In this document: positions 1-64,000 of the stretch, piece after piece
Layout: every line of letters begins with the position of its first letter
How positions within the stretch are numbered: position 1 is the stretch's first letter
Origin: Candidatus Buchananbacteria bacterium
Lineage (GTDB): Bacteria > Patescibacteriota > Patescibacteriia > 2-01-FULL-39-33
Length of the DNA stretch: 64,000 nt
Assembly (NCBI GenBank): GCA_041665065.1
Contig: JBAYJM010000003.1
Span: forward strand, 5,183 to 69,182
Reading direction: 5' to 3'
The notes under the pieces: generated by a model
Databases searched by the model: none
Seen by the model: only the letters and a program-made list of their open reading frames with translations
Told to the model about the DNA's origin: nothing
Translations under genes and position numbers: made by a program

Positions 1-892
1 GCCCGATCAAAGCCAAAAATTAACCCTAGAACAGCTTGGTTTCCAGCCAAAACAATTGGAAATCATTAAAAGAAATATCGCCAAGCCGCACGGGATGCTT
101 CTTGTTACTGGCCCAACAGGCTCCGGCAAAACCACAACCCTTTATACCATGTTAAATATTTTAAATAATCCGAATGTTAATATTTGCACTATTGAAGACC
201 CTATTGAATATAAAATGGCCGGGATCAATCAAAGCCAAGTACAGCCCAAAATAGGTTTTACTTTTGCTAATGGGCTAAGGTCATTCCTGCGCCAAGATCC
301 GGATATTATTATGGTTGGGGAAATCAGAGACACCGAAACTGCCGAGATTGCGATCAACGCAGCCATGACTGGCCACTTAGTCTTATCCACCCTACACACC
401 AATGATGCAGTGACAACCATCCCCCGCTTTATCGACATGCAAGTTCCCACTTTTTTGATAGCCTCAACCATTAATGTCGTAGTCGCTCAGAGACTTGTCA
501 GAAAAATTTGCAAAAACTGCATTGAGAGCTTTAACCTGGATAAAAAAACCATTGACGAACTAGAACAGCAATTTGATCTTGATAAATTACAGAAAAATCT
601 TTCCCAACAGGGATATTTAATGAAAGGGCAAGATTTTAAATCAATCTTATTTTTTAGGGGCAAAGGCTGCCAACAGTGTGGCGATAGCGGCTACAAAGGA
701 AGAATCGGAATTTATGAAACACTGGAAATTGATGATGAAATATCTGAATTAATCTTAAAAAGAGCGTCCCGTGACGAGCTCGAAAAAACTGCCATTGAAA
801 AAGGCATGACAACCGTTTTGCAAGATGGCTTTATAAAAGCCAAGGCGGGAATTACCACGATTGAAGAGGTTCTAAGGGTAACACAAGAGTAA
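1..892 (+). CDS. pilB: Type IV pilus assembly ATPase PilB/GspE, C-terminal part. The reading frame is open back to the window start, so the gene is 5'-truncated.
   Basis: Walker A motif LLVTGPTGSGKTTT. Asp/His box. C-terminal tetracysteine CKNC...CQQC typical of GspE/PilB. The frame is open from nt 2. PilC follows 6 nt downstream. Confidence 0.9.
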   Translation, partial: PDQSQKLTLEQLGFQPKQLEIIKRNIAKPHGMLLVTGPTGSGKTTTLYTMLNILNNPNVNICTIEDPIEYKMAGINQSQVQPKIGFTFANGLRSFLRQDPDIIMVGEIRDTETAEIAINAAMTGHLVLSTLHTNDAVTTIPRFIDMQVPTFLIASTINVVVAQRLVRKICKNCIESFNLDKKTIDELEQQFDLDKLQKNLSQQGYLMKGQDFKSILFFRGKGCQQCGDSGYKGRIGIYETLEIDDEISELILKRASRDELEKTAIEKGMTTVLQDGFIKAKAGITTIEEVLRVTQE

Positions 893-897
893 ACAAA

Positions 898-1962
898 ATG
901 AAAAATATTGATTTCTCAAAATTTAGTAAAATACCGGCAACGGCAAAAATTTTTTTATTGCAAAATCTATCTGTAATGCTTAGGGCTGGAATTTCGCTTG
1001 CCGATGCCCTAAAGACTTTAAGCGAGGAAAGCAAAAATCAAAAATTGAAAAAAATCCTTTTAGAGACCGCTGAAAAAATCAAGCAGGGCAAAAGCTTATC
1101 AGAAAGCCTGATGCCATATACTAGCGATTTCGGAGAATTATTTGTAAACATGATCAGGGCCGGCGAGGCGTCAGGACGGCTTGAAGATATTTTAAACGAA
1201 CTCTACATCCAACATAAAAAGGATCACCTGATTTTGAGCAAAATAAGAAATGCTCTGACTTATCCGGTTATTATAATAATTGCCATGCTTGGCATTGCTG
1301 CTTTTGTTGTTGTTTTTGTACTACCGACAATAACAAATATGTTTCGAGAGTTAAACGCAGAATTGCCATTACCGACAAAAATTCTCATCTATGTTAGTGA
1401 TTTTATTCACCAAAACGGAATCTACATCGGAATTGCAATTGTAATATTGATCTTTATTGCCATTAAACTTGGCAGAAGTAAAAAGGGTAAGAGTGGCCTG
1501 CATCATTTTATTCTAAAAATACCCATTATCTCAGGCATAATTAAACAAGTCAATCTGGCTCGCGCCGCAAGAAGCCTAAGCTCACTTATAAAAACCGACA
1601 TTGCCATTGTCGATACCCTATCAATAACTTCAAAAATCTTAGGCAATTCCGCTTTTAGGCAAACATTTGCGGAAGCAGCTGAAAAGGTTAAAAAGGGACA
1701 AAAGCTCGCCTCTATTTTTAGAGAATATCCAAAACTTTTCCCTGGAATTTTTATTCAAATGGTAGCTGTGGGCGAAGAAACCGGAGCATTAGATGAAGTT
1801 TTGGCAAACCTGGCGGATTTTTATGAAGAAGAAGTGTCGCAAACCATGGGTAACTTGCCAACGATAATTGAACCGGTTCTAATGCTTCTTATCGGCTGCG
1901 GAGTTGCGGGTATTGCCATTTCCATCTTGCTTCCAATTTATTCCATGACACAAAACATGTAA
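898..1962 (+). CDS. pilC: Type IV pilus inner-membrane platform protein PilC (GspF family)
   Basis: 354 aa. Duplicated GspF-like domains. Three TM segments. Lies between pilB and the pseudopilin genes. Confidence 0.88.
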   Translation: MKNIDFSKFSKIPATAKIFLLQNLSVMLRAGISLADALKTLSEESKNQKLKKILLETAEKIKQGKSLSESLMPYTSDFGELFVNMIRAGEASGRLEDILNELYIQHKKDHLILSKIRNALTYPVIIIIAMLGIAAFVVVFVLPTITNMFRELNAELPLPTKILIYVSDFIHQNGIYIGIAIVILIFIAIKLGRSKKGKSGLHHFILKIPIISGIIKQVNLARAARSLSSLIKTDIAIVDTLSITSKILGNSAFRQTFAEAAEKVKKGQKLASIFREYPKLFPGIFIQMVAVGEETGALDEVLANLADFYEEEVSQTMGNLPTIIEPVLMLLIGCGVAGIAISILLPIYSMTQNM

Positions 1963-1963
1963 T

Positions 1964-2401
1964 ATGAAAAAGATTTCCGGATTTACTTTAGTGGAGCTCA
2001 TAATAGCCATCGCCGTTATTGGGATAATAAGCTCGATAAGCTTGCCAATTTATAAAAACCTTTTACCCACAATTAATCTAAGCTCTTCATCTCGCGATTT
2101 GGCGTCGGATTTAAGATTTGCCCAACAGATGGCCGTTACTGAACAAATTATTTATTCAGTATCTTTTGATAAGATTAATAATAAGTATTCGGTAATTAAA
2201 ACCAGCGACGGCACCGTTAAAACAACAAAAACGCTAAACCGAGAGATAAGCTTTCAAGCGATTAGCGGCTTTGATGATGATAAGGTTGAATTTGTGGCGA
2301 CCGGAGCATCAGTCCAAAACGGAACCATTACTCTAATCAACAGGCAAAATAAAACATCTATAATTGAGATAAAACCATCCGGCTATGTCAAAATTCAATA
2401 A
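1964..2401 (+). CDS. Pseudopilin with a prepilin-type N-terminal cleavage/methylation domain
   Basis: N-terminus KISGFTLVELIIAIAVIGII matches the class III signal peptide G-F-T-L-x-E. 145 aa. Inside the pil operon. Confidence 0.75.
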   Translation: MKKISGFTLVELIIAIAVIGIISSISLPIYKNLLPTINLSSSSRDLASDLRFAQQMAVTEQIIYSVSFDKINNKYSVIKTSDGTVKTTKTLNREISFQAISGFDDDKVEFVATGASVQNGTITLINRQNKTSIIEIKPSGYVKIQ

Positions 2402-2810
2402 TAAGGGAATCTCGTTGATTGAGGCATTAGTCAGTATTGCCATTATTATTATTGTAATTCTGGCAATATCACAGATATTTCCGCTTGCGCTAAAAATTAG
2501 CAATCATGCCGAGCAAGAAACAATCGCCACTAACTTGGCGCAAGCAAAAATTGAGGAAACATTTTCATTGAATTATGAAAATATTCCGACCGGGATAAAT
2601 GAGGCCAAACACAGACTATCTACCGACCCAAACAATCCTTTTTATTATTACCAAAGACAAACAGATGTCCAATATGTTGACGTTGACTTAAATGATTCAG
2701 CCTCAGACACGGGCCTAAAGAAAATTACCACGACTGTATATTGGCAAAGTCCGATATTTAAAACTGAAAAAAATGTTAACCTAATTATACTTATAAGCAA
2801 AAGAAATTGA
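2385..2810 (+). CDS. Pseudopilin (PilV-like minor pilin)
   Basis: N-terminus GISLIEALVSIAIIIIV. Overlaps the upstream gene by 17 nt, which suggests translational coupling. Confidence 0.7.
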   Translation: MSKFNNKGISLIEALVSIAIIIIVILAISQIFPLALKISNHAEQETIATNLAQAKIEETFSLNYENIPTGINEAKHRLSTDPNNPFYYYQRQTDVQYVDVDLNDSASDTGLKKITTTVYWQSPIFKTEKNVNLIILISKRN

Positions 2811-3376
2811 TGAATTGCAAAAATAAAAAAGGCTTTACCTTAATTGAAATAATGATTTCATTAACGATATCGATTCTGCTTTTTTTTATTCTTGCCGAGT
2901 CATATAGCCTGAGCCAAAAAATTTATTTTACCACCGACGCTAAAGCTGAAATAACTCAAAACGGCCGGGTTATACTTGACAGGCTAATAAGAGAGCTAAG
3001 ACAAACACCAGACATTATTACTGATTTACCAGAAACCGTGGGAGCCGGGTCCCCAGCAGCAAAAGAAATTATTTTTCAGGACGGTCATGATACGACTCAA
3101 ATTAATTACATCAGATATTATTTGGATGGCAATAATTTTCAAAGGCAAGAAATGTTTTTTTATTTTGAACCCGATATTGCGACTCATGTATATTTCTATG
3201 CGACCGACATGTATGGTAATGATCCGATCATGGTCACTTCAACGGCAAAAGTTATTGGCGAATACGTTGATGATATTGAATTTTGGGGCGATCGCCTGAC
3301 TAATATAAATCTTTATTTATCAAAAAATGGCCAGTCTGAAATAATAAACACGGCGGTATACGGCCGCAATCTCTAA
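2807..3376 (+). CDS. Pseudopilin (PilW/GspJ-like minor pilin)
   Basis: N-terminus KGFTLIEIMISLTISILL. Start overlaps the upstream stop (ATGA). Confidence 0.7.
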   Translation: MMNCKNKKGFTLIEIMISLTISILLFFILAESYSLSQKIYFTTDAKAEITQNGRVILDRLIRELRQTPDIITDLPETVGAGSPAAKEIIFQDGHDTTQINYIRYYLDGNNFQRQEMFFYFEPDIATHVYFYATDMYGNDPIMVTSTAKVIGEYVDDIEFWGDRLTNINLYLSKNGQSEIINTAVYGRNL

Positions 3377-3378
3377 AA

Positions 3379-4575
3379 ATGATGATAAAAAATAAAAGGG
3401 GCTTTATTTTAATGGCAACAACATTTATAACTGCATTATTGCTTCTGCTTTCTGCATATGTTTTAAATTTTACCTTGACTGAACTAAAAATTTCCACCAG
3501 CCAAGCGGTCGCAACGCAAGCCTACTATTTAGCTGAAAGCGGTGTTGCTGAAGCCATTTGGAGACTGAAAAATGATTCGTCATGGAAAAGCTCTTTTGAA
3601 GATAATCCATCATGGACCATTCATCTTGTTAAAAATAATGCGCTGTTTTCTGGGGGGTCATACACGATAGACATCGTAAATTCGGGGCAGGCTCGCGGCG
3701 AAATAACAGTAACCGGAAAGATCAACAAAGGAAATTCCACCGCTCAAAGAGTTATAAAAACCTCAGTCTATAAAGCAATTGGCGAAAGTCCTCTCGCAGA
3801 CGTTGCAGAATATGCCGATGGAAATATTGACATATCAGGCTCACTATTAAATGTATATAACGGAAGCCTAGCCTCAAACAATAATGTAATAATCAATTTT
3901 TGGAGTGGCGTTAATGTAGACAATAGAGTCGCGGCCGGAGTGAAAATTATTAAACATTCAAATTCCATTCTTAATGCCGCAAGCACGCTGGAGAATGCGC
4001 CAGTAGTGCCAATGCCTGCTGTATCATTTGATGATTTATCAGACCTCAATTCATTTAAAAATAAAGCTGGCAGTCAAGTCTATACCGAAAACCAATTTGC
4101 TGCCATGATGAATGCCAACCACAACCTGACTTTAAACGGAGTAACCTATGTTACCGGCGACATTACAGTACCATATACGCAAACGCTGACGATTAATGGC
4201 GCCCTGGTTGCCGATAAGGACATCACAATCGGCGAGAATGATTGGCGATGCATTTTTTCCGGCCGAGCGAATGTCAATGTCAACACACAACCAGGCTCCC
4301 CTTCCGGTATTTTTTCTAAACGTAAAATTAATTTTGAACTTTGCTTGGGTAGTTTTAATGCGGCCGGATTGATTTATGCCAATGATCAAATAGACATTCT
4401 TAGCGTACCCAATATAATGAATATTGTTGGAGGCGTAATTTCAAGAAAATTGACTTTAACAAGTATTTGGCAGGGCGTTAATATAACACTAAATGAGGAA
4501 AATATAATTTCCGGGCTCGGAAGCGCACTTTTTTCTCCGGTCATAACAGTAGAACACTGGGAAGAACAATACTAG
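3379..4575 (+). CDS. PilX-like minor pilin / pilus tip-associated protein
   Basis: N-terminus RGFILMATTFITALLLLLSAYVL, followed by an AYYLAESGVAEA motif resembling the PilX N-terminal domain. 398 aa, Asn/Gly-rich. Confidence 0.6.
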   Translation: MMIKNKRGFILMATTFITALLLLLSAYVLNFTLTELKISTSQAVATQAYYLAESGVAEAIWRLKNDSSWKSSFEDNPSWTIHLVKNNALFSGGSYTIDIVNSGQARGEITVTGKINKGNSTAQRVIKTSVYKAIGESPLADVAEYADGNIDISGSLLNVYNGSLASNNNVIINFWSGVNVDNRVAAGVKIIKHSNSILNAASTLENAPVVPMPAVSFDDLSDLNSFKNKAGSQVYTENQFAAMMNANHNLTLNGVTYVTGDITVPYTQTLTINGALVADKDITIGENDWRCIFSGRANVNVNTQPGSPSGIFSKRKINFELCLGSFNAAGLIYANDQIDILSVPNIMNIVGGVISRKLTLTSIWQGVNITLNEENIISGLGSALFSPVITVEHWEEQY

Positions 4576-4627
4576 GGAATTTTATATATTTTTGCTATAA
4601 TAATTAAAATAGCTTGCATAAAATATC

Positions 4628-5677
4628 ATGTCTTTTTTTGTTACAAATAACAATGCCTTTGGCCTTGACATCTCAGATGGCGGTCTTCGTTTGATTCAAA
4701 TGTGTAAAAAAAATAAAAAGGTTGCAATTCAACTCTATAATGATATCAACCTGCCAAATGACTGTGTAATAGAAGGTGAAATTAAAAATCAAAAGGTTTT
4801 TTTGGATCATTTAAACAAGCTGCTTAAGACACACATGGGTCATGGCAAAATATCCCATGAGGTAATCTGTTCATTACCGGAATCCAATACTTTTTTAAAG
4901 CAACTTACTATTGAAAAATGCAACGAAGAAGAAGTAAAAAACAAGGTGGAGGAGGTTTTGCCTCAGCACTTGCCTATGGCCATGGAGGATCTATATCTGG
5001 ATTGCCAGATTATAAAAACAGATGAAAGTACCATGGATATACTAATAGGCGCCTCGCCAAAACAAATTGTCGATTCATACATGGAAATACTTGATATGGC
5101 AGGACTCATTCCATCAATATTAGAAATCGAAGCGGCCGCTATTTCACGGCTTGTTATTGAACAAAATGGTGGCATACAGCCGCAGATTATAATTGATATG
5201 GGAGCAACGCGTACAGGACTATTAATCTATGATGAAAATACTGTAAAATTTACCGTCAGCTTACCCGTATCAGGACAAAAAATAACTGAACTTATCTCTC
5301 AAACTCTTGACCTCGACAAAGAAAAAGCTGAAAAAGCTAAACTTGTTTGCGGCCTTGATTCCGCTAAATGCCAAGGGGCACTACTAGAAATATTTTCTGA
5401 AACAATAGATGACCTATGTGTTCATATCCAATCTGCCATGGATTTCTATAAAATAAATTTCAATAATAAAAAAATAGAAAAAATTACTCTTTGCGGAGGA
5501 GGGGCGAATTTTATTGGAATAGACAGCCTTCTGCAACAAAAGCTAAACTTGAAAGTTGAAATTGCCAATCCTTTTATAAATATTGCCAATCCTAATAAAA
5601 ACTACTTTACGCCTCAGAGATCCCAATCCTATATTGCCGCTATTGGCCTTGGACTAAGAGGTATTTGCCGCCATTAA
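4628..5677 (+). CDS. pilM: Type IV pilus assembly protein PilM (actin-like ATPase fold)
   Basis: N-terminal FGLDISDGGLRLIQ motif. 349 aa. Followed by PilN- and PilO-like genes. Confidence 0.85.
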   Translation: MSFFVTNNNAFGLDISDGGLRLIQMCKKNKKVAIQLYNDINLPNDCVIEGEIKNQKVFLDHLNKLLKTHMGHGKISHEVICSLPESNTFLKQLTIEKCNEEEVKNKVEEVLPQHLPMAMEDLYLDCQIIKTDESTMDILIGASPKQIVDSYMEILDMAGLIPSILEIEAAAISRLVIEQNGGIQPQIIIDMGATRTGLLIYDENTVKFTVSLPVSGQKITELISQTLDLDKEKAEKAKLVCGLDSAKCQGALLEIFSETIDDLCVHIQSAMDFYKINFNNKKIEKITLCGGGANFIGIDSLLQQKLNLKVEIANPFINIANPNKNYFTPQRSQSYIAAIGLGLRGICRH

Positions 5678-5678
5678 T

Positions 5679-6215
5679 ATGATAACCATAAATTTGGTTC
5701 CGCAGGAACATAAAGAAAAAATCCAAAGAAAAAAAATTTACGTTTCTATAAAAGAAGCTCTTTTGATAATATTACTCTTTTCTTCAGTTGCTTCCATTTT
5801 ACTTATACTTTCAAAATTTTATCTTGAGGATCAATTAGCGAGGCTCACCGATCAAAATAGCCATGGCATAGCGGCCATCCAATTAACTAATACAAAGATA
5901 AAGGCATTAAACAATAAAATCATCGAGGCATATACGGTACAAAAAAACTTCAAATCATGGACAGCTGCAATTAATCCTATCCACGTAAGCAAAGGAGATA
6001 AAATAACCTTTTCTTCATTAAAGATTTTTAAACAACAGTCAAGTATTGAAATAACTGGCGTCGCCAAAACAAGAGCCGACTTAGTTGCCTTTCAAAAAAG
6101 GCTCCAAAAAATTGACGGTTTTACAAAAGTAAATTTACCAATTAGCGACCTCATCAATAAGGGAAATAACGGTTTTACAATTAGAATAGAAATCGATTTA
6201 AACAAGCTGCCATGA
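5679..6215 (+). CDS. pilN: PilN-like pilus assembly protein
   Basis: 178 aa. Single N-terminal TM then a coiled-coil. Start is 2 nt after the pilM stop. Position in the operon supports the call. Confidence 0.65.
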   Translation: MITINLVPQEHKEKIQRKKIYVSIKEALLIILLFSSVASILLILSKFYLEDQLARLTDQNSHGIAAIQLTNTKIKALNNKIIEAYTVQKNFKSWTAAINPIHVSKGDKITFSSLKIFKQQSSIEITGVAKTRADLVAFQKRLQKIDGFTKVNLPISDLINKGNNGFTIRIEIDLNKLP

Positions 6216-6736
6216 ACTTGAAAAAGAATAAATTTATAATTGCTATTTTTGCCATAACTGCCTGTTGCGCAGTCGTGATTGCATTTTTGATCATCCCCAA
6301 CATCCAAGATATTGTGAAAATCAATCAAGATATTATATTTCAAAGAGAAGACCTTGAAAAGAAAGCCGCTCTTGGGCTTAACATAAAACAAATTTCTTCC
6401 GAAATTTCAGCAATGGAAAAAAACAGCGCCGAGTTAAATAAAATGTATATAAAATCCGGAAAGGAATTAGAATTTTTAACCCTGCTTGACGAAATAGCTC
6501 AAAAAAACAATGTTGATGCTCAAGCAGTTCCACAATTTCCCGAAAAGAATGCCGAAAAATTAACAAAAATACCCTTAACAATTATCATAAAGGGAAAATT
6601 TGTAAATGTTTTTAGCTATATCGGGAGCCTTGAAACAATGCCATATTATTACAATATTGATTCACTGGAAATCCAAGAAGGGGCGAATGACGCAACAACG
6701 GCAAACCTAACCGGTAACATTTATCTAAATAGATAA
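6212..6736 (+). CDS. pilO: PilO-like pilus assembly protein
   Basis: 174 aa. N-terminal TM plus a coiled-coil. Overlaps the pilN stop (ATGA). Confidence 0.6.
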   Translation: MNLKKNKFIIAIFAITACCAVVIAFLIIPNIQDIVKINQDIIFQREDLEKKAALGLNIKQISSEISAMEKNSAELNKMYIKSGKELEFLTLLDEIAQKNNVDAQAVPQFPEKNAEKLTKIPLTIIIKGKFVNVFSYIGSLETMPYYYNIDSLEIQEGANDATTANLTGNIYLNR

Positions 6737-6743
6737 ACCTAAA

Positions 6744-7064
6744 ATGAAAAAAATCAATCCACAAAAAACTTATAGTTTTTTTGAAAAATATCTAAACACC
6801 CTGGTCTTGGCTGCCGTGGTTATAATTCTTGGAGTGCTTATTTATTTTTTATACACTAATTTTTATTTAACTCTCTCAGAAGCAAAGGTCGTGACCTCAT
6901 TACAAAATAAGGTAATTTCTGAAAGATTAGAAAAAGAAAAATTTTACCTGATACTCGATAATATCAATAAAAAAACATCAAAGAAAATTGAATCAATTTC
7001 ATCATCAAGCCCATCACTGGCTAACACGTCAACCAGCTCAACAATTCCTAAATTAAGAAACTAA
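6744..7064 (+). CDS. Small single-TM protein, last gene of the pil operon. Its function is unknown.
   Basis: 106 aa. One TM helix and a Ser-rich tail. Followed by an intrinsic terminator. Confidence 0.4.
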   Translation: MKKINPQKTYSFFEKYLNTLVLAAVVIILGVLIYFLYTNFYLTLSEAKVVTSLQNKVISERLEKEKFYLILDNINKKTSKKIESISSSSPSLANTSTSSTIPKLRN

Positions 7065-7091
7065 AAAATCCGGGCAACCGGATTTTTTTTA
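7062..7091. terminator. Bidirectional intrinsic terminator. It ends the pil operon on the plus strand and iscS on the minus strand.
   Basis: Sequence aaaaaATCCGGgcaaCCGGATttttttt. Stem ATCCGG/CCGGAT with an A-run on one side and a T-run on the other. Confidence 0.8.
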
Positions 7092-7101
7092 TTTCAATAG
7101 T

Positions 7102-8295
7102 TTATTTAATCGGCGACATTTCCCTTAGCCTTAAAATTATAGGGGGCAAAACTCTTAATAGATAATCTACTTCTTTTTTGTTATTAAATCTTCCAAGACT
7201 GAATCGTATGCTCCCGTGCGCCAATTCCGGCTTGACTCCAATAGCACTTAAGACATGAGACGGTTCAAGTGAACCGGATGAGCAGGCAGAACCGGTAGAA
7301 ACGGCTATGCCTTTTTGGGAAAGCATAAGCAAAATACTTTCGCCTTCCGCCCCCTCAAAAATAATACTGGCATTAGAGTGTAATCTTTTTTCCATGTCGC
7401 CGTTAACGGAAATATTATCTATTTTTGACTTTATTCCCCTAACCAAGTAGTCCCTTAAACTTTTTAGCTTGTTGTTCTTCTTCTGGGACTGTGTTTTCAT
7501 GATGATGTCGACGGCTTTTGCCATTCCAACTATGCCGGCAACATTGTAAGTTCCCGGCCTGACATTGTTTTGTTGGTGTCCGCCAAAAATTTGCGCTCGA
7601 AATGGGGTGTTTTTTTTCAAATACAACACGCCAACGCCTTTGGGTCCATAAATTTTATGAGCTGAAAATGAAAGCAAATCTACTCCTAATTTTTTGACAT
7701 TCATATCTAAATAACCGGCCGCTTGCGTGGCATCAGTGTGAAAATAAATTTTATTTTTTCTACCGTCGTTTATTTTTTTAATTTCTTTTCCTATCTCTGC
7801 AATCGGTTGTGTTGTACCAATTTCATTATTAGCATACATGACAGAGATCAGCACAGTATTGTCTTTAATTTCCTTGCAAATCGAATTAACATCCATCAGG
7901 CCTTTGGAATTCGGCTTTACAAAAGTGACATCCGCCCCGTCTCTAGCCAGCTGTTTTGCCGGCTCCAATACAGCATCATGTTCAATGGCGGAGACGATAA
8001 TATGGGGCTTTAAATTGGAATTTGTCCTTTTAATGGCCTCCACGGGCCCCCAAATAGCCATATTATCGCTTTCTGTCGCACCAGAGGTGAAATACACCTC
8101 CTCAGCGCTACAGCCCAAAAAAGAGGCTATTTTTTGCTTTGCTTGATCAACGGCATTTTTGGCGTCCCTGCCAGCAAAATGCAACGAAGAAGCATTGCCA
8201 AATTGATTTTTTAAAAATGGCTCCATAGCCTTAAAAACAGCCGGGTCGAGTGGTGTAGTGGCCGCATTATCAAAATAAACTTTAATTGTTGCCAT
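7102..8295 (-). CDS. iscS: Cysteine desulfurase IscS/NifS (PLP-dependent)
   Basis: SAHKIYGPKGVGVLY motif containing the PLP lysine. Active-site region GSACSSGSLEPSHVL. The start is set at MATIKVYFDNAATTP because the longer ORF overlaps rmlA. Confidence 0.9.
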   Translation of the reverse strand: MATIKVYFDNAATTPLDPAVFKAMEPFLKNQFGNASSLHFAGRDAKNAVDQAKQKIASFLGCSAEEVYFTSGATESDNMAIWGPVEAIKRTNSNLKPHIIVSAIEHDAVLEPAKQLARDGADVTFVKPNSKGLMDVNSICKEIKDNTVLISVMYANNEIGTTQPIAEIGKEIKKINDGRKNKIYFHTDATQAAGYLDMNVKKLGVDLLSFSAHKIYGPKGVGVLYLKKNTPFRAQIFGGHQQNNVRPGTYNVAGIVGMAKAVDIIMKTQSQKKNNKLKSLRDYLVRGIKSKIDNISVNGDMEKRLHSNASIIFEGAEGESILLMLSQKGIAVSTGSACSSGSLEPSHVLSAIGVKPELAHGSIRFSLGRFNNKKEVDYLLRVLPPIILRLREMSPIK

Positions 8296-9025
8296 ATAAA
8301 TTATTTTTAACTTTTTTTGCAATTAAATTTGAAGCTGCCAGAAGAGACTCAAACGTTCCTGCATCGGTCCAATCACCTCTTAACGTTTCATAAGTCATTA
8401 TACTATTATCAATATAAAAATTATTTACATCAGTTATTTCAAGCTCGCCCCTGCCTGAAGGCTTAAGGGTTTTGATTATTTCCCAAACCTGGCTGTCATA
8501 ACAGTAGAACCCAGTAACTGCCAAATTAGATTTCGGCTCGGACGGTTTTTCTTCAATTTTTTTTACGGCGCTTCCATTTAATTCGGCTACTCCAAATCTA
8601 CTAGGATCAACCACCTCTTTTAAAAAAATTTTAGCCCCCCTATTCTGTACTGCAAAGTCGCTGACACCATTTTTAATCTGGTCGTATTCGGCATAAATAT
8701 TATCTCCCAAAATAACAGCTATTTTATCATTATCTGCGAAATCCTCGCAAAGACCAAGCGCCTCAGCTATACCTCCGGCCTTCTCCTGCACTGCGTATGA
8801 AATTCTTATGCCATAATCCCTGCCCGATCCAAGCAATTCAAGAAAATGCCCGGCGTGACCGGTACCCGATACGATCATAATATCCTTAATTCCTGCTGCC
8901 ATTAATGTTTCTAGAGGATAAAGAATCATCGGCTTATCATAAACAGGAAGAAGATGTTTATTAGTAACTTTTGTGCAAGGCATCAGCCTCGTACCATGGC
9001 CTCCAGCAAGAATTATACCGCGCAT
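8282..9025 (-). CDS. rfbA: Glucose-1-phosphate thymidylyltransferase (short RmlA-type sugar nucleotidyltransferase)
   Basis: N-terminus MRGIILAGGHGTRLMPCTKVTNKHLLPVYDKPMILYPLETL matches the RmlA signature G-x-G-T-R-L. 247 aa. Confidence 0.8.
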   Translation of the reverse strand: MRGIILAGGHGTRLMPCTKVTNKHLLPVYDKPMILYPLETLMAAGIKDIMIVSGTGHAGHFLELLGSGRDYGIRISYAVQEKAGGIAEALGLCEDFADNDKIAVILGDNIYAEYDQIKNGVSDFAVQNRGAKIFLKEVVDPSRFGVAELNGSAVKKIEEKPSEPKSNLAVTGFYCYDSQVWEIIKTLKPSGRGELEITDVNNFYIDNSIMTYETLRGDWTDAGTFESLLAASNLIAKKVKNNLYGNN

Positions 9026-9046
9026 TTTTTTATATTTATTTTTTAG

Positions 9047-10060
9047 TTATACCGAGATATATTGTTTTTCGTAATAGTTTTGATATTCTCCTCCTTTTAC
9101 CCTATTAACCCACTCCTGATTGTCCATATACCACTTGACTGTCATTTCCAAATATTTATCAAAACCATAGAGTGGCTTATAGCCCAAATCCCTCTCAGCT
9201 TTAGAAAAATTTACCGCGTATCTTCGATCGTGAGCCGGCCTGTCTTTGACAAATTCAATCATGTCTTCATTTTTTCCCAAAATAGCCAGCACTTTTTTCA
9301 CTAATTCTAAATTATTAACTTTTTCGGTCATTCCACCAATGCAATATGTTTCCTTATTTTTTCCACTTTGAATAATTAGTTCAATAGCTCGACAATGATC
9401 ATCAACATAAAGCCAGTCCCTTATATATTTGCCATCGCCATATACCGGGATTTTTTTATCAGATAAGACATTTGAAATCATCAGAGGCAAGAATTTTTCC
9501 GGGAATTGGAAAGGACCGAAATTATTAGAGCAGTTAGAAATCGTATAGGACAAATCAAAAGTGTCTCCAAAAGATCTCACCAAATGGTCTGATCCAGCCT
9601 TAGAAGCGGAATAAGGACTGTGCGGATCATAAGGAGTTTTTTCGTCAAACTTATTATCACCCTCTAAGTCCAGCGATCCAAATACCTCATCAGTCGAAAC
9701 ATGATGGATTTTCTTATTTCCATTTTTAACCGCTGCATCCAAAAGAACTTGAGTCCCCACAATGTTTGTAATGACAAATGGAGTTGAATCCATAATTGAT
9801 CTATCAACATGAGACTCTGCCGCAAAATGGATTATTTGATCTATGTCGCTTACCAATTCATTAACCAATTCTCGATCACATATATCACCTTTTACAAATC
9901 TATAATTAGGATTTTCCTGCACATCTTTCAAATTTTCCAAATTACCCGCATAAGTGAGTTTATCCAAATTAACAATTTGATCATTAGGATGATTATTTAA
10001 CCAATATCTAATAAAATTAGATCCGATAAATCCTGCTCCTCCGGTTACTAATATTTTCAT
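9047..10060 (-). CDS. rfbB: dTDP-glucose 4,6-dehydratase (RmlB, SDR family)
   Basis: MKILVTGGAGFIGSN Rossmann motif. YSASKAGSDHLV catalytic Tyr-x3-Lys. 337 aa. Confidence 0.9.
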   Translation of the reverse strand: MKILVTGGAGFIGSNFIRYWLNNHPNDQIVNLDKLTYAGNLENLKDVQENPNYRFVKGDICDRELVNELVSDIDQIIHFAAESHVDRSIMDSTPFVITNIVGTQVLLDAAVKNGNKKIHHVSTDEVFGSLDLEGDNKFDEKTPYDPHSPYSASKAGSDHLVRSFGDTFDLSYTISNCSNNFGPFQFPEKFLPLMISNVLSDKKIPVYGDGKYIRDWLYVDDHCRAIELIIQSGKNKETYCIGGMTEKVNNLELVKKVLAILGKNEDMIEFVKDRPAHDRRYAVNFSKAERDLGYKPLYGFDKYLEMTVKWYMDNQEWVNRVKGGEYQNYYEKQYISV

Positions 10061-10080
10061 AATGCCAATTAATTTCCAAA

Positions 10081-10305
10081 TTAAACAGCCTGGACTATTT
10101 TTACTTCCGGAACTTTTTCTCTAACGGCCTTTGCGATTCCCTGTTGAAGGGTAACCATTGCCATAGGACAGCCATGGCATGCACCCTGAAGTTTTAACTT
10201 TAAAATTCCATCGCTTTCATCAAATGACACAAACTCAACATCGCCACCATCCATTTGCAAATGAGGACGAAATTCATCTAGAGCAGCTTTTATTTTTTCG
10301 ATCAT
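10081..10305 (-). CDS. Nfu-type Fe-S cluster carrier (NifU C-terminal domain)
   Basis: 74 aa. GACHGCPMAMVTLQ CxxC motif typical of the NifU C-terminal domain. Confidence 0.75.
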   Translation of the reverse strand: MIEKIKAALDEFRPHLQMDGGDVEFVSFDESDGILKLKLQGACHGCPMAMVTLQQGIAKAVREKVPEVKIVQAV

Positions 10306-10314
10306 ATTTTTATA

Positions 10315-10698
10315 TTACTTTTTAGATTCTCTATAATTTTTAATTGCCTCCTGCAATCCTTCGTGAGCTAAGACTGAACAATGCAACTTAGGCGCCGGCA
10401 AGCCGCCCAATTCATTTGCTATATCTAATTTGCCTATTTTTAATGCCTCATCTAAAGTCTTGCCCTTTGCCATGTCAGTTAACATTGATGATGTGGCGAT
10501 AGCCGCCCCGCAACCCAATGTCTCAAATTTAATATCATCAATTATATCTTCGGCCTTTTTATTTTGGCCGACTTTTATATAAATTTTCATAATATCGCCA
10601 CAAACAGGATTTCCGACCTGTCCAACACCATCAGCATCTTTAATTGTGCCCTGATTGTGGGGCTTTTGAAAATGCTTTAATACTTTTTCGTTATACAT
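10315..10698 (-). CDS. iscU: Fe-S cluster assembly scaffold IscU
   Basis: Three conserved Cys: GNPVCGD, LGCGAAIA and LPAPKLHCSVLA. 127 aa. Confidence 0.85.
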   Translation of the reverse strand: MYNEKVLKHFQKPHNQGTIKDADGVGQVGNPVCGDIMKIYIKVGQNKKAEDIIDDIKFETLGCGAAIATSSMLTDMAKGKTLDEALKIGKLDIANELGGLPAPKLHCSVLAHEGLQEAIKNYRESKK

Positions 10699-10730
10699 AA
10701 AAATTTAATTTTTAATTTATTAATTTTAAA

Positions 10731-11135
10731 TTATACAAGGTTTGCTAAAGTGAATTTTCGCAATGTCTTTATAATATTCTTTTGTAATTCATCCCAAACT
10801 TTTTTAGTTAAACAGCCATTGACGGAACATGCTACTTTTCCATTCTCCCCCGCCATGCAATAAAATACAGCTAATGGCCCCTCAAGAGCCTCTACAATTT
10901 CAAAAATATTTATTTCTTTTGGCGATCGTGACAACTTATAGCCTCCACTTACCCCCTTAATACTCTTAACTAAATCATTTGCCTTTAACTTAACAAATAA
11001 ATGTTCCAAATAAGACTGAGATATGTGTTCTTTTTTTGAAATTTCGGTCAGGGAAAGCGGATTATTATTTTTGCCATTTTTTGCCAAAGCCGTCATGGCC
11101 TTAAGACCGTATTCTGTTTTAGTAGTAAACATCAT
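10731..11135 (-). CDS. Rrf2-family transcriptional regulator (IscR-like)
   Basis: 134 aa. N-terminal wHTH (YGLKAMTALA...LSLTEISKKEHISQSYLEHLF). Three Cys in the C-terminal half (CMAGENGKVACSVNGC). It is the first gene of the isc cluster. Confidence 0.8.
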   Translation of the reverse strand: MMFTTKTEYGLKAMTALAKNGKNNNPLSLTEISKKEHISQSYLEHLFVKLKANDLVKSIKGVSGGYKLSRSPKEINIFEIVEALEGPLAVFYCMAGENGKVACSVNGCLTKKVWDELQKNIIKTLRKFTLANLV

Positions 11136-11242
11136 AATTCTTGCATTTTAGTTCTAAATAGCTCCTTTCAGCTAAGGATAAACTCCTAGTAAGTTAGTTG
11201 GTTATTTATATAGTAGCAACCGCAAACAAGCATGTCAAGTCC

Positions 11243-12061
11243 CTATTTACTGACAATAATCATAATTCTCTGCCCCAAAGCCATTTCCTGGTCGGTCATC
11301 CCGCCTTCAGCTAACTGATGGTTCCAATCGTGAACGGAATTTATTAATTTTTCAAAATCATAACGCCAGCCATTTCCCTTGCGCGTACCGGGATCATTAG
11401 TTATAAACTGAGACCCACTATAGCCCTTGATTACCAACATATGATAAATCGGACCGGGTTGTTTGAAATTAGGGTTGCCTAATTCTCTTCCGGCCGCCGG
11501 CACAATAATCAAATTTCCTTTTGATAATTCATATTTAATGCGATCAACAGAAACATCGGTGGTAAGTTTGGCATTTAAGCCAAAGTATTCTTTTAAAATA
11601 ATTTGGGTCTCTTCTGCAGTAAGATCAACGCCAAAACTCCTTTCCTTCTGCCACCCAATAAGGCCTTGAATCTCTTGCTCCATTATGGTTTCGTCAAGAT
11701 TTTCTTTATGAAAATATTTCGCAGCCATAATCATTGATGCTTCCTCGCAAGACTCTTCATGCAACTCGTCCCAATTTGCAAATGGTGCCTGCTGGGCAAA
11801 AGCAACCCTTAATTCAAAACTTGTGGGAATTAAAACAGTGACCTTTTCTGTTGTCGTTGCCTTGATAGGATGGTCCTTGACGGAAATTGTAGATGTTACG
11901 GAAGAGGTGGATATGAATCTGTCATCGGTTGAGGTTTTATAATCGCTAATAGCATCTCCATTAACCTCAATCTTTAATGCTTGCTTGCTGGTACACGCGG
12001 ATATCAATGGCAAACATAAAACAAGTAACGATATTAAAATTAAATATTTGAATTTGATCAT
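11243..12061 (-). CDS. Secreted lipoprotein with a C39-like papain-fold peptidase domain (Peptidase_C39_2-like)
   Basis: Lipobox LISAC. Candidate Cys/His/Asp triad: EESCEEASMIMAAKYF ... PIYHMLVIKGY ... ITNDPGTR. Paralog of 31642..32430. Confidence 0.5.
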   Translation of the reverse strand: MIKFKYLILISLLVLCLPLISACTSKQALKIEVNGDAISDYKTSTDDRFISTSSVTSTISVKDHPIKATTTEKVTVLIPTSFELRVAFAQQAPFANWDELHEESCEEASMIMAAKYFHKENLDETIMEQEIQGLIGWQKERSFGVDLTAEETQIILKEYFGLNAKLTTDVSVDRIKYELSKGNLIIVPAAGRELGNPNFKQPGPIYHMLVIKGYSGSQFITNDPGTRKGNGWRYDFEKLINSVHDWNHQLAEGGMTDQEMALGQRIMIIVSK

Positions 12062-12068
12062 TTTACTT

Positions 12069-12692
12069 TTAGCAAGGATTATTTTTTGTTTCTTGATTTA
12101 TAACACTATCTGAAATTTTGCCGCCTATATTTTCAATAAGTCCGTTGTATGATTTTAGCGTACAGCATTGCCCGTCAATAAAATTATACTGATATTTTCC
12201 TCCGCTGGCTGGCTCAAGCTGTATGCCAAATATCTGTTTGATTTTCAAATATATTTCCAAATCAGATTTTAACTTATACTTATCTTTGACAAACTTTGCC
12301 AGACTTTGATTTCTTTTGATCATGCCGCTTATTGCCTCATCGGGAACCGGCCCCGGCATGCCATAGCACGTTCCCGGTTTATATTTATCAACTAAATATA
12401 ATTTAATTTGGAGGTTCTCCGGCATTAAATCATCTTGGGCAATATCGCTTTTTGTTGTAGATGATGCTTGCTCCGATGAAATAAGCGGATCCGGATAAAA
12501 CTTTTTAACCTGCGCTTGTTTTGGCGTATTTTTATCCACTTTCGGCTGGCCTGAACTATTATTTGTTATATTCTGATTGGCTTCTTCTTTTTTACTGTTT
12601 ATGGTTCCAGATGAAGTATTATCAGCTAATGAACAAGCCGTCAAGGCCACGAGGGAAATTAGCACAAAAGACGTTAGAATTATTTTTTTCAT
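12069..12692 (-). CDS. Secreted lipoprotein, hypothetical
   Basis: Signal peptide plus lipobox LTACS. Ser/Asn/Gln-rich linker. Sits directly upstream of the C39-like gene on the same strand. Confidence 0.5.
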   Translation of the reverse strand: MKKIILTSFVLISLVALTACSLADNTSSGTINSKKEEANQNITNNSSGQPKVDKNTPKQAQVKKFYPDPLISSEQASSTTKSDIAQDDLMPENLQIKLYLVDKYKPGTCYGMPGPVPDEAISGMIKRNQSLAKFVKDKYKLKSDLEIYLKIKQIFGIQLEPASGGKYQYNFIDGQCCTLKSYNGLIENIGGKISDSVINQETKNNPC

Positions 12693-12927
12693 AAAGATTT
12701 ATTTTTGTTTTATTTTATTATAACATAAACCCAGTCTATCAAATAGAAAAAAGGCCTTGACATTTCGACCAAAATTGGTTAAAATAATTTTATATGGGAT
12801 TGTTGCAGCATTTCCAATTTAAATAAATAAAGAACAAAAGATTCCCACGCATTTTCGCCAGAGCGAATTTCGAGCCTGCCTGTCCGGTAGGCAGGGATGA
12901 CATATAAGGGAAATAACTAATAATAAT

Positions 12928-13200
12928 ATGGCACATAAAAAAGCGGGCGGCAGTACCAGGCTGGGCCGAGATTCCAATGCCCAACGTCTTGGTATCAAGC
13001 TTTATGGCGGGGAGATCGCCAAGCCGGGAGCTATTATTGTACGCCAAAGAGGCACACGATATAAAGCAGGACTAAATACAAAAGTAGGAAAAGACGATAC
13101 TATTTTTTCAACATCAAAAGGAATTGTCAGCTTCAATAAGAAAAAAATCAAAAAATTTACCGGAAAGTTAGAATACGCTCAAATTGTAAATGTAAAATAA
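12928..13200 (+). CDS. rpmA: 50S ribosomal protein L27
   Basis: [29 protein letters not shown] is the canonical L27 N-terminus. Confidence 0.95.
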
Positions 13201-13246
13201 AGTTCTTAAAAATTCACTCCGATTTCGGAGTGAATTTTTATTTACG

Positions 13247-14905
13247 TTAATTTTTAATTCCCGCTTTTATCAGCCCATAGAATAAAGGGTGTGGTTTTAG
13301 GGGCCTTGATTTAAACTCCGGATGAAATTGAACGCCAATAAAGAATGGGTGCTGATCCTTTGATAATTCTACAATTTCAACCAGCTCATTGTCAGGTGAA
13401 GTGCCTGAAATATTTAACCCTGCCTTTTCACAGACTTCGCGGTAGTCATTATTAAATTCATACCTGTGCCTATGTCTTTCAGAAATTCCAAGCGTTTCAT
13501 ACAGTTCATAAGCCAGCGCTCCCTCTCTTAAAATACAAGGGTAAGCCCCCAAACGCATCGTATTGCCATATTGTTTTTTAAAAAGTTTTTCAGCTTGCTC
13601 GGGAATGATGTGGATTATCGGATTTGAAGTATCTGGATTAATTTCAGTCGTGTGCGCATCAGCCAAATTCAAAACGTTCCTGGCAAATTCAATTGTGGCC
13701 AATTGCATACCATAACAAAGGCCCAAGTATGGAATTTTATTTTCCCGTGCAAATTTAATGGCTGAAATTTTTCCCTCTATTCCCCTACTACCAAAACCGC
13801 CCGGCACCACCAAACAATCAAACTGCATTAATTCATTTATTTTCTCCGGTTCTTTTTCATAAATGTCGCTATTTATCCATTCAATTTGAGGCTTGCGAGA
13901 ATTGTGCCAAGCTGCGAACTTCAAACTTTCAATTACTGAAATGTAGGCGTCGGATAAAATAAAATCTCCACTTTCAAAATACTTGCCGATTATTCCGATT
14001 TTAACTTCTTGACTGCATGACTGAGATTTTGCCACAAAATCGCGCCACTCCTGCAAATCCTGCTGCTTGGGCTCCAATTTTAATTTCTTTAAGATCTTTT
14101 CTGATAAATTTTCTTTTTCAAAATTTATCGGCACTTGATATACGCTCTCAACATCCGGCGCTGAAATAATATTTTCCTTTGGCACGCTGCAAAACAAAGC
14201 CAGCTTTTCTTTTCTTGGCTCATCAAGCGGAAATGAAGATCTGCCCAATATAAAATCCGGCTGAATTCCCGCCGCATTTAACTCTCTTGCCGCAGCTTGC
14301 GTCGGCTTAGTTTTCATTTCGCCGATTTTTGAAGGTATCGGCAAATAACTGACCAAGACAAAAGCCACATCATCAGGATTTTCCAAATGCATCATCCTGG
14401 CGGCTTCTAAAAATAAAATATTTTGATATTCACCAGCAGTTCCGCCGACTTCAATTATTGTAATATCAGCATCCGCTTTTTCAGTAGCTTTTTTAATCCT
14501 ATCAATGACTTCATATGGTACATGAGGGACAACCTCAACGCATTTTCCGCCATATTCCAAATTCCTCTCCCTGTTAATTACCGACTGATACACCCTGCCC
14601 GTAGTCATGTAATTATCTCTTAAAATATTATTATCCAAGAACCTTTCATAATTACCAATATCCTGATCTGTCTCATCTCCGTCCTCGGTGACAAAAACTT
14701 CTCCATGCTCAACCGGATTCATGGTTCCGGCATCAACATTGACATAGGGGTCAATTTTAATGTTTGTAATCCTAAAGCCCCTGCCTTGCAAAATTTTTCC
14801 GATTGAAGCCGAGGCAATTCCCTTTCCCACTCCTGACATCACGCCGCCAATAATAAAAATGTACTTTCTTTTTTTGCCAATTATGGCAAATTTTTCACTT
14901 TCCAT
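13247..14905 (-). CDS. pyrG: CTP synthase
   Basis: KYIFIIGGVMSGVGKG N-terminal synthase motif. C-terminal glutaminase domain with GLCYGMQ (catalytic Cys) and HPEF. The start is set at MESEKF. Confidence 0.93.
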   Translation of the reverse strand: MESEKFAIIGKKRKYIFIIGGVMSGVGKGIASASIGKILQGRGFRITNIKIDPYVNVDAGTMNPVEHGEVFVTEDGDETDQDIGNYERFLDNNILRDNYMTTGRVYQSVINRERNLEYGGKCVEVVPHVPYEVIDRIKKATEKADADITIIEVGGTAGEYQNILFLEAARMMHLENPDDVAFVLVSYLPIPSKIGEMKTKPTQAAARELNAAGIQPDFILGRSSFPLDEPRKEKLALFCSVPKENIISAPDVESVYQVPINFEKENLSEKILKKLKLEPKQQDLQEWRDFVAKSQSCSQEVKIGIIGKYFESGDFILSDAYISVIESLKFAAWHNSRKPQIEWINSDIYEKEPEKINELMQFDCLVVPGGFGSRGIEGKISAIKFARENKIPYLGLCYGMQLATIEFARNVLNLADAHTTEINPDTSNPIIHIIPEQAEKLFKKQYGNTMRLGAYPCILREGALAYELYETLGISERHRHRYEFNNDYREVCEKAGLNISGTSPDNELVEIVELSKDQHPFFIGVQFHPEFKSRPLKPHPLFYGLIKAGIKN

Positions 14906-15023
14906 AAAATTTGTCACCTTCCCTTGCCAAAGCCCATCCCCCGGCAAGAATTATTAATTAAATTATTGCAAAAGAAAAAATAGAGATTTTTTCTCTATTT
15001 TTTCGTTAGTAATGTAAAAACTT

Positions 15024-15467
15024 CTATTTTTCTACTACTGATATGCATATTTCTGTTTCTAGGCCATGATCTAAATTAATTTTAACCTTATAGTCGCCAA
15101 GCTCCTTGATTGGCTCGGGTAATATTATCTTTTCCTTATTTACTATAATTCCCTTTTCTTTTAAGCCTTCAAAAATTGATGACTTTGTAATTGACGCATA
15201 CAAACGGCCGTAATTATTAATCTCTCCGCTTATTTCTAAAACCGTTGTATTTAACTTATTTGCTAATTTTTCAGTACTAATTAAATCCTTTTCTGCGTCT
15301 TTAATTTTTTTTATCTGCAACTGTTTTGTTAGATTAACGGCCTTAGGCGTTGCCACAGCAGCTAATTTATTTGGCATTAAATAATTCTTTGCATAACCGT
15401 CGGCAACCTCTTTTATGTCAGAGGCCTTTCCTAATCCTGATACATTTTTTAAAAGAATCACTTTCAT
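15024..15467 (-). CDS. rplI: 50S ribosomal protein L9
   Basis: N-terminus [32 protein letters not shown]. 147 aa. Confidence 0.9.
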
Positions 15468-15469
15468 AA

Positions 15470-16741
15470 TTATTTGTTCAACTCTTGCAATGCCCTATCC
15501 AGTTGCGGATCCTTGTTTTGATTAAAATCTTCTTCTGTAAAATCAACCTTAATATCCGGCTCTATCCCTAACTGGTCTATTGATCGATTTTTGGGGGTAA
15601 ACCACTTTGCAACCGTGACCTTGACCGCAGATCCGTTGCTTAAAGTAATTAAATCCTGAACCGATCCCTTCCCAAATGTCTTTTCTCCAACTAATTTTGC
15701 CTTTCCATAGTCCTGTAAAGCGCCCGCAACAATTTCTGAAGCAGATGCACTTCCACCATCGACTAAAACCACCGTGGGCACATTTTGCAATTTAATCTGT
15801 TGCCCTGAAACATGCTTAATTTCCGTGCCATCGCTTTTTCTTTCAATTACTGCGGTTTGTGGGCCAACCAGTTCACCCACCATATCAATTGCCGATTGCA
15901 GATAGCCGCCAGGATTATTTCGCAAATCTATAATTAAACCCTTTGAGCTTTTAGTATTTATTTCGTTTAAAGCATTTTCAAAAAGAGAAATTGTATCGTC
16001 ATTAAACTGACGGACTTTTAGATAGGCAATATCGCCCTTATATTCCAGGCTGACGCTTTTTACATTAATAGTCTCGCGAGTAATTGTAAAATCCGCTGGA
16101 GAATCAGTGCCCCTAAGAATTGACAACGTTACTTTTGTACCCTTTGGACCCCTTATCAAACTCACTGCATCTGTTACTGTCATGTTTTGCGTGCTAGTGC
16201 CGTTAACTTTCAAAATAATATCATTGGGCTTTAATCCAGCCTTAAATGCTGGGCTATCAGGCAAAGGAGACACAATTGTAACATTGTTATTTTTTATAGC
16301 TATTTCAGCCCCGATTCCCTCAAAATTACCTTGAAGATCCTGCTGAAAAGTTGAGTTGCCTTGAGGCGTAAAAAACACAGAATAAGGATCATTTAACGAA
16401 TTGACAATGCCGGCTAAAGCGCCATAAAAAAGCTGGGTATCAGGAACACCCTTTACATAATAATTATCTTTTACCGCATTCCAAACCTCCCAGAACAAAT
16501 TAAAATCCACGTCTTCAGTTAAATATGTGGGCAACTTGCCATTATCTACCAACAATGATCCGCTGGAAGTTTGACTGTTCGTGCTATTTATTGCTGATGC
16601 GCCCTTAATTGTGCCTTGATTATTGGCGTTGAATATATTTGTTCCACCGGCAAAAACACCCCCGCTGAAAGCCAATATAATTAAAATAATCGCCAGCCAG
16701 AGCGATATCCGCGCCCTTAAATTAATTTTATTTTTATCCAT
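15470..16741 (-). CDS. ctpA: Carboxyl-terminal processing protease (S41 family, PDZ domain)
   Basis: N-terminal TM. PDZ domain. GGSASASEI and [11 protein letters not shown]41 motifs. Confidence 0.85.
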
Positions 16742-16896
16742 AAGTTTTTAAATCATTTTTTGATTATATCAGAAAAAAGAAAGAAAGCCAAATTGACTAA
16801 AAATATCGATTATGAGTATAATATAGCCAGCTCAAATACAAATATTTGAGTCAATATTAACAATTATTATTATAGAAAACATTAACTTAAACAATA

Positions 16897-18150
16897 ATGG
16901 AAAAGTACCTAATTGAAGGAGGAAACAAATTGAGCGGAGAAATAAAAGTTGCTGGCGCCAAGAATGAGGCGCTTAAAATCCTAGCCGCATGCGTATTATC
17001 AGGTGAAGAATGCCAAATTCACAACATGCCAAAAATTGAAGATATTTCCAGAATGATTGAAATTCTTGAAAGCATGGGTGCAGACATTAAATCCAATGGC
17101 TCCACATTAATAATTAATTGCGGCAAAATTAATAGGCCAGAGCCTGATCCAAATTTGGTAAGAAAGTTAAGGGCATCAGTTATGTTTGCCGGTCCTCTAT
17201 TGGCACGTTTTGGCAAGGTGAGCTTACCTCATCCCGGCGGATGCGTCATTGGCAAAAGACCAATTGATATGTTTCTGGCTGGATTTAAAGCATTGGGTGC
17301 TGAAGTAATTGAAGATGAAAATAGTTACACACTTAAGGCAGACAAATTAAGGGGTGCCAAAATCGTAATGCCCTGGGTAATGGTAACAGCCACGGAAAGC
17401 TTAATGATGACAGCCTGTTTAGCCGAGGGCACAACAACAATCGTTAATGCCGCCATGGAACCGGAAATTACTGCGCTGGCTGATTTCTTGAATTCGTGTG
17501 GGGCTAAAATATCAGGAGCCGGCACAACTCGCATCACAATTGAGGGGGTTGAAAAAATTAACGGAGGAAGTTGTACTGTCATTCCCGACAGAATTGAAGC
17601 TGGATCTTTTGTTATGATGGGGCTCATTACAAATAGCAATATTAAAGTTACTGGATGCAACCCGAGTCATCTTGAAACGGTTATTGCCACACTTAAAAAG
17701 GCAGGTGCCGATTTAGAAATTGGAGATGATTACATTATTACACTGCCAAGCAAACTAAAAGGAATAGAGCTTAAAACCCATGAATACCCGGGCTTCGTCA
17801 CAGACTTACAAGCACCATTTACAGTGCTCATGACTCAGGCCGATGGGATGAGCTTAATTCATGAAACTATCTATGACGGGCGCTTATTTTATACCGACAA
17901 ACTAGTAACTATGGGCTCTCATATCATTATGTGCGACCCCCATAGAGTGATCATAAACGGTCCGACCCAATTATATGGACGAAAGCTTGAAAGTCCCGAC
18001 ATAAGGGCTGGAATGGCTTTGGTTTTAGCCGGTTTGGCAGCCAAAGGCAGTACTACCATTGAAAACATCTATCAAATAGAACGAGGTTATGAAAACGTGG
18101 TCGAGAGGCTAAAGGCTCTAGGAGCTAAAATAGAAAAAACTCAAGATTAG
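16897..18150 (+). CDS. murA: UDP-N-acetylglucosamine 1-carboxyvinyltransferase
   Basis: 417 aa. LIEGGNKLSGEIKVAGAKNEALKILAA N-terminus. LPHPGGCVIGKRPID active-site Cys loop. Confidence 0.95.
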   Translation: MEKYLIEGGNKLSGEIKVAGAKNEALKILAACVLSGEECQIHNMPKIEDISRMIEILESMGADIKSNGSTLIINCGKINRPEPDPNLVRKLRASVMFAGPLLARFGKVSLPHPGGCVIGKRPIDMFLAGFKALGAEVIEDENSYTLKADKLRGAKIVMPWVMVTATESLMMTACLAEGTTTIVNAAMEPEITALADFLNSCGAKISGAGTTRITIEGVEKINGGSCTVIPDRIEAGSFVMMGLITNSNIKVTGCNPSHLETVIATLKKAGADLEIGDDYIITLPSKLKGIELKTHEYPGFVTDLQAPFTVLMTQADGMSLIHETIYDGRLFYTDKLVTMGSHIIMCDPHRVIINGPTQLYGRKLESPDIRAGMALVLAGLAAKGSTTIENIYQIERGYENVVERLKALGAKIEKTQD

Positions 18151-18151
18151 T

Positions 18152-19462
18152 ATGAAATTAATATACAGGAGAATAACCTATTCTATTTTTATCCTAATTT
18201 TTTTAATTGCCACTCCGCTTATACTTCTTTATACTTCCGGCTATCGATATAACTTTGAAAAGGGTCGCGTACAAAAAACCGGCATTCTAATACTTAGCAC
18301 AGTGCCACGCAAAGCAGAGATTTCTTTAAATGGAAAAGTAGTGGAAAACAAAACAACGCCGGCTGAAATTAAAAATGTTTTGCCTGGAGATTATGAAATC
18401 ACCATAAACAAAGAAGGTTATCATCCTTGGAATAAAAAATTGCCGGTTTATGAAAATTCAACTACTTTTGCAGAAAAAATTATTTTGTGGAGAGATGATG
18501 AACCAAAAATTATTAAGGAGAATTCATCCAAATTGTGGTCTTATGCACCCGACAAACAGCAAATCGCATTAGTTGATGAAAAAAATGGCCTTTATATTTT
18601 TTCCTTAAATGACAGTTCACTAAAGTATCTGGGAACAGCCGATAAAAATACCAATCAAATTATTTGGTCTCAAAACAACAAAAAAATAGCGCTTGCCAAT
18701 GGTGAGGGGAAAGATAAGTTTTTTGACGTTTATGAACTAAGTGCTGCCGACCACAAATGGCAAACAATAAGCGGGTATGAGACAATTTCTTGGCCACTAA
18801 ATGGCAATGAAGATTTTATTTATGGCTTAAATAGCGAAGGCATCTGGAGCGTTAATTTGAAAAACAACTCAAAACAATTGCTAGCCGATAGAGAAGATAT
18901 TGATGATTTTTTAATAGACAGTGCATCATTATATCTAATAAGCAAAAAACAAATTATAAGACAGGACCTGAATAATCCCGCAAAAAAGCAAGCTATTGCT
19001 CAAACGGAAAGAACCGGATATAAATTTTTAAGAGAAGAAAATAACAAGCTTATTTTGTCGGATAATCTGGGCAATATTGCGGTCATCGATAAAAATAACG
19101 CCTTTAAGCCGATTGAAATTAATGCCAAAAATATTGAATGGCGCAATTCCAATATATTTTTGTATTATAATGATTTTGAAATTGCCATTGTTAATTTGGA
19201 GAAGGATAAAAAAACGATTATCACCAGAGTAAGCCGGCAAATCAGCATGGCAATATGGCATGACCAAGGGAGAGACATCATCTATTCATCCGGCAATAAT
19301 ATTAATATAATAGAGATTGATGACAGAGAACTCAGAAATATAGTATCTCTCACTGATAATACAAGGGCAGATTTTTTGGCAACATCAGCAAATGGCAAAA
19401 CTTTATATTTTTCCGGAGCGACAGATAACAAAAATGGAATTTTTAAATTAGAATTGCAGTAA
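18152..19462 (+). CDS. Membrane-anchored PEGA-domain protein with a C-terminal beta-propeller-like region
   Basis: N-terminal TM. PEGA-like segment SLNGKVVENKTTPAEIKNVLPGDYEITINKEGYHPWNKKL. Repetitive beta-rich C-terminus. Confidence 0.5.
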   Translation: MKLIYRRITYSIFILIFLIATPLILLYTSGYRYNFEKGRVQKTGILILSTVPRKAEISLNGKVVENKTTPAEIKNVLPGDYEITINKEGYHPWNKKLPVYENSTTFAEKIILWRDDEPKIIKENSSKLWSYAPDKQQIALVDEKNGLYIFSLNDSSLKYLGTADKNTNQIIWSQNNKKIALANGEGKDKFFDVYELSAADHKWQTISGYETISWPLNGNEDFIYGLNSEGIWSVNLKNNSKQLLADREDIDDFLIDSASLYLISKKQIIRQDLNNPAKKQAIAQTERTGYKFLREENNKLILSDNLGNIAVIDKNNAFKPIEINAKNIEWRNSNIFLYYNDFEIAIVNLEKDKKTIITRVSRQISMAIWHDQGRDIIYSSGNNINIIEIDDRELRNIVSLTDNTRADFLATSANGKTLYFSGATDNKNGIFKLELQ

Positions 19463-19475
19463 ATAAAGCTAAGAT

Positions 19476-19502
19476 AAAAAGCCGCATTATGCGGCTTTTT
19501 TT
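19476..19502. terminator. Bidirectional intrinsic terminator. It overlaps the HIT stop codon.
   Basis: Sequence aaaaaGCCGCATtaATGCGGCttttttt. Confidence 0.85.
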
Positions 19503-19911
19503 ATAAATTTGATTTTATCTTTTTTAAAACCTTTGTTATTTCTCCCTCATCATATTCAGACCCCTTCCAAAGTTCATGGCCGTCCCCCGGAAATCTAGGC
19601 ATTATATGCCAATGAAAATGATTTATTAATTGGCCAGCCAACTTTCCATTATTCAACCCTAAATTAAAATCACTAGCGTCAACCGCCTTAAGAATTATCG
19701 GGGTAATTATTTTTATCGTTTTTACAATTTTACAAGCCAGGTCCTCCGGTAATTCAATTATATTATTGGGATAATGCTGTTTAGGAATTACCAAAACATG
19801 ACCAGGATTTACAGGCATAATATCTAATATCGCCAATACATCATCATCCTCAAAAACCTTATAGCTTGGCAAATCACCTTTTACAATTTTACAAAATATA
19901 CAGTCTTCCAT
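19501..19911 (-). CDS. HIT-family (histidine triad) nucleotide hydrolase
   Basis: HFHWHIMPR histidine triad. The start is set at MEDCIFCKIV because the longer ORF overlaps tatD. Confidence 0.85.
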   Translation of the reverse strand: MEDCIFCKIVKGDLPSYKVFEDDDVLAILDIMPVNPGHVLVIPKQHYPNNIIELPEDLACKIVKTIKIITPIILKAVDASDFNLGLNNGKLAGQLINHFHWHIMPRFPGDGHELWKGSEYDEGEITKVLKKIKSNL

Positions 19912-19921
19912 ATTATTTTTA

Positions 19922-20767
19922 TTAAATAATTTTAAAAATCTGTTTAGCATTTTTTGTTGTCTGCGCAATAACATCCTTAAGACTCAAACCCTTTAGCTCA
20001 GCTATCTTCTTAGCCACCTGTTCAACAAATATCGGTTCATTTCTTTGTCCCCTAAACGGTTCCGGCGTTAAATATGGAGAATCTGTTTCTATTAAAATAT
20101 TCTCTAGTGGCACCTCCCTAACTACTTCCTGGATCAACTCCGATTTCTTTTTAAAAGTAACTATCCCCGTAATGCCGACTGCAAACCCAAGCTTAATAAA
20201 TTCTTTTGCAATCTCAACGCTGCCCGAAATATAACAATGCATTACCCCTTTTTTTTCTAAAAGTGGCAATATTTCCTTCGTCTTTAGAATATCTAAAATA
20301 TCTAAATATGCATCATTGCTATTTTCCGAAGCTCTTGAATGTATAATTAATGGTTTATTTAAACTATTAGCCAGTTCAATATGTTTTAAAAAATATTCTT
20401 TCTGAATTTTTTTAACTTTTTCCATTTCACTGCCCAGCCTTAGATAATCCAAACCAGTCTCGCCGATTGCGACTACCTTAAAATTTTTAGCCAACCGTGA
20501 GATTTCCAAGAACATTTCAGAAATTTCTATATTTGCTCCATTATGTTTATCAGCCTCAATCGGATCCGACACATGGATGGGATGTATGCCCACAGAAGAA
20601 AAAAAACCACTATTAGTATTTGCAATTTCGATCGTCTTTTTAGATGTTGCCAGCTGAGATCCGACATTTACCACGATCATTTTTTTATCAACGCACCGCT
20701 TAATGACTTGTGCCAAGTCATCCTCAAAGGCTTTAAAATTAAGATGGGCATGAGAATCAAACAACAT
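19922..20767 (-). CDS. tatD: TatD-family metal-dependent hydrolase / DNase
   Basis: MLFDSHAHLN N-terminal HxH. Conserved His/Glu/Asp metal ligands along a TIM barrel. 281 aa. Confidence 0.9.
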   Translation of the reverse strand: MLFDSHAHLNFKAFEDDLAQVIKRCVDKKMIVVNVGSQLATSKKTIEIANTNSGFFSSVGIHPIHVSDPIEADKHNGANIEISEMFLEISRLAKNFKVVAIGETGLDYLRLGSEMEKVKKIQKEYFLKHIELANSLNKPLIIHSRASENSNDAYLDILDILKTKEILPLLEKKGVMHCYISGSVEIAKEFIKLGFAVGITGIVTFKKKSELIQEVVREVPLENILIETDSPYLTPEPFRGQRNEPIFVEQVAKKIAELKGLSLKDVIAQTTKNAKQIFKII

Positions 20768-20771
20768 ATAA

Positions 20772-21299
20772 TTATTTGAAAATAGACTGCATTTTTATCA
20801 TAGCTTCAGGCAATGCCCAACCACTCATATAAGCAACCGACGATACTAAAAAATTTGCCACCTGGGAGTGTGCTAAATTATTGGAGATAAAAGGAATGTC
20901 TGGAGCAATTTTTGCGATGACATATATCAGTAAGCCAGTCACTAATATGCCCTCAGCTAAACCTAAAATCAAACCGGCCAACCGATTTAATGTTTTTAAA
21001 AATGGTATAAATGATATCAAGTCAAAAAGCTTTCCAATTAAGAGAAAAGCTATTGCGATAACCCTGTTTATGAGAATAAATAAAATTAGAAAAGCAATAA
21101 CTCGCGCAGCAACCGGATGACCCCCGATAAATGGCGTGAGCCAATCGCCAAATTGCCCAAAATACCTGCTTGCCACCCAAGCACCGGCAAAGAAACCAAT
21201 AATAGCGCCGACTGTTCTTATAAAGCCGGCAAAGAAACCGCCAATAGTAAAAGCCAGTACGATGACCAAGAGAATTACGTCAGTTAACGTAAACGCCAT
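20772..21299 (-). CDS. CvpA-family membrane protein
   Basis: 175 aa with four TM helices. Size and topology match CvpA. Confidence 0.55.
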   Translation of the reverse strand: MAFTLTDVILLVIVLAFTIGGFFAGFIRTVGAIIGFFAGAWVASRYFGQFGDWLTPFIGGHPVAARVIAFLILFILINRVIAIAFLLIGKLFDLISFIPFLKTLNRLAGLILGLAEGILVTGLLIYVIAKIAPDIPFISNNLAHSQVANFLVSSVAYMSGWALPEAMIKMQSIFK

Positions 21300-21305
21300 A
21301 TTATT

Positions 21306-22814
21306 TTAATTAATGTTTAGCCTTGGAAATAAAGCCTCATTTTTCTTAATTACCGTTTTCGGCATTAACCTCCCCCACTCCTTTAAATCATTGATTGAGT
21401 AATTTGTAAAATCTTCCTGCCCTAATGAGATTAAAATTTTAGTTGCAGTATCTGGCATAATTGGATAAAGCATGATCCCTAGGTTTCTTATTACCTCAAG
21501 TAAATTATAAATTACCTTAGCCAGGGCCACATTATCTGATTTAGCCAGTTGCCAGGGCTTATTTTTTTCAACATAACCGTCTGCCAGAGCATTAAGTTCT
21601 TTTATGGCGGAAATGGCGTCATAGACATTAAAACTTTCCATAGCTGAGTCATAGCGCTGCCAAATTTTTGAAACATCAAGTTTTAGTTCATCATTTTTTG
21701 CAGGAACGCTTCCTTCAAAATATTTTTCACTCATTGCGGCTACCCTGCTTACTAAATTACCGATTCCATTTGCTAAATCCGAATTGTATTGGATTGAAAA
21801 ATTACCCAGCTTTATATCACCATCCTGGCCAAAAGGAAATTGTGAAAGCAACAAATAACGCGTTGCGTCAGTGCCAAATTCTTTAATTAAATCATGGGGG
21901 TCAATAATATTGCCAATTGACTTTCCCATTTTTTGTCCATCAACAGTAAACCAACCGTGGGCAAAAATGTTTTTAGGCATTGGCAAACCAACAGCAAAAA
22001 GAATGGCCGGCCAAAAAATACAGTGGAATTTAATTATTTCTTTGCCAACCAAATGCAATTCTGCCGGCCAAAATTTTCTGAAATTAATATCTTCCGCAGA
22101 CCCGTAACCCAAAGCAGTAACGTAATTCATAAGGGCGTCGACCCAAACATAAGCAACCTGATTTTGATCCCATGGCAATGGAATTCCCCATTTAAGCGAC
22201 TGCCTTGAAATAGAAAAATCCGGAATATCCTGCTTAAATAAACCCAAAACCTCTTTGCGTCTTATTTGAGGAATTACCTTAAGTGATCCGTCATCAATCG
22301 CCTTTTCGATTTCTGGCAAATATTTTTTAAGATTAAAAAAATAATTTTTTTCGTGAATAAACTGGGGCTTTTTTTTATGAATAGGACAAAGGCCGTCTAC
22401 GAGCTCTTTTTCTGTCACAAAGGCCTCACAGCCTTGGCAATAATATCCTTCATATTCCCCCTCATAAATAGCACCCACCTCTTTTAATTGAACAAGTAAT
22501 TTGTTCACTCCATCCCGATGTCTGATAGAAGTAGTTCTGATAAAATCATCATTGGATATATCCAGCTCATCCCAAACAAACTGATATTTTGCGGCAATTT
22601 CATCACAAAACTCCTGAAGCTCCTTGCCTGCCTTTTGGGCTGCTTCAGCAATTTTAGCGCCGTGCTCATCCAGCCCCGTTAAAAAATAGACTTCCTCACC
22701 TTTTAGTCTGTGATATCGTGCCAAAACATCAGCCGCAATGGTGGGATATGAATGCCCTATGTGCGGTTCGGCATTGCTATAATATATTGGAGTTGTTATG
22801 TAAAATTTTTCCAT
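21306..22814 (-). CDS. metG: Methionine--tRNA ligase
   Basis: PHIGHSYPTIAADVLARY (HIGH motif). KMGKSIGN (KMSKS motif). CxxC...CPIH zinc knuckle. Confidence 0.95.
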   Translation of the reverse strand: MEKFYITTPIYYSNAEPHIGHSYPTIAADVLARYHRLKGEEVYFLTGLDEHGAKIAEAAQKAGKELQEFCDEIAAKYQFVWDELDISNDDFIRTTSIRHRDGVNKLLVQLKEVGAIYEGEYEGYYCQGCEAFVTEKELVDGLCPIHKKKPQFIHEKNYFFNLKKYLPEIEKAIDDGSLKVIPQIRRKEVLGLFKQDIPDFSISRQSLKWGIPLPWDQNQVAYVWVDALMNYVTALGYGSAEDINFRKFWPAELHLVGKEIIKFHCIFWPAILFAVGLPMPKNIFAHGWFTVDGQKMGKSIGNIIDPHDLIKEFGTDATRYLLLSQFPFGQDGDIKLGNFSIQYNSDLANGIGNLVSRVAAMSEKYFEGSVPAKNDELKLDVSKIWQRYDSAMESFNVYDAISAIKELNALADGYVEKNKPWQLAKSDNVALAKVIYNLLEVIRNLGIMLYPIMPDTATKILISLGQEDFTNYSINDLKEWGRLMPKTVIKKNEALFPRLNIN

Positions 22815-22865
22815 AAAATTTAAGATGTGATTCTAATATTATAATAAAATGGGATAAAATTCAAG

Positions 22866-23561
22866 TTATTTGAGTCCAGAGACCATTACGACAAATTCCC
22901 CCTTCACAATGCCGTCTTTCAGCTGATTTAGCACCTGTAAAATATTTCCCCTATATATGGATTCAAACTTTTTGGTTAATTCCCTGCAAACAACAATCTT
23001 TCTTTTCTGGTCCAGGATTACTGACAACTGCTCTAGGGTTTTGAGTATCCGATGAGTAGATTCGTAAAAAACCGTGGTTATTTCTGTATTATTAATCTGC
23101 TTCAAAATTGTTTCTCGACCCTTTTTGTGGGGTAAAAATCCTAAAAATAAAAATTTATCTGTTGGCAATCCTGAAATCGATAATGCCGCAGTAACTGCAG
23201 CCGGCCCAGGTATTGGTATAATTTTACAATCTCCCCCACTAATGCTTAAAACCTCATCAATTAATTTGTTGCCCGGGTCCGATATTCCAGGCGTTCCAGC
23301 ATCAGTAATTAGCGCAGCATCACTATTTCTTAAGATTTTTATAAGCTCAGAAATCTTATTTTGACTGCTATGCTGATGATAAGAAATTAATTTAGACTTG
23401 ATACTAAAATGATTTAATAAATTTGAAGACACGCGAGTATCTTCGCAAAAAATATAGTTAACTTCTCTTAAAGTTTCCAGTGCTCGGAGAGTAACATCGT
23501 TTAAGTTTCCTAACGGTGTGGCTACGATATATAAATTGTGCCAATCATTTTGCCTGTCCAT
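22866..23561 (-). CDS. rsmI: 16S rRNA (cytidine1402-2'-O)-methyltransferase RsmI (tetrapyrrole-methylase fold)
   Basis: LYIVATPLGNLNDVTLRALETLREVNYIFCEDTR N-terminus. Confidence 0.85.
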   Translation of the reverse strand: MDRQNDWHNLYIVATPLGNLNDVTLRALETLREVNYIFCEDTRVSSNLLNHFSIKSKLISYHQHSSQNKISELIKILRNSDAALITDAGTPGISDPGNKLIDEVLSISGGDCKIIPIPGPAAVTAALSISGLPTDKFLFLGFLPHKKGRETILKQINNTEITTVFYESTHRILKTLEQLSVILDQKRKIVVCRELTKKFESIYRGNILQVLNQLKDGIVKGEFVVMVSGLK

Positions 23562-23568
23562 AAAAACA

Positions 23569-24750
23569 TTATGACTTTTTAATCTTCTGCCTTTTAAACT
23601 CCCGCTCTTTTAATGATGCCCGCCTAGCCATCATAAGCTCTTCATCAGCAGGTACGACAAATGACTTGATCTTTCCTAAAAATTTAATTTCCTTCAATAT
23701 AAGATTTCTGACAACGGGGCTTCTTTCTCCGATTCCGCCAGTGAACACCACAGCATCAGCTCCCTTCATTATGGTAATAAATTGTCCGACATAGCGAACT
23801 ATGTCATATATAAACATTTTTAGTGCGAGCGTGCATTTTTCCCTTTCGATTTTTGTAAAATTTTTGTTCATTACATAGCCATAAACCTTGTGGCCAGAAG
23901 CTGTTAAGATTTCTCTCATATCCATCGTACCAGCTACTCCCAACAAACCAGATTGCTTATTAAAAAGAATACTAATTTCTTCGGTCTTCATTTTACAGCG
24001 CTCAATTAAAAATAGCGGGATGCTGGCATCCAAGTCTCCAGCTCGAGTAGACATTGTTAAGCCTTCAAGCGGAGTAAATCCCATAGTCGTATCAACAGCT
24101 TTCCCATTTTTAGTAGCCGTAATACTGCAACCGCTTCCAAGATGACAACTTATTATCTTTAACTTTTCAATGGGTTTTTTTAATTTTTTAGCCGCCTCAA
24201 GCGCGCAATATTGATGAGAAATGCCATGAAAGCCATAACGCCTTATTCCGTAAACACTATTATATTTTTCAGGCAAAGCGTAAAGACATGCATATTCCGG
24301 CATACTTTTATAGTAGTCAGTATCAAAAACGGCGTATTCTTTGGCTTCTGGAAGCAATCTAAGCGCCTGCTCAATGCACATTATATTAATAGGATTATGC
24401 AACGGAGCAAGGTAATTAAATTTTTTTAATTCATTTATTTTTATATTATCAACCAGAGTGGCTTCGGTAAATTGCGTTCCTCCATGTACAACGCGGTGAG
24501 CAACAATTTTTATTTCAGGCAGATATTTTTTTAAAGCCGAAATAACTTGCTCAAAAGCTTCGCCATGATTTTTTAATCCAGCGCGAAATTTTTTGTTAGT
24601 AATTGATCCATTTGATTTTACAACAATAAATGATCCATCTATTCCTATTCTCTCCACTATGCCAACCGCTTCCTCGACAAGATTAGGCAAAGAAAACACC
24701 TTGAATTTCAAGGTGGCGCTCCCGGAATTTATAACTAATATTTTATCCAT
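23569..24750 (-). CDS. ackA: Acetate kinase
   Basis: N-terminus MDKILVINSGSATLKFKVF. HLGSG and GFHGISHQY motifs. Confidence 0.95.
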   Translation of the reverse strand: MDKILVINSGSATLKFKVFSLPNLVEEAVGIVERIGIDGSFIVVKSNGSITNKKFRAGLKNHGEAFEQVISALKKYLPEIKIVAHRVVHGGTQFTEATLVDNIKINELKKFNYLAPLHNPINIMCIEQALRLLPEAKEYAVFDTDYYKSMPEYACLYALPEKYNSVYGIRRYGFHGISHQYCALEAAKKLKKPIEKLKIISCHLGSGCSITATKNGKAVDTTMGFTPLEGLTMSTRAGDLDASIPLFLIERCKMKTEEISILFNKQSGLLGVAGTMDMREILTASGHKVYGYVMNKNFTKIEREKCTLALKMFIYDIVRYVGQFITIMKGADAVVFTGGIGERSPVVRNLILKEIKFLGKIKSFVVPADEELMMARRASLKEREFKRQKIKKS

Positions 24751-25333
24751 TTTTAATTGTTGTTATTATTATTTGTCCCTTACTGCATACACCGTCGGGC
24801 AATGAAGCGTTTCCCTCATCGGTGTCAATATGCATAAAAAATTTAAAATTTTTATTTATTCTTACTTCAACGTCCTCAAAAATCACACTGCGATTACCCG
24901 GAGTTTTTACGGATATTAAACTTTTTTCAGTTAAGCTCATTTTTTTTGCCATAACCAAGTCACAATGAATATGGCGCTTTGCAATTATTATCCCCTCTTT
25001 AATTCTGACAGTTCCCTTGGGGCCTATCACCGTTCCACCGACAGATCCTCGCAAATCACCTGAGAGCCGCAATGGCGGTTTTATTCCTAATTTACGAGCA
25101 TCTGTCATTGACAGTTCAATCTGCGTTTTTTCTCTAACGGGACCGAGAATCCTCAAATTATTAATTTCACCAGTCTCCGTTCTTAGAGTTACAATTTCCT
25201 GGGCCGCAAATTGGCCAGTCTGAGACATAGCCTTTTTAAAAGTTAACTCATAATTTACGCCGAAAAGCGTATTTAAATCCTTTTGTGATAGATGACAGTG
25301 CCTGGCTGACACTTCTATGACAATCTGTTCCAT
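24743..25333 (-). CDS. PduL-type phosphate acetyl/propanoyltransferase (probable)
   Basis: 196 aa. Two repeated RH(C/I)H motifs (SARHCHLSQKD and AKRHIHCD) as in PduL. Overlaps ackA by 8 nt, which implies co-transcription. Confidence 0.55.
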   Translation of the reverse strand: MEQIVIEVSARHCHLSQKDLNTLFGVNYELTFKKAMSQTGQFAAQEIVTLRTETGEINNLRILGPVREKTQIELSMTDARKLGIKPPLRLSGDLRGSVGGTVIGPKGTVRIKEGIIIAKRHIHCDLVMAKKMSLTEKSLISVKTPGNRSVIFEDVEVRINKNFKFFMHIDTDEGNASLPDGVCSKGQIIITTIKNG

Positions 25334-25373
25334 ATAATTATTGATTTACTGTATTTTATCACATTCCAAAGAA

Positions 25374-25406
25374 TAAAAAAAGCGCCCCAAAGGGGGCGCT
25401 TTTTTA
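25374..25406. terminator. Intrinsic terminator that works in both directions
   Basis: Sequence aaaaaaaGCGCCCCaaagGGGGCGCtttttt. Confidence 0.85.
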
Positions 25407-25412
25407 TAGAAG

Positions 25413-26282
25413 CTATTTAACTTGAGTCGGAGTCGACGTAGCCACAGGAGGCGTAATAATTTTATTTTTACTTAAATCTTTGTAAGTACCCATTAATTCA
25501 ACATTTGTAAAAATATATGTTCCATCCTTGGCAACGGTACCAACCTGTTTCCAAAGATCAGCTAAGTTGCCATATTCAGATACTTCTCCGCTAACCAAAA
25601 CCGTTGGAGCTAATTTAATCCCATATTTAGTTATTAATGCCTTGCCTTCAGCGCTAGAAATATCAATCACCCTCCGGTCTGATGTAGGAACCGCTAAATT
25701 TTTTAATGCATTTTCATGAAGCATGACATCATAACATTTAGGACAAGAGCTGTCTGTTAAATAAGTGATCTGAACGCGACCCCTCAATTGTCCAGAAGCG
25801 ACATCAACATACGGAGGAATCACTTGTCTAAATATAAAAGTATTTCCATCTATATCACCTAGAGCCTGCCAAAATGGCTGTAAATTGGCATCCCTATTTA
25901 AATCACCCTCTATTATCAAGGATGGAATTTTTGTAATTTTATATTTTTTCACCAAATCCTTTCCCTTTCCACTGTCATAATATAAAGTTGAAGTTGATGA
26001 TATTTTTACATTGTACTGGGACAATGCATTGGTAAATAAAGAAACATCCCAGCATTCTGGGCAATCCTTTTTTGTAATAATAGTCACTTTTAACTTTGCT
26101 GGGCTTTCAGTATTTCCGTTGCTAGCTCCCTTTCTAAAAAATCCCGGCCAAGCAAAAATTAAAATCAATACGACAATAATAATTGCAATTATAATTCCAA
26201 CTGTCGCTCCTCTTGAAAACATTTTTTTCTTTTCTTCCCCTTCGGTATTTTTTTTAAAAAAATTAAACAGCTTTTTAATCAT
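25413..26282 (-). CDS. Membrane-anchored protein with two thioredoxin-like domains (CPxC)
   Basis: N-terminal TM. KKDCPECWDV and DSSCPKCYDV CxxC motifs about 100 aa apart. Confidence 0.5.
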   Translation of the reverse strand: MIKKLFNFFKKNTEGEEKKKMFSRGATVGIIIAIIIVVLILIFAWPGFFRKGASNGNTESPAKLKVTIITKKDCPECWDVSLFTNALSQYNVKISSTSTLYYDSGKGKDLVKKYKITKIPSLIIEGDLNRDANLQPFWQALGDIDGNTFIFRQVIPPYVDVASGQLRGRVQITYLTDSSCPKCYDVMLHENALKNLAVPTSDRRVIDISSAEGKALITKYGIKLAPTVLVSGEVSEYGNLADLWKQVGTVAKDGTYIFTNVELMGTYKDLSKNKIITPPVATSTPTQVK

Positions 26283-26389
26283 ATTGAATTATTAGCTTAA
26301 TTACTTAATTATAAGATTAATTATAATACAAATTTTAAAATTTGCAAAATGTTCTAACCCCTAAACTATGAGCCCTTTGGATAATTATT

Positions 26390-26462
26390 GGACTCAGGGG
26401 GAATCGAACCCCCGACCTCGGCAATGCGAATGCCGCGCTCTAGCCAACTGAGCTACGAGCCC
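26390..26462 (-). tRNA. tRNA-Ala (anticodon CGC)
   Basis: Reverse complement reads GGGCTCGTAGCTCAGTTGGCTAGAGCGCGGCATTCGCATTGCCGAGGTCGGGGGTTCGATTCCCCCTGAGTCCA. Anticodon loop TTCGCAT. G3:U70 Ala identity pair. GTTCGATTC T-loop. No encoded CCA. Confidence 0.85.
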
Positions 26463-26549
26463 TCTTAAAACATCCCTAATATTTTCTCATTTTAGACTAA
26501 ATTTGTCAATTTTAAAAACCGCTTAATCCTCTACAACACACATACAAAA

Positions 26550-27011
26550 TCAATAATGATAATTTTTTCCTTGTATTATAGTAATTCCGCGATAAATCTG
26601 CTCTAATAAAAAAACTCGCGCCATTTCATGAGTAAAAGTCATTTTTGAAAGAGCCACTTTTTTATAAGGCAAAGATAAGATGCTTTCAGCCAATCCCAAA
26701 GTGCCACCGATTATAAAAGTCAATCCTTTATCAGCACCCATTAATTCCTTGGCAAAATCATCAGAGGTAAATTCAACCCCCCTTTCATCCAAAATCATTA
26801 TTTTATTTTCAACCTTTTTTATTCTGCCAAGCAGCTTATCCGCCTCAACGACCTTAACCCTAATTTTATCCCCATTATCATGAAAAGATTCCGCTTCTAT
26901 TTCGTCAATTTTTAACTTAACAAACGGCGAAAGTCTTTTTTGGTAATCCTCAGAAATTGATTTTAAAAATTTATTTTTTATTTTTCCTACTGCAACTATT
27001 TTTACATTCAT
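26550..27011 (-). CDS. rlmH: 23S rRNA (pseudouridine1915-N3)-methyltransferase RlmH (SPOUT)
   Basis: MNVKIVAVGKIKNKFL ... FIIGGTLGL ... LSKMTFTHEMARVFLLEQIYR. Close to the RlmH consensus end to end. Confidence 0.9.
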   Translation of the reverse strand: MNVKIVAVGKIKNKFLKSISEDYQKRLSPFVKLKIDEIEAESFHDNGDKIRVKVVEADKLLGRIKKVENKIMILDERGVEFTSDDFAKELMGADKGLTFIIGGTLGLAESILSLPYKKVALSKMTFTHEMARVFLLEQIYRGITIIQGKNYHY

Positions 27012-27080
27012 ATGCATCATTATACCAATAAATAAAACAAAGGCAAGTACTGTGTCCGTGCTCTTTAATGCGAACTTTGA

Positions 27081-27257
27081 CTATGAAAAATTGATAACTT
27101 CTTGCCGTCCTTCAACACCAATACCAGAATACCCCGAGACTTGTTCAATTAAAAAAGTTTTTATTTGCTTTTTTCTATTCTTATCAAGGCCTGCAATTTT
27201 CCCGGCCCTTCTTAATTTTTTGACAACCTGAGAAAGAGAATTATCCTGAGTTTTCAT
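27081..27257 (-). CDS. Small ORF of 58 aa, 5 nt downstream of the ECF sigma gene. It may be a sigma-associated partner. It is absent from the ORF track because it is under 60 aa.
   Basis: Found by hand translation of the minus strand: MKTQDNSLSQVVKKLRRAGKIAGLDKNRKKQIKTFLIEQVSGYSGIGVEGRQEVINFS. Tight spacing to the sigma stop suggests translational coupling. It has no TM segment. Confidence 0.3.
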   Translation of the reverse strand: MKTQDNSLSQVVKKLRRAGKIAGLDKNRKKQIKTFLIEQVSGYSGIGVEGRQEVINFS

Positions 27258-27262
27258 ATCGA

Positions 27263-27781
27263 TTAAATATATTTACTAAGTTTTTTTAAAGACTTATAAA
27301 TACGGACGGAAATATTATTGGGGTTTGTATGAAAAATCTCCGCAATCTCTTTGGGACTCATTCCCCTAATATACCTCATTATTAAAATATCTTGACTATC
27401 GGGACTCAATTTATTCATCAATTGATACATCTCGCCTAAAAGAGTCCTGGTCTCCAATATGTTTTTTCCATCATAAGACGGTTCATCAAAGCTATTTTGA
27501 CCAGAGAACATTGTGTGTTCAATATTTTGCCTTACCTTGTTGCGCCTGCTTAAATCTATTATTAAATTTCTAGCTATTTGATAAAGAAGAGCCTGCTCAT
27601 TTAGAATGATTTTTCCGCTAGCCAAGTATTTCCACACTCTCATAAAAGCTTCTTGCATCAATTCCTCAGCTAGTTGTCTTGAATAGACTCTAAAAAAACA
27701 ATATCTATAAATTGCATCCGCATATTTTTCATAGATATTTATAAATTTTATTTTTAATTGATCAGCCATTGGATTAGTCAT
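27263..27781 (-). CDS. ECF-type sigma-70 family RNA polymerase sigma factor
   Basis: 172 aa. Region 2 (YRYCFFRVYSRQLAEELMQEAFMRVW) and region 4 HTH (GMSPKEIAEIFHTNPNNISVRIYKSLKKL). Confidence 0.85.
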   Translation of the reverse strand: MTNPMADQLKIKFINIYEKYADAIYRYCFFRVYSRQLAEELMQEAFMRVWKYLASGKIILNEQALLYQIARNLIIDLSRRNKVRQNIEHTMFSGQNSFDEPSYDGKNILETRTLLGEMYQLMNKLSPDSQDILIMRYIRGMSPKEIAEIFHTNPNNISVRIYKSLKKLSKYI

Positions 27782-27946
27782 ATAAAATTATTAATTACGA
27801 AGGGTTTTATACGTAAAAATTTTAATAAACTAAAATTAAATCAGGATGAAGTATGTGCTAAAATTATTACCTTACTTAAATTTAGAACATAAACTTTTTT
27901 ATTCCCGTAAATTTAAATCGTTTCTAAAAATAATATTAAAAAAACA

Positions 27947-27975
27947 TTGACAGGACTTTATTTCTTTGATATTGT
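27947..27975 (+). promoter_or_regulatory. Candidate sigma-70 promoter for the 28028 gene
   Basis: TTGACA, 17 nt spacer, TATTGT. About 50 nt upstream of the ATG. Confidence 0.4.
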
Positions 27976-28027
27976 GCTCCCGCGGTGAACAAAATCTTAT
28001 TGTTCACTTTAAAAATAATAAATAAAA

Positions 28028-29281
28028 ATGAAAAAAACATATCTTATCATCGCAGGGATAATGCTTGCCACCGCCGCCGTATTGTCCTCTTATTTTATAG
28101 CTCCGGCAAATTCAACTTCAAATAATAAAATTACTGAGGATAAAAATTTACAAAGTTTATTTGTAGACCAAACGTCAGATGCATCTTACTTTTTGGAGCC
28201 CCAGAGCTATAGCCAAATTCCAGACAGTACAGTGACTATTCATCCAGCGACCGGAGGCAGTACCGCAACTAAAATTGCCATACTTATTCCTCAAACCCAT
28301 CGCTATCCCGGAAGCAATATATCTGACTCAGTAAATGATTCAGCGGTCATTGCGCAAGGACAAATATATAAAATCATATCCTATCTCGAAAAAGCGGGGG
28401 CCAATACAGTAATGGCGGAAGGAGACCTAGAAGGAAAAATACCCGATGATAAGATTAAAAATCTTTCACAAAAAATTACATTGAAAGAAGAACTTAAAGC
28501 TGAAGTTCAAAAAATTAAAGGATCAGACCAAGGTGAAATCACGCCTCAATTTTATACAGCCGTGGAAAATCTTATTTCATCAATTGATAGAGAAATACTT
28601 CTTGCCGGTGCGCCGTATAAGTTAAAGGCGGAAGGATATAATATAAATCTTTACGGCACAGAAGATCAGAAACTCCTAGATAACTCAGCTGAAATAGTAA
28701 GAAATACGATTTATCTTCAAGACAGGCTATCTGCATTACAAGGAGTAAATACTGTTGGCTTTAGCTTGAGTAAAACAAGTCTTGTTAATCCTGAAAACAA
28801 TTCAACACTTAAAGATAAATTATTAGAACTGTTACAAAATAGAAGCTTGGTTGCAAATACTTCAGATATAGATAATGAACTGAAGATGAACAAAATTAAT
28901 GCGGCGAATAATTCAGACTTAAACGCCTTGCTTGATCAGGCTCAAAACACCTACAATGAAATTAAGGAATTAGACAAACCCCAAACAACAAACTCTTCCG
29001 CTCCATCAAGACAACAAAATCCATATAATAATATTAATGACGTTGGGACAATACAAAATCTCATAAAGGATAACAACGATAAACTTCAGGAGACCGTTGT
29101 TGATCAAAGAAATCAAAGTACAGCAGAAAAGTTTGTTCAGCTACTTTCTGCTCAAAATAAGGATGTTGCCATAATAACATTTGGATCAGAACACCAAGAA
29201 GGGCTAATCCAAGAATTAAATAAAAGAGGTATATCAGTGGTAGATATACTTCCTAATGAAGTCGGTCAGAAAACACAATAA
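28028..29281 (+). CDS. Secreted hypothetical protein
   Basis: Sec signal peptide (MKKTYLIIAGIMLATAAVLSS). 417 aa, Asn/Gln/Ser-rich, with no recognisable catalytic motif. Divergent from the ECF sigma gene. Confidence 0.5.
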   Translation: MKKTYLIIAGIMLATAAVLSSYFIAPANSTSNNKITEDKNLQSLFVDQTSDASYFLEPQSYSQIPDSTVTIHPATGGSTATKIAILIPQTHRYPGSNISDSVNDSAVIAQGQIYKIISYLEKAGANTVMAEGDLEGKIPDDKIKNLSQKITLKEELKAEVQKIKGSDQGEITPQFYTAVENLISSIDREILLAGAPYKLKAEGYNINLYGTEDQKLLDNSAEIVRNTIYLQDRLSALQGVNTVGFSLSKTSLVNPENNSTLKDKLLELLQNRSLVANTSDIDNELKMNKINAANNSDLNALLDQAQNTYNEIKELDKPQTTNSSAPSRQQNPYNNINDVGTIQNLIKDNNDKLQETVVDQRNQSTAEKFVQLLSAQNKDVAIITFGSEHQEGLIQELNKRGISVVDILPNEVGQKTQ

Positions 29282-29301
29282 ATGTGATCTCAACCAAACA
29301 T

Positions 29302-29334
29302 AAAACAGTCCGCTACGACGGACTGTTTTATTTT
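29302..29334. terminator. Bidirectional intrinsic terminator between convergent genes
   Basis: Sequence aaaACAGTCCGctacgaCGGACTGTtttatttt. Confidence 0.85.
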
Positions 29335-29369
29335 AAGAGATAAACAAGCATGACTTTTGGATATTTTGA

Positions 29370-29981
29370 TTACATTCCTCCACCAAATAACTTATCTAAA
29401 ATAATCAAGTTTCCAAGATTGCCAGTACCCAATCCACTGTTGCCTAAAAGATTACTATTTCCGCCAAATACAGAATTAAGAATTAATAAATTGCCCAGTG
29501 AATTATTGCCAGTTGTTCCAGTGGTTCCAGTACCAAATAGATTTAACCCGGTATCACCGCCAAAGAGCTCATTTAACAAGAACAAATTGCCCAAGTTATT
29601 GCTGCCGTCAGTACTACCTAAAATTCCCGTCCCTAATGTATTATTACCGCCGAAAATAGAATCCAGGATTAATAGATTGCCCAAGGAGCTGTTACCAAGT
29701 ATACTTCCATTGCTAGCAGTGCTTGCCGTAGTGGCTGCGACTGTTCTAACGACGGTATTTGCCGCCTGAGTGGATCTTGGCTTACCAAAAAGATCATCGC
29801 TACCAGAAAACTTAATAACATCGGTATACTGGGATATTTTGCTTGGTCCGGATATTTTTTCATATCCAATTGGTGCAGTCGGTGTTTGTGCCATGGCAGT
29901 CATTGGAGAAATCACACCAACAACCCCCAAAGCCACTACCATGGTGACGGTAGCCAAAGCCAACTTTTTAAATAAAGACAT
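29370..29981 (-). CDS. Secreted Gly/Asn-rich repeat protein
   Basis: Clear Sec signal peptide with an AMA cleavage site. Four or more degenerate repeats of about 22 aa, each containing LGNL(L/F)(I/L)L..(I/L/V)FGG. The plus-strand ORF 29350..29769 is the proline-rich antisense frame of this gene. Confidence 0.55.
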   Translation of the reverse strand: MSLFKKLALATVTMVVALGVVGVISPMTAMAQTPTAPIGYEKISGPSKISQYTDVIKFSGSDDLFGKPRSTQAANTVVRTVAATTASTASNGSILGNSSLGNLLILDSIFGGNNTLGTGILGSTDGSNNLGNLFLLNELFGGDTGLNLFGTGTTGTTGNNSLGNLLILNSVFGGNSNLLGNSGLGTGNLGNLIILDKLFGGGM

Positions 29982-30179
29982 ATATTTATATATTAAAAAA
30001 TTAATAAATTTTTTTTCGACCTTTTGGAATTAAGGATCACTTATTTTGTTTATATAGCTTCTTGATCCTTGCGATAAATTAGACGCCAGTATTTTTTTAT
30101 TATGACTAAAAAATCGACTTCATGTAAGATAAATGAAGCCGATTCATATTTAATTGTTTTTGTCTATTTACTAATATGC

Positions 30180-30758
30180 CTATTTACCAATAAGTACGGC
30201 GTCAATGCCCTGTATCACTCCATTAGATGCTATGAGATCTGGGGCTATAATTTTAGCCCCATTTATAGTAATGACATTATCAGTACCTCCTATCGAAACC
30301 GTCGTATTATTTATACTCTCGAATGAATCACCAGCCCGTAGACTATCCTTTAGACGGGCTCCACTTACAATGTGGTTTTGCAAAACCTTAACTAAAAACT
30401 GCCTATCATTTACTAGCCTCTGTGCGGTTTTTTGATCAATTTTTCCAAACGCCTTATCGGTTGGCATAAAGATGGTATATGGTCCACCCACATTGAATGA
30501 CCCGTCTAGCCCAGACTGCAACATAGCAACAAAAAAAGTATTAAAATTACCCGTCGCACGTGCCAAAGACACAATATCCATGAGCTCGATATTATTGTTC
30601 TGGCTTGTAGATGATGTGGCGTCGATTTGCAAATTGTTATTAGTTGTTTGAGACAATTGTTTAAAATTATTTTCTTTTTGGCCATTTGGATAAAAAATAC
30701 CCAAACTGACAACCACAACAACTATAATTATTCCCAAAATTAAAATCATCGCCCTCAT
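30180..30758 (-). CDS. Membrane-anchored fasciclin (FAS1) domain protein
   Basis: N-terminal TM. FAS1-like motifs TIFMPTDKAF and NHIVSG. Confidence 0.65.
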   Translation of the reverse strand: MRAMILILGIIIVVVVVSLGIFYPNGQKENNFKQLSQTTNNNLQIDATSSTSQNNNIELMDIVSLARATGNFNTFFVAMLQSGLDGSFNVGGPYTIFMPTDKAFGKIDQKTAQRLVNDRQFLVKVLQNHIVSGARLKDSLRAGDSFESINNTTVSIGGTDNVITINGAKIIAPDLIASNGVIQGIDAVLIGK

Positions 30759-30845
30759 AATGATTTATTTTATTTATAACTTTCAATAACATAGCTAAAA
30801 CAAGTTAAAACCCTATTAAAGATGAAGTGGACAATTTTTTTACCC

Positions 30846-30960
30846 AAACAAAAAGGCACTCGCCTACTCGTTTGTGCCCCCTTGCACGACGCCAAAGCGT
30901 CGCCCATTTCACCTCACCCCCTTGGCAGAACCAGCCCTGCCAATGTCAGATATTGGTATT
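30846..30960 (-). ncRNA. GC-rich structured RNA element ending in an intrinsic terminator. It could be a riboswitch or attenuator leader of the fasciclin gene, or a small RNA.
   Basis: About 60% GC island inside a roughly 30% GC intergenic region. Minus-strand hairpins GGCAGggcugguuCUGCC and GGGCGACGCuuugGCGUCG. Duplicated CAAGGGGG boxes. Terminator GGCACaaacgaguaggcgaGUGCC followed by UUUUUGUUU. No coding potential. Confidence 0.45.
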
Positions 30961-31045
30961 ACATTTACGTCGTTTTTTAATCAAAATCTACTAAAAGAAC
31001 TAGTTAAAGCTATTATATACTAATAATCATTAAAGCATCATTAAT

Positions 31046-31420
31046 TTAAACCGAGGTGGCGTTAATTAATACGCTTATAACAAAGGAAACAATTGCATAA
31101 GATGATAAAACAAGTATTAACCCAATAATCGCATTAAATAAAGCACTTCTGGCCTTTTTTATTTTTTCTTCATCTCCACCTGCGACCATCCACCTAAAAC
31201 CGCTTAAAATTATCAGCAATACGGCAATTAATACGATCAAACTTAGAAATATCCTAACCAGTCTTGATATGAAAGTTATCAAATCAACATTTGGCAATCC
31301 AAAAGTCCCCGCTTCTAGTAAGCCAACATTTACCGCAGACTGCCCAAACGTTAATGAAGGACAGAAAAAAAGTAAAATTAAAATACTAACTACAATATGG
31401 TTGAAATAATTTTTTTTCAT
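31046..31420 (-). CDS. Small secreted two-TM protein with VirB2/TrbC-pilin-like architecture (tentative)
   Basis: Signal peptide MKKNYFNHIVVSILILLFFCPSLTFG followed by two hydrophobic helices about 30 aa apart. The start is set at the internal Met. An alternative start at 31474 would add 18 aa. Confidence 0.4.
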   Translation of the reverse strand: MKKNYFNHIVVSILILLFFCPSLTFGQSAVNVGLLEAGTFGLPNVDLITFISRLVRIFLSLIVLIAVLLIILSGFRWMVAGGDEEKIKKARSALFNAIIGLILVLSSYAIVSFVISVLINATSV

Positions 31421-31641
31421 AAGTTTTTGCCTAATAACACTTAACGCTGGCTCACCATCAAAATGACTAAACAAAAAAAACGCCTTCTGCCAAAGGTGTT
31501 TTTATTGCGATTTTTATCTTTTAATAACTTAATTTATAAAAAATTAAGTATAATAATTTTAATCCTGCTCGTCTATTATATATCAACTGAAAATAATTAA
31601 AAAATTAAATAGAAATTATTGTTCAGATAATTTATAACCGT

Positions 31642-32430
31642 ATGTCAAAAGCAGCATTTTTTGTTTTATTAATCACCTCAATTATTTTTCTTTTCTACGG
31701 CATACACTTGAGCATAGCCAAACAGAATGAAAATGGCGCCCTGCTCTATCCTCTATATGCCAATGATTTCAAAGCCATAAAAACAGATGTTGTTCAAAAA
31801 ATAGCTAGCATCCCAAAGAATACAAATATTAACGACAAGACAAAACTGATTATACATGACGTAGGATTTATCTCTCAAGCCCCCAGGGGTAATTGGAGCG
31901 ATGCGAGATTGCAGGATGGCTGCGAAGAAGCATCATCGTTAATGGCTTTTAATTGGGCCACAAAACAAAATAACCTAAGTGCGATTAAGGCGGAAGAGAA
32001 AATAGTCAGCATATCAAACTGGGAGAAACAAAAGATTGGCATTTTTAAAGATACCTCGGTACAAGATACTGCCGACAAAATATTGAGCGATAATCTAGGA
32101 TTTAATAATTACGAAGTTAAAAAAGATATTTCCATCAATGATATAAAAAATGAAATTTACAATGGAAATATAATTATAATTCCAGCCGATGGCAGAAAGC
32201 TAAATAACCCAAACTTTCGTCCTCCGGGGCCACTACATCACATGTTGCTGATTATTGGCTATGATCCAGGTAAAAAGGAATTTATTACAAACGATCCCGG
32301 AACAAGACTGGGAGAAAAATATCGCTATAGTGAAAAAATTATAGATAATGCCCTAAGAGACTATCCGACGGGAAACCACCTTAAAACAAACGAGATTAAA
32401 AAAAATATTATTGTTGTAAAACAGCTATAG
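31642..32430 (+). CDS. Membrane-anchored C39-like papain-fold peptidase domain protein, paralog of 11243..12061
   Basis: N-terminal TM. Shared motifs DGCEEASSLMAF (candidate catalytic Cys), NPNFRPPGPLHHMLLIIGYD (His) and ITNDPGTR (Asp). Confidence 0.5.
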   Translation: MSKAAFFVLLITSIIFLFYGIHLSIAKQNENGALLYPLYANDFKAIKTDVVQKIASIPKNTNINDKTKLIIHDVGFISQAPRGNWSDARLQDGCEEASSLMAFNWATKQNNLSAIKAEEKIVSISNWEKQKIGIFKDTSVQDTADKILSDNLGFNNYEVKKDISINDIKNEIYNGNIIIIPADGRKLNNPNFRPPGPLHHMLLIIGYDPGKKEFITNDPGTRLGEKYRYSEKIIDNALRDYPTGNHLKTNEIKKNIIVVKQL

Positions 32431-32505
32431 GACTGCTCATAACCATGGTGAAAGGTGAAAAAACATTTTTACAGAGTGGCCAAACCGCTACTGAACTGCT
32501 ACGAA

Positions 32506-35500
32506 TTATAATTTTTCCTTAGGATTAATTACTGTAGCAAAAATAATTGGAACTATAAATAATGTTAAAAATGAAGAGATGGTTAGTCCAAAAATAACTG
32601 CGCTTCCAAGTGATTTCCAAACATCATTAGATAATGTTATAGGAATCAAGCCCAAAATCGTACAGATTGAAGTAATAAATATAGCCTCTAGCCTTGATTT
32701 TCCTGCATCAACAATTGATTCAGTAAATTCTATATCGTGCTTTAAATTTAAATTTATTTTATCAATTAGAATAATAGCATTTTTTACCACAATTCCAAAC
32801 AAAGCCAACACACCAATAAGCCCCGGAAAACTCAAAGTAATCCTTGATATAGCAAGTCCGAAGAATACGCCGATAAGCGCTAATGGGATTGTCATCAAAA
32901 CAATAAATGATTTCTTAAATGAATTAAACTGAATAACTAATGTTGAGATAATTAACACAAAAGCAATTATCATGGCGTACAAAATGGAAGTGACTGATTC
33001 CGTATTCTGTTCATTTTCACCGCCATAAACAATACTATAACCGCTTGGCAATTTATAATTTTTAGCAACTAAATCCTGGAATTTCTTTACTACATCATTT
33101 GGCCTTGTCTTGCCTTCAACTCCCGCAGATAAGAGAACTGCTGATTTTTGATCAATACGAGTTAAAGAATTTACTGAAGGCGTCAACTTGATGGTTGCAA
33201 CATCTTTTAAAAATACTGGCTGTTTTCGGTTATTTATAATTTGTAAGTTTTCAATTGCTTCAAGATTGGGAATTTTATTTTCATCAAAAGTTGCGTTTAC
33301 ATCAATTTCTTTTCCATCCCTGATAACTGTAGTAATTTTTGTGCCGGCAATTGCCATTCTCATAACACCACCAACTGATGCGGAGTTTAAATTATAAAAT
33401 TCCATTTTAATCGGATCAAGAAAAAAAGTATATTCTGCTGGCGCTTCCTTAAGAGATACTTCAGAATCAACTACGCCGGGTATTGAGTCCAAATACGGCT
33501 TTAAATCATTAGCAATCTTATCAATAGTTTGTAAATCCTTGCCATATACTCTGGCTTCAAATGCCGCTCCAGCTGGCGGACCGGAAGAAGGATTTGCCAA
33601 GGTAATAGTTGCGCCTTTTATATCCTTGATATCGTCTCTTATTGCATTTGCCAATTCAAAAGATTTGAGTTTCCTATCTTTTTTATCTTTTAAATTTATT
33701 GTAATGGAAGCAACATGAGATGACTGCGAAGATCCGCCACTGAGAAATGAACTTCCTCCACCGCTACCAACAACCGTATCGAAACTCACTATCTCGGGAT
33801 ATTTCAAAAGCTTTTCTTCAACTTTTATAACGATGGAGTTTGTAACATTAACATTGGTTCCAATCGGTGCTTCAATACCTAAGCTAAGCGTAGTTTGATC
33901 AGAAACAGGAAAAAATTCGGTTGCCACAATTCCTGTTGCAAGCAATGCCGAACCGGCGATAAATAATGCAAAAGCGATTCCAATTACCGTAAACCTTATT
34001 TTTTTTGTTGACAATAGCTTCCTTAAAGTCCTCTCATACCATGGCAGAATTAATTCCATACTGATAAAGCCATTCATAACTCTTCCCCAAATAGTCTTAT
34101 GCTCCGTATGTGATTTTGTATTTAACTTTTCTTTAATTAAATCGTCATTTTCTGATTCAAGCTCAATGAGTTTTTTATTTTCTTCAAATTTTGATTTTAA
34201 ATTTTTCTTCTTGTAAAAAAATACCATAAAAATCACCAAGCCAACCAAAACGATTCCAGCAATAATTCCAATTGGATTTTTTGTTGATAATGCAAATATA
34301 GCAATGGCAATCAAAACACCGATTGCAACAAAATATGATTTTTTTGTAATTCTTGATCTTTCAAGCGTTGCCGCCAATGGAGGATTTATGACTAAGGCAA
34401 CTATAAGCGAGGTTATAAGTGTTACTGATACCGTAATTGGGATTGATTTTATAAATTCACCAATAATTCCGGTTGAAAGAAGCAGGGGCAAGAATGCCCA
34501 AACCGTGGCTAAAGTAGTTGTCAGTAACACGCCTTTATAGTCTCTTAAGACCAGCAACACAGCCTCCTCAGGAGTAAATTTGCCAGTCTTCATATATTGT
34601 TTTGTTGCCGTCACAACCACAATCGCATCATCAACAAGCAACCCCAAAGCCAGCAACAATGAAAAAATAGAAAGAAAATTCAAGCTAATTCCAGATGCAA
34701 GCATAGTTCCAAAAGTAATAAAGAAAACAAGCGGAACGGCAAGACCAGCCACAAAAGCTTCCTTCAACCCGACGATTAAAAGTAAAACACCAAAAACCAA
34801 AATTATTGTAAGAATAAAATCATGCGTCAATTGCTCAAAGTTGTCATTTATATCTTTGGAAGCGTCAACAATTGTAGTTGTTTTTATATCAGGATATTGC
34901 TTAAGCTGTTCTTCCAAGGTTTTTTTGCCCGACTCAACTGTCTGAGGAATTGATTGTCCAACTTTTTTAATAATACTTAAAGTTACTGCTTGTTCAGGCG
35001 CTTGACCATTTGCTGATAACCTTGAAAAGACAGTTTTTTTAATTGCCTTTTCCTGGACTCTGGCAATATCTTTTAGATATACGATTCCGCCATTATCAGT
35101 ATGTAAAATAGGAATATTCCCAAGAGCCTCGGCGTCAAAAAATCGCGAATCCGTCCTGATTGAATAATTGAATTCACTACCTTCAAAGGTTCCGGCTGGG
35201 ACTGCTAAATTTGTGGCTCTAACTAATTGATTGGCAGAGTCAGTTGAAAGTGAAAACTGAACAAGCTTGTCGGGATCATAGGCAATCTGAAATTCCTTTT
35301 CATCGCCTCCGGAAACCTGGACTTCTCTAACGCCAGGGATTTTTTCTAATTCATCCTTGATATCATCACCAATTCCCCTAAGAGTAAATCCGTCGTATGG
35401 ACCGGTTATGGTAAACGTCCATATTGGTGAATCATCCAAAGAAATTTCTGTAACAACAGCATCATTAGCATCTTGAGGCAGATTGTTTTGTATTGAATTC

Positions 35501-35943
35501 ACTTGGTCTTTCAAACGCCTTATGGCATCATCAACGTTTTCATTTGCATCAAATTCAACCGTAATGGCGCTTAGAGAATTGGCAGAATTTGAAGTGATTT
35601 TTTTTATTCCCTTGACTCCGGAAATTCCTGTTTCAATTTTTTTTGTTACAAGCTCTTCCATGTCTGCCGGTGAAACTCCCGGATAAACATCTGTCACAAT
35701 AGCAATTGGAATTTTTACTTCGGGATTTGATTCTCTTGGTAAATTTACAAAAGAATAAATGCCCCAGGCGGAAATTAGCAGCAAAAGCAAAAAAACCACC
35801 TTTATATTTTTAACAAAGAAATATAAAAATCCTTTTTTAAGTGACTTATCAAAAGTCAGATTTTCTAAGTATTTATAATCACTAGATTTTTCTTCACCCG
35901 ATAAATTGGCGGGTTCCGCTATTAATTTGATTTCTTCTGGCAT
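32506..35943 (-). CDS. RND-superfamily efflux transporter permease (AcrB-like)
   Basis: 1145 aa. Twelve predicted TM segments in two bundles, each preceded by a large extracytoplasmic loop. Follows the MFP and TetR genes. Confidence 0.8.
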   Translation of the reverse strand: MPEEIKLIAEPANLSGEEKSSDYKYLENLTFDKSLKKGFLYFFVKNIKVVFLLLLLISAWGIYSFVNLPRESNPEVKIPIAIVTDVYPGVSPADMEELVTKKIETGISGVKGIKKITSNSANSLSAITVEFDANENVDDAIRRLKDQVNSIQNNLPQDANDAVVTEISLDDSPIWTFTITGPYDGFTLRGIGDDIKDELEKIPGVREVQVSGGDEKEFQIAYDPDKLVQFSLSTDSANQLVRATNLAVPAGTFEGSEFNYSIRTDSRFFDAEALGNIPILHTDNGGIVYLKDIARVQEKAIKKTVFSRLSANGQAPEQAVTLSIIKKVGQSIPQTVESGKKTLEEQLKQYPDIKTTTIVDASKDINDNFEQLTHDFILTIILVFGVLLLIVGLKEAFVAGLAVPLVFFITFGTMLASGISLNFLSIFSLLLALGLLVDDAIVVVTATKQYMKTGKFTPEEAVLLVLRDYKGVLLTTTLATVWAFLPLLLSTGIIGEFIKSIPITVSVTLITSLIVALVINPPLAATLERSRITKKSYFVAIGVLIAIAIFALSTKNPIGIIAGIVLVGLVIFMVFFYKKKNLKSKFEENKKLIELESENDDLIKEKLNTKSHTEHKTIWGRVMNGFISMELILPWYERTLRKLLSTKKIRFTVIGIAFALFIAGSALLATGIVATEFFPVSDQTTLSLGIEAPIGTNVNVTNSIVIKVEEKLLKYPEIVSFDTVVGSGGGSSFLSGGSSQSSHVASITINLKDKKDRKLKSFELANAIRDDIKDIKGATITLANPSSGPPAGAAFEARVYGKDLQTIDKIANDLKPYLDSIPGVVDSEVSLKEAPAEYTFFLDPIKMEFYNLNSASVGGVMRMAIAGTKITTVIRDGKEIDVNATFDENKIPNLEAIENLQIINNRKQPVFLKDVATIKLTPSVNSLTRIDQKSAVLLSAGVEGKTRPNDVVKKFQDLVAKNYKLPSGYSIVYGGENEQNTESVTSILYAMIIAFVLIISTLVIQFNSFKKSFIVLMTIPLALIGVFFGLAISRITLSFPGLIGVLALFGIVVKNAIILIDKINLNLKHDIEFTESIVDAGKSRLEAIFITSICTILGLIPITLSNDVWKSLGSAVIFGLTISSFLTLFIVPIIFATVINPKEKL

Positions 35944-35944
35944 A

Positions 35945-37738
35945 TCATTTACTTTGATTTATTTCGGTACTTGTTACTATCCTAACTTCATCACCCTCTT
36001 TGACCAATCTATTGCCTGAAATAATTATTTTAGTATCCAGCGGGAGTGTTGTACTTGCATTAACATTAATTTGAGCATTTTCACCATCCACACCCAACAC
36101 ATTAACAATTTTCTTTTTAGCCCTGCCATTATCATACAAAAATATATAGCTTTCATTTTGTCCCACATTAACTGCGGTTATTGGTATAAATATTGCTCCC
36201 GGCTTATCTGAAACTCTTGTTATTTCAAAAGAAATGGATACTATAATCCCCGGATTGGGCAGATTGGGAACAGACTCGCTTTCAAAATCAGCTTCAACTA
36301 AAAATCTTTTAGTTGTGGCGTCTGCTGATGGAGAGATACTTATAATTATTCCTTTAAAAATATTTCCGTTATTGTCCGTAATGGTGGCGGGCATACCGAC
36401 CTGCAAAGAGTTTATATACGTTTGATCTACATAAGTTTGTATTTTTAACTTTGCCGTCTGACTCATGACTGCGACAACCTGCCCAGGAGAAACCGTATCA
36501 CCGGCTGAGATCATCTTTTGGGTTATTGTTCCAGAAATCGGAGCCTTGATTGTTAAATTATCAACCTGAATTCTGCTTAAATTCATCTGTCCGGCCAACA
36601 AATCAACTTGGCTTTGAGCACCATCAACCTGAGTTTTTCCGGCTGCCAAAACATTATTTAAATTTTGAGCCGCCGCATTTTCCTGTTGCTTTGCCAATTC
36701 ATATGCTTTCTGCAAACTGTCTATAGTTGAACTATTACTTAACTGGGTGTTTGATAAAGCCTGCTTAGCGCCATTAATTTGACCCAAAGCACCATTTATC
36801 TGATTTTGATAAGCAGACACCGCTGCTTGCAAACCCGATAATGATGAACCGCTCGCAGAACTCTGCGGCAAATCAGTTGAAGTAATTGTATTTTGCAATA
36901 ATACCTGAGTTGCATTTACCAACTGTTGGACTGATGTAGCCAAATCTTTTACCGCATCAACTTTATCGCCAACACTGGAAAAGGTTTTGCCTTGATATGA
37001 TTTCAATTTGTTATTAGCTGTCAAAAAGCTGCTCTTGGCATTAGATAATGATTCGCTGTTTAAAGCTCCTAAATTTTTCTCATAACTAACAGAGACCTCA
37101 TTGTTCTCATTAAAGCCAGTTATGTTATTTATGCCTACAACGATAGAAGAGCTTATTCCCGCAACACTATCGGCTGTAACATCAGCATTTGTGACAATAT
37201 CATCTTCTGATTGACTAGAAATATTTTTTCTATTTTCCAACGAAAGCCTTGCCTGTTCTGTGGCAATTTTAGACGTATCATAGGCTATTTGCGCCGATTT
37301 AAATGACTGTTCTGATGTATTGGCAATATTTTGTTTGGAAATAAGGGCATTGCCCAGTGCAGTTACTGTATTTTGATAATTCGCTTTTGCCGGATTTGCA
37401 TCTACGCTATCGATTCTTGCAAGCACCTGGTCAGAAAAAATTTTATCTCCCACCTTAAAATCCAATCCTGAAATATTTCCCGAACCTTTTGAAACTATTT
37501 TTACCTCTTGGTCAGAAACCACCAAGCCCGGATATCTAACTGTTTGTTTTAAAACTCCCCTATCGGCCATAGTTACAATACTTACCTCCTTAATGGCGAC
37601 AATGGTATCTTGACCTACACCCTGTTTATTATTTTTTAAAGCAAAAACAAAAATAACAATAATTAAAATAATAACTACTATTATTCCAACAAGGACTTTA
37701 AATTTGTGCTTTTTGATACTAACAGAAAATTTTGACAT
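35945..37738 (-). CDS. Efflux periplasmic adaptor (membrane fusion protein, HlyD/AcrA-like) with an unusually long coiled-coil
   Basis: N-terminal TM. Biotinyl/lipoyl-like hairpin halves. Coiled-coil of about 300 aa, rich in Ser/Asn/Gln. C-terminal beta-barrel. Stop is 2 nt before the RND start. Confidence 0.7.
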   Translation of the reverse strand: MSKFSVSIKKHKFKVLVGIIVVIILIIVIFVFALKNNKQGVGQDTIVAIKEVSIVTMADRGVLKQTVRYPGLVVSDQEVKIVSKGSGNISGLDFKVGDKIFSDQVLARIDSVDANPAKANYQNTVTALGNALISKQNIANTSEQSFKSAQIAYDTSKIATEQARLSLENRKNISSQSEDDIVTNADVTADSVAGISSSIVVGINNITGFNENNEVSVSYEKNLGALNSESLSNAKSSFLTANNKLKSYQGKTFSSVGDKVDAVKDLATSVQQLVNATQVLLQNTITSTDLPQSSASGSSLSGLQAAVSAYQNQINGALGQINGAKQALSNTQLSNSSTIDSLQKAYELAKQQENAAAQNLNNVLAAGKTQVDGAQSQVDLLAGQMNLSRIQVDNLTIKAPISGTITQKMISAGDTVSPGQVVAVMSQTAKLKIQTYVDQTYINSLQVGMPATITDNNGNIFKGIIISISPSADATTKRFLVEADFESESVPNLPNPGIIVSISFEITRVSDKPGAIFIPITAVNVGQNESYIFLYDNGRAKKKIVNVLGVDGENAQINVNASTTLPLDTKIIISGNRLVKEGDEVRIVTSTEINQSK

Positions 37739-37750
37739 AACAATTTGGAA

Positions 37751-38344
37751 TTAAATATTTTTTATATTATTTAAAATTAAATCTATATATTTATCTCTTG
37801 TTTCCGTTTTAGTAAAATCTACTCCCCAAAATTTATAGGCATATTGGCCAATAACCAATGGGTGCACAATTGAAGAAAATAACTGAAAAACCTTCATATT
37901 TATTATTTCCTGATCTTTAATGTCGGTTAATTCTCCAATAACCTTATTTAATTTTTGATAATTATCTTTCATAATCTGCATTAAAGCGGAGGGAAGGGCT
38001 TCATCTTTAATCATTTTTAAAACAGACCCCCTGAAAGCATCCGGACAACATAAATAATGATGGATAAATTCTTTTATAAATTTAATCAGCCGCTCCTGCG
38101 CCGATAATTTTTTATCCGATAACACAGCAAAAGATTTATCAAATTTTTCCATCAAGTAGCCGATCGCTTCATTAATGATGTTTTCCTTTGAGCCATAATG
38201 ATAGTTAATAGCCGCAACGTTGACATCTGCCAACTTCGCTATTTTTCTAATAGAAATACCAGCCAAACCTTCCGTTTTTATAATTTGGAGGGTAGCCTCG
38301 ATTATCCTTTCTTTGGCCTTTTTTTCTAATTTTATGTCTTTCAT
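37751..38344 (-). CDS. TetR/AcrR-family transcriptional repressor
   Basis: N-terminal HTH (IIEATLQIIKTEGLAGISIRKIAKLADVNVAAINYHYGSKENI). 197 aa. First gene of the efflux operon. Confidence 0.85.
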   Translation of the reverse strand: MKDIKLEKKAKERIIEATLQIIKTEGLAGISIRKIAKLADVNVAAINYHYGSKENIINEAIGYLMEKFDKSFAVLSDKKLSAQERLIKFIKEFIHHYLCCPDAFRGSVLKMIKDEALPSALMQIMKDNYQKLNKVIGELTDIKDQEIINMKVFQLFSSIVHPLVIGQYAYKFWGVDFTKTETRDKYIDLILNNIKNI

Positions 38345-38356
38345 TTGGACAATTTA

Positions 38357-38403
38357 AAACAATGTTTGAAATCACATTTTACCATTATTTTTGAATTTGT
38401 CAA
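38357..38403 (-). promoter_or_regulatory. Candidate promoter (TTGACA, 16 nt spacer, TAAAAT) and an 11-bp palindrome AAACAATGTTT that may be the TetR operator
   Basis: On the minus strand, -35 lies at 38398-38403 and -10 at 38376-38381. A perfect palindrome at 38357-38367 sits between -10 and the tetR ATG. Confidence 0.4.
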
Positions 38404-38544
38404 TAGACAGCCAATTAACCTAAATTGGCGCAAAACGATGAATAATCAAAATGGATTTAGACGAATAAAAGTTACCCAAATTTTGTGCCTACGAGTTGTC
38501 TAAAAAATTAATAAATTATTTTTTTACCTTATCCCAACACCAAC

Positions 38545-38577
38545 AAAAAACCGCTAAAATATTTTGGCGGTTTTTTG
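38545..38577. terminator. Bidirectional intrinsic terminator downstream of the VOC gene
   Basis: Sequence aaaaaACCGCtaaaatattttGGCGGTtttttt. Confidence 0.75.
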
Positions 38578-38588
38578 TTGGTGTTAAA

Positions 38589-38981
38589 TTACTGCGGTTG
38601 CCAATTTGTCGGCTGCATTATTCCAAACATATTACCCTCAGTATCAGCCGCTCTAATAAACCAGCCAATATCAGGTATTTCCATTTTTTCTCCATTAATC
38701 TTGCCTCCATTTTTCTTTACATTTTCAATCGCCTCATCAATATTTTCGACTGTCATTGTACAATCAAAAGTATTTAAGGGCTTGTCTTTGGGACGCTGAT
38801 ACATCCCACCATTGATTCCGGGGGTTCCTTTCTCACCAGTAGTAAGTCCCCAATAATCCATTCCGCCTTGATCTTTTGTCATCATCTGTTCGATTTTCCA
38901 GCCGAAAGTATTTTCATAAAAAGATTTCGCCCGATTAATATCATCTGCCTGGACTTCAAAATGCATAATACGATTTGGCAT
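38589..38981 (-). CDS. VOC-family (glyoxalase/bleomycin-resistance fold) protein
   Basis: 130 aa. MHFEVQADDINRAKSFYENTFGWKIE matches the VOC N-terminal beta-alpha-beta-beta-beta module. Confidence 0.8.
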   Translation of the reverse strand: MPNRIMHFEVQADDINRAKSFYENTFGWKIEQMMTKDQGGMDYWGLTTGEKGTPGINGGMYQRPKDKPLNTFDCTMTVENIDEAIENVKKNGGKINGEKMEIPDIGWFIRAADTEGNMFGIMQPTNWQPQ

Positions 38982-39041
38982 ATAATTTTAAATTATTAAT
39001 AATAAAATTATTATAAATAAGCATCTTGAAGTTAAGATTAA

Positions 39042-39068
39042 GAAAAAACGCCACTCAATAAGAGTGGC
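39042..39068 (-). terminator. Intrinsic terminator of the SPFH gene
   Basis: Minus strand reads GGCGCCACUCuuauuGAGUGGCGuuuuuu. Confidence 0.8.
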
Positions 39069-39092
39069 GCCAAGCTGAATATAGTTTATTTA

Positions 39093-39854
39093 TTATAATT
39101 TAAAATCTGCTTTAACACTCTTAATGGCATCGGATACCGTACTCATGAATTGCGCTGGGAAAATTATGGTTGAATTTTTTTCTACGCTGATTTCCGCCAT
39201 TGTTTGAAGTGTCCTAAGTTGCAGGGCAACAGGATGAGCCGAAATAATATCAGCGGCTTCGCCTAATTTTACTGCGGCTTGGAATTCACCTTCAGCAGCT
39301 ACAATTTTAGCTCTACGTTCTCTCTCAGCTTCAGCTTCCTTAGCCATCGCCCTTTGCATGTTGTCAGGCAAAGTAATATCTTTTATTTCTACTGCAGTTA
39401 CCTGCGCCCCCCATGGTTCAGTATGGGCATCAATAACATTTTTAATCTGATCATTGATATCGGAGGTTTGTGACAATAATTGATCCAAGCTGAATCTTCC
39501 AACAACATTTCTTACCGTTGTTTGGCTGATCTGATTTACAGCCTGGTAAACATTTTCAATGGCGATTACTGCCTTAGTCGGATCAACTATATGATAATAG
39601 GCCACAGCCGCGATATCAATAGACACATTATCCTTGGTGATTATTTTCTGTGATGGAATATCCATAGTAACCGTCCTAAGCGGAACTCGTGACATCTGTT
39701 CAAAAATAGGAATTAAAAAAATAAGACCAGGACCCCTTACGCCCGTGTATTTTCCTAAAAAGAAAATAACGCCTCTCTCATATTGTTTGACAACCCTAAG
39801 CGATGAAAAAATTACAATAATGGCGATTACAACTATGATCCAAAATATTGTCAT
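39093..39854 (-). CDS. SPFH/band-7 (stomatin/HflC-like) membrane protein
   Basis: N-terminal TM. SPFH core. C-terminal coiled-coil [21 protein letters not shown]. Confidence 0.85.
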
Positions 39855-40049
39855 AATTTTGTCTTTAATTAATTAATTTATCTAAAATTACAATAACAAT
39901 ATTTAACTATTTTGTCAAAATAAGAAAAATTTTAGATTAACTTAAAATACAATAATTAAACCGCTAATATTGTGATTTTATTAGAATTATCCTATAATAT
40001 ATAACTAATAAGCAAAAAAACTAACACCATAAAAGAAATTAATTTAGCC

Positions 40050-41354
40050 ATGAAAATATCGCAAAAAAGCAACTCCGGATTAATTATTATTTTAATATTA
40101 GCGCTCTTGCCTATTTTACTGTGGCTGATTTTCCCAGCGCCATTGCCACGCTTTAGCAGTTTAACAATTGGCCTATCAAATATCGGCCAGATATTTGGAC
40201 TGGTCGGCGCATCCCTTTTTGCCATTAACCTGATTCTTTCCGCCAGGTTTAAATCTTTAGAAAAAATTTTTAACGGATTAAACGGGGTTTATTTGCAACA
40301 TGACCAATTAGGACAAATTGCTTTGATGCTCCTTTTATTTCATCCACTGTTACTAATTCCAAAATATGCAAGCGGATCATTTGTAAATGCTGCCCTTTTT
40401 TTATTACCGAGTGCAAACATAGCAATAAATTTAGGAATCTACTCGCTAGCTTTGATGATTTTTTTAATTATTCTGACTCTTTACTTAAGGCCAAAATATA
40501 ATATTTGGAAATGGACGCATAAATTTTTGGGACTTGCTTTCTTTTTGGCTTCGATTCATATTTGGCTCATTCCAAGCGATATTTCTAGAAATATACCGCT
40601 TAGAACTTACATGCTAGGCTTGTCAATAATTGCAATACTTTGTTTCATTTACAAATCACTTTTGGGCAACATTTTTATTAAGAAATTTGAATATATTGTT
40701 ACTGAAATAAAATTATTAAATGATTCTACTGTAAAAATAACCATGAAATCCAACAGCAAACAGTTGACCTTTTCAGCGGGTCAATTTATTTTTGTCAGTT
40801 TTCAAAGTGAGATCAGTTCTGAAAGCCATCCTTTTACAATATCATCGAGTCCGGATGAAAAAGAATTAATTATTACTGCTAAAAATCTCGGCGATTACAC
40901 AAAAAAGTTAGCTAATCTCAAAATTGGCACTATAACAAAAATTGAAGGTCCATTCGGAGTTTTTTCTTATAAAAATTCCGGACACAAAAATCAAATCTGG
41001 ATTGCCGGAGGAATTGGAATCACGCCATTTTTAAGCATGATTAAAACCTTACAACAGAACGACAACCATAATATTGATTTGTATTATTGTACTAGAAATG
41101 AAAGTGAAATCATATATCCTGATTTTCTAAAAAACATCTCTTCAAGCTTGAATAACTCACTTAGAATTATTAACCACTATTCCGATAGCCAAGGATTTAT
41201 TAATGCTGATATTATCAAAAAAATGTCCGTGGATTTGATAGATAAAGATCTATTTATTTGCGCTCCACCGCCAATGATCAGATCACTGAAAAAACAATTT
41301 ATTGCCAAAGGCGTAAATAAAAAATTCATCTATTCCGAAGAATTTAATTTTTAA
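40050..41354 (+). CDS. Ferric-reductase / NADPH-oxidase-like transmembrane flavocytochrome (FRD, FAD and NAD domains)
   Basis: Six-TM ferric-reductase domain with paired His. HPFTISSSP FAD-binding motif typical of the NOX/FRE family. GGIGITPFLSMIK NAD(P)H-binding Gly-rich motif. CAPPPM near the C-terminus. Confidence 0.75.
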   Translation: MKISQKSNSGLIIILILALLPILLWLIFPAPLPRFSSLTIGLSNIGQIFGLVGASLFAINLILSARFKSLEKIFNGLNGVYLQHDQLGQIALMLLLFHPLLLIPKYASGSFVNAALFLLPSANIAINLGIYSLALMIFLIILTLYLRPKYNIWKWTHKFLGLAFFLASIHIWLIPSDISRNIPLRTYMLGLSIIAILCFIYKSLLGNIFIKKFEYIVTEIKLLNDSTVKITMKSNSKQLTFSAGQFIFVSFQSEISSESHPFTISSSPDEKELIITAKNLGDYTKKLANLKIGTITKIEGPFGVFSYKNSGHKNQIWIAGGIGITPFLSMIKTLQQNDNHNIDLYYCTRNESEIIYPDFLKNISSSLNNSLRIINHYSDSQGFINADIIKKMSVDLIDKDLFICAPPPMIRSLKKQFIAKGVNKKFIYSEEFNF

Positions 41355-41361
41355 ATATCTT

Positions 41362-41847
41362 ATGAAAAAAATAACTTTATTAGTTTTAGTATTTTTCGCC
41401 GGTGCTGTAGTGGCAATATATGGGCTTGGAATTATATTTGCAAACCAGAATTCAATATCTGCCACAAACACATTATCAGACCCCACGAATATAAATAATA
41501 AAACTCAACCAAATAATAATTCAACGAGCAGCCAGCCAGCAATCTCTAGTAATAATTCTAATAAACCGGTATCCAAAACAAAAATTAATCAGCCAACTAC
41601 TCCGCCGAAAAGCCAACCAGCGCTAAATGCTACAGAAATTTCTAAACACTCTTCGGCAAATGATTGCTATTTAATTGTAAAAAATAAAGTCTACAATGTT
41701 TCAAGCTACATAGGCTCCCACCCCGGAGGACGAAACAAAATAACTTCAAATTGCGGAACTGAAGTAACCGGCATATTCGCGCAAATCCATTCAAATTTTG
41801 CTTGGAATTTATTAAATAAATATTATATTGGTGATGTTATAAAATAA
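41362..41847 (+). CDS. Membrane-anchored cytochrome b5-like haem-binding domain protein
   Basis: N-terminal TM. Asn/Ser/Thr/Pro-rich linker. C-terminal NDCYLIVKNKVYNVSSYIGSHPGG (cytochrome b5 HPGG motif). Start is 8 nt after the reductase stop. Confidence 0.65.
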   Translation: MKKITLLVLVFFAGAVVAIYGLGIIFANQNSISATNTLSDPTNINNKTQPNNNSTSSQPAISSNNSNKPVSKTKINQPTTPPKSQPALNATEISKHSSANDCYLIVKNKVYNVSSYIGSHPGGRNKITSNCGTEVTGIFAQIHSNFAWNLLNKYYIGDVIK

Positions 41848-41865
41848 ATTTAGCAATTCTTAATT

Positions 41866-42600
41866 TTACAAATATTTTAATCTAGTATTTTTATTAATCG
41901 CCGGGTTCTCTATTTTATACTCAGGATGAATTTTAGCCCATTTGGAAATATCAGTCCACTTAAGTCCATGAAACCCGAATTGCCCGTCCCAAGTGAAATG
42001 CAAACGATCCTCTGATTCAAAACTAAACTGCTTCGCCAACTTAACTGGCGCAAACTTTATCCCATTGTCTTCAAATAATTTACGATAATACACGCAGATA
42101 GCAACGTCTTCCGGATTATATCTTTCAATCGTGCCTTTTTTTATTAATTTTGAAGTTAGGGAGAGTAATTTTTTACTTCGCAAGCTGAATCCGCCATTAC
42201 CAACCACTAACTTGCTCATTAATTCCGGCGGAAAATCAAAATTTTTAACAGACCAATCAGCGACTAGCCAAGGCGCGCCAATATAATCGTATTTTAAAAA
42301 TTCATCTGTCCAGACTTTTGAATTAAGAATAAAACCATCATATTGGACTATCAATACATACTCAGTTTCAACGTATTTATCTAACTCTTCAAGAACAAAA
42401 CGAGAATATTTTTCCACTGAATTCAAAGGTTTGATTTTTACAACATTTTTCAATTTACTTGCCTTTAAAGATGTCAGCAATTTTACATTTGCAAACTCAA
42501 AATCTTTTTGACAAATTTCTATAGCCAAAGAGAGCCTTTGCGCATCAACGCAATCAATTCCCAGCAATGTGACTGTTTCTAATTTTCTTTTATGCTTCAT
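41866..42600 (-). CDS. Hypothetical cytoplasmic protein
   Basis: 244 aa. No secretion signal and no recognisable catalytic motif. Confidence 0.4.
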   Translation of the reverse strand: MKHKRKLETVTLLGIDCVDAQRLSLAIEICQKDFEFANVKLLTSLKASKLKNVVKIKPLNSVEKYSRFVLEELDKYVETEYVLIVQYDGFILNSKVWTDEFLKYDYIGAPWLVADWSVKNFDFPPELMSKLVVGNGGFSLRSKKLLSLTSKLIKKGTIERYNPEDVAICVYYRKLFEDNGIKFAPVKLAKQFSFESEDRLHFTWDGQFGFHGLKWTDISKWAKIHPEYKIENPAINKNTRLKYL

Positions 42601-42978
42601 GTTTTTGGGACCTCTTAATAAATTATCCTAAGACCATTTAATATATTAACTTAAAAATCTATAAGTAAGCCAAATTCCTAATATTCCGCTAATGGCTCCG
42701 CAAATTATGGAAATAAAGGAAAAAGTGTTTACTCCAAAAATAACCGGTGCGTATCCTCCGATAGTTGACCTATAATCATACCAAGTATTATCATTTTTTT
42801 ATCCATATTTTATATTATATATTTTTTATATCTTAAAAGCCATTAATTTTAAATATTAGAATAAATTCCCCTATTTTAAATATAAGGCTAAATAGCATTA
42901 ACAATAACAATATATTGACAAACGATAAATGATAGATTATTATAAATATAACTTTCAATTAATTAAGTAAAATAATTT

Positions 42979-43443
42979 ATGAAACAAAGTTCAACATTAT
43001 TTTTAAAAGGCGTTATTGTTCTTCTTGGGATTATAATTCTTGGTTTGTGCGTTTTTTTGCTACCATTAGGAATTTTATCAGACAAGACAGGATACTATCG
43101 TCCTCTCTTAATGGGTTTGTATATTCCGGCTATTCCATTTTTTATGGCACTATACCAATCTCTAAAGTTATTAAACTCCATTGATAAAAAGAAGGCATTC
43201 TCAGAATCATCAACTAAAGCTTTAGGCAAAATAAAATATTGCGCAATCATTATTAGCATATTATTTGCTGTAGGCATGCCATACATTTTTTACGTTGGGG
43301 ATAGAGATGATGCGCCCGGTGTCGTAGCAATTGGGTTTGTTATTATTTTTGCTTCAATTGTAATAGCCACTTTTGCTGCTGTGCTGCAAAAACTTTTACA
43401 AGAAGTTCTGGAAATAAAAGCAGAAAACGACTTAACTGTATAA
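42979..43443 (+). CDS. DUF2975-like small multi-TM membrane protein
   Basis: 154 aa with four TM helices. It is immediately followed by a short XRE HTH gene, which is the usual DUF2975 gene-pair arrangement. Confidence 0.5.
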   Translation: MKQSSTLFLKGVIVLLGIIILGLCVFLLPLGILSDKTGYYRPLLMGLYIPAIPFFMALYQSLKLLNSIDKKKAFSESSTKALGKIKYCAIIISILFAVGMPYIFYVGDRDDAPGVVAIGFVIIFASIVIATFAAVLQKLLQEVLEIKAENDLTV

Positions 43444-43453
43444 AAATAAAAAT

Positions 43454-43666
43454 ATGGCAATTATAATAAATATAGATGTGATGCTTGCTAAAAGAAAAAT
43501 GAGCGTCACTGAACTTACAGAAAAAGTTGGAATAACGATGGCTAATATTTCAATTTTAAAAAATGGAAAAGCAAGAGCAATTCGACTATCAACACTAGAA
43601 GCGATTTGCAGGGCTTTGGATTGCCAGCCTGGAGATATTATTGAATACAAGAAAGGGAAAAATTAA
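43454..43666 (+). CDS. XRE-family (Cro/CI-type) HTH transcriptional regulator, short form
   Basis: 70 aa. MSVTELTEKVGITMANISILKNGKARAIRLSTLEAICRAL is a canonical HTH_XRE. Confidence 0.8.
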   Translation: MAIIINIDVMLAKRKMSVTELTEKVGITMANISILKNGKARAIRLSTLEAICRALDCQPGDIIEYKKGKN

Positions 43667-43686
43667 ATTAAATATATATTATATGA

Positions 43687-44001
43687 AATGCAAAAAAACA
43701 ACCGCCAGGCAAAGAAGCATATATTCGTGAGGAAGATTTAACTGATCAACTAATCAAACTGATTGATAAAATAGATATTGATCAATTAAAAACTCAAAAA
43801 AGAATTAAAGAAGAAATGGATAGATATCAAAAATTTACCAAAAATATTTTAGGAATGAATAGCAAATTTAAGATGCCAGAGATTGATATGAAAGATTATG
43901 CCAGATATGTATTGTCTGATGGGACAAGAGAGGAGAAAAGAGAGTTACTTAATTGTCTGGATACACAATTACAATTAAAAGAGCAAAAAATTTATGTATA
44001 A
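43687..44001 (+). pseudogene. Probable 3' remnant of a degraded gene. The open frame has no credible start, and only its last 61 codons form an ATG-initiated ORF.
   Basis: The frame is open from 43687 (NAKKQPPGKEAYIREEDLTDQLIKLIDKIDIDQLKTQKRIKEEMDRYQKF...) to the stop at 44001. No RBS or start sits at the head of the frame. It lies inside the tRNA-adjacent islet. Confidence 0.3.
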
Positions 44002-44059
44002 TTATTTCCACAAACAAAAAATTAAATATTTTTAGAAATATTACCTTTAGAAATTATAA

Positions 44060-46417
44060 TTATGCAATATCGACTACCACTTCTCCTATGGATACTCCCC
44101 AAACTTCCATTATAAACTTATCAATATCTGCCCGCTCTACTACTTGGTACATCATTGCTTCAGCATCATTTCTAATACGTAAGGTGCCGTTCATTCTCTC
44201 TCTTTCATAATCTGATTTCCATTTCGATAATTCACGAAAAAGTTGGTCGTGATGAGGCAATCCCATTATATTGTGGTTGCGAGGGTCAAAGTCAGCAGGC
44301 AAACCAGGCGGCAGATTAGTGAGATGTTTGGTGAAATAATTTACTTCAAACTCTTTAATTTTTACTTTAAAGTTAGCAACTATATCAGTCCACCCTTTTT
44401 TCAGTGCGAGAATACCAAGATAGCACGCTTTCTCTAATACTCTTGGCTGGTCATATCCATACCCGCTTGTCGTCTTTTCAAGCGTGTGTTTAGTAAGTCC
44501 GTAAAGTGCATCAATACAGTCCTGCACCAATTTTTTATCTTCCAATCTCACGGCTACTAATATGCCAGTTTTTGCGACGCTATCAGTTAGTGTATTAAAT
44601 TGATTTGAGCTGCCGTCAAATTTATCGGCGTGATGAGCAAACCAGCTTGGCAGATGTATATTCCAATCAAGGCGCGTTTTAAGTTCCTTAACATTATCTT
44701 TGAACTCATTATTTTGTATTAAATCAACTATAAGATTATTGATATTAAAAAGAAGTCGCCCAATGCTGTCGGTAAGAATCGTATCACAACTTTTCACTTG
44801 TTCAGATAGGGTTCGTAAACTCATATTTACTTCGCGAAATAACTGAATTAGGTCGGCTTGATACCTTTCTTTTTCTCTCGTTTCAATAATTCGTGCATAT
44901 TGGTTCATTATTATATTGAGAACCTGATAGAACTCATCATACCCCTTACTCCAACTGAACTGAGTGGTTATGTCGTTTGACAATAACCCAGCATTAACAA
45001 ATGTATTGATATAATTGGAAATAATAGCAACATTTTTCAAAGCATCATTAAAATGAGTACGCCTGTCCATAAGAGAGTTTGTAAATACAGACCCTATAAC
45101 ACGAAGAAAGGTCATTGAACACTGATCTACAATAATAAGTTGTTTTTTTGAAAGTCCATAGATAGCAATTTCCATTATCTTTTCTAATAACCCGTGCATT
45201 GTTAGCGAAAGACCTTTTTCGGATGCTATAGTCACTGTATCACCCAATACTTGAAGACCCTGAAAAACTACCTCAATATTTTCTGCCCTCTTACCACTTT
45301 CAATAAAAAAGTTTAAATTACTAACGAGTAAATCTAATATAGGATTTTCATTCCGTTGGCTAACAAATTGGATTTCTTGCGCTTTTTTAATAAGAGCACG
45401 GTATACATCAATCACATAGGTTGCAAGCTCATCCTTTCCTTCTTTAATAAACTTTTCTCCCGCTTTATTTAATCTTTCACAGTTATGATATAAAAAACTT
45501 TGACTATCGCTTTCTACGGCAAGAAACACTACTCCAGATGGTAAAATAAGCGATGATGTTTTTCGAGCTTCAAAAAATTGAGAAATTATTTTATAAACCG
45601 CAGTAAATCCTCGCTTTGTTGTGCCGACTTCTTGTTTGTCTCCTAACTTCATTGCTATCTCAACCAGATTTTCCAGTTGCCTGTCAAGATTGACGATAAA
45701 AGGTTGAAGCACTCGATTGTACGCGGCCGCAAGAGCAATTCCCTCTGTAACATTATTGTCTTTGGCTCGCATAATGCCAGCAATTTGTTTAGCGTCATAT
45801 TGAACTCGTTTTAAAAAATGCAAACCCTCACTTTCTAAAAAAATTATTGCATTTGAAGGGTTTAGTTTTCTTCGCACATTTTTATATTGCCAATCAATAA
45901 GGGCAAAAACGAGTCCGATTATAACAAGGGAATAAAATACGATATTAGAAGAAATATTTTCTGAAACGCTTGATAGACTACCAACATATAACCCACTTCC
46001 AAATAATGCAATAGTAATAATAATTACAAGATAATAAACAAATTTTTCTCTCCAATCATGCACATATATTTCGAAGTATTGGGATGAGTAGAGGTCGGAT
46101 GCGTTTTGAAGTAAAAAAATTGAAATAGTAAAAACGATAGCAATTGTTCCTCCTGCCATAGCGCCTGCTGCTACAAGATAATTACTTAATATGTCTTGAG
46201 TGAAAGCTGCACCACCGAATCTATGCACAAAATAACCCATAACGATCGTAACCAAAATAAAAGATGCCTGTCTAATTAAATCAAAATGTTTTTTAAGAAA
46301 AGCGACAAATCTCCTCCATCTATTAATGTATAACCAAAAAAACATCCGATAATCATATTGGGCATATTGGATTCCTTTTTTTATTTGTATGTTTAATTTA
46401 GCTAATAATTCTTTCAT
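44060..46417 (-). CDS. Large orphan membrane-anchored protein: four or five N-terminal TM helices and a cytoplasmic alpha-rich domain of about 580 aa with unknown function
   Basis: 785 aa uninterrupted ORF. No recognisable enzymatic motif. Apparently monocistronic. It lies between tRNA-Asn and the gene remnant. Confidence 0.6.
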   Translation of the reverse strand: MKELLAKLNIQIKKGIQYAQYDYRMFFWLYINRWRRFVAFLKKHFDLIRQASFILVTIVMGYFVHRFGGAAFTQDILSNYLVAAGAMAGGTIAIVFTISIFLLQNASDLYSSQYFEIYVHDWREKFVYYLVIIITIALFGSGLYVGSLSSVSENISSNIVFYSLVIIGLVFALIDWQYKNVRRKLNPSNAIIFLESEGLHFLKRVQYDAKQIAGIMRAKDNNVTEGIALAAAYNRVLQPFIVNLDRQLENLVEIAMKLGDKQEVGTTKRGFTAVYKIISQFFEARKTSSLILPSGVVFLAVESDSQSFLYHNCERLNKAGEKFIKEGKDELATYVIDVYRALIKKAQEIQFVSQRNENPILDLLVSNLNFFIESGKRAENIEVVFQGLQVLGDTVTIASEKGLSLTMHGLLEKIMEIAIYGLSKKQLIIVDQCSMTFLRVIGSVFTNSLMDRRTHFNDALKNVAIISNYINTFVNAGLLSNDITTQFSWSKGYDEFYQVLNIIMNQYARIIETREKERYQADLIQLFREVNMSLRTLSEQVKSCDTILTDSIGRLLFNINNLIVDLIQNNEFKDNVKELKTRLDWNIHLPSWFAHHADKFDGSSNQFNTLTDSVAKTGILVAVRLEDKKLVQDCIDALYGLTKHTLEKTTSGYGYDQPRVLEKACYLGILALKKGWTDIVANFKVKIKEFEVNYFTKHLTNLPPGLPADFDPRNHNIMGLPHHDQLFRELSKWKSDYERERMNGTLRIRNDAEAMMYQVVERADIDKFIMEVWGVSIGEVVVDIA

Positions 46418-46582
46418 TCAAAATAAACTTCTTAATTTTTTTCCTATCTCATTTTTTCATGATGGCTAATTTTTTATAATATTAACACCTTACTCCAGAA
46501 AAGTAAATTTAGCCGATTGTCGGTCTAGAACCAAAACGACCGGCTTCCATACAGGAAGTCGGTCGTTTAGAAAATATCGTCT

Positions 46583-46657
46583 TGGCTCAGCGAACAGGAC
46601 TCGAACCTGTAACCTACCGGTTAACAGCCGGTTGCTCTACCATTGAGCTATCGCTGA
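46583..46657 (-). tRNA. tRNA-Asn (anticodon GUU), with encoded CCA
   Basis: Reverse complement reads TCAGCGATAGCTCAATGGTAGAGCAACCGGCTGTTAACCGGTAGGTTACAGGTTCGAGTCCTGTTCGCTGAGCCA. Anticodon loop CTGTTAA. Confidence 0.85.
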
Positions 46658-46784
46658 ATATTTTAATAAAAAAGAACCTACTCGATTCAGTGGTAATATT
46701 ATCAAATTAGCCCACTATTGTCAATTTGGAGATAGATCCTGAATCAAGCCTGCCTGCCGGTAGGCGGGGAAATAATACCATCTT

Positions 46785-48053
46785 TTAAAAATCTCTTAAC
46801 TTTTCAACACCCTTTATTTTCTCTATTTTTTCTAAAGCCTTTGCCTCAATCTGCCTGATACGTTCACGAGTAACATCAAATTCCTGTCCTACTTCTTCAA
46901 GCGTATGAGCAACGCCATCTTTAAGGCCAAATCGCATTTCCAAAACTTTTTGTTCGCGAGGCGTCAATTCAGAAATTACTTGAGAAACATAATCGCGCAA
47001 AATCTGAAGCGCGGCAACTCTATCCGGAGTTATTGTTTTTTGATCTTCGATAAAATCTTCCAAAATACTATCCTCACTGTCATCGCCAACCGGAGTTCCA
47101 AGCGAGATAGTTTCTTGAGAAATTTTTATAATATGATTAACCTTATCAATATCCTCTCCCATTTCTGCTGCAATTTCTTCAGGCATTGGTTCACGACCCA
47201 AGTCCTGCACCAAGCGCCTTTCAATCTGCTGGAATTTATTGATATTTTCAACCATATGAACAGGAATACGGATTGTCCTGGATTGATCAGCCAAAGATCT
47301 TGTAATCGCCTGCCTTATCCACCAAGTCGCATAGGTTGAAAATTTATAACCACGATGATAATCAAATTTGTCCGCACCTCTAAACAATCCAATATTGCCC
47401 TCCTGAATTAAATCTAAGAGCGACATATTCTTCCCGGTAAATTTCTTGGCGATAGAAACAACAAGCCTTAAATTGGACTTGATTAATTTTTGCCTAGCTT
47501 CAATATCACCTCTTTCAATTCTTTTAGCTAAGGAAATTTCCTCTTCTGTCGTAAGCAATGGCACCTTGCCAATCTCCCTTAAATACATCTGGATTGAATC
47601 AGCTGAGATATCTGTTAAGTCCATATCCGGAAGAACTTTTGATTTTGCCCCTTTTTTCTGTGGCACCACTTCCACCGCTTTTGAAAGAAGGAATCCTTTT
47701 TGCTCCTCAACTCTTATGTTGGCATGATCCATTTCTTCTAAAAATTCTTCATACCTATCAACATACTCTTCCAAATCCGGAAAAGCCATCAGTATTTCCT
47801 GCTCAATAACAAAACCGCGCATCCTGCCTTTTTTGATCAATGACTGTATTGACTCTTCACTTACTTCAAATTGTGTTTTGAGGAATCGACTAACCTTGGC
47901 TTTTGGCTTTATTGGCGCTTTTGGCTTTTTGTCATTTTTAACTTTTTTAACAGCTAAAGCTTTTGGAATCTTTTTTGCCTTAAAGCTGGCTTTCTTTTTA
48001 ACCACAAAGTGCTTCTTCCCCTTTTTAGGTGTTGCTTTTTTTTCTTTTGGCAT
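46785..48053 (-). CDS. rpoD: RNA polymerase primary sigma factor RpoD with a Lys/Ala/Pro-rich basic N-terminal extension
   Basis: Regions 2 to 4 are conserved ([13 protein letters not shown], and region 4.2 [24 protein letters not shown]). The N-terminal roughly 60 aa are highly basic ([24 protein letters not shown]...). Confidence 0.95.
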
Positions 48054-48180
48054 CGAAAAAATGATTACAAAATTATTCTATAATTTTGACTCGTGAAGAC
48101 TAAAAAACGATCTTACCAAAATTATTAATAATATTTTGATAAAAATACAGACCAAGATTCACTTCTTCACAAAAATTGAT

Positions 48181-50022
48181 TTAATTGAGTAGCGCTCTGC
48201 GCCTGATATATTCATTAAGTTCTGAATATATGCTTTCAAGTTTTTGGCGGTCGGATTTTTGCTCCGCCTCTTCCAATTGCGCTTTAAGCGCAGTTATTTT
48301 GGAATTTATGTAATCCGCTTTTAATATATTTATAAAATTTGCCAATTCTTCCCTAATTTCCTTATCACTCAGCCTTGATGACTCATTTTGCGACAATAAA
48401 AATGACTCTTCCAAAAATACCTTAAATTCATAATCAGGGCCTTGATCGTCCAACAACCCATTTAAAGAGTCAAATAGGTCAAAAGTGGTGCCCTGATCGC
48501 TAGCACTATTAAACGAATCGATGTTTTTAGTATAGTACATTATGAATTTTTTGTAAAGAATATCCAACTCACCCTGGAACATATCCGTTGGTAATTCGTC
48601 TATTAATTTTTGGGCAAAATTAGGAAAAATAAATAGGATAGAAAAAATTCTTTGTAAAATAAGATAATTTTTCTCTTTTTTATTCTCCCTCTTAACTATT
48701 AGATTACTATTAACCGTATTTATGACCCTATTATTTTGTTTTATTTTCCCTTTTGGAAATGATTCCCACAATACCTTTTCTGAAACAGAAATTTTATCCG
48801 AAAGTTTTTTAAGCCAAAATTCCTGATCTATTTTATTTGGCAAGCCTATAATTTTTGCCAAATAGTACTTGGCAACATTTTTTTTGTTTTCCGGCAGAGA
48901 TAAATCATTGTCACTGATTGCTCTGTCTAAAAAATATTGCATGATAGGTTTGGCTTCCTCAATCGCCCTTTTCCAGTCTTGAGGATTATTGGTTGCGCAC
49001 TCGCCAGGATCCTTGCCGTAGGGTAAAGTGATAACACTGACATTCATTTCATTTTGCAGTGCTAAATCAGCGCTTCTCTCGGCTGCGTTTTGGCCAGCCA
49101 AATCCATGTCCAAAGCAAGAGCCAAATTTGTAGTAAACCTTTTGATTAAAACTATCTGCTCCTGGGTTAACGCCGTACCGGATATTGATGCGACATTTTT
49201 TATTCCTGCTTGATGTGAAGGAATCACATCCATATAACCTTCAACCAAAATGCATAAATTATTTTTTTTAATATAATTTTTTGCCAGGTTCAATCCAAAT
49301 AAAACCGCGCTTTTATTATATGTTTCGCTTTGGGGGCTATTAATGTATTTAGCCTGTTCTTCCTTGTTTAAAGTTCTACCGCCGAAGCCGACAATTCTAC
49401 CGTGAATATCTGAAATAGGAAACATTATTCTACCCCTGAACCTATCATAAAATCCAGACGCGCCATTTCTTTTGACGGTTAAGCCTGCGGAAAACAATTC
49501 TCGATCGCTGAAATTCTTTTTTTTCAAAAAATTGATTAAATTATCCCATTGATCAATTGAATAGCCAATTTTAAAATCTATAATTGACTCCTCAGTTATT
49601 TTTCTATCAATTAAATAATCTTTGGCGGCTTTGGCCTGAGTGGAATCAAGCAAAATTTTATGCCAGTAACGTGCGGTTAAGTCTAAAATTTTAAGCATTA
49701 TATCATTTTGAGAATCTTTTTTTATGTCGCTAGGCTGATAATCAGGCAAAACGACGCCCGTTCTTTTGGCCAAAAGCTTCAATGCTTCACCGAATTCTAT
49801 ACCCTCTACCTTCATAAAAAAACTAAAAAGATCCCCGCCCTCGCCACAGCCAAAACAACGCCAAATCTGTTTTGACTGATTAACCATAAATGACGAAGTT
49901 TTTTCATTATGAAAAGGACAAAGGCCTTTGTGATTGGCCCCTGCCGGATTTAATTTGACATACTCACCAACCAAATCAACAATGTCAATTCTGGATTTTA
50001 TTTCATCAACTTCTCGACTCAT
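48181..50022 (-). CDS. dnaG: DNA primase
   Basis: CHC2 zinc finger (CPFHNEKTSSFMVN...CFGCGEGGD). TOPRIM (ILVEGYMDVI). The start is set at MSREVDEIKSRIDIV because the longer ORF overlaps dfx. Confidence 0.9.
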   Translation of the reverse strand: MSREVDEIKSRIDIVDLVGEYVKLNPAGANHKGLCPFHNEKTSSFMVNQSKQIWRCFGCGEGGDLFSFFMKVEGIEFGEALKLLAKRTGVVLPDYQPSDIKKDSQNDIMLKILDLTARYWHKILLDSTQAKAAKDYLIDRKITEESIIDFKIGYSIDQWDNLINFLKKKNFSDRELFSAGLTVKRNGASGFYDRFRGRIMFPISDIHGRIVGFGGRTLNKEEQAKYINSPQSETYNKSAVLFGLNLAKNYIKKNNLCILVEGYMDVIPSHQAGIKNVASISGTALTQEQIVLIKRFTTNLALALDMDLAGQNAAERSADLALQNEMNVSVITLPYGKDPGECATNNPQDWKRAIEEAKPIMQYFLDRAISDNDLSLPENKKNVAKYYLAKIIGLPNKIDQEFWLKKLSDKISVSEKVLWESFPKGKIKQNNRVINTVNSNLIVKRENKKEKNYLILQRIFSILFIFPNFAQKLIDELPTDMFQGELDILYKKFIMYYTKNIDSFNSASDQGTTFDLFDSLNGLLDDQGPDYEFKVFLEESFLLSQNESSRLSDKEIREELANFINILKADYINSKITALKAQLEEAEQKSDRQKLESIYSELNEYIRRRALLN

Positions 50023-50036
50023 ACCTGATTCAATTT

Positions 50037-50423
50037 TTATGCCTTCCAAAGTCCATGCAAATTGCAATATTCTCTTACAATATATTCCTCTTTCGCTAAA
50101 GCTTCGGCGGGCAAAGCAAATTCTGCTTCCGGAGCATCGCCTGGCCTTAGATATTTTCTTAATACTTCATCGCCGGCAATTACTTCAATCCATTCTATAT
50201 AATGGGATTCTTCCATTGGATGAGCAACTGAGCCGACTTTAACTTTTATGCCAGTTGCGGTTTTTTCAACTACCGGCACATGCTTTTCCTGTGAGGCATC
50301 GACGGTATTAACTTTTTGAAGTTGCATCGGCTGTCCGCAACACACCAAACCACCACCACCAACATGGACTAACTCAACAATATTTCCGCATGATTCGCAT
50401 TTGTATATTTGGTTTATTTCCAT
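50037..50423 (-). CDS. dfx: Desulfoferrodoxin (2Fe superoxide reductase)
   Basis: N-terminal desulforedoxin CESCGN...CCGQPM. C-terminal SOR centre HVPVVE...H..E..H...C (EYCNLHGLW). Confidence 0.85.
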
Positions 50424-50433
50424 ATTTTTTTAA

Positions 50434-51027
50434 TTAGTAATTTTCAGATTTTAACTGATAAAAAGCCTGGGCATGATCACAGGATGGACAAACTTCCGGG
50501 GCTTCTTTGCCGAAATGCACATAACCACATTCCCGGCAGACCCAAAAAACTTCCTCGTCTTTTTTAAAAACTGTGCCAGCCTTTAAATTATCAAGCAACT
50601 TCTGATATCTTTCATGGTGATGTTCTTCGGCTTTGGCAATTGAGCGAAGTCTGTTGGCAATTTCCGGCAAACCTTCTTTGTCAGCAATTTCTGCAAATTC
50701 AGGATACATAGTTGTATGTTCATATGTTTCGCCATCAACTGCTGATTGTAAATTTTCTGCTGTAGTTCCTAAAATAAAAGCGTCTTTAGTTAAAATAATT
50801 TCCGCAACCTCGTCAGGAAAATCAGCTCCCATTTTTTCTTTTAAAATTTGAATTGTTTCAAAAAGTTTTTTAGCATGTTCCTTCTCTTGCTCAGCTGTTT
50901 CTAAAAAATTACCGGCAATCTGTTCATAACCTTCTTTTTTTGCCTTGCTGGCATAAAAAGAATAACGATTTCTTGCCTGAGATTCGCCAACATAGGCCTT
51001 GGCTAGGCATTTAAGTGTTTCTTGCAT
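50434..51027 (-). CDS. rbr: Rubrerythrin
   Basis: Diiron four-helix E...ExxH pairs (EQEKEHAKKL and AKAEEHHHERY). C-terminal rubredoxin-like CRECG...CPSC. Confidence 0.9.
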   Translation of the reverse strand: MQETLKCLAKAYVGESQARNRYSFYASKAKKEGYEQIAGNFLETAEQEKEHAKKLFETIQILKEKMGADFPDEVAEIILTKDAFILGTTAENLQSAVDGETYEHTTMYPEFAEIADKEGLPEIANRLRSIAKAEEHHHERYQKLLDNLKAGTVFKKDEEVFWVCRECGYVHFGKEAPEVCPSCDHAQAFYQLKSENY

Positions 51028-51145
51028 GATTTATAGAGTTAATTTTAATAAAATATATAACCTGAATCCAGCTGAAATAAACACCAGCTGTCACAGAGGC
51101 AACTTATAAAAACATTTTAACATTAGAACACCTAAAGGGCAACCG

Positions 51146-51400
51146 CTATTTTATTGCCTTTTCCTGCTTTAAGATCCTGATTTTAGCCATTTCTCCCCTA
51201 TTATATCCTCCAATTTTACCGTCTGACCTTATAACTCTATGACAAGGAATTAATGGATTGTAATTTTTGTTTAAAATATTACCAACAGCGCGATATGCTT
51301 TTGGGGAACCAGCCATTTGAGCGACTTGTTTATAAGTCAAAAATTGCCCCTTTTCTATGTTTTTAACAATATTTAAAATTTTTTGCTTGAATTCTGACAT
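51146..51400 (-). CDS. Minimal methylated-DNA-protein-cysteine methyltransferase (Ogt/MGMT DNA-binding domain only)
   Basis: 84 aa. IPCHRV active-site motif. YKQVAQMAGSPKAYRAVGNIL matches the MGMT HTH. Confidence 0.75.
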   Translation of the reverse strand: MSEFKQKILNIVKNIEKGQFLTYKQVAQMAGSPKAYRAVGNILNKNYNPLIPCHRVIRSDGKIGGYNRGEMAKIRILKQEKAIK

Positions 51401-51452
51401 GAGAAAATTATATCAGAAACAAATATATTAGCAACATTTAATTATTACAAAC

Positions 51453-51487
51453 AAAAAAACCCAAAGCAAAAAGGCTTGGGTTTTTTG
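51453..51487. terminator. Intrinsic terminator downstream of the esterase gene
   Basis: Sequence aaaaaaaCCCAAAGCaaaaagGCTTGGGttttttt. Confidence 0.75.
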
Positions 51488-51496
51488 TTGGCATAA

Positions 51497-53173
51497 CTAT
51501 AAAGATAATCCTGTCCCAATAATCTGTAAATCCAAGTTTCTTTGAAAACCTTGACTATTTTTATTGTCTAAATTTAATAATTGCCTATCTAAAAATAGCG
51601 CTGCCTTATTCCAAGAATTAACTCCCAATCGATCATTGTAATTTCCATATCCCATTAATGGACCTAAAATAAAATTATAAAATTGGGGAAACCATTCGTC
51701 TACCATCAAGGGATAGTTTATTTCTAAGAATCCATGGTTAGATCCGTCATAGTAATTTGTTTCAACACTTGCTCCAACTTTTTTTAAAAGGTTTTCCATC
51801 CTTGCTGACTGTGAAAACTCCACAAAGATATCTTTTTTGCCGTGAACAATCATAAATTTAGGAAAATTACTATTACGAATGGTCGTTGTATTGATATAAT
51901 TAAGCGGAGAATAAGTCAAATAAACCCCTGGGCTACTTGAATTATATGCTACTCCTAATAATTTTTGTCCAAGACCAGATACATTTGCTATGGTTGTATA
52001 CCAAGATTTTACATCGCCTTGACCTTCATTCTCAGGCAACTGATTAATTAATTGAGCCAGAACGGCCGATTTATTTTGCACAGCAGGAGCAATCCCATTT
52101 TCACCTGGATAAGCCTTGTAAGGATTACCCATATTAGTAATTAAATCCGAAATTCCATAAAATATTACAGCTGTATTAATTTTACCTCTTGTTTCCGGCA
52201 TAGTTGCTAACAAATTAGCAAAATGCCCACCAGAGCTTGATCCAATTAATCCAATCCTTGTTTTATCAATATTATAATTTCTTATGCTTGCATCTGATAG
52301 TATCCAGTTTAAAGCTGATTTACAATCTTCAAGCATGTCAGGTATAAGAGCTGGGCTTAAGCGATAATTATTCGCAATCACAATATATCCCCTATTAGCC
52401 AAGTCAACTGCATAATACTTCCACCATTCTTTATTTTCTAACATGTATCCCCCGCCATGAATAAGTAATATGGTGGGCTTAGGCGAACCCAAATTATAAT
52501 CTTTAGGGAGATATAAATCTAGTTTTTGCTTAGCAAGACTTCCATAACTAATATCCTTTATAATCCTTAAATCTTTTGTAGAATTTTCAATTTTAATTCC
52601 ATCAAATAAACATCTATAATTACCCAAAGATCTATCATTTTCTTGGGCTAAGGTAATGCTTTTTATTGTCTTACCCTTCATGGATGAAATATCTGCATTT
52701 CGCTTAAGCCAGCGTCTCAATAAATATTTATTGGACACTAAAGGTGTTTTGAATTGATCCTGAGTTGTTATTGGTAATTTAGTGCCATCGGAAAAATCAA
52801 TGCTTAAACCGCAACCTGGCCCATCAACAATATATGTCCAAAAGGATAAAATATCACCTGAAGCTACTAAGTGGCCACTATAATTTAACTCTTCTCCCTG
52901 GGACCAAGATGAATAAGAATAGTCATTTCCAACCCCAAGAACGGTGTATATACCAGTAAATGACATCAAAGAACTTCCCTCTTTAGGATAGACGCCAGAA
53001 TAACTAGTACTTTCAGAAATGGATACATCTCTTATTCCCCTGTTTGCCGAGTTGGTTAATAAAGGAATAATTATATGAGTGAGTGCTAAAAATCCACAGG
53101 CAATAAACACTAAAATAGTTAATAAAATACTAAGTTTAGTGCCATTTTTTAATTCTACAGATCGAATTTTCAT
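51497..53173 (-). CDS. Membrane-anchored alpha/beta-hydrolase (esterase/lipase-like) with an N-terminal domain of about 200 aa and unknown function
   Basis: N-terminal TM. HGGGY oxyanion motif. GSSSGG nucleophile elbow. C-terminal HGKKD/SNHGF (candidate His). Confidence 0.6.
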   Translation of the reverse strand: MKIRSVELKNGTKLSILLTILVFIACGFLALTHIIIPLLTNSANRGIRDVSISESTSYSGVYPKEGSSLMSFTGIYTVLGVGNDYSYSSWSQGEELNYSGHLVASGDILSFWTYIVDGPGCGLSIDFSDGTKLPITTQDQFKTPLVSNKYLLRRWLKRNADISSMKGKTIKSITLAQENDRSLGNYRCLFDGIKIENSTKDLRIIKDISYGSLAKQKLDLYLPKDYNLGSPKPTILLIHGGGYMLENKEWWKYYAVDLANRGYIVIANNYRLSPALIPDMLEDCKSALNWILSDASIRNYNIDKTRIGLIGSSSGGHFANLLATMPETRGKINTAVIFYGISDLITNMGNPYKAYPGENGIAPAVQNKSAVLAQLINQLPENEGQGDVKSWYTTIANVSGLGQKLLGVAYNSSSPGVYLTYSPLNYINTTTIRNSNFPKFMIVHGKKDIFVEFSQSARMENLLKKVGASVETNYYDGSNHGFLEINYPLMVDEWFPQFYNFILGPLMGYGNYNDRLGVNSWNKAALFLDRQLLNLDNKNSQGFQRNLDLQIIGTGLSL

Positions 53174-53189
53174 AGCTATTAACTAACGT

Positions 53190-54158
53190 TTATCGAGCTG
53201 TCGAGGTGGAACTTGTTGTAGCTGTAGTAGACGTCGTGACCGGAGTACTCGTAGAAGGGCTTACGGCAGGAATCTTGCCCCAAAAATATCTTTTAGCATC
53301 AGGGCCAATATACCAAATATTTCCACCCTTATCATTTTGAATAAATATTTTACCTTTATTTGCCTGAGCGAATTTAGCATCAAGACCCAACTTTTTAACT
53401 GCGACCAGAGGATCGTAATCTGAAAGCATTTCTTGCTTATCGCTAAACTTATCGCCATCTGTATCTGCACTGTTTGGATTTGTACCAAGCGCGGTTTCTA
53501 CGGCATCAGAAAGACCATCACCATCACTATCCGTACCTGAATTTAAATTACTATCAGCTAAAGAAAATTTCTGTAAATCTTTGCTAGAAATATTTGTAGC
53601 AATTTTATTTATGTTTCCAAACATGCCAATAGCCACCGTTCCCAGTTCTTTATACTTATCATAGTCGCCCATGAGCGCCGATTGTTGATCCATGGAATTT
53701 TTTAACTCTTGCATCTTTACATCCAATTCTTTTTGATTATCAATTCTGGCCTGATTTAATTGAGCGATTTGAGAATCCCTGCTTGATAAGTTTTGAGTTG
53801 CTGTATTTAGATTGCCTTCCGCTTCTTTTAATTTTGTTTGAAATGTATTAGCAGATTCCAAAAGCTTGGTGTTATCCATGTAAATTCTAACCATATAGGC
53901 GACCATCGCTACAAAAATTACAATGATTACTAGATAAAAAAACCATCTTTGCCAACGCCTTTTTTTAATTTCATGGTGTGTTCTGGCATTTGCCGCCTGA
54001 GCCTGCATTTGCATTGTGCTGATCTGAGCCTGCTGTTGCTGGGGCTGCGGGGCATATTGTGATTGTTGAGGAGCAGGAGCCAGGGCTAAATTTACTCCAC
54101 AATTTGGACAGATTACCGAGGTATCCGGTATCTGTGCCTTGCAATTAAAGCAAACCAT
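53190..54158 (-). CDS. Membrane protein with an N-terminal zinc-ribbon, a Gln-rich stretch, a coiled-coil and TSP3-like Ca-binding Asp repeats
   Basis: CFNCKAQ...CPNCG zinc ribbon. One TM. DSDGDGLSDAVETALGTNPNSADTDGDKFSD repeats. Ser/Thr-rich tail. Confidence 0.4.
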   Translation of the reverse strand: MVCFNCKAQIPDTSVICPNCGVNLALAPAPQQSQYAPQPQQQQAQISTMQMQAQAANARTHHEIKKRRWQRWFFYLVIIVIFVAMVAYMVRIYMDNTKLLESANTFQTKLKEAEGNLNTATQNLSSRDSQIAQLNQARIDNQKELDVKMQELKNSMDQQSALMGDYDKYKELGTVAIGMFGNINKIATNISSKDLQKFSLADSNLNSGTDSDGDGLSDAVETALGTNPNSADTDGDKFSDKQEMLSDYDPLVAVKKLGLDAKFAQANKGKIFIQNDKGGNIWYIGPDAKRYFWGKIPAVSPSTSTPVTTSTTATTSSTSTAR

Positions 54159-54235
54159 ATTTTTGATTTTCTTAATTATGAGATAAACGCTTTATGATAT
54201 TATAGCACATATTAATAAAACAAGCTAAATATAGC

Positions 54236-55018
54236 CTAGGCATATTTTTCAATCCAACCCAAAAAAATCTTTTTTAATTCCCGCAGATGTTTTTTGGACC
54301 TGAAAGTATGTGGGGCATTTTTAATAATGCAAAGCTCCTTAGGTTCAGGCAAAGCTTGATATAAAATTTCAATATGATCCCTTGGTATTGTGCCATCCCT
54401 ATCACCAGCAACCAAAAGCACCGGCATTGTTAATTTTGACACCTCTTTTAAAAGGTTGTATTTCATGCAATCCCTAATAAAGGCCTGGGCCAGTTTTTTT
54501 ATTTTCTTTGTGTCGGTTGTTTTTAGGCCTTTAAGCCAGGATATTTTACGGCACACATTAGGATCATCAAAATCGTATTTTTTATGCGATTCATAAACCA
54601 ATTTCCCGGAAACAACAGTAGATATGGGAGCCAGGAGAGAAACTTTTTTTGGATTTTTTTGAGCATACATTGAAATGCAAATTCCGCCAAGACTATGTCC
54701 AGCCAAGGCAAATGGCTCCTGATACCATGACTGAATTTTTGACCAGGCAATGACATCCTCAAGGTCTTGGTAATAATTTGTCGCTCTTGCGTTTTCTAAA
54801 CACCCCTCGCCTTCACCGACCGAATTAGCAACGTCAAAACGAACGACTGTAAAATTTTTTTGTCGAAAAGCATCAGCCACTATTTGCAAATGACCCTGTT
54901 CTTTAAATCCTCCAAGTCCGTGCATTATAAAAACTAATCCATTTTGTTTTTTGTGTTTCTCCACAATAATGGATAAGTTCTTCTTTTTGCGATTTCTAAT
55001 AAATAATTTTTCCCTCAT
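54236..55018 (-). CDS. Alpha/beta-hydrolase fold protein
   Basis: HGLGGF and GHSLGG motifs. The start is set at MREKLF because the longer ORF overlaps tRNA-Ser. Confidence 0.7.
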   Translation of the reverse strand: MREKLFIRNRKKKNLSIIVEKHKKQNGLVFIMHGLGGFKEQGHLQIVADAFRQKNFTVVRFDVANSVGEGEGCLENARATNYYQDLEDVIAWSKIQSWYQEPFALAGHSLGGICISMYAQKNPKKVSLLAPISTVVSGKLVYESHKKYDFDDPNVCRKISWLKGLKTTDTKKIKKLAQAFIRDCMKYNLLKEVSKLTMPVLLVAGDRDGTIPRDHIEILYQALPEPKELCIIKNAPHTFRSKKHLRELKKIFLGWIEKYA

Positions 55019-55024
55019 GCTATG

Positions 55025-55111
55025 ATTTTTACTTCGGAGAAGGGGGGATTTGAACCCCCGAGAGCTTTGACACCCTACTCGCTTTCCAAGCGAGCGCACT
55101 AGACCACTATG
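55025..55111 (-). tRNA. tRNA-Ser (anticodon GGA) with a long variable arm
   Basis: Reverse complement reads GGAGAGGTCGCATAGTGGTCTAGTGCGCTCGCTTGGAAAGCGAGTAGGGTGTCAAAGCTCTCGGGGGTTCAAATCCCCCCTTCTCCG. Anticodon loop TTGGAAA. About 18-nt variable arm. Confidence 0.85.
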
Positions 55112-55249
55112 CGACCTCTCCATGCTATAGGCAAGACCATCCACCGCTATGGATAACCTATTCTTATTATATGCTACCGTGAGACAACCCTCCAATATAT
55201 TTTATTAAAATATCTTAAATTTTACATTAAAAAACAAACTTTGTCCAAT

Positions 55250-55284
55250 AAAACAAAGAACACTTCACACCTGTGTGAAGTGCT
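55250..55284 (-). terminator. Intrinsic terminator of the DsbA-like gene
   Basis: 10-bp stem CACTTCACAC/GTGTGAAGTG. It is followed by UUCUUUGUUU on the minus strand. Confidence 0.75.
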
Positions 55285-55298
55285 CTTCTAAAAAACTT

Positions 55299-56306
55299 TT
55301 AATTTGTTGCACAATCTGCAGCAGCAGTATTAGCCGTTGTGCCTTCACCAAAGCCCGGGGCAGGCGTTGCACTGGACAAGCTAGCCTTAGAACAGGCATC
55401 TGGAGCATTATTGAAAGCTCCACAGATCGTCTTTAAAAGACTGGCGCTATCTCTGGCAGTTTCCACCTGGGCTCCGTTTATTACCAAAGTCGGAGATCCT
55501 TGTACGCCATATTTTTCAGCATCTGTTTTATATATATTGAAAGGAGGATAATTTCCTAGCCATGTCTGCTTATTATTAAAATTTTCAGTAATTTTGAATT
55601 CCTTATCGGAACTACTGATACAACTGTCTAATTTTCCTTGATTGATTCCATTGCTAGCCAAGCAAGAAGCGGAATCACCAGCCTTCAAAAAGCAAGTCAG
55701 ATATGGCATAAGTTTGTCACCCTGGGTCTTGTCGATACAATATTGCTTCAAATTTTCATCTACTTCCTTTTTGTCGTGCATTGCATAATTGACAAATTTC
55801 AAACTGAAATCAATTTTATTTCCCAACGCTTCGACGACAGGAATTATTCCTTTTTCAATTTGTGTTCCATATGGGCAATAGCTCATAATAAACAATTCCA
55901 CTTTCGGCTTATTACTTTTGGTTACGTTAGCCGATGCTTGAGGGGTCTGGGTATTTACCTGCTTATCTGTTGAGGATGAAGGTGAAATATCTATAGCGGC
56001 GGGAAAGATTTTTGTTCCGTCTTTGGTTACGTAGGCCTCAGCCTTTTGCTCGCCCAAACTAATTTGCATTTTATACAAACCACAATTGAAATTTTCAATT
56101 GAATCGATTTGTGCGGCCGCTTGCCCTTGAGGCAAATCTTTATTAACAAAATTTTGCACTACCTGTTTTGCCTTAGCGGCGGTTAAATTCTTGCCGCTGA
56201 AAGTCTGCAGACCGTAAACAACGCCTGAAATGATAAGCATTATTATAAAGCCCGCAATAAAGCCTACGAGAAAATTTTTTCCTCTTGGCATTTTTGCTTC
56301 GTCCAT
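55299..56306 (-). CDS. Membrane-anchored DsbA-like thioredoxin-fold protein with a non-canonical CPYG motif
   Basis: N-terminal TM. FIMSYCPYGTQ at the position of the DsbA CxxC. GSPTLVINGAQV matches the cis-Pro loop. Several extra Cys pairs. Confidence 0.45.
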   Translation of the reverse strand: MDEAKMPRGKNFLVGFIAGFIIMLIISGVVYGLQTFSGKNLTAAKAKQVVQNFVNKDLPQGQAAAQIDSIENFNCGLYKMQISLGEQKAEAYVTKDGTKIFPAAIDISPSSSTDKQVNTQTPQASANVTKSNKPKVELFIMSYCPYGTQIEKGIIPVVEALGNKIDFSLKFVNYAMHDKKEVDENLKQYCIDKTQGDKLMPYLTCFLKAGDSASCLASNGINQGKLDSCISSSDKEFKITENFNNKQTWLGNYPPFNIYKTDAEKYGVQGSPTLVINGAQVETARDSASLLKTICGAFNNAPDACSKASLSSATPAPGFGEGTTANTAAADCATN

Positions 56307-56317
56307 ATTTTTTACCT

Positions 56318-56854
56318 TTATTTATTAATTAATTTATTTAAAATTATTTCAAATTCATTTGCTTCCGCGTTAAGATCGCTGTTTTGTTCATAGCCGTTTC
56401 CAATTCGATAATATTTACAACCAAAGACAAAAGTAGGAACTCCCCCGCCCGGATTGAATTCATTAAAAACCGCAAACGCCTCTTTAGGGACTAACTTTTC
56501 TGTTTCAGAAGTCAGCAAATCATCACCCGAATCTAAATCATAATGATACGCTTTTATCTTTCCGCTGGCAACATACCTTCTAACAATTTTATCAAATGTA
56601 TCTTTTATCCATAGACAATGCGAGCAATTACTTGTAGAAAAAAGATAAACCACCGGCTTGCCGTCTTCTTGGCAGATTTCGCTATTATTATTAACTCTAA
56701 ATGTTGAGCTTGTTGATGGCTGCTTATTAAAAACAGAAAAAACAATCCAAAAAACTAAGCTTATAATTACAATAACTGCCAAACCCAAAACCAAACCAAG
56801 AAAAAAATCCTTGTTTTTTAATAACGCCAATAATTTATTTTTGCCACCTTCCAT
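56318..56854 (-). CDS. Membrane-anchored thioredoxin-like protein (CSHC)
   Basis: N-terminal TM. FSTSNCSHCLWIKDTF CxxC motif. 178 aa. Confidence 0.5.
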   Translation of the reverse strand: MEGGKNKLLALLKNKDFFLGLVLGLAVIVIISLVFWIVFSVFNKQPSTSSTFRVNNNSEICQEDGKPVVYLFSTSNCSHCLWIKDTFDKIVRRYVASGKIKAYHYDLDSGDDLLTSETEKLVPKEAFAVFNEFNPGGGVPTFVFGCKYYRIGNGYEQNSDLNAEANEFEIILNKLINK

Positions 56855-56868
56855 TATCTAAGTGTAAA

Positions 56869-58326
56869 TTATTTTAATTGAGGTTTCTGTTTGTGCCAAT
56901 CGGTTATTTGCTGAAATTGATGGCCAGCCCGAAGAATTGTTTTCTCATCAAATCTCTTGCCAAGAATTTGCATGCCAACAGGAAGCCCATTAGCCATGCC
57001 AGCTGGAATAGATAATCCGCAAATACCTGCGAGCGACGCAGGAACAGTAAAGACATCTTCCAAATACATTTTTAGCGGATCAGATATTTTTTCGCCAATC
57101 TTATATGCCGTTGTCGGAGCAACTGGAGTTAAAATGACATCAACTTTTTCAAAAGCATCATCAAAATCTTTTTTAACTAATGTTCTGACTTTCATTGCTT
57201 TTTTATAGTAGGCATCATAATAGCCAGCTGAAAGCGCATAAGTTCCAATCATAATTCTTCTTTTTGCTTCTTGTCCAAAACCTTCTGCTCTTGATTGCAA
57301 ATAAATATTTAACAAATCACCATCTCTTTTGGATAAGCCATATTTAATGCCGTCATATTTTGCCAAATTAGAAGAAACTTCTGCGGGCTGGATTACATAA
57401 TATGAAGCCAAGGCAAAATCAGTCATTGGTAATGAAATATCTAAGATTTCCGCACCCAATTCTTCAAATTTTTTAAGTGCTTCTAAAATAGAGGTTCTAA
57501 CTCCCTCATCCATTCCCTCAATAAAATATTCCTTTGGCAAACCGATCTTCAAGCCGTTAATATCTTTTTTTATCTCGCTTAAATAATCATCCACATCAAT
57601 CGGAGGAGTTGTTGAATCTTTTGGATCACGGCCAGCAATATATTTTAAAATCAAAGCAACGTCCTCAACGCTTTTGCCAATCGGTCCAATAGTATCTAAA
57701 GATGATGCATCGGCAACAACGCCATATCTTGAAACTCGACCATAACTCACTTTCAAACCAGTTACTCCGCAAAAAGATGCGGGTTGCCTGATTGATCCGC
57801 CAGTATCAGTGCCGATTGAAAAAATACTCTCGTCGGCTGCGATGGAAGCTGTTGAGCCACCACTAGTTCCACCCGGCACCCTGTCCAAATCCCAAGGATT
57901 ATGGGTTGTAAAAAATGCTGAATTTTCCGTTGATCCACCCATTGCAAATTCATCTAAATTTGTTTTACCAACAATAACTGAATCATTATCTTTTAAAATT
58001 TTAACAACAGTCGCATCAAAAGGTGGAATATAATTTTCCAAAATTTTTGAAGCTGCAGTTGTTCTGACACCAGTCGTACATAATAAATCTTTTACTGAAA
58101 CAGGAATTCCAGCTAAAGGCGATAAACTTTCTCCGTTTTTAATTTTTTCATCAACTTTTTTCGCTTGCAATAAAGCACCATCCTTATCAAGAGTAACAAA
58201 AGCTTTTATTTTGTCTTCATGCTTTTCGATTTGATCAAAGCAAGCCTTAGTCAATTCTTCGCTAGAAAACTTTTTATCGCGAAGCCCTTCAAAAGATTCT
58301 AAAAGTGTTAATTCGTTTAATGCCAT
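56869..58326 (-). CDS. gatA: Glutamyl-tRNA(Gln) amidotransferase subunit A
   Basis: Amidase signature GGSSGGS. Ser-cisSer-Lys triad context. 485 aa. Downstream of gatC. Confidence 0.95.
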   Translation of the reverse strand: MALNELTLLESFEGLRDKKFSSEELTKACFDQIEKHEDKIKAFVTLDKDGALLQAKKVDEKIKNGESLSPLAGIPVSVKDLLCTTGVRTTAASKILENYIPPFDATVVKILKDNDSVIVGKTNLDEFAMGGSTENSAFFTTHNPWDLDRVPGGTSGGSTASIAADESIFSIGTDTGGSIRQPASFCGVTGLKVSYGRVSRYGVVADASSLDTIGPIGKSVEDVALILKYIAGRDPKDSTTPPIDVDDYLSEIKKDINGLKIGLPKEYFIEGMDEGVRTSILEALKKFEELGAEILDISLPMTDFALASYYVIQPAEVSSNLAKYDGIKYGLSKRDGDLLNIYLQSRAEGFGQEAKRRIMIGTYALSAGYYDAYYKKAMKVRTLVKKDFDDAFEKVDVILTPVAPTTAYKIGEKISDPLKMYLEDVFTVPASLAGICGLSIPAGMANGLPVGMQILGKRFDEKTILRAGHQFQQITDWHKQKPQLK

Positions 58327-58354
58327 ATTTTTAATATTTCAAATGGAAAGTAAT

Positions 58355-58648
58355 TTATTTATTTTCAAAAATTTTAGGAATGGCAACATAGCCGTCTTTG
58401 TGGGCCGGTGCGCATTCGACTAAATCCTTTTCAATTCCTGATTCAATAATTTCGTCTTCTCGCATAACGCTAGTTAGTCCAGTTACCTGGGAAGTCGGTT
58501 CGATATTTTGGGTATCAACAGACTGCAACTTTTCCATGTATTCTAAAATGTTAGAAAGCTGGTTGCTATACTTCTCTTTTTCCTCTTGGGTCAGGCTAAG
58601 TCTTGCTAATTTGGCAATATGCTCGACTTCTTCAATAGATAATTTCAT
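58355..58648 (-). CDS. gatC: Glutamyl-tRNA(Gln) amidotransferase subunit C
   Basis: 97 aa. N-terminus MKLSIEEVEHIAKLARLSLTQEEKEKYSNQLSNILEYMEKL. Confidence 0.85.
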   Translation of the reverse strand: MKLSIEEVEHIAKLARLSLTQEEKEKYSNQLSNILEYMEKLQSVDTQNIEPTSQVTGLTSVMREDEIIESGIEKDLVECAPAHKDGYVAIPKIFENK

Positions 58649-58732
58649 AAGTGAATAATTTATGATTACTCAATTATTTTAAGCCATTATTGGATATTTT
58701 TCAATAGTGGAGTTTTTAAAATAAGCCAAAAC

Positions 58733-58761
58733 TTGACATTTTATCAAAAGTATGCTATAAT
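58733..58761 (+). promoter_or_regulatory. Consensus sigma-70 promoter (TTGACA, 17 nt spacer, TATAAT) driving the GC-rich island gene
   Basis: Both hexamers match consensus exactly. About 110 nt upstream of the ATG. The leader holds three short hairpins: ATCGCTtaagtgAGCGAT, CACATtgaaatATGTG and GGCAAtgtTTGCC. Confidence 0.6.
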
Positions 58762-58878
58762 TATATATCGCTTAAGTGAGCGATGAGGCACATTGAAATA
58801 TGTGGAAAATAGCCCTAAGATGGGAAAGGCAATGTTTGCCTCTTCTTTCTGATGGCTTGGGCAGTTTAAGGGGGTATT

Positions 58879-59901
58879 ATGAGAAACTTGGCAATTGCAA
58901 TAATGATATTGTTTTCCGGCGCTGTGTCTGCTGACAGTCTCATTCCCGAGATCAAGCTTGGCACTGATGCCACACTGAAAATCTCCGGGTGGGGGCAGAT
59001 CGTTGCCGCCGAGGAAATGTACGGCGGCCTCGAGACTGACCTGGCCGGGCTTCGCATCAACGCCGATCTGAACTGGAATGACTGGGAGTTTTTTACCCAA
59101 GTCAATCTCACCACCGACGGCGAGGAGATCGACTCGGACTGGCTATACCAGGCCTGGGTCGGACACAACATCAGTGAGCACTGGAAGTTGCGCGTCGGAC
59201 GAATTTTCGTGTCCGGTGGCAATATCACTCCGTGCGCATATGATATACGCACAGTGAAGTACCCGGCAGGGATAACTTTCTGCCCGTATGCTACAGGTGC
59301 TCAGTTTGAGGGTCTACTACTCAAAGGGTTAACCTTGATCACGGAAGTGACAGGTAAATCTGGAGTCGCCTTCAACGCCGATGACACCTTCGAGCGAGCC
59401 GAGTTTGGGCTCATGCTTAAGCAGGAATTCGGAGAGAGCGGGAAGCCGGGATATGGATATTTGGCCGGCTACGGTCAGCTCTGCAAGGACTTTCAGCGCT
59501 ACGGCGCCGAGGGTTTCTGGCAACCGATCTCGCGACTCACTCTGATGGGCGCACTCTGCTATACGAAATATGAGTACGACCAGACGAGTGACGAAATCGG
59601 CGGCTACGCCTTAGTCGCCTACCGACTCCTACCTTGGTTCGAACTTCACGGCCAGATCGACCGATTTGAATGCCTGGAGAAAACCTGGGGGGACGTGGAA
59701 TCTTCCAAGGACGAGACCGGCAAGGTCAACATCGACTATGTCGAATATTGCTCGGATGAAACCGAGCTGACGACGTTAACCATCGGCGCGAAGCTAATGG
59801 AACCCACCGATGCTTTCTCGGTCACCGTCGATTGGGAGAAACCCATCGGTGATGATTCGGAGGAGGATCGGTTCCTCCTGAAGGCCCAGGTCAAGTTCTA
59901 A
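58879..59901 (+). CDS. Secreted beta-rich protein resembling an outer-membrane porin or beta-barrel (C-terminal ...AQVKF). It is encoded in a roughly 52% GC island.
   Basis: Signal peptide MRNLAIAIMILFSGAVSADS. Amphipathic beta-strand pattern throughout. Aromatic C-terminus ending KF. Shine-Dalgarno AAGGGGG. Codon usage is GC3-rich, unlike the host. It has its own terminator. Confidence 0.55.
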   Translation: MRNLAIAIMILFSGAVSADSLIPEIKLGTDATLKISGWGQIVAAEEMYGGLETDLAGLRINADLNWNDWEFFTQVNLTTDGEEIDSDWLYQAWVGHNISEHWKLRVGRIFVSGGNITPCAYDIRTVKYPAGITFCPYATGAQFEGLLLKGLTLITEVTGKSGVAFNADDTFERAEFGLMLKQEFGESGKPGYGYLAGYGQLCKDFQRYGAEGFWQPISRLTLMGALCYTKYEYDQTSDEIGGYALVAYRLLPWFELHGQIDRFECLEKTWGDVESSKDETGKVNIDYVEYCSDETELTTLTIGAKLMEPTDAFSVTVDWEKPIGDDSEEDRFLLKAQVKF

Positions 59902-59918
59902 CTGACCTGAGCCCAAAA

Positions 59919-59957
59919 GGACACATGCTGAAAAGCCTCTGTGTCCTCTTTTTTTTC
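59919..59957 (+). terminator. Intrinsic terminator of the island gene
   Basis: Sequence AGGACACAtgctgaaaagcctcTGTGTCCTcttttttttt. Confidence 0.8.
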
Positions 59958-59962
59958 AAAAT

Positions 59963-60727
59963 TTATTTTTTATCTGCAGACAATATTGCTAATACCATCA
60001 TCTTTTCTACTTGCTCAATAGTTAATCCTACTTCTTTTTCATTAAATATCCTTTTTCCTTCTTCGCTAATATGACAGTTATTCCATGTTATATTTTTAAA
60101 ACCAGCTAAAGTCAAAGCATTAAAATAAGCGTCCTTACTCCAATAATAATTTATAAACTCCGTAACTTCATTATTTATAATATTATGAAGAGTAACTTTT
60201 ATTTGTGATCCATTGATTATTTCATTCCCGATTATGTTCGTAGAAAAATTTATAAACGGATGATATTCTTGAACCGGGTGGTCAGGGTTTTGATTAATAA
60301 GAACTAAACGTCCGCCTAACTTAAGATTTTTTGAAATATTTAACGCATAATTATTTAATTCACTTTCAGTTTTTGCATAATGCAAAATCATAGCTCCGAT
60401 GATAAGATCATAATTTCCTTTATTTATTAACGACATACATCCCACATCTCCATAAATATATTCAATTCCCAAAGTAGATAATTTTTCTTTTTGCTTTGCA
60501 ATATCTAACATAAACTTTGAATTATCAACTCCAGTCACTATAGCCCCATTTTTTGCTAAAAGTCTCGAGCTTCGTCCATCACCGCAACCTATATCTAAAA
60601 CCCTTAATCCAGAAATATTTCCAATTTTTTTCAGCCATGAAGGATATAATATATACTTACGATGGAACATTTCCTCCATTCCCTTATCAGTGTAACCACT
60701 TGAAACCTTATCGTTATATTGATACAT
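59963..60727 (-). CDS. Class I SAM-dependent methyltransferase
   Basis: VLDIGCGDGRSS (motif I). 254 aa. Confidence 0.8.
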   Translation of the reverse strand: MYQYNDKVSSGYTDKGMEEMFHRKYILYPSWLKKIGNISGLRVLDIGCGDGRSSRLLAKNGAIVTGVDNSKFMLDIAKQKEKLSTLGIEYIYGDVGCMSLINKGNYDLIIGAMILHYAKTESELNNYALNISKNLKLGGRLVLINQNPDHPVQEYHPFINFSTNIIGNEIINGSQIKVTLHNIINNEVTEFINYYWSKDAYFNALTLAGFKNITWNNCHISEEGKRIFNEKEVGLTIEQVEKMMVLAILSADKK

Positions 60728-60728
60728 A

Positions 60729-63542
<2,814 letters not shown>

Positions 63543-63546
<4 letters not shown>

Positions 63547-64000
63547 CTTTTATAAAACTTGCTTGAAATTGTTGTTTGTATAATTAATTCCTTGGCATAT
63601 TTACCTGCCGGCTTATTCTTTAATTTCATATAGATTGTCGCCCGAGGCTGAACATTAGAAATAGGGACATTAGAAAAAGGGTCTTTTGATGGCAGAATAA
63701 AAAATTTCAACTCTTCGATCTCCACATTAGGAGAATTAAGACTATCGGCAAAGCCGTCTTGAGAATAAATTAAATTTTTTGTGTTTGGATCATAATATAT
63801 TGAAACTATGCTGTCATACTCATCCGGAAAAAAATTAATGGACGAGGTGGGATTTTGTCCGGGATAAATAGGAATAATTTCCCGGCCCCTGACTTCTTTG
63901 GCGATTTTTTCTACAATATATCTGCCGTCGTTTTGAAGCTTTTGATAATTTGCCGTTTGTTGCTCTAAATTTATGGCATTAACAAAAGTAGACATAATTA
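63543..64000 (-). CDS. Probable pseudopilin (PilW-like), C-terminal part. The N-terminus probably lies beyond the window edge.
   Basis: C-terminal region resembles 2807..3376 (aromatic-rich YYDPNT...FFILP). The in-frame codon upstream of the Met at 63995 is not a stop. Overlaps the downstream gene with ATGA. Confidence 0.4.

Follow-up and report, generated by a model that had tools for sequence, protein, structure and literature searches.

In Pseudomonas aeruginosa and other bacteria, a Rho-independent terminator lying directly after the major pilin gene attenuates the downstream accessory gene and sets the stoichiometry of the two (PMC11841053). The type IV pilin cassettes covered in that work are those of P. 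aeruginosa, Dichelobacter nodosus (Bacteroides nodosus in the paper), Eikenella and Xanthomonas (PMC11841053). We analysed a locus on the minus strand of a 64,000-nucleotide stretch of DNA from a Candidatus Buchananbacteria MAG (GCA_041665065.1 JBAYJM010000003.1:5183-69182), which we call the window. This locus is like the type IV pilin cassettes in that a predicted hairpin with a U tract lies between a pilin gene and a co-oriented neighbour that is kept, in that the hairpin appears to be constitutive, and in that a role in stoichiometry can be proposed for it. It is unlike them in its pilin, which is a VirB2-like T4SS pilin (PF18895), and in the partner gene, which encodes a fasciclin-domain protein instead of a TfpY-like accessory protein. 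The window also has two extra GC-rich hairpins before the terminator, and read-through is putative here.

Stem-loops at 3' ends or between cistrons stabilise the major-subunit segment of polycistronic fimbrial or photosynthesis operons, as in papBA and puf. The window shares with these operons the presence of several stable hairpins directly after the gene for an abundant structural subunit, an analogy of mechanism only. Terminator-type riboswitches are comparable to the extent that in the window, too, a terminator closes a structured, GC-rich RNA in front of a co-oriented gene, but the window element is without a conserved aptamer, an antiterminator, an upstream promoter or an Rfam family. 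Also comparable are the elements that trail pilin genes in other lineages of the Candidate Phyla Radiation (CPR), for example family A, described below; they occupy the same place, have matching z scores and consist of one or two very stable hairpins. Unlike the window element, these other elements are mostly without a U tract and are followed by a pilin paralogue, and they have no sequence or covariance-model similarity to it. The window element is most likely of an ordinary kind, a pilin-gene 3' UTR with a terminator, in a lineage-specific form.

The pilin-fasciclin intergenic region and its predicted fold

The intergenic region at 30759-31045 (287 nt) separates two minus-strand genes, one for the pilin and one for the fasciclin-domain protein (Table 1). 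The mechanical ORF of the pilin gene reaches 31474 and its TAA stop occupies 31046-31048; the product is 100% identical to a 124-aa NCBI protein, which tblastn placed at 31420-31049. The fasciclin protein and a C39 peptidase are likewise 100% identical to Candidatus Buchananbacteria NCBI proteins, and the window's contig was found too in one ENA and one Logan assembly. Neighbours annotated in about 27-38 kb of the window include an RND pump, a HlyD-like protein, a TetR regulator and a sigma factor. Given the T4SS pilin, we also considered an oriT or conjugation site; neither a relaxase nor VirB4 is found among these annotated neighbours.

The GC content of the window is 0.36, and that of the intergenic region outside the block is 0.22. 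The block begins 86 nt past the pilin stop codon, on the pilin strand, and ends about 200 nt past it. The initial annotation had described a block of about 60% GC with no coding potential. The first figure holds for the core of the block (0.59-0.64), but the exact interval 30846-30960 has a GC content of 0.54. The second claim is not literally true, since a 45-aa minus-strand ORF (30770-30907) starts inside the block; the small ORFs overlapping the block gave no Pfam match.

Table 1. Positions of the features of the pilin-fasciclin locus, counted from the first nucleotide of the window, and of the family A elements, counted within their own loci
Feature	Positions	Strand	Details
VirB2-like T4SS pilin gene	31046-31420	minus	124 aa from ATG at 31420; Pfam PF18895 T4SS_pilin, E=2.7e-11
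AT-rich spacer, pilin stop to first hairpin	30944-31045	minus	From the sequence; no promoter-like site
Hairpin H1 (predicted)	30922-30943	minus	UUGGCAG (30943-30937), 8-nt loop GGCUGGUU, CUGCCAA (30928-30922); MFE and centroid structures
G-rich single-stranded linker (predicted)	30905-30923	minus	AAGGGGGUGAGGUGAAAUG; unpaired in the MFE structure
Hairpin H2 (predicted)	30883-30906	minus	(UG)GGCGACGC, loop UUUG, GCGUCG(U)G(CA); MFE pairs 30906-30883
Terminator hairpin T and U tract (predicted)	30846-30885	minus	From the folds; 16-mer conserved in L005
Membrane-anchored fasciclin-domain protein gene	30180-30758	minus	Pfam PF02469, E=2.8e-30; ATG 87 nt past the U tract
Family A members (n=7)	L027:1900-1985, L048:1911-1996, L033:1900-1990, L039:1906-1990, L068:1895-1985, L069:1918-2000, L090:625-725		

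Stability was scanned over all intergenic regions of the window, in 110-nt steps and on both strands. The 110-nt fold of the block (-44 kcal/mol, z about -4) was the most stable among all of these regions and outranked even those holding tRNAs. Folded over 136 nt, the minus strand gave an MFE of -48.2 kcal/mol (z=-4.17), which 0 of 200 shuffles equalled. The plus strand gave -33.2 kcal/mol. The minus-strand fold is the better one because several of its pairs are G-U, and its advantage of 15 kcal/mol argues that the RNA is to be read in the direction of the flanking genes, as the initial annotation had read it. The three predicted hairpins (H1, H2 and T) are independent and stand in series with no multi-helix junction, and every suboptimal fold within 3 kcal/mol retains all three. 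With the 3' arm of T omitted, as it would be during transcription, the 5' arm stays essentially unpaired; the 5' arm is thus essentially without another partner, and therefore no antiterminator is predicted. By these folding models, the block is a real, unusually stable three-hairpin RNA structure, exceptional for this genome. Two AT-rich intergenic windows elsewhere, 38490-38599 (plus strand) and 29262-29371 (minus strand), have z scores of -6.08 and -5.49, the latter lying between the convergent genes 28028-29281 and 29370-29981; both are probably long terminator hairpins.

The motifs described at first for the two minus-strand stem-loops are all present. H2 is built around a core of GGGCGACGC (30905-30897), the UUUG loop and GCGUCG (30892-30887), and in the linker between H1 and H2 lie the run of G that closes the first CAAGGGGG box, a Shine-Dalgarno-like stretch and the start codon (AUG) of the 45-aa ORF. 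The arms of T are GCAAGGGGGCAC (30885-30874) on the 5' side, with the second CAAGGGGG box inside it, and GUGCCUUUUUGU (30859-30848) on the 3' side. Within these arms, GGCAC (30878-30874) pairs with GUGCC (30859-30855), a core that can be extended to 12 pairs, and the U tract UUUUUGUUU (30854-30846) follows directly after the stem. The terminator had been given as GGCAC-13nt-GUGCC about 90 nt before the fasciclin gene; the arms and the U tract are indeed there, but the loop is of 14 nt and the gap to the ATG at 30758 is of 87 nt. A second, nearly isoenergetic register of T places an apical AGGC-GAGU-GCCU (4-bp stem, GAGU tetraloop) atop AAACGAG/UUUUGUUU, because of a 7-nt insertion in the window's loop.

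The two copies of CAAGGGGG (30924-30917 and 30884-30877) had been proposed as a duplicated box for alternative pairings. Both copies exist, but there is a simpler explanation for them: box 1 consists of the H1 3' arm plus a run of G, and box 2 is predicted to be the 5' arm of the extended T stem, pairing with the U tract. The duplication of this 8-mer alone is not significant, as at least two copies were present in 35 of 100 window shuffles.

Comparison with a relative and with known RNA families

We searched for relatives using the fasciclin protein, the pilin and the C39 peptidase as queries, and added one scan each of genome and metagenome contigs. The full pilin-to-fasciclin intergenic region could be read in one relative only, L005, whose pilin is 60% identical, whose region measures 174 nt and which also has the pilin-then-fasciclin gene order. 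The fasciclin protein gave 2 matches, one of which was the window's own protein. Among the pilin homologues, the contigs of L003 and L004 end 99 nt past the pilin gene, and L086 is the truncated L003 contig. The best pilin match in the genome-contig scan had 51% identity, the metagenome-contig scan gave none closer except L086, and the sequences downstream of the pilin matches in both scans included none resembling the window element. Synteny was lacking in the relatives of the C39 peptidase, as it was for P0002 and P0008. With a single relative, comparative power is very low, and covariation across homologous intergenic regions, to which the initial annotation had pointed, has no statistical support from this single syntenic sequence.

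The window and L005 have in common an identical 16-mer, AGGCGAGUGCCUUUUU (30865-30850 in the window), the AUGGGCG motif and the GACG/CGUC stem core of H2, which in L005 takes the form GACG-UAUUAUGGG-CGUC. L005 is predicted to fold into three consecutive hairpins at the same relative positions, AU-richer than those of the window and with a weaker counterpart of H1. Its last hairpin, GGAUAAAAAGGUAC-AAGGCGA-GUGCCUUUUUAUUU, is a 14-pair A-tract/U-tract stem with a 7-nt loop. A simple terminator scan flagged this hairpin and did not flag the window T, because the loop of the latter exceeds 8 nt. As a result of the 7-nt loop insertion, MAFFT mis-registered the 5' arm of T; pairs were counted in a manual register for T only, the H1 and H2 rows not being in homologous register and not being used. 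Twelve T pairs were compared between the window and L005: 6 are identical, 5 differ on one side with pairing kept, 1 shows a compensatory change (C-G to U-A) and 0 are broken. Three of the five one-sided changes turn G-U into A-U, and a fourth turns C-G into U-G. It is because the T pairs are kept in this shared register that we assign box 2 to the 5' arm of the extended stem. Neither G-rich CAAGGGGG box is kept as such in L005, nor is the H1 sequence, and of the linker only AUGGGCG is conserved there. The intergenic region of the window exceeds that of L005 by 113 nt, and the surplus is the GC-rich part. Judged from these two sequences, the window and its one syntenic relative have the predicted terminator core and the three-hairpin layout in common.

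Rfam (release 15) was searched with the whole window at gathering scores and with 401 nt and 131 nt of the locus at E<=10. The whole window returned three tRNAs only. The locus gave no match at gathering thresholds, and none at E<=10 with the 401 nt or the 131 nt beyond the chance-level PyrC_leader (18 bits, outside the block) and RF_site3 (12 bits). This agrees with the initial annotation, which could not match the element to SRP RNA, RNase P or tmRNA, and the same null result at E<=10 extends to 6S RNA and other housekeeping RNAs. The covariance-model search suggested for the candidate riboswitch thus recovered no Rfam family at any threshold, and the structure belongs to no described RNA family. 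By eye, GAGGUGAAAU and GAGUAGG..GUGCC resemble parts of 5S rRNA; this idea was dropped because there was no 5S_rRNA match at E<=10 in the 131 nt, and no helix I pairing was seen on inspection. Further copies of the element were absent from the window, from the plasmid collection and from the phage collection, and for this reason we do not regard the block as a repeat family. A scan of viral contigs for the 16-mer gave 20 matches, all in unrelated coding contexts.

Elsewhere in the window, a GC-rich structured stretch (12793-12927, plus strand) lies between a TTGACA...TAAAAT promoter-like site and the gene for ribosomal protein L27 (12928-13200). It contains the hairpin GCCUGCCUG-UCCGGUA-GGCAGGGAU (MFE -29.5 kcal/mol, z -2.95), had no Rfam match at E<=5, and may be an r-protein leader.

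A probable pilin mRNA 3' UTR and its alternatives

A consensus-only scan found no sigma-70-like promoter between the pilin stop and the block, and the nearest upstream promoter candidate on the minus strand (31575-31547) lies in front of the pilin gene. Because no promoter-like site separates the two, it is more natural to take the block for the 3' end of the pilin transcript than for a 5' leader belonging to the fasciclin gene. Features of an intrinsic terminator are present in that a G+C-rich stem is predicted, followed by a U tract on the transcribed strand, and in that T stands downstream of a same-strand gene, an arrangement maintained in L005. The window T is less canonical than a model terminator, and than its counterpart in L005, with its 14-nt loop or, in the other register, its 4-bp apical stem. 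Plain hairpin-plus-U-tract terminators are used elsewhere in the genome, for example after rpmA (about 13205-13240). At 30757-30786 (minus strand) there is a promoter-like TTGAAA-18-CATTAT whose -10 hexamer shares positions with the annotated fasciclin ATG. Transcription from this site would begin beside the second in-frame fasciclin ATG (30749), which makes a leaderless mRNA for the fasciclin protein possible. Between T and the start of the fasciclin gene, the window (30778-30773) and L005 each have a TATAAA hexamer as well.

With slightly better than even confidence, we read the block as the 3' UTR of the pilin mRNA, in which hairpins would give protection and an intrinsic terminator, perhaps a leaky one, would insulate the fasciclin gene or attenuate it. 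Transcription would start upstream of the pilin gene and pass the stop codon at 31046 and the AT-rich spacer, after which RNA polymerase would yield two very stable GC-rich hairpins, H1 and H2. Most transcripts would then end at the intrinsic (Rho-independent) terminator T, the stem of which may be lengthened by pairing of the G/A-rich box with the U tract. The three hairpins would shield an abundant pilin message from 3'-to-5' decay, and T would insulate the co-oriented fasciclin gene or, if leaky, fix a low fasciclin:pilin ratio. The points that speak for a pilin 3' UTR are the shared strand, the position past the stop codon, the conserved terminator, the constitutive fold, the behaviour of CPR pilin genes as a class and the precedent of the type IV pilin cassettes. 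An attenuator is plausible here if the word is used loosely, for a terminator that separates two co-oriented genes and lets some transcription through. Two extra hairpins at about 60% GC exceed what a terminator alone needs, which hints at an added function; that they act as stabilisers is a guess.

The element might instead give rise to a discrete sRNA of about 100-170 nt, made from its own promoter in the spacer or cut from the pilin 3' UTR and acting in trans through the G-rich linker. Small RNAs that derive from 3' UTRs and reuse the terminator of the mRNA are well known in other bacteria, and the stable, compact fold with its terminator would suit one. A perfect TATAAT at 31017-31012 could serve as a -10 element, but it is without an acceptable -35 and was not reported by the promoter scan. 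L005 has a TTAATA-17-TATATT site with an extended -10 TG just before H1, but transcription from this site would start inside H1, and promoter-like sites in L005 (11, versus 9.0 +/- 3.0 in shuffles) are within chance expectation. The linker, as the candidate seed, is not conserved in L005, and no second copy occurs in the window. We consider such an sRNA unlikely.

That T is a plain terminator and nothing more, with H1 and H2 as neutral, lineage-specific GC-rich palindromes (an insertion remnant, for instance) or as a protein-binding site at the DNA level, seems to us decidedly unlikely. The extra length of the window's region relative to L005, with its GC-rich surplus, would fit an insertion, and whatever sequence conservation H1 and H2 have could reflect no more than shared ancestry at a short distance. 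On the other side, the maintenance of about 60% GC in a genome of 36% GC, with intergenic DNA of about 22% GC, argues for selection, and the G-U pairs make the structure strand-specific. The absence of other copies in the window and in the plasmid and phage collections also speaks against neutral palindromes, as do the L005 hairpins at the same positions.

The initial annotation had proposed a candidate riboswitch, attenuator or sRNA. The structured minus-strand RNA ending in a hairpin and U tract is retained from that proposal, while the layout with an aptamer in front of an expression platform is not. A terminator-type riboswitch, or an attenuator responding to a ligand or factor, would make the block the 5' leader of the fasciclin gene, with H1 and H2 as sensor and T as platform. 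A GC-rich structured block in an AT-rich region, ending in a hairpin and U tract upstream of a co-oriented gene, would agree with this, as would the pilin-fasciclin order kept in L005, and a new, narrowly distributed class would be absent from Rfam anyway. Nevertheless, Rfam gave no match at any threshold, there is no antiterminator or competing helix, T being kept in the suboptimal folds, and the hairpins follow in series without a junction. In the single comparator L005 it is the terminator that is conserved and not the H1 sequence or the G boxes; the sigma-70 consensus scan put no promoter-like site upstream of the block, and the fasciclin gene encodes an adhesion-domain protein with no obvious link to a metabolite. 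We therefore regard a riboswitch as very improbable. Taken alone the element matters little, and it removes a false riboswitch lead.

An SD-like 4-mer of any kind is present within 25 nt of the start in 10 of 63 window genes, and the starts are preceded by A/T-rich sequence; translation initiation in this organism thus appears, on sequence grounds, to proceed largely without SD pairing. The weakest reading, in which initiation at AUG 30907 and translation across H2 and T suppress termination and are followed by reinitiation at the fasciclin gene, is scarcely credible: this AUG is preceded at a plausible spacing by AAGGGGGUGAGGUGA, a 10-nt anti-SD-complementary run, AUGGGCG is conserved in L005, where a 16-codon ORF from the same AUG also spans the terminator, and the 45-aa ORF stops 11 nt before the fasciclin ATG, but an SD is neither needed nor expected since the genome hardly uses SD sequences, the L005 AUG has no SD-like run before it, the conserved 16-mer is read in different frames in the window and in L005, and the 45-aa ORF is without a Pfam match.

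One gene of the window stands apart from this pattern of translation starts. A 340-aa ORF at 58879-59901 (plus strand) is preceded by a strong Shine-Dalgarno-like AAGGGGG, unlike nearly all genes here, and its upstream region (58735-58878) contains a consensus TTGACA-17-TATAAT promoter and a structured leader. Its GC content rises to 0.69 in 80-nt windows, against 0.36 for the genome, and it has a signal peptide, a C-terminal ...KAQVKF as in outer-membrane beta-barrels, and no Pfam match. From its sequence, the ORF looks foreign to this CPR genome.

Structured RNA after pilin genes of CPR bacteria

We collected 80 CPR pilin homologue loci from the genome scan and 10 more from the metagenome scan. 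Over the 130 nt past the stop codon of 54 stand-alone CPR pilin genes, the median z score was -4.15 and 69% of the values were below -3. As a control, 88 other genes from these loci, each followed by at least 80 nt of intergenic sequence, gave a median z of -0.49, with 19% below -3. At least one strong hairpin domain preceded the next ORF in 53 of 55 stand-alone pilin genes; two domains were present in 25, and a U tract in only about 5. Strong structure right after the gene is typical of stand-alone CPR pilin genes, and the window's z of about -4 fits. The trailing sequences fall into many unrelated families, none of which is matched by Rfam. Since most are without a U tract and are then followed by a pilin paralogue, the analogy of the window with the other CPR loci is one of structure after a pilin, not one of homology.

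One of these families, family A (Table 1), is a conserved two-hairpin motif with no Rfam family and no U tract that in several CPR lineages lies directly after a VirB2-like pilin gene and before a second pilin paralogue. In its second hairpin, compensatory changes occur in 10 of the 16 pairs. A covariance model built from it (R1; 7 members, 60-88 bits each) found no match at E<=1 when the window was searched with cmsearch, and membership of the window element in family A was rejected on this result. With nhmmer and blastn, none of the other CPR pilin-trailing sequences matched the window element either. At least three more unrelated families are found in this position, comprising L013/L014/L031/L059/L064/L067, L019/L028/L032/L038/L061 and L041/L051/L084.

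The CPR loci also presented other arrangements. In about 40% of them (L006-L009 and about 35 others), the pilin does not stand alone as a small protein: its domain forms the N-terminus of a far larger ORF, which continues beyond the 1.5-kb flank. In L087, a pilin 51% identical to that of the window and an A-tract/U-tract terminator are followed by about 1 kb (L087:1747-2800) with no plus-strand ORF of at least 50 aa except a 58-aa TTG ORF; a 64-aa minus-strand ORF lies at 2805-2999. The 1-kb stretch contains a long, near-perfect GC-rich hairpin, CCAGAAUCGGGGUCCGGGGUGUCCGCC...GGCGGACCACCCCGGGACUCUUUGG, and had no Rfam match at E<=0.1.

CPR bacteria retain few surface structures, VirB2-like pilins being among them, and these pilins are found in variable arrays (bioRxiv 10.1101/2025.01.22.634366). 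The next gene in the other CPR lineages is usually another pilin paralogue, which fits these VirB2 arrays (bioRxiv 10.1101/2025.01.22.634366). Perhaps the VirB2-like pilin genes of CPR bacteria carry an undescribed class of trailing structured RNA, made up of several families, some of them covarying, that would act in processing, stabilising or attenuation and adjust the dosage of pilin against the next gene. We offer this as a tentative possibility, in which H1-H2-T would be the version of the Buchananbacteria lineage and its extra hairpins and G-rich linker might bind a factor, so that the element would amount to more than a plain terminator. The pattern across the class is more interesting than the window element itself. 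If trailing structures do control pilin dosage, they would provide a simple and testable regulatory layer in organisms that are difficult to grow in culture and have few classical regulators.

What the first reader, a model, noticed from the sequence alone, without database searches (positions are those of the whole stretch)
42601..46660. tRNA-Asn-adjacent islet carrying a DUF2975 plus XRE pair, a gene remnant and a 785-aa orphan membrane-anchored protein
A block of about 4 kb lies immediately 3' of tRNA-Asn. It contains, in order: a 378-nt AT-rich non-coding stretch; a DUF2975-like four-TM protein with a 70-aa XRE repressor (a pair often found with phage-related or defence cargo); an open frame with no start (43687-44001) that looks like the 3' end of a destroyed gene; and a monocistronic 785-aa protein with a four or five TM N-terminus and a cytoplasmic alpha-helical domain of about 580 aa with no recognisable motif. 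A 15-bp near-perfect inverted repeat (AAACGACCGGCTTCC ... GGAAGTCGGTCGTTT, 46520-46556) lies between the tRNA and the large gene. tRNA 3' ends are classic integration sites, and a degraded integrase-like remnant plus a regulatory pair fits a decayed mobile island. The large orphan protein could be defence or abortive-infection cargo, or another accessory function. I found no direct repeat of the tRNA 3' end, so the boundaries are unproven.
Basis: partly seen in the sequence, partly recalled or inferred. Interest (0 to 1): 0.6.

Follow-up and report, generated by a model that had tools for sequence, protein, structure and literature searches.

The report
Decayed tRNA-Asn islet, membrane cargo gene
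Next to a tRNA-Asn gene in a Candidatus Buchananbacteria genome lies the wreck of a mobile element: a serine-recombinase gene stump plus an intact 785-aa membrane protein from a large uncharacterised family that travels with integrases, restriction systems and a prophage, so it may be a phage-exclusion or defence gene.

Summary
The window comes from a Candidatus Buchananbacteria (Patescibacteria) contig.

- **Remnant.** The start-less frame 43687-44001 is the C-terminal ~100 aa of a large serine recombinase. It is 56% identical to a full-length 442-aa enzyme that sits right after tRNA-Asn in a sister genome.
- **Synteny.** dnaG-rpoD-tRNA-Asn is conserved in the 80 relatives fetched. None carries the islet genes there.
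- **Inverted repeat.** It lies at 46534-46568, not 46520-46556. It is the conserved tRNA terminator hairpin, not an att site.
- **The 785-aa protein is not an orphan.** It has 119 full-length homologues and 320 clusters at 50% identity. It has four TM helices of DUF2254 type and a cytoplasmic alpha-solenoid with no specific fold match. Its homologues sit beside Ser or Tyr recombinases, RM systems, a Gabija-like gene pair, or just after a prophage lysis module.
- **DUF2975-XRE.** This is an autonomous two-gene cassette, common in Patescibacteria, and was not linked to mobile elements in the three contexts sampled.

Best reading: a decayed integrative element whose surviving cargo is a candidate membrane-anchored exclusion or defence protein. 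That function is inferred, not shown.

The parts
46583..46657 (-). tRNA-Asn (GTT), a core gene downstream of dnaG-rpoD. It marks the edge of the variable block.
   Evidence: ARAGORN and Rfam tRNA at 75 bits. blastn finds a tRNA-Asn match in about 50 of the 80 rpoD loci fetched, downstream of rpoD in nearly all of them.
46534..46568 (-). Hairpin with 15-bp arms and one mismatch, followed by UUUU. It is the terminator-like end of the tRNA-Asn transcription unit and belongs to the core, not to the islet.
   Evidence: The RNA folds at -24.4 kcal/mol, z -4.1. The orthologous L008 sequence folds into the same hairpin (-22.4 kcal/mol, z -4.2) with a different stem sequence. L013 and L015 have clear hairpin plus T-run terminators at the same place. 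The consensus terminator scan did not call it, because the T run is only 4 long.
46479..46507 (-). Promoter-like site TTTACT-17-TG-n-TAATAT, shared with relative L008. Homology to L008 stops right after the -10 box at 46479, so the 785-aa gene now sits behind a promoter that precedes the SPFH gene in L008.
   Evidence: Alignment and blastn L008 11182-11361 = window 46659-46479. It matches only 8 of 12 consensus positions and was not listed by the scan. Its function as a promoter is inferred.
44060..46417 (-). Intact 785-aa cargo gene. The protein has a basic N-terminal helix, four TM helices (DUF2254-type module, roughly residues 50-185) and a cytoplasmic all-alpha solenoid of about 590 aa.
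   Evidence: ORF. AF2 model with pLDDT 85 and pTM 0.74. Homologues. DUF2254 link. No hit in Pfam, NCBIfam, PADLOC or PHROGs for the window protein itself. Contexts.
43687..44001 (+). 3' stump of a large serine recombinase gene (homology 43711-43998). It lies convergent with the 785-aa gene, 58 bp away. The catalytic, Recombinase and Zn-ribbon parts are missing.
   Evidence: tblastn of the L042 442-aa recombinase (Pfam Resolvase+Recombinase+Zn_ribbon_recom) matches its residues 343-440 at 56% identity, E 1e-24. It is reciprocal, E 1e-32. It is the most AT-rich ORF of the region (GC 0.279, z -2.3). No other recombinase piece is found in the 64-kb window.
42895..43666 (+). Autonomous DUF2975 (154 aa) plus XRE/HTH_26 (70 aa) cassette with its own conserved promoter/operator region. 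The XRE stop lies about 20 nt from the recombinase truncation point.
   Evidence: Pfam. More than 3,886 homologues of constant length 154 aa. The same pair occurs in L092-L094 (DUF2975 69-73% and XRE 87-90% identical) with no other shared gene. A conserved TATATTGACAAACGATAAAT motif lies upstream. Promoter scan 11 of 12 at 42915-42943.
42601..42894 (.). AT-rich spacer. It contains a start-less 50-codon TM-like frame at 42646-42798 on the minus strand, possibly a second gene remnant.
   Evidence: Composition and six-frame translation. No homologue was tested, so this is weak.
40050..42600 (.). Rest of the block absent from the closest relative: a ferric-reductase-like flavocytochrome (40050-41354, +), a cytochrome b5 domain protein (41362-41847, +) and a DUF5672 protein (41866-42600, -).
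   Evidence: Pfam. None is found downstream of rpoD in the 80 relatives. The FRE-cyt b5 pair was seen only in L019, on the other side of dnaG. Whether these genes arrived together with the recombinase element is unknown.
39093..39854 (-). SPFH/Band-7 gene, the core flank on the far side. In relative L008 its ATG lies 183 nt after the tRNA-Asn.
   Evidence: 92% amino-acid identity to L008 11490-12188. DNA match window 39803-39105. L008 sequence.

Best explanation
The stretch between tRNA-Asn and the SPFH gene is a mosaic accessory block. Its tRNA-proximal part is the decayed end of an integrative element that used a large serine recombinase. The recombinase gene has lost its 5' three quarters, about 340 codons, so the element can no longer move on its own.

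What survives intact is its cargo, a 785-aa inner-membrane protein with a DUF2254-type four-helix membrane module and a large cytoplasmic alpha-solenoid. It lies convergent with the recombinase stump and is now read from a pre-existing chromosomal promoter just past the tRNA terminator.

Its relatives sit at the integrase-proximal edge of integrative elements, inside RM islands, and after the lysis genes of a phage contig. From this I infer that it is a stand-alone, element-borne protection gene. The solenoid would act as a cytoplasmic binding or sensing platform. The membrane module would act as the effector or gate, either excluding incoming phage or foreign DNA at the membrane or collapsing the membrane in an abortive-infection manner.

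Shown: the anatomy, the recombinase identity, the lack of synteny, the family size, the fold class and the neighbourhood bias. Inferred: promoter capture, the order of events, and the whole defence or exclusion mechanism. The DUF2975-XRE cassette abuts the truncation point but is an independent, self-regulated two-gene module of unknown role.
For: **Recombinase stump**
- It is 56% identical over 98 aa to a full-length Resolvase/Recombinase/Zn-ribbon protein.
- That protein lies 71 bp after a duplicated tRNA-Asn in L042. L035 has a similar stump after its tRNA-Asn.
- L023 has a convergent serine recombinase about 0.45 kb after its tRNA-Asn. By blastn and tblastn coordinates, L010, L055 and L059 have one about 0.5 kb after theirs.
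- In L003, a family-bearing element has a serine recombinase whose stop overlaps a convergent tRNA-Asn.

**Not core**
- None of the 80 rpoD loci fetched has the gene nearby.
- L008 joins the tRNA-Asn directly to the SPFH gene.

**Cargo family**
- 119 full-length homologues and 320 clusters at 50% identity.
- No conserved partner gene.
- DNA homology to other loci stops at the ORF ends.

**Contexts of homologues**
- Type I RM (L001, L088); Dcm+Vsr+HNH (L089); OLD+UvrD, Gabija-like (L088).
- PLD, SNase, PIF1, Fic; Ser and Tyr recombinases.
- A phage contig with tape measure, tail fibres, endolysin, then the gene.
- For a distant member: a CI/S24 repressor, Fic and DUF5131.

**Neighbourhood statistics**
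- In an independent non-redundant set, 12 of 21 loci have a recombinase or RM gene in the flank, against 8 of 74 control loci (Fisher p 3e-5).
- A convergent recombinase lies within 1 kb downstream in 8 loci, as in the window.

**Structure**
- Confident AF2 model with four TM helices plus an alpha-solenoid.
- Cytoplasmic orientation by K/R counts.
- DUF2254 link through member P0264, which scores above the Pfam gathering threshold.

**Literature**
- Horizontally transferred genes in Patescibacteria are enriched in defence functions, and they include RM islands (PMC12455944).
Against: - There is no experimental or homology-based link to any known defence protein: PADLOC gave 0 hits and PHROGs 0 hits.
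- The fold matches are generic helical repeats with TM-score <= 0.26.
- No catalytic or pore motif was recognised.
- The family is well conserved along its whole length, with mean column identity 48%. That is not the pattern expected of a fast-evolving sensor.
- Islet genes are not compositional outliers.
- No att repeats were found.
- With one close relative only, insertion in this lineage cannot be separated from deletion in L008 for the FRE/cyt b5/DUF5672 part.
- The marker panel for the enrichment test was crude. It used tblastn with proteins taken from the first loci, and the controls came from a single locus type.
- The shared promoter is weak by consensus, matching 8 of 12 positions.
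Confidence: 0.55

Rival explanations
1. The islet is a decayed mobile element as above, but the 785-aa protein is not an immunity gene. It is lysogenic-conversion or fitness cargo acting on the cell envelope, for example membrane homeostasis, surface remodelling, or the host-attachment lifestyle of these episymbionts. Alternatively it serves the element itself, for example in anchoring or maintenance.
For: The gene sits in cargo positions where many kinds of accessory genes accumulate. Many neighbourhoods show no recognised defence gene (L006, L090, and many loci). The high sequence conservation fits a housekeeping-like molecular task better than an arms-race sensor. DUF2254 proteins have no known role.
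Against: In several loci the gene is tightly coupled, by overlapping or abutting ORFs, to RM-island or nuclease genes: a 150-aa ORF after type I RM, Vsr, and an AAA_14 ATPase. RM genes are enriched nearby at 6 of 21 loci against 2 of 74 controls.
Confidence: 0.27
2. There was no single island. The block is ordinary chromosomal flux in a plastic region. The recombinase stump is the scar of an unrelated old integration, the 785-aa gene arrived separately or is ancestral, and L008 simply deleted the segment.
For: Composition is unremarkable and no att repeats were found. The neighbouring 27-39 kb is also non-syntenic with L008. The block is a mosaic of unrelated modules: FRE-cyt b5 also occurs elsewhere in L019, and DUF2975-XRE is autonomous.
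Against: The arrangement 'family gene, then a convergent recombinase within 1 kb' recurs in 8 other loci with two unrelated recombinase families. tRNA-Asn recurs near family members (L003, L090, L125). This makes an accidental juxtaposition in the window less likely.
Confidence: 0.13
3. The 785-aa protein is a core housekeeping membrane protein of Patescibacteria.
For: It is intact, well conserved, and widespread in the phylum.
Against: It is absent within 10 kb of rpoD in all 80 relatives, and no synteny is seen anywhere. Its neighbours differ in every locus. It occurs on a phage contig. Host loci range from 29% to 57% GC.
Confidence: 0.03

Closest known systems
tRNA-flanking integrative elements and prophage remnants with cargo ('moron' or lysogenic-conversion genes) between the att site and the integrase gene, e.g. 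the gtr genes of P22/Sf-type phages (from my own knowledge, not tested here)
   Same: The islet lies next to a tRNA gene. An integrase gene lies convergent with a stand-alone cargo gene at the element edge. It is absent from a close relative. The cargo family is also seen after a prophage lysis module.
   Different: The integrase is a serine recombinase, not a tyrosine one, and only its last ~100 codons remain. No att repeats were found. The junction lies about 105 bp past the tRNA, after its terminator and a promoter, and not inside the tRNA.
Large serine recombinases (Pfam Resolvase + Recombinase + Zn_ribbon_recom; phage integrases and transposases of the phiC31/Bxb1/TnpX kind)
   Same: The stump aligns with the C-terminal tail of a bona fide member, the L042 442-aa protein. 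Such enzymes need no long direct repeats, which fits the missing repeat (that point is from my own knowledge).
   Different: All three defining domains are deleted in the window, so it is a pseudogene fragment. The use of the tRNA-Asn flank as a recurrent target is inferred from sister genomes, not shown.
DUF2254 (PF10011), predicted membrane proteins of unknown function
   Same: The N-terminal four-TM module matches profile positions 9-168. One distant family member passes the Pfam gathering threshold, and 18 of 57 close members give weak hits.
   Different: The window protein itself gives no DUF2254 hit at E <= 0.1. The C-terminal half of DUF2254 (profile 169-368) is replaced by an alpha-solenoid of about 590 aa. 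The proteins are about 800 aa long, against about 400 aa (length from my own knowledge).
Single-gene or membrane-effector phage exclusion and abortive-infection proteins, e.g. lambda RexB (4 TM), prophage Sie proteins, and TM effectors of CBASS and related systems (from my own knowledge)
   Same: It is a membrane-anchored, stand-alone protein carried by prophages and islands, sitting next to RM systems.
   Different: There is no sequence or fold similarity to any of them: PADLOC 0 hits, Foldseek nothing specific. It is far larger, with a helical-repeat cytoplasmic domain. No phenotype is known.
DUF2975 (YoaS-like) membrane protein plus HTH_26/XRE (YozG-like) two-gene cassette
   Same: Both Pfam domains are met, the gene order and spacing are the same, and a conserved upstream motif is present.
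   Different: Nothing differs; it is a regular member. Its presence says nothing about mobility or defence in the contexts sampled.

Membership tests
tRNA-associated genomic island / integrative element | Lies directly beside a tRNA gene | tested here: met
   The variable block starts about 105 bp after the tRNA-Asn 3' end.
tRNA-associated genomic island / integrative element | Encodes a site-specific recombinase | tested here: inconclusive
   Only a C-terminal stump of a serine recombinase is present. No catalytic domain is found anywhere in the window.
tRNA-associated genomic island / integrative element | Absent from the same site in related genomes | tested here: met
   None of the 80 rpoD loci has the islet genes. 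L008 joins tRNA-Asn to the SPFH gene.
tRNA-associated genomic island / integrative element | Flanking att or direct repeats | tested here: not met
   Only short AT-rich chance repeats were found. Long repeats are not expected for serine recombinases (my own knowledge).
tRNA-associated genomic island / integrative element | Atypical base composition | tested here: not met
   Gene GC and GC3 lie within about 1.1 sd of the window mean. Only the stump is an outlier, at z -2.3.
Large serine recombinase | Resolvase catalytic domain, Recombinase domain and Zn-ribbon | tested here: not met
   No Pfam hit on the 104-aa frame. The homology covers only residues 343-440 of the 442-aa L042 enzyme. It is a fragment of a member, not a functional member.
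Large serine recombinase | Homology to the C-terminal tail of a verified member | tested here: met
   56% identity over 98 aa, E 1e-24 and 1e-32. The partner is verified by Pfam.
DUF2254 (PF10011) | N-terminal four-TM module matching the profile | tested here: inconclusive
   The window protein gives no hit. 18 of 57 homologues give weak hits, best 1.8e-5. Distant homologue P0264 (phmmer E 4e-22 to the window protein) scores 37.1 bits against a gathering threshold of 28.8, on profile 9-168.
DUF2254 (PF10011) | C-terminal half of the profile (169-368) | tested here: not met
   No member matches beyond profile position 168. The model shows an alpha-solenoid there.
Known anti-phage defence systems (PADLOC-DB v2) | Match to any defence protein model | tested here: not met
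   0 families at E <= 1 for the 785-aa protein, the DUF2975 protein, the stump and the DUF5672 protein. The XRE gives only generic HTH hits.
DUF2975 + XRE (HTH_26) cassette | Both Pfam domains in adjacent co-directional genes | tested here: met
   PF11188 at 130 bits and PF13443 at 88.5 bits. The same pair occurs in L092-L094.
Intrinsic (rho-independent) terminator | Stable GC-rich hairpin followed by a U run | tested here: inconclusive
   The hairpin folds at -24.4 kcal/mol, z -4.1, and is conserved with stem changes in L008. Only four U follow, and the scan tool did not call it.

The most novel reading that the evidence does not exclude
The 785-aa protein represents a large, unnamed family of stand-alone, membrane-anchored immunity or exclusion proteins. 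The family has at least 320 clusters at 50% identity and combines a DUF2254-type 4-TM module with an alpha-solenoid. Prophages and integrative elements would spread it among Patescibacteria and beyond. It would be a new class of defence gene in a phylum thought to rely mostly on restriction-modification.
Probability: 0.35. Interest if true: 0.65.

Novelty: new member of a known kind. Interest (0 to 1): 0.45.

Why it matters
The islet itself is an ordinary kind of object, a decayed integrative element beside a tRNA.

Its value lies in what it points to. The family has at least 320 clusters at 50% identity, a confident predicted structure, no annotation and no solved relative. It consistently occupies the cargo slot next to integrases, inside RM islands, and after a phage lysis cassette. 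Patescibacteria have small genomes, mostly lack CRISPR, and are thought to defend themselves chiefly with RM systems (PMC12455944). A widespread single-gene membrane defence would change that picture, and it is directly testable by heterologous expression.

The work also identifies tRNA-Asn downstream of rpoD as a recurrent landing site for serine-recombinase elements in Buchananbacteria.

Tried and rejected
- NCBIfam, PADLOC and PHROGs scans of the 785-aa protein, the stump and the DUF5672 protein found nothing useful.
- A word-indexed homology search with the 104-aa stump returned only itself. Its identity came from tblastn against sister loci instead.
- A profile search of PDB sequences found only designed helical repeats, E >= 0.03.
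- Foldseek of the full model against PDB and BFVD gave generic HEAT/ARM/TPR-like hits with TM-score <= 0.26.
- A separate model of the TM module alone (pLDDT 77) gave no PDB hit, E >= 0.95.
- I tested the idea of a conserved ~185-aa downstream partner and rejected it. The downstream ORFs of five loci are unrelated to each other and absent from the window.
- GenBank phage and PLSDB plasmid collections gave no tblastn match.
- Cluster look-ups of distant members returned no names or taxa.
- Repeat searches for att-like sequences found only AT-rich chance matches.
- An Rfam scan of the islet found only the tRNA.
- Composition gave no island signal.
- I rejected the inverted repeat as an att site or island boundary, because L008, which lacks the islet, has the same hairpin.

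Full report
**Source and layout.** The 785-aa protein is identical to a hypothetical protein of a Candidatus Buchananbacteria MAG, on a 72.6-kb contig. On the minus strand the order is:
- dnaG (48181-50067);
- rpoD (46785-48053);
- tRNA-Asn(GTT) (46583-46657);
- a hairpin;
- the 785-aa ORF (44060-46417).

Then follow, on the plus strand unless stated:
- a start-less frame (43687-44001);
- XRE (43454-43666);
- DUF2975 (42979-43443);
- a 378-nt spacer at about 23% GC;
- DUF5672 (41866-42600, minus strand);
- a cytochrome b5 protein (41362-41847);
- a ferric-reductase-like protein (40050-41354);
- an SPFH/Band-7 gene (39093-39854, minus strand).

Its arms are at 46534-46548 and 46554-46568.

**The hairpin is core, not island.** On the tRNA strand it starts 15 nt after the tRNA and folds at -24.4 kcal/mol (z -4.1). 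It is followed by UUUU. The closest relative, L008, has the same hairpin (-22.4 kcal/mol, z -4.2) with a different stem sequence. Other relatives have textbook terminators at that spot. It is therefore the terminator of the tRNA unit.

**The remnant is a serine recombinase stump.**
- The profile libraries and the word-indexed protein search gave nothing.
- tblastn of window proteins against 80 rpoD loci of relatives showed the frame matching DNA just downstream of tRNA-Asn in L042 and L035, in the same relative orientation.
- In L042 the match is the tail of a 442-aa protein with Resolvase, Recombinase and Zn-ribbon domains. It covers residues 343-440 at 56% identity, E 1e-24 (reciprocal E 1e-32).
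- That gene ends 71 bp after the second of two tRNA-Asn copies. It is followed by a block of about 50% GC in a genome of 32-40% GC.
- L035 has a comparable stump.
- L023 has a convergent serine recombinase about 0.45 kb past its tRNA-Asn. By blastn and tblastn coordinates, L010, L055 and L059 have one about 0.5 kb past theirs.
- In the window only the last ~100 codons survive. The break lies within about 20-45 nt of the XRE stop codon. No other recombinase fragment is in the 64 kb.
- The stump is the most AT-rich ORF of the region.

**Synteny.** dnaG-rpoD is conserved in nearly all the fetched loci that reach far enough, and blastn finds a tRNA-Asn match in about 50 of the 80. None has the 785-aa gene, DUF2975, XRE or DUF5672 downstream. 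L008 has an rpoD 87% identical. Its DNA homology to the window runs through the tRNA, the hairpin and a promoter-like TTTACT-17-TGnTAATAT, up to window 46479. It resumes in the SPFH gene, which is 92% identical at protein level. In L008 the SPFH ATG lies 183 nt after the tRNA. Relative to L008 the window therefore carries about 6.6 kb extra (about 39.86-46.48 kb). The 785-aa gene sits behind the promoter-like site that precedes SPFH in L008; that it is transcribed from it is an inference. The extra block is a mosaic. The FRE-cyt b5 pair has its only relative in L019, on the other side of dnaG.

**DUF2975-XRE is an autonomous cassette.**
- It has more than 3,886 homologues of constant size.
- In three distant Patescibacteria the pair recurs (DUF2975 69-73% and XRE 87-90% identical) with no other shared gene.
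- No recombinase or RM gene lies nearby in those three. One locus has a PIF1-type helicase 3 kb away.
- A conserved promoter/operator-like motif lies upstream.

**The 785-aa protein.**
- It has 119 full-length homologues at 31-81% identity. An exhaustive scan found 320 clusters at 50% identity, down to about 21% identity over the full length.
- The window protein hits no Pfam, NCBIfam, PADLOC or PHROG model, and nothing in PDB by sequence.
- The AF2 model is confident (pLDDT 85, pTM 0.74). It shows a long basic N-terminal helix, four TM helices, and an all-alpha solenoid from residue 187 to about 775 with a few tiny beta-hairpins.
- K/R counts place both termini in the cytoplasm.
- Foldseek finds only generic helical-repeat proteins. 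The TM module alone finds nothing.
- 18 of 57 homologues weakly hit DUF2254. A distant member passes the gathering threshold on profile positions 9-168. The membrane module is therefore DUF2254-like, while the C-terminal domain is new. DUF2254 has no known function.
- The most conserved parts are TM2 with its cytoplasmic loop, the juxtamembrane IDWQYxxVRxKxNP motif, a beta-hairpin with invariant D304-S305, and several solenoid turns.

**Genomic company of the family.** The first ten non-redundant contexts:
- L001: type I RM plus a tyrosine integrase.
- L003: two serine recombinases, a trypsin-like protease and a PLD. One recombinase stop overlaps a convergent tRNA-Asn.
- L005: PIF1, SNase, trypsin-like protease, Fic.
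- L006: SNase, a His-Xaa-Ser/radical-SAM set, a T4SS coupling protein.
- L007: serine recombinase, PLD.
- L088: type I RM, an AAA_14 ATPase, a convergent serine recombinase 22 nt away, and an OLD+UvrD pair.
- L089: HNH, Dcm, Vsr (overlapping the gene start), a convergent tyrosine integrase.
- L090: serine recombinase, HTH_17, then tRNA-Pro and tRNA-Asn.
- L091: an IMG/VR phage contig with tape measure, baseplate, two tail fibres and endolysin, then the gene.
- L095: a CI/S24 repressor, Fic, DUF5131.

Further points on the neighbourhoods:
- The downstream ~185-aa ORFs are unrelated to each other, and DNA homology stops at the ORF ends. The gene therefore behaves as a single-gene unit.
- In an independent metagenome sample, 12 of 21 non-redundant loci have a recombinase or RM gene in the flank, against 8 of 74 control rpoD loci (Fisher p 2.8e-5). 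The marker panel was crude.
- A convergent Ser or Tyr recombinase within 1 kb downstream occurs in 8 loci. That is the window's own arrangement, with the stump 58 bp away.

**Interpretation.**
- The tRNA-proximal part of the block is the remains of a serine-recombinase integrative element, with its cargo still intact.
- The rest of the block cannot be tied to the same event.
- The cargo's function is inferred from context and architecture: a membrane-anchored exclusion or abortive-infection type protein, with the solenoid as binding platform and the DUF2254-like module as membrane effector.
- Against this: there is no similarity to known defence proteins, no recognisable active site, and rather uniform conservation. 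A non-immune envelope or element-maintenance role remains a serious rival.
- A housekeeping role is very unlikely.

**Verdict.** The object is an ordinary kind of thing (a decayed islet at a tRNA) with a more interesting passenger, and interest is moderate. The family deserves a systematic defence-island score and a phage-challenge test.

Noticed in passing
L010 11496-11779; L011 11686-12027; L012 8903-9173; L016 6843-7220: In four relatives the rpoD-linked tRNA-Asn is split at the anticodon loop by a group I intron (Rfam RF00028, 67-96 bits). ARAGORN therefore missed the tRNA in the three that were scanned (L010-L012). The window's tRNA-Asn has no intron.
   Followed up: yes
L042 1286-1357 and 1577-1650; also L056 and L033: Two tRNA-Asn copies lie in tandem downstream of rpoD (92% identical in L042). 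In L042 they directly precede the full-length serine recombinase. This may be a footprint of integration or an element-borne tRNA copy.
   Followed up: partly
L003 11400-13019; L090 11230-11418; L125 3715-3789: tRNA-Asn recurs near other members of the 785-aa family. In L003 the stop of a serine recombinase gene overlaps a convergent tRNA-Asn 2.5 kb from the family gene. With the window that makes 4 of about 33 loci, more than expected for a single tRNA species.
   Followed up: partly
window 42909-42928 (and L092-L094, about 60 bp upstream of DUF2975): A TATATTGACAAACGATAAAT motif overlapping the -35 box is conserved upstream of DUF2975 in four distant Patescibacteria. It is a likely promoter plus operator for the XRE partner. 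A 21-nt direct repeat (42846-42866 and 42873-42893) lies just upstream in the window.
   Followed up: partly
window 42646-42798 (-): A start-less 50-codon frame encodes a TM-like peptide (…GYAPVIFGVNTFSFISIICGAISGILGIWLTYRFLS*) inside the 'non-coding' AT-rich stretch. It may be a second gene remnant.
   Followed up: no
window 40050-41847; L019 5658-7213: The ferric-reductase-like flavocytochrome plus cytochrome b5 pair has its only relative among the 80 loci in L019 (56-61% amino-acid identity). There it lies on the other side of dnaG, so the pair looks like a mobile two-gene redox module.
   Followed up: partly
window 27263-38981: The next 12 kb encodes an ECF sigma factor, a fasciclin protein, a T4SS-type pilin, a C39-like peptidase, a TetR-HlyD-AcrB efflux set and a glyoxalase. 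It is also non-syntenic with L008, so the whole 27-46.5 kb zone is plastic, with SPFH as a conserved anchor.
   Followed up: partly
L042 4000-6400: A block of about 50% GC sits in a 32-40% GC genome just beyond the tRNA-Asn-adjacent recombinase. It is probably foreign cargo of that element.
   Followed up: no
L001 7552-8004: A 150-aa ORF overlaps the start of the family gene after a type I RM operon. By eye it has a D…E-C-K pattern (GVDIKV…WLIECKG) suggestive of a PD-(D/E)XK nuclease. It has no Pfam hit.
   Followed up: no
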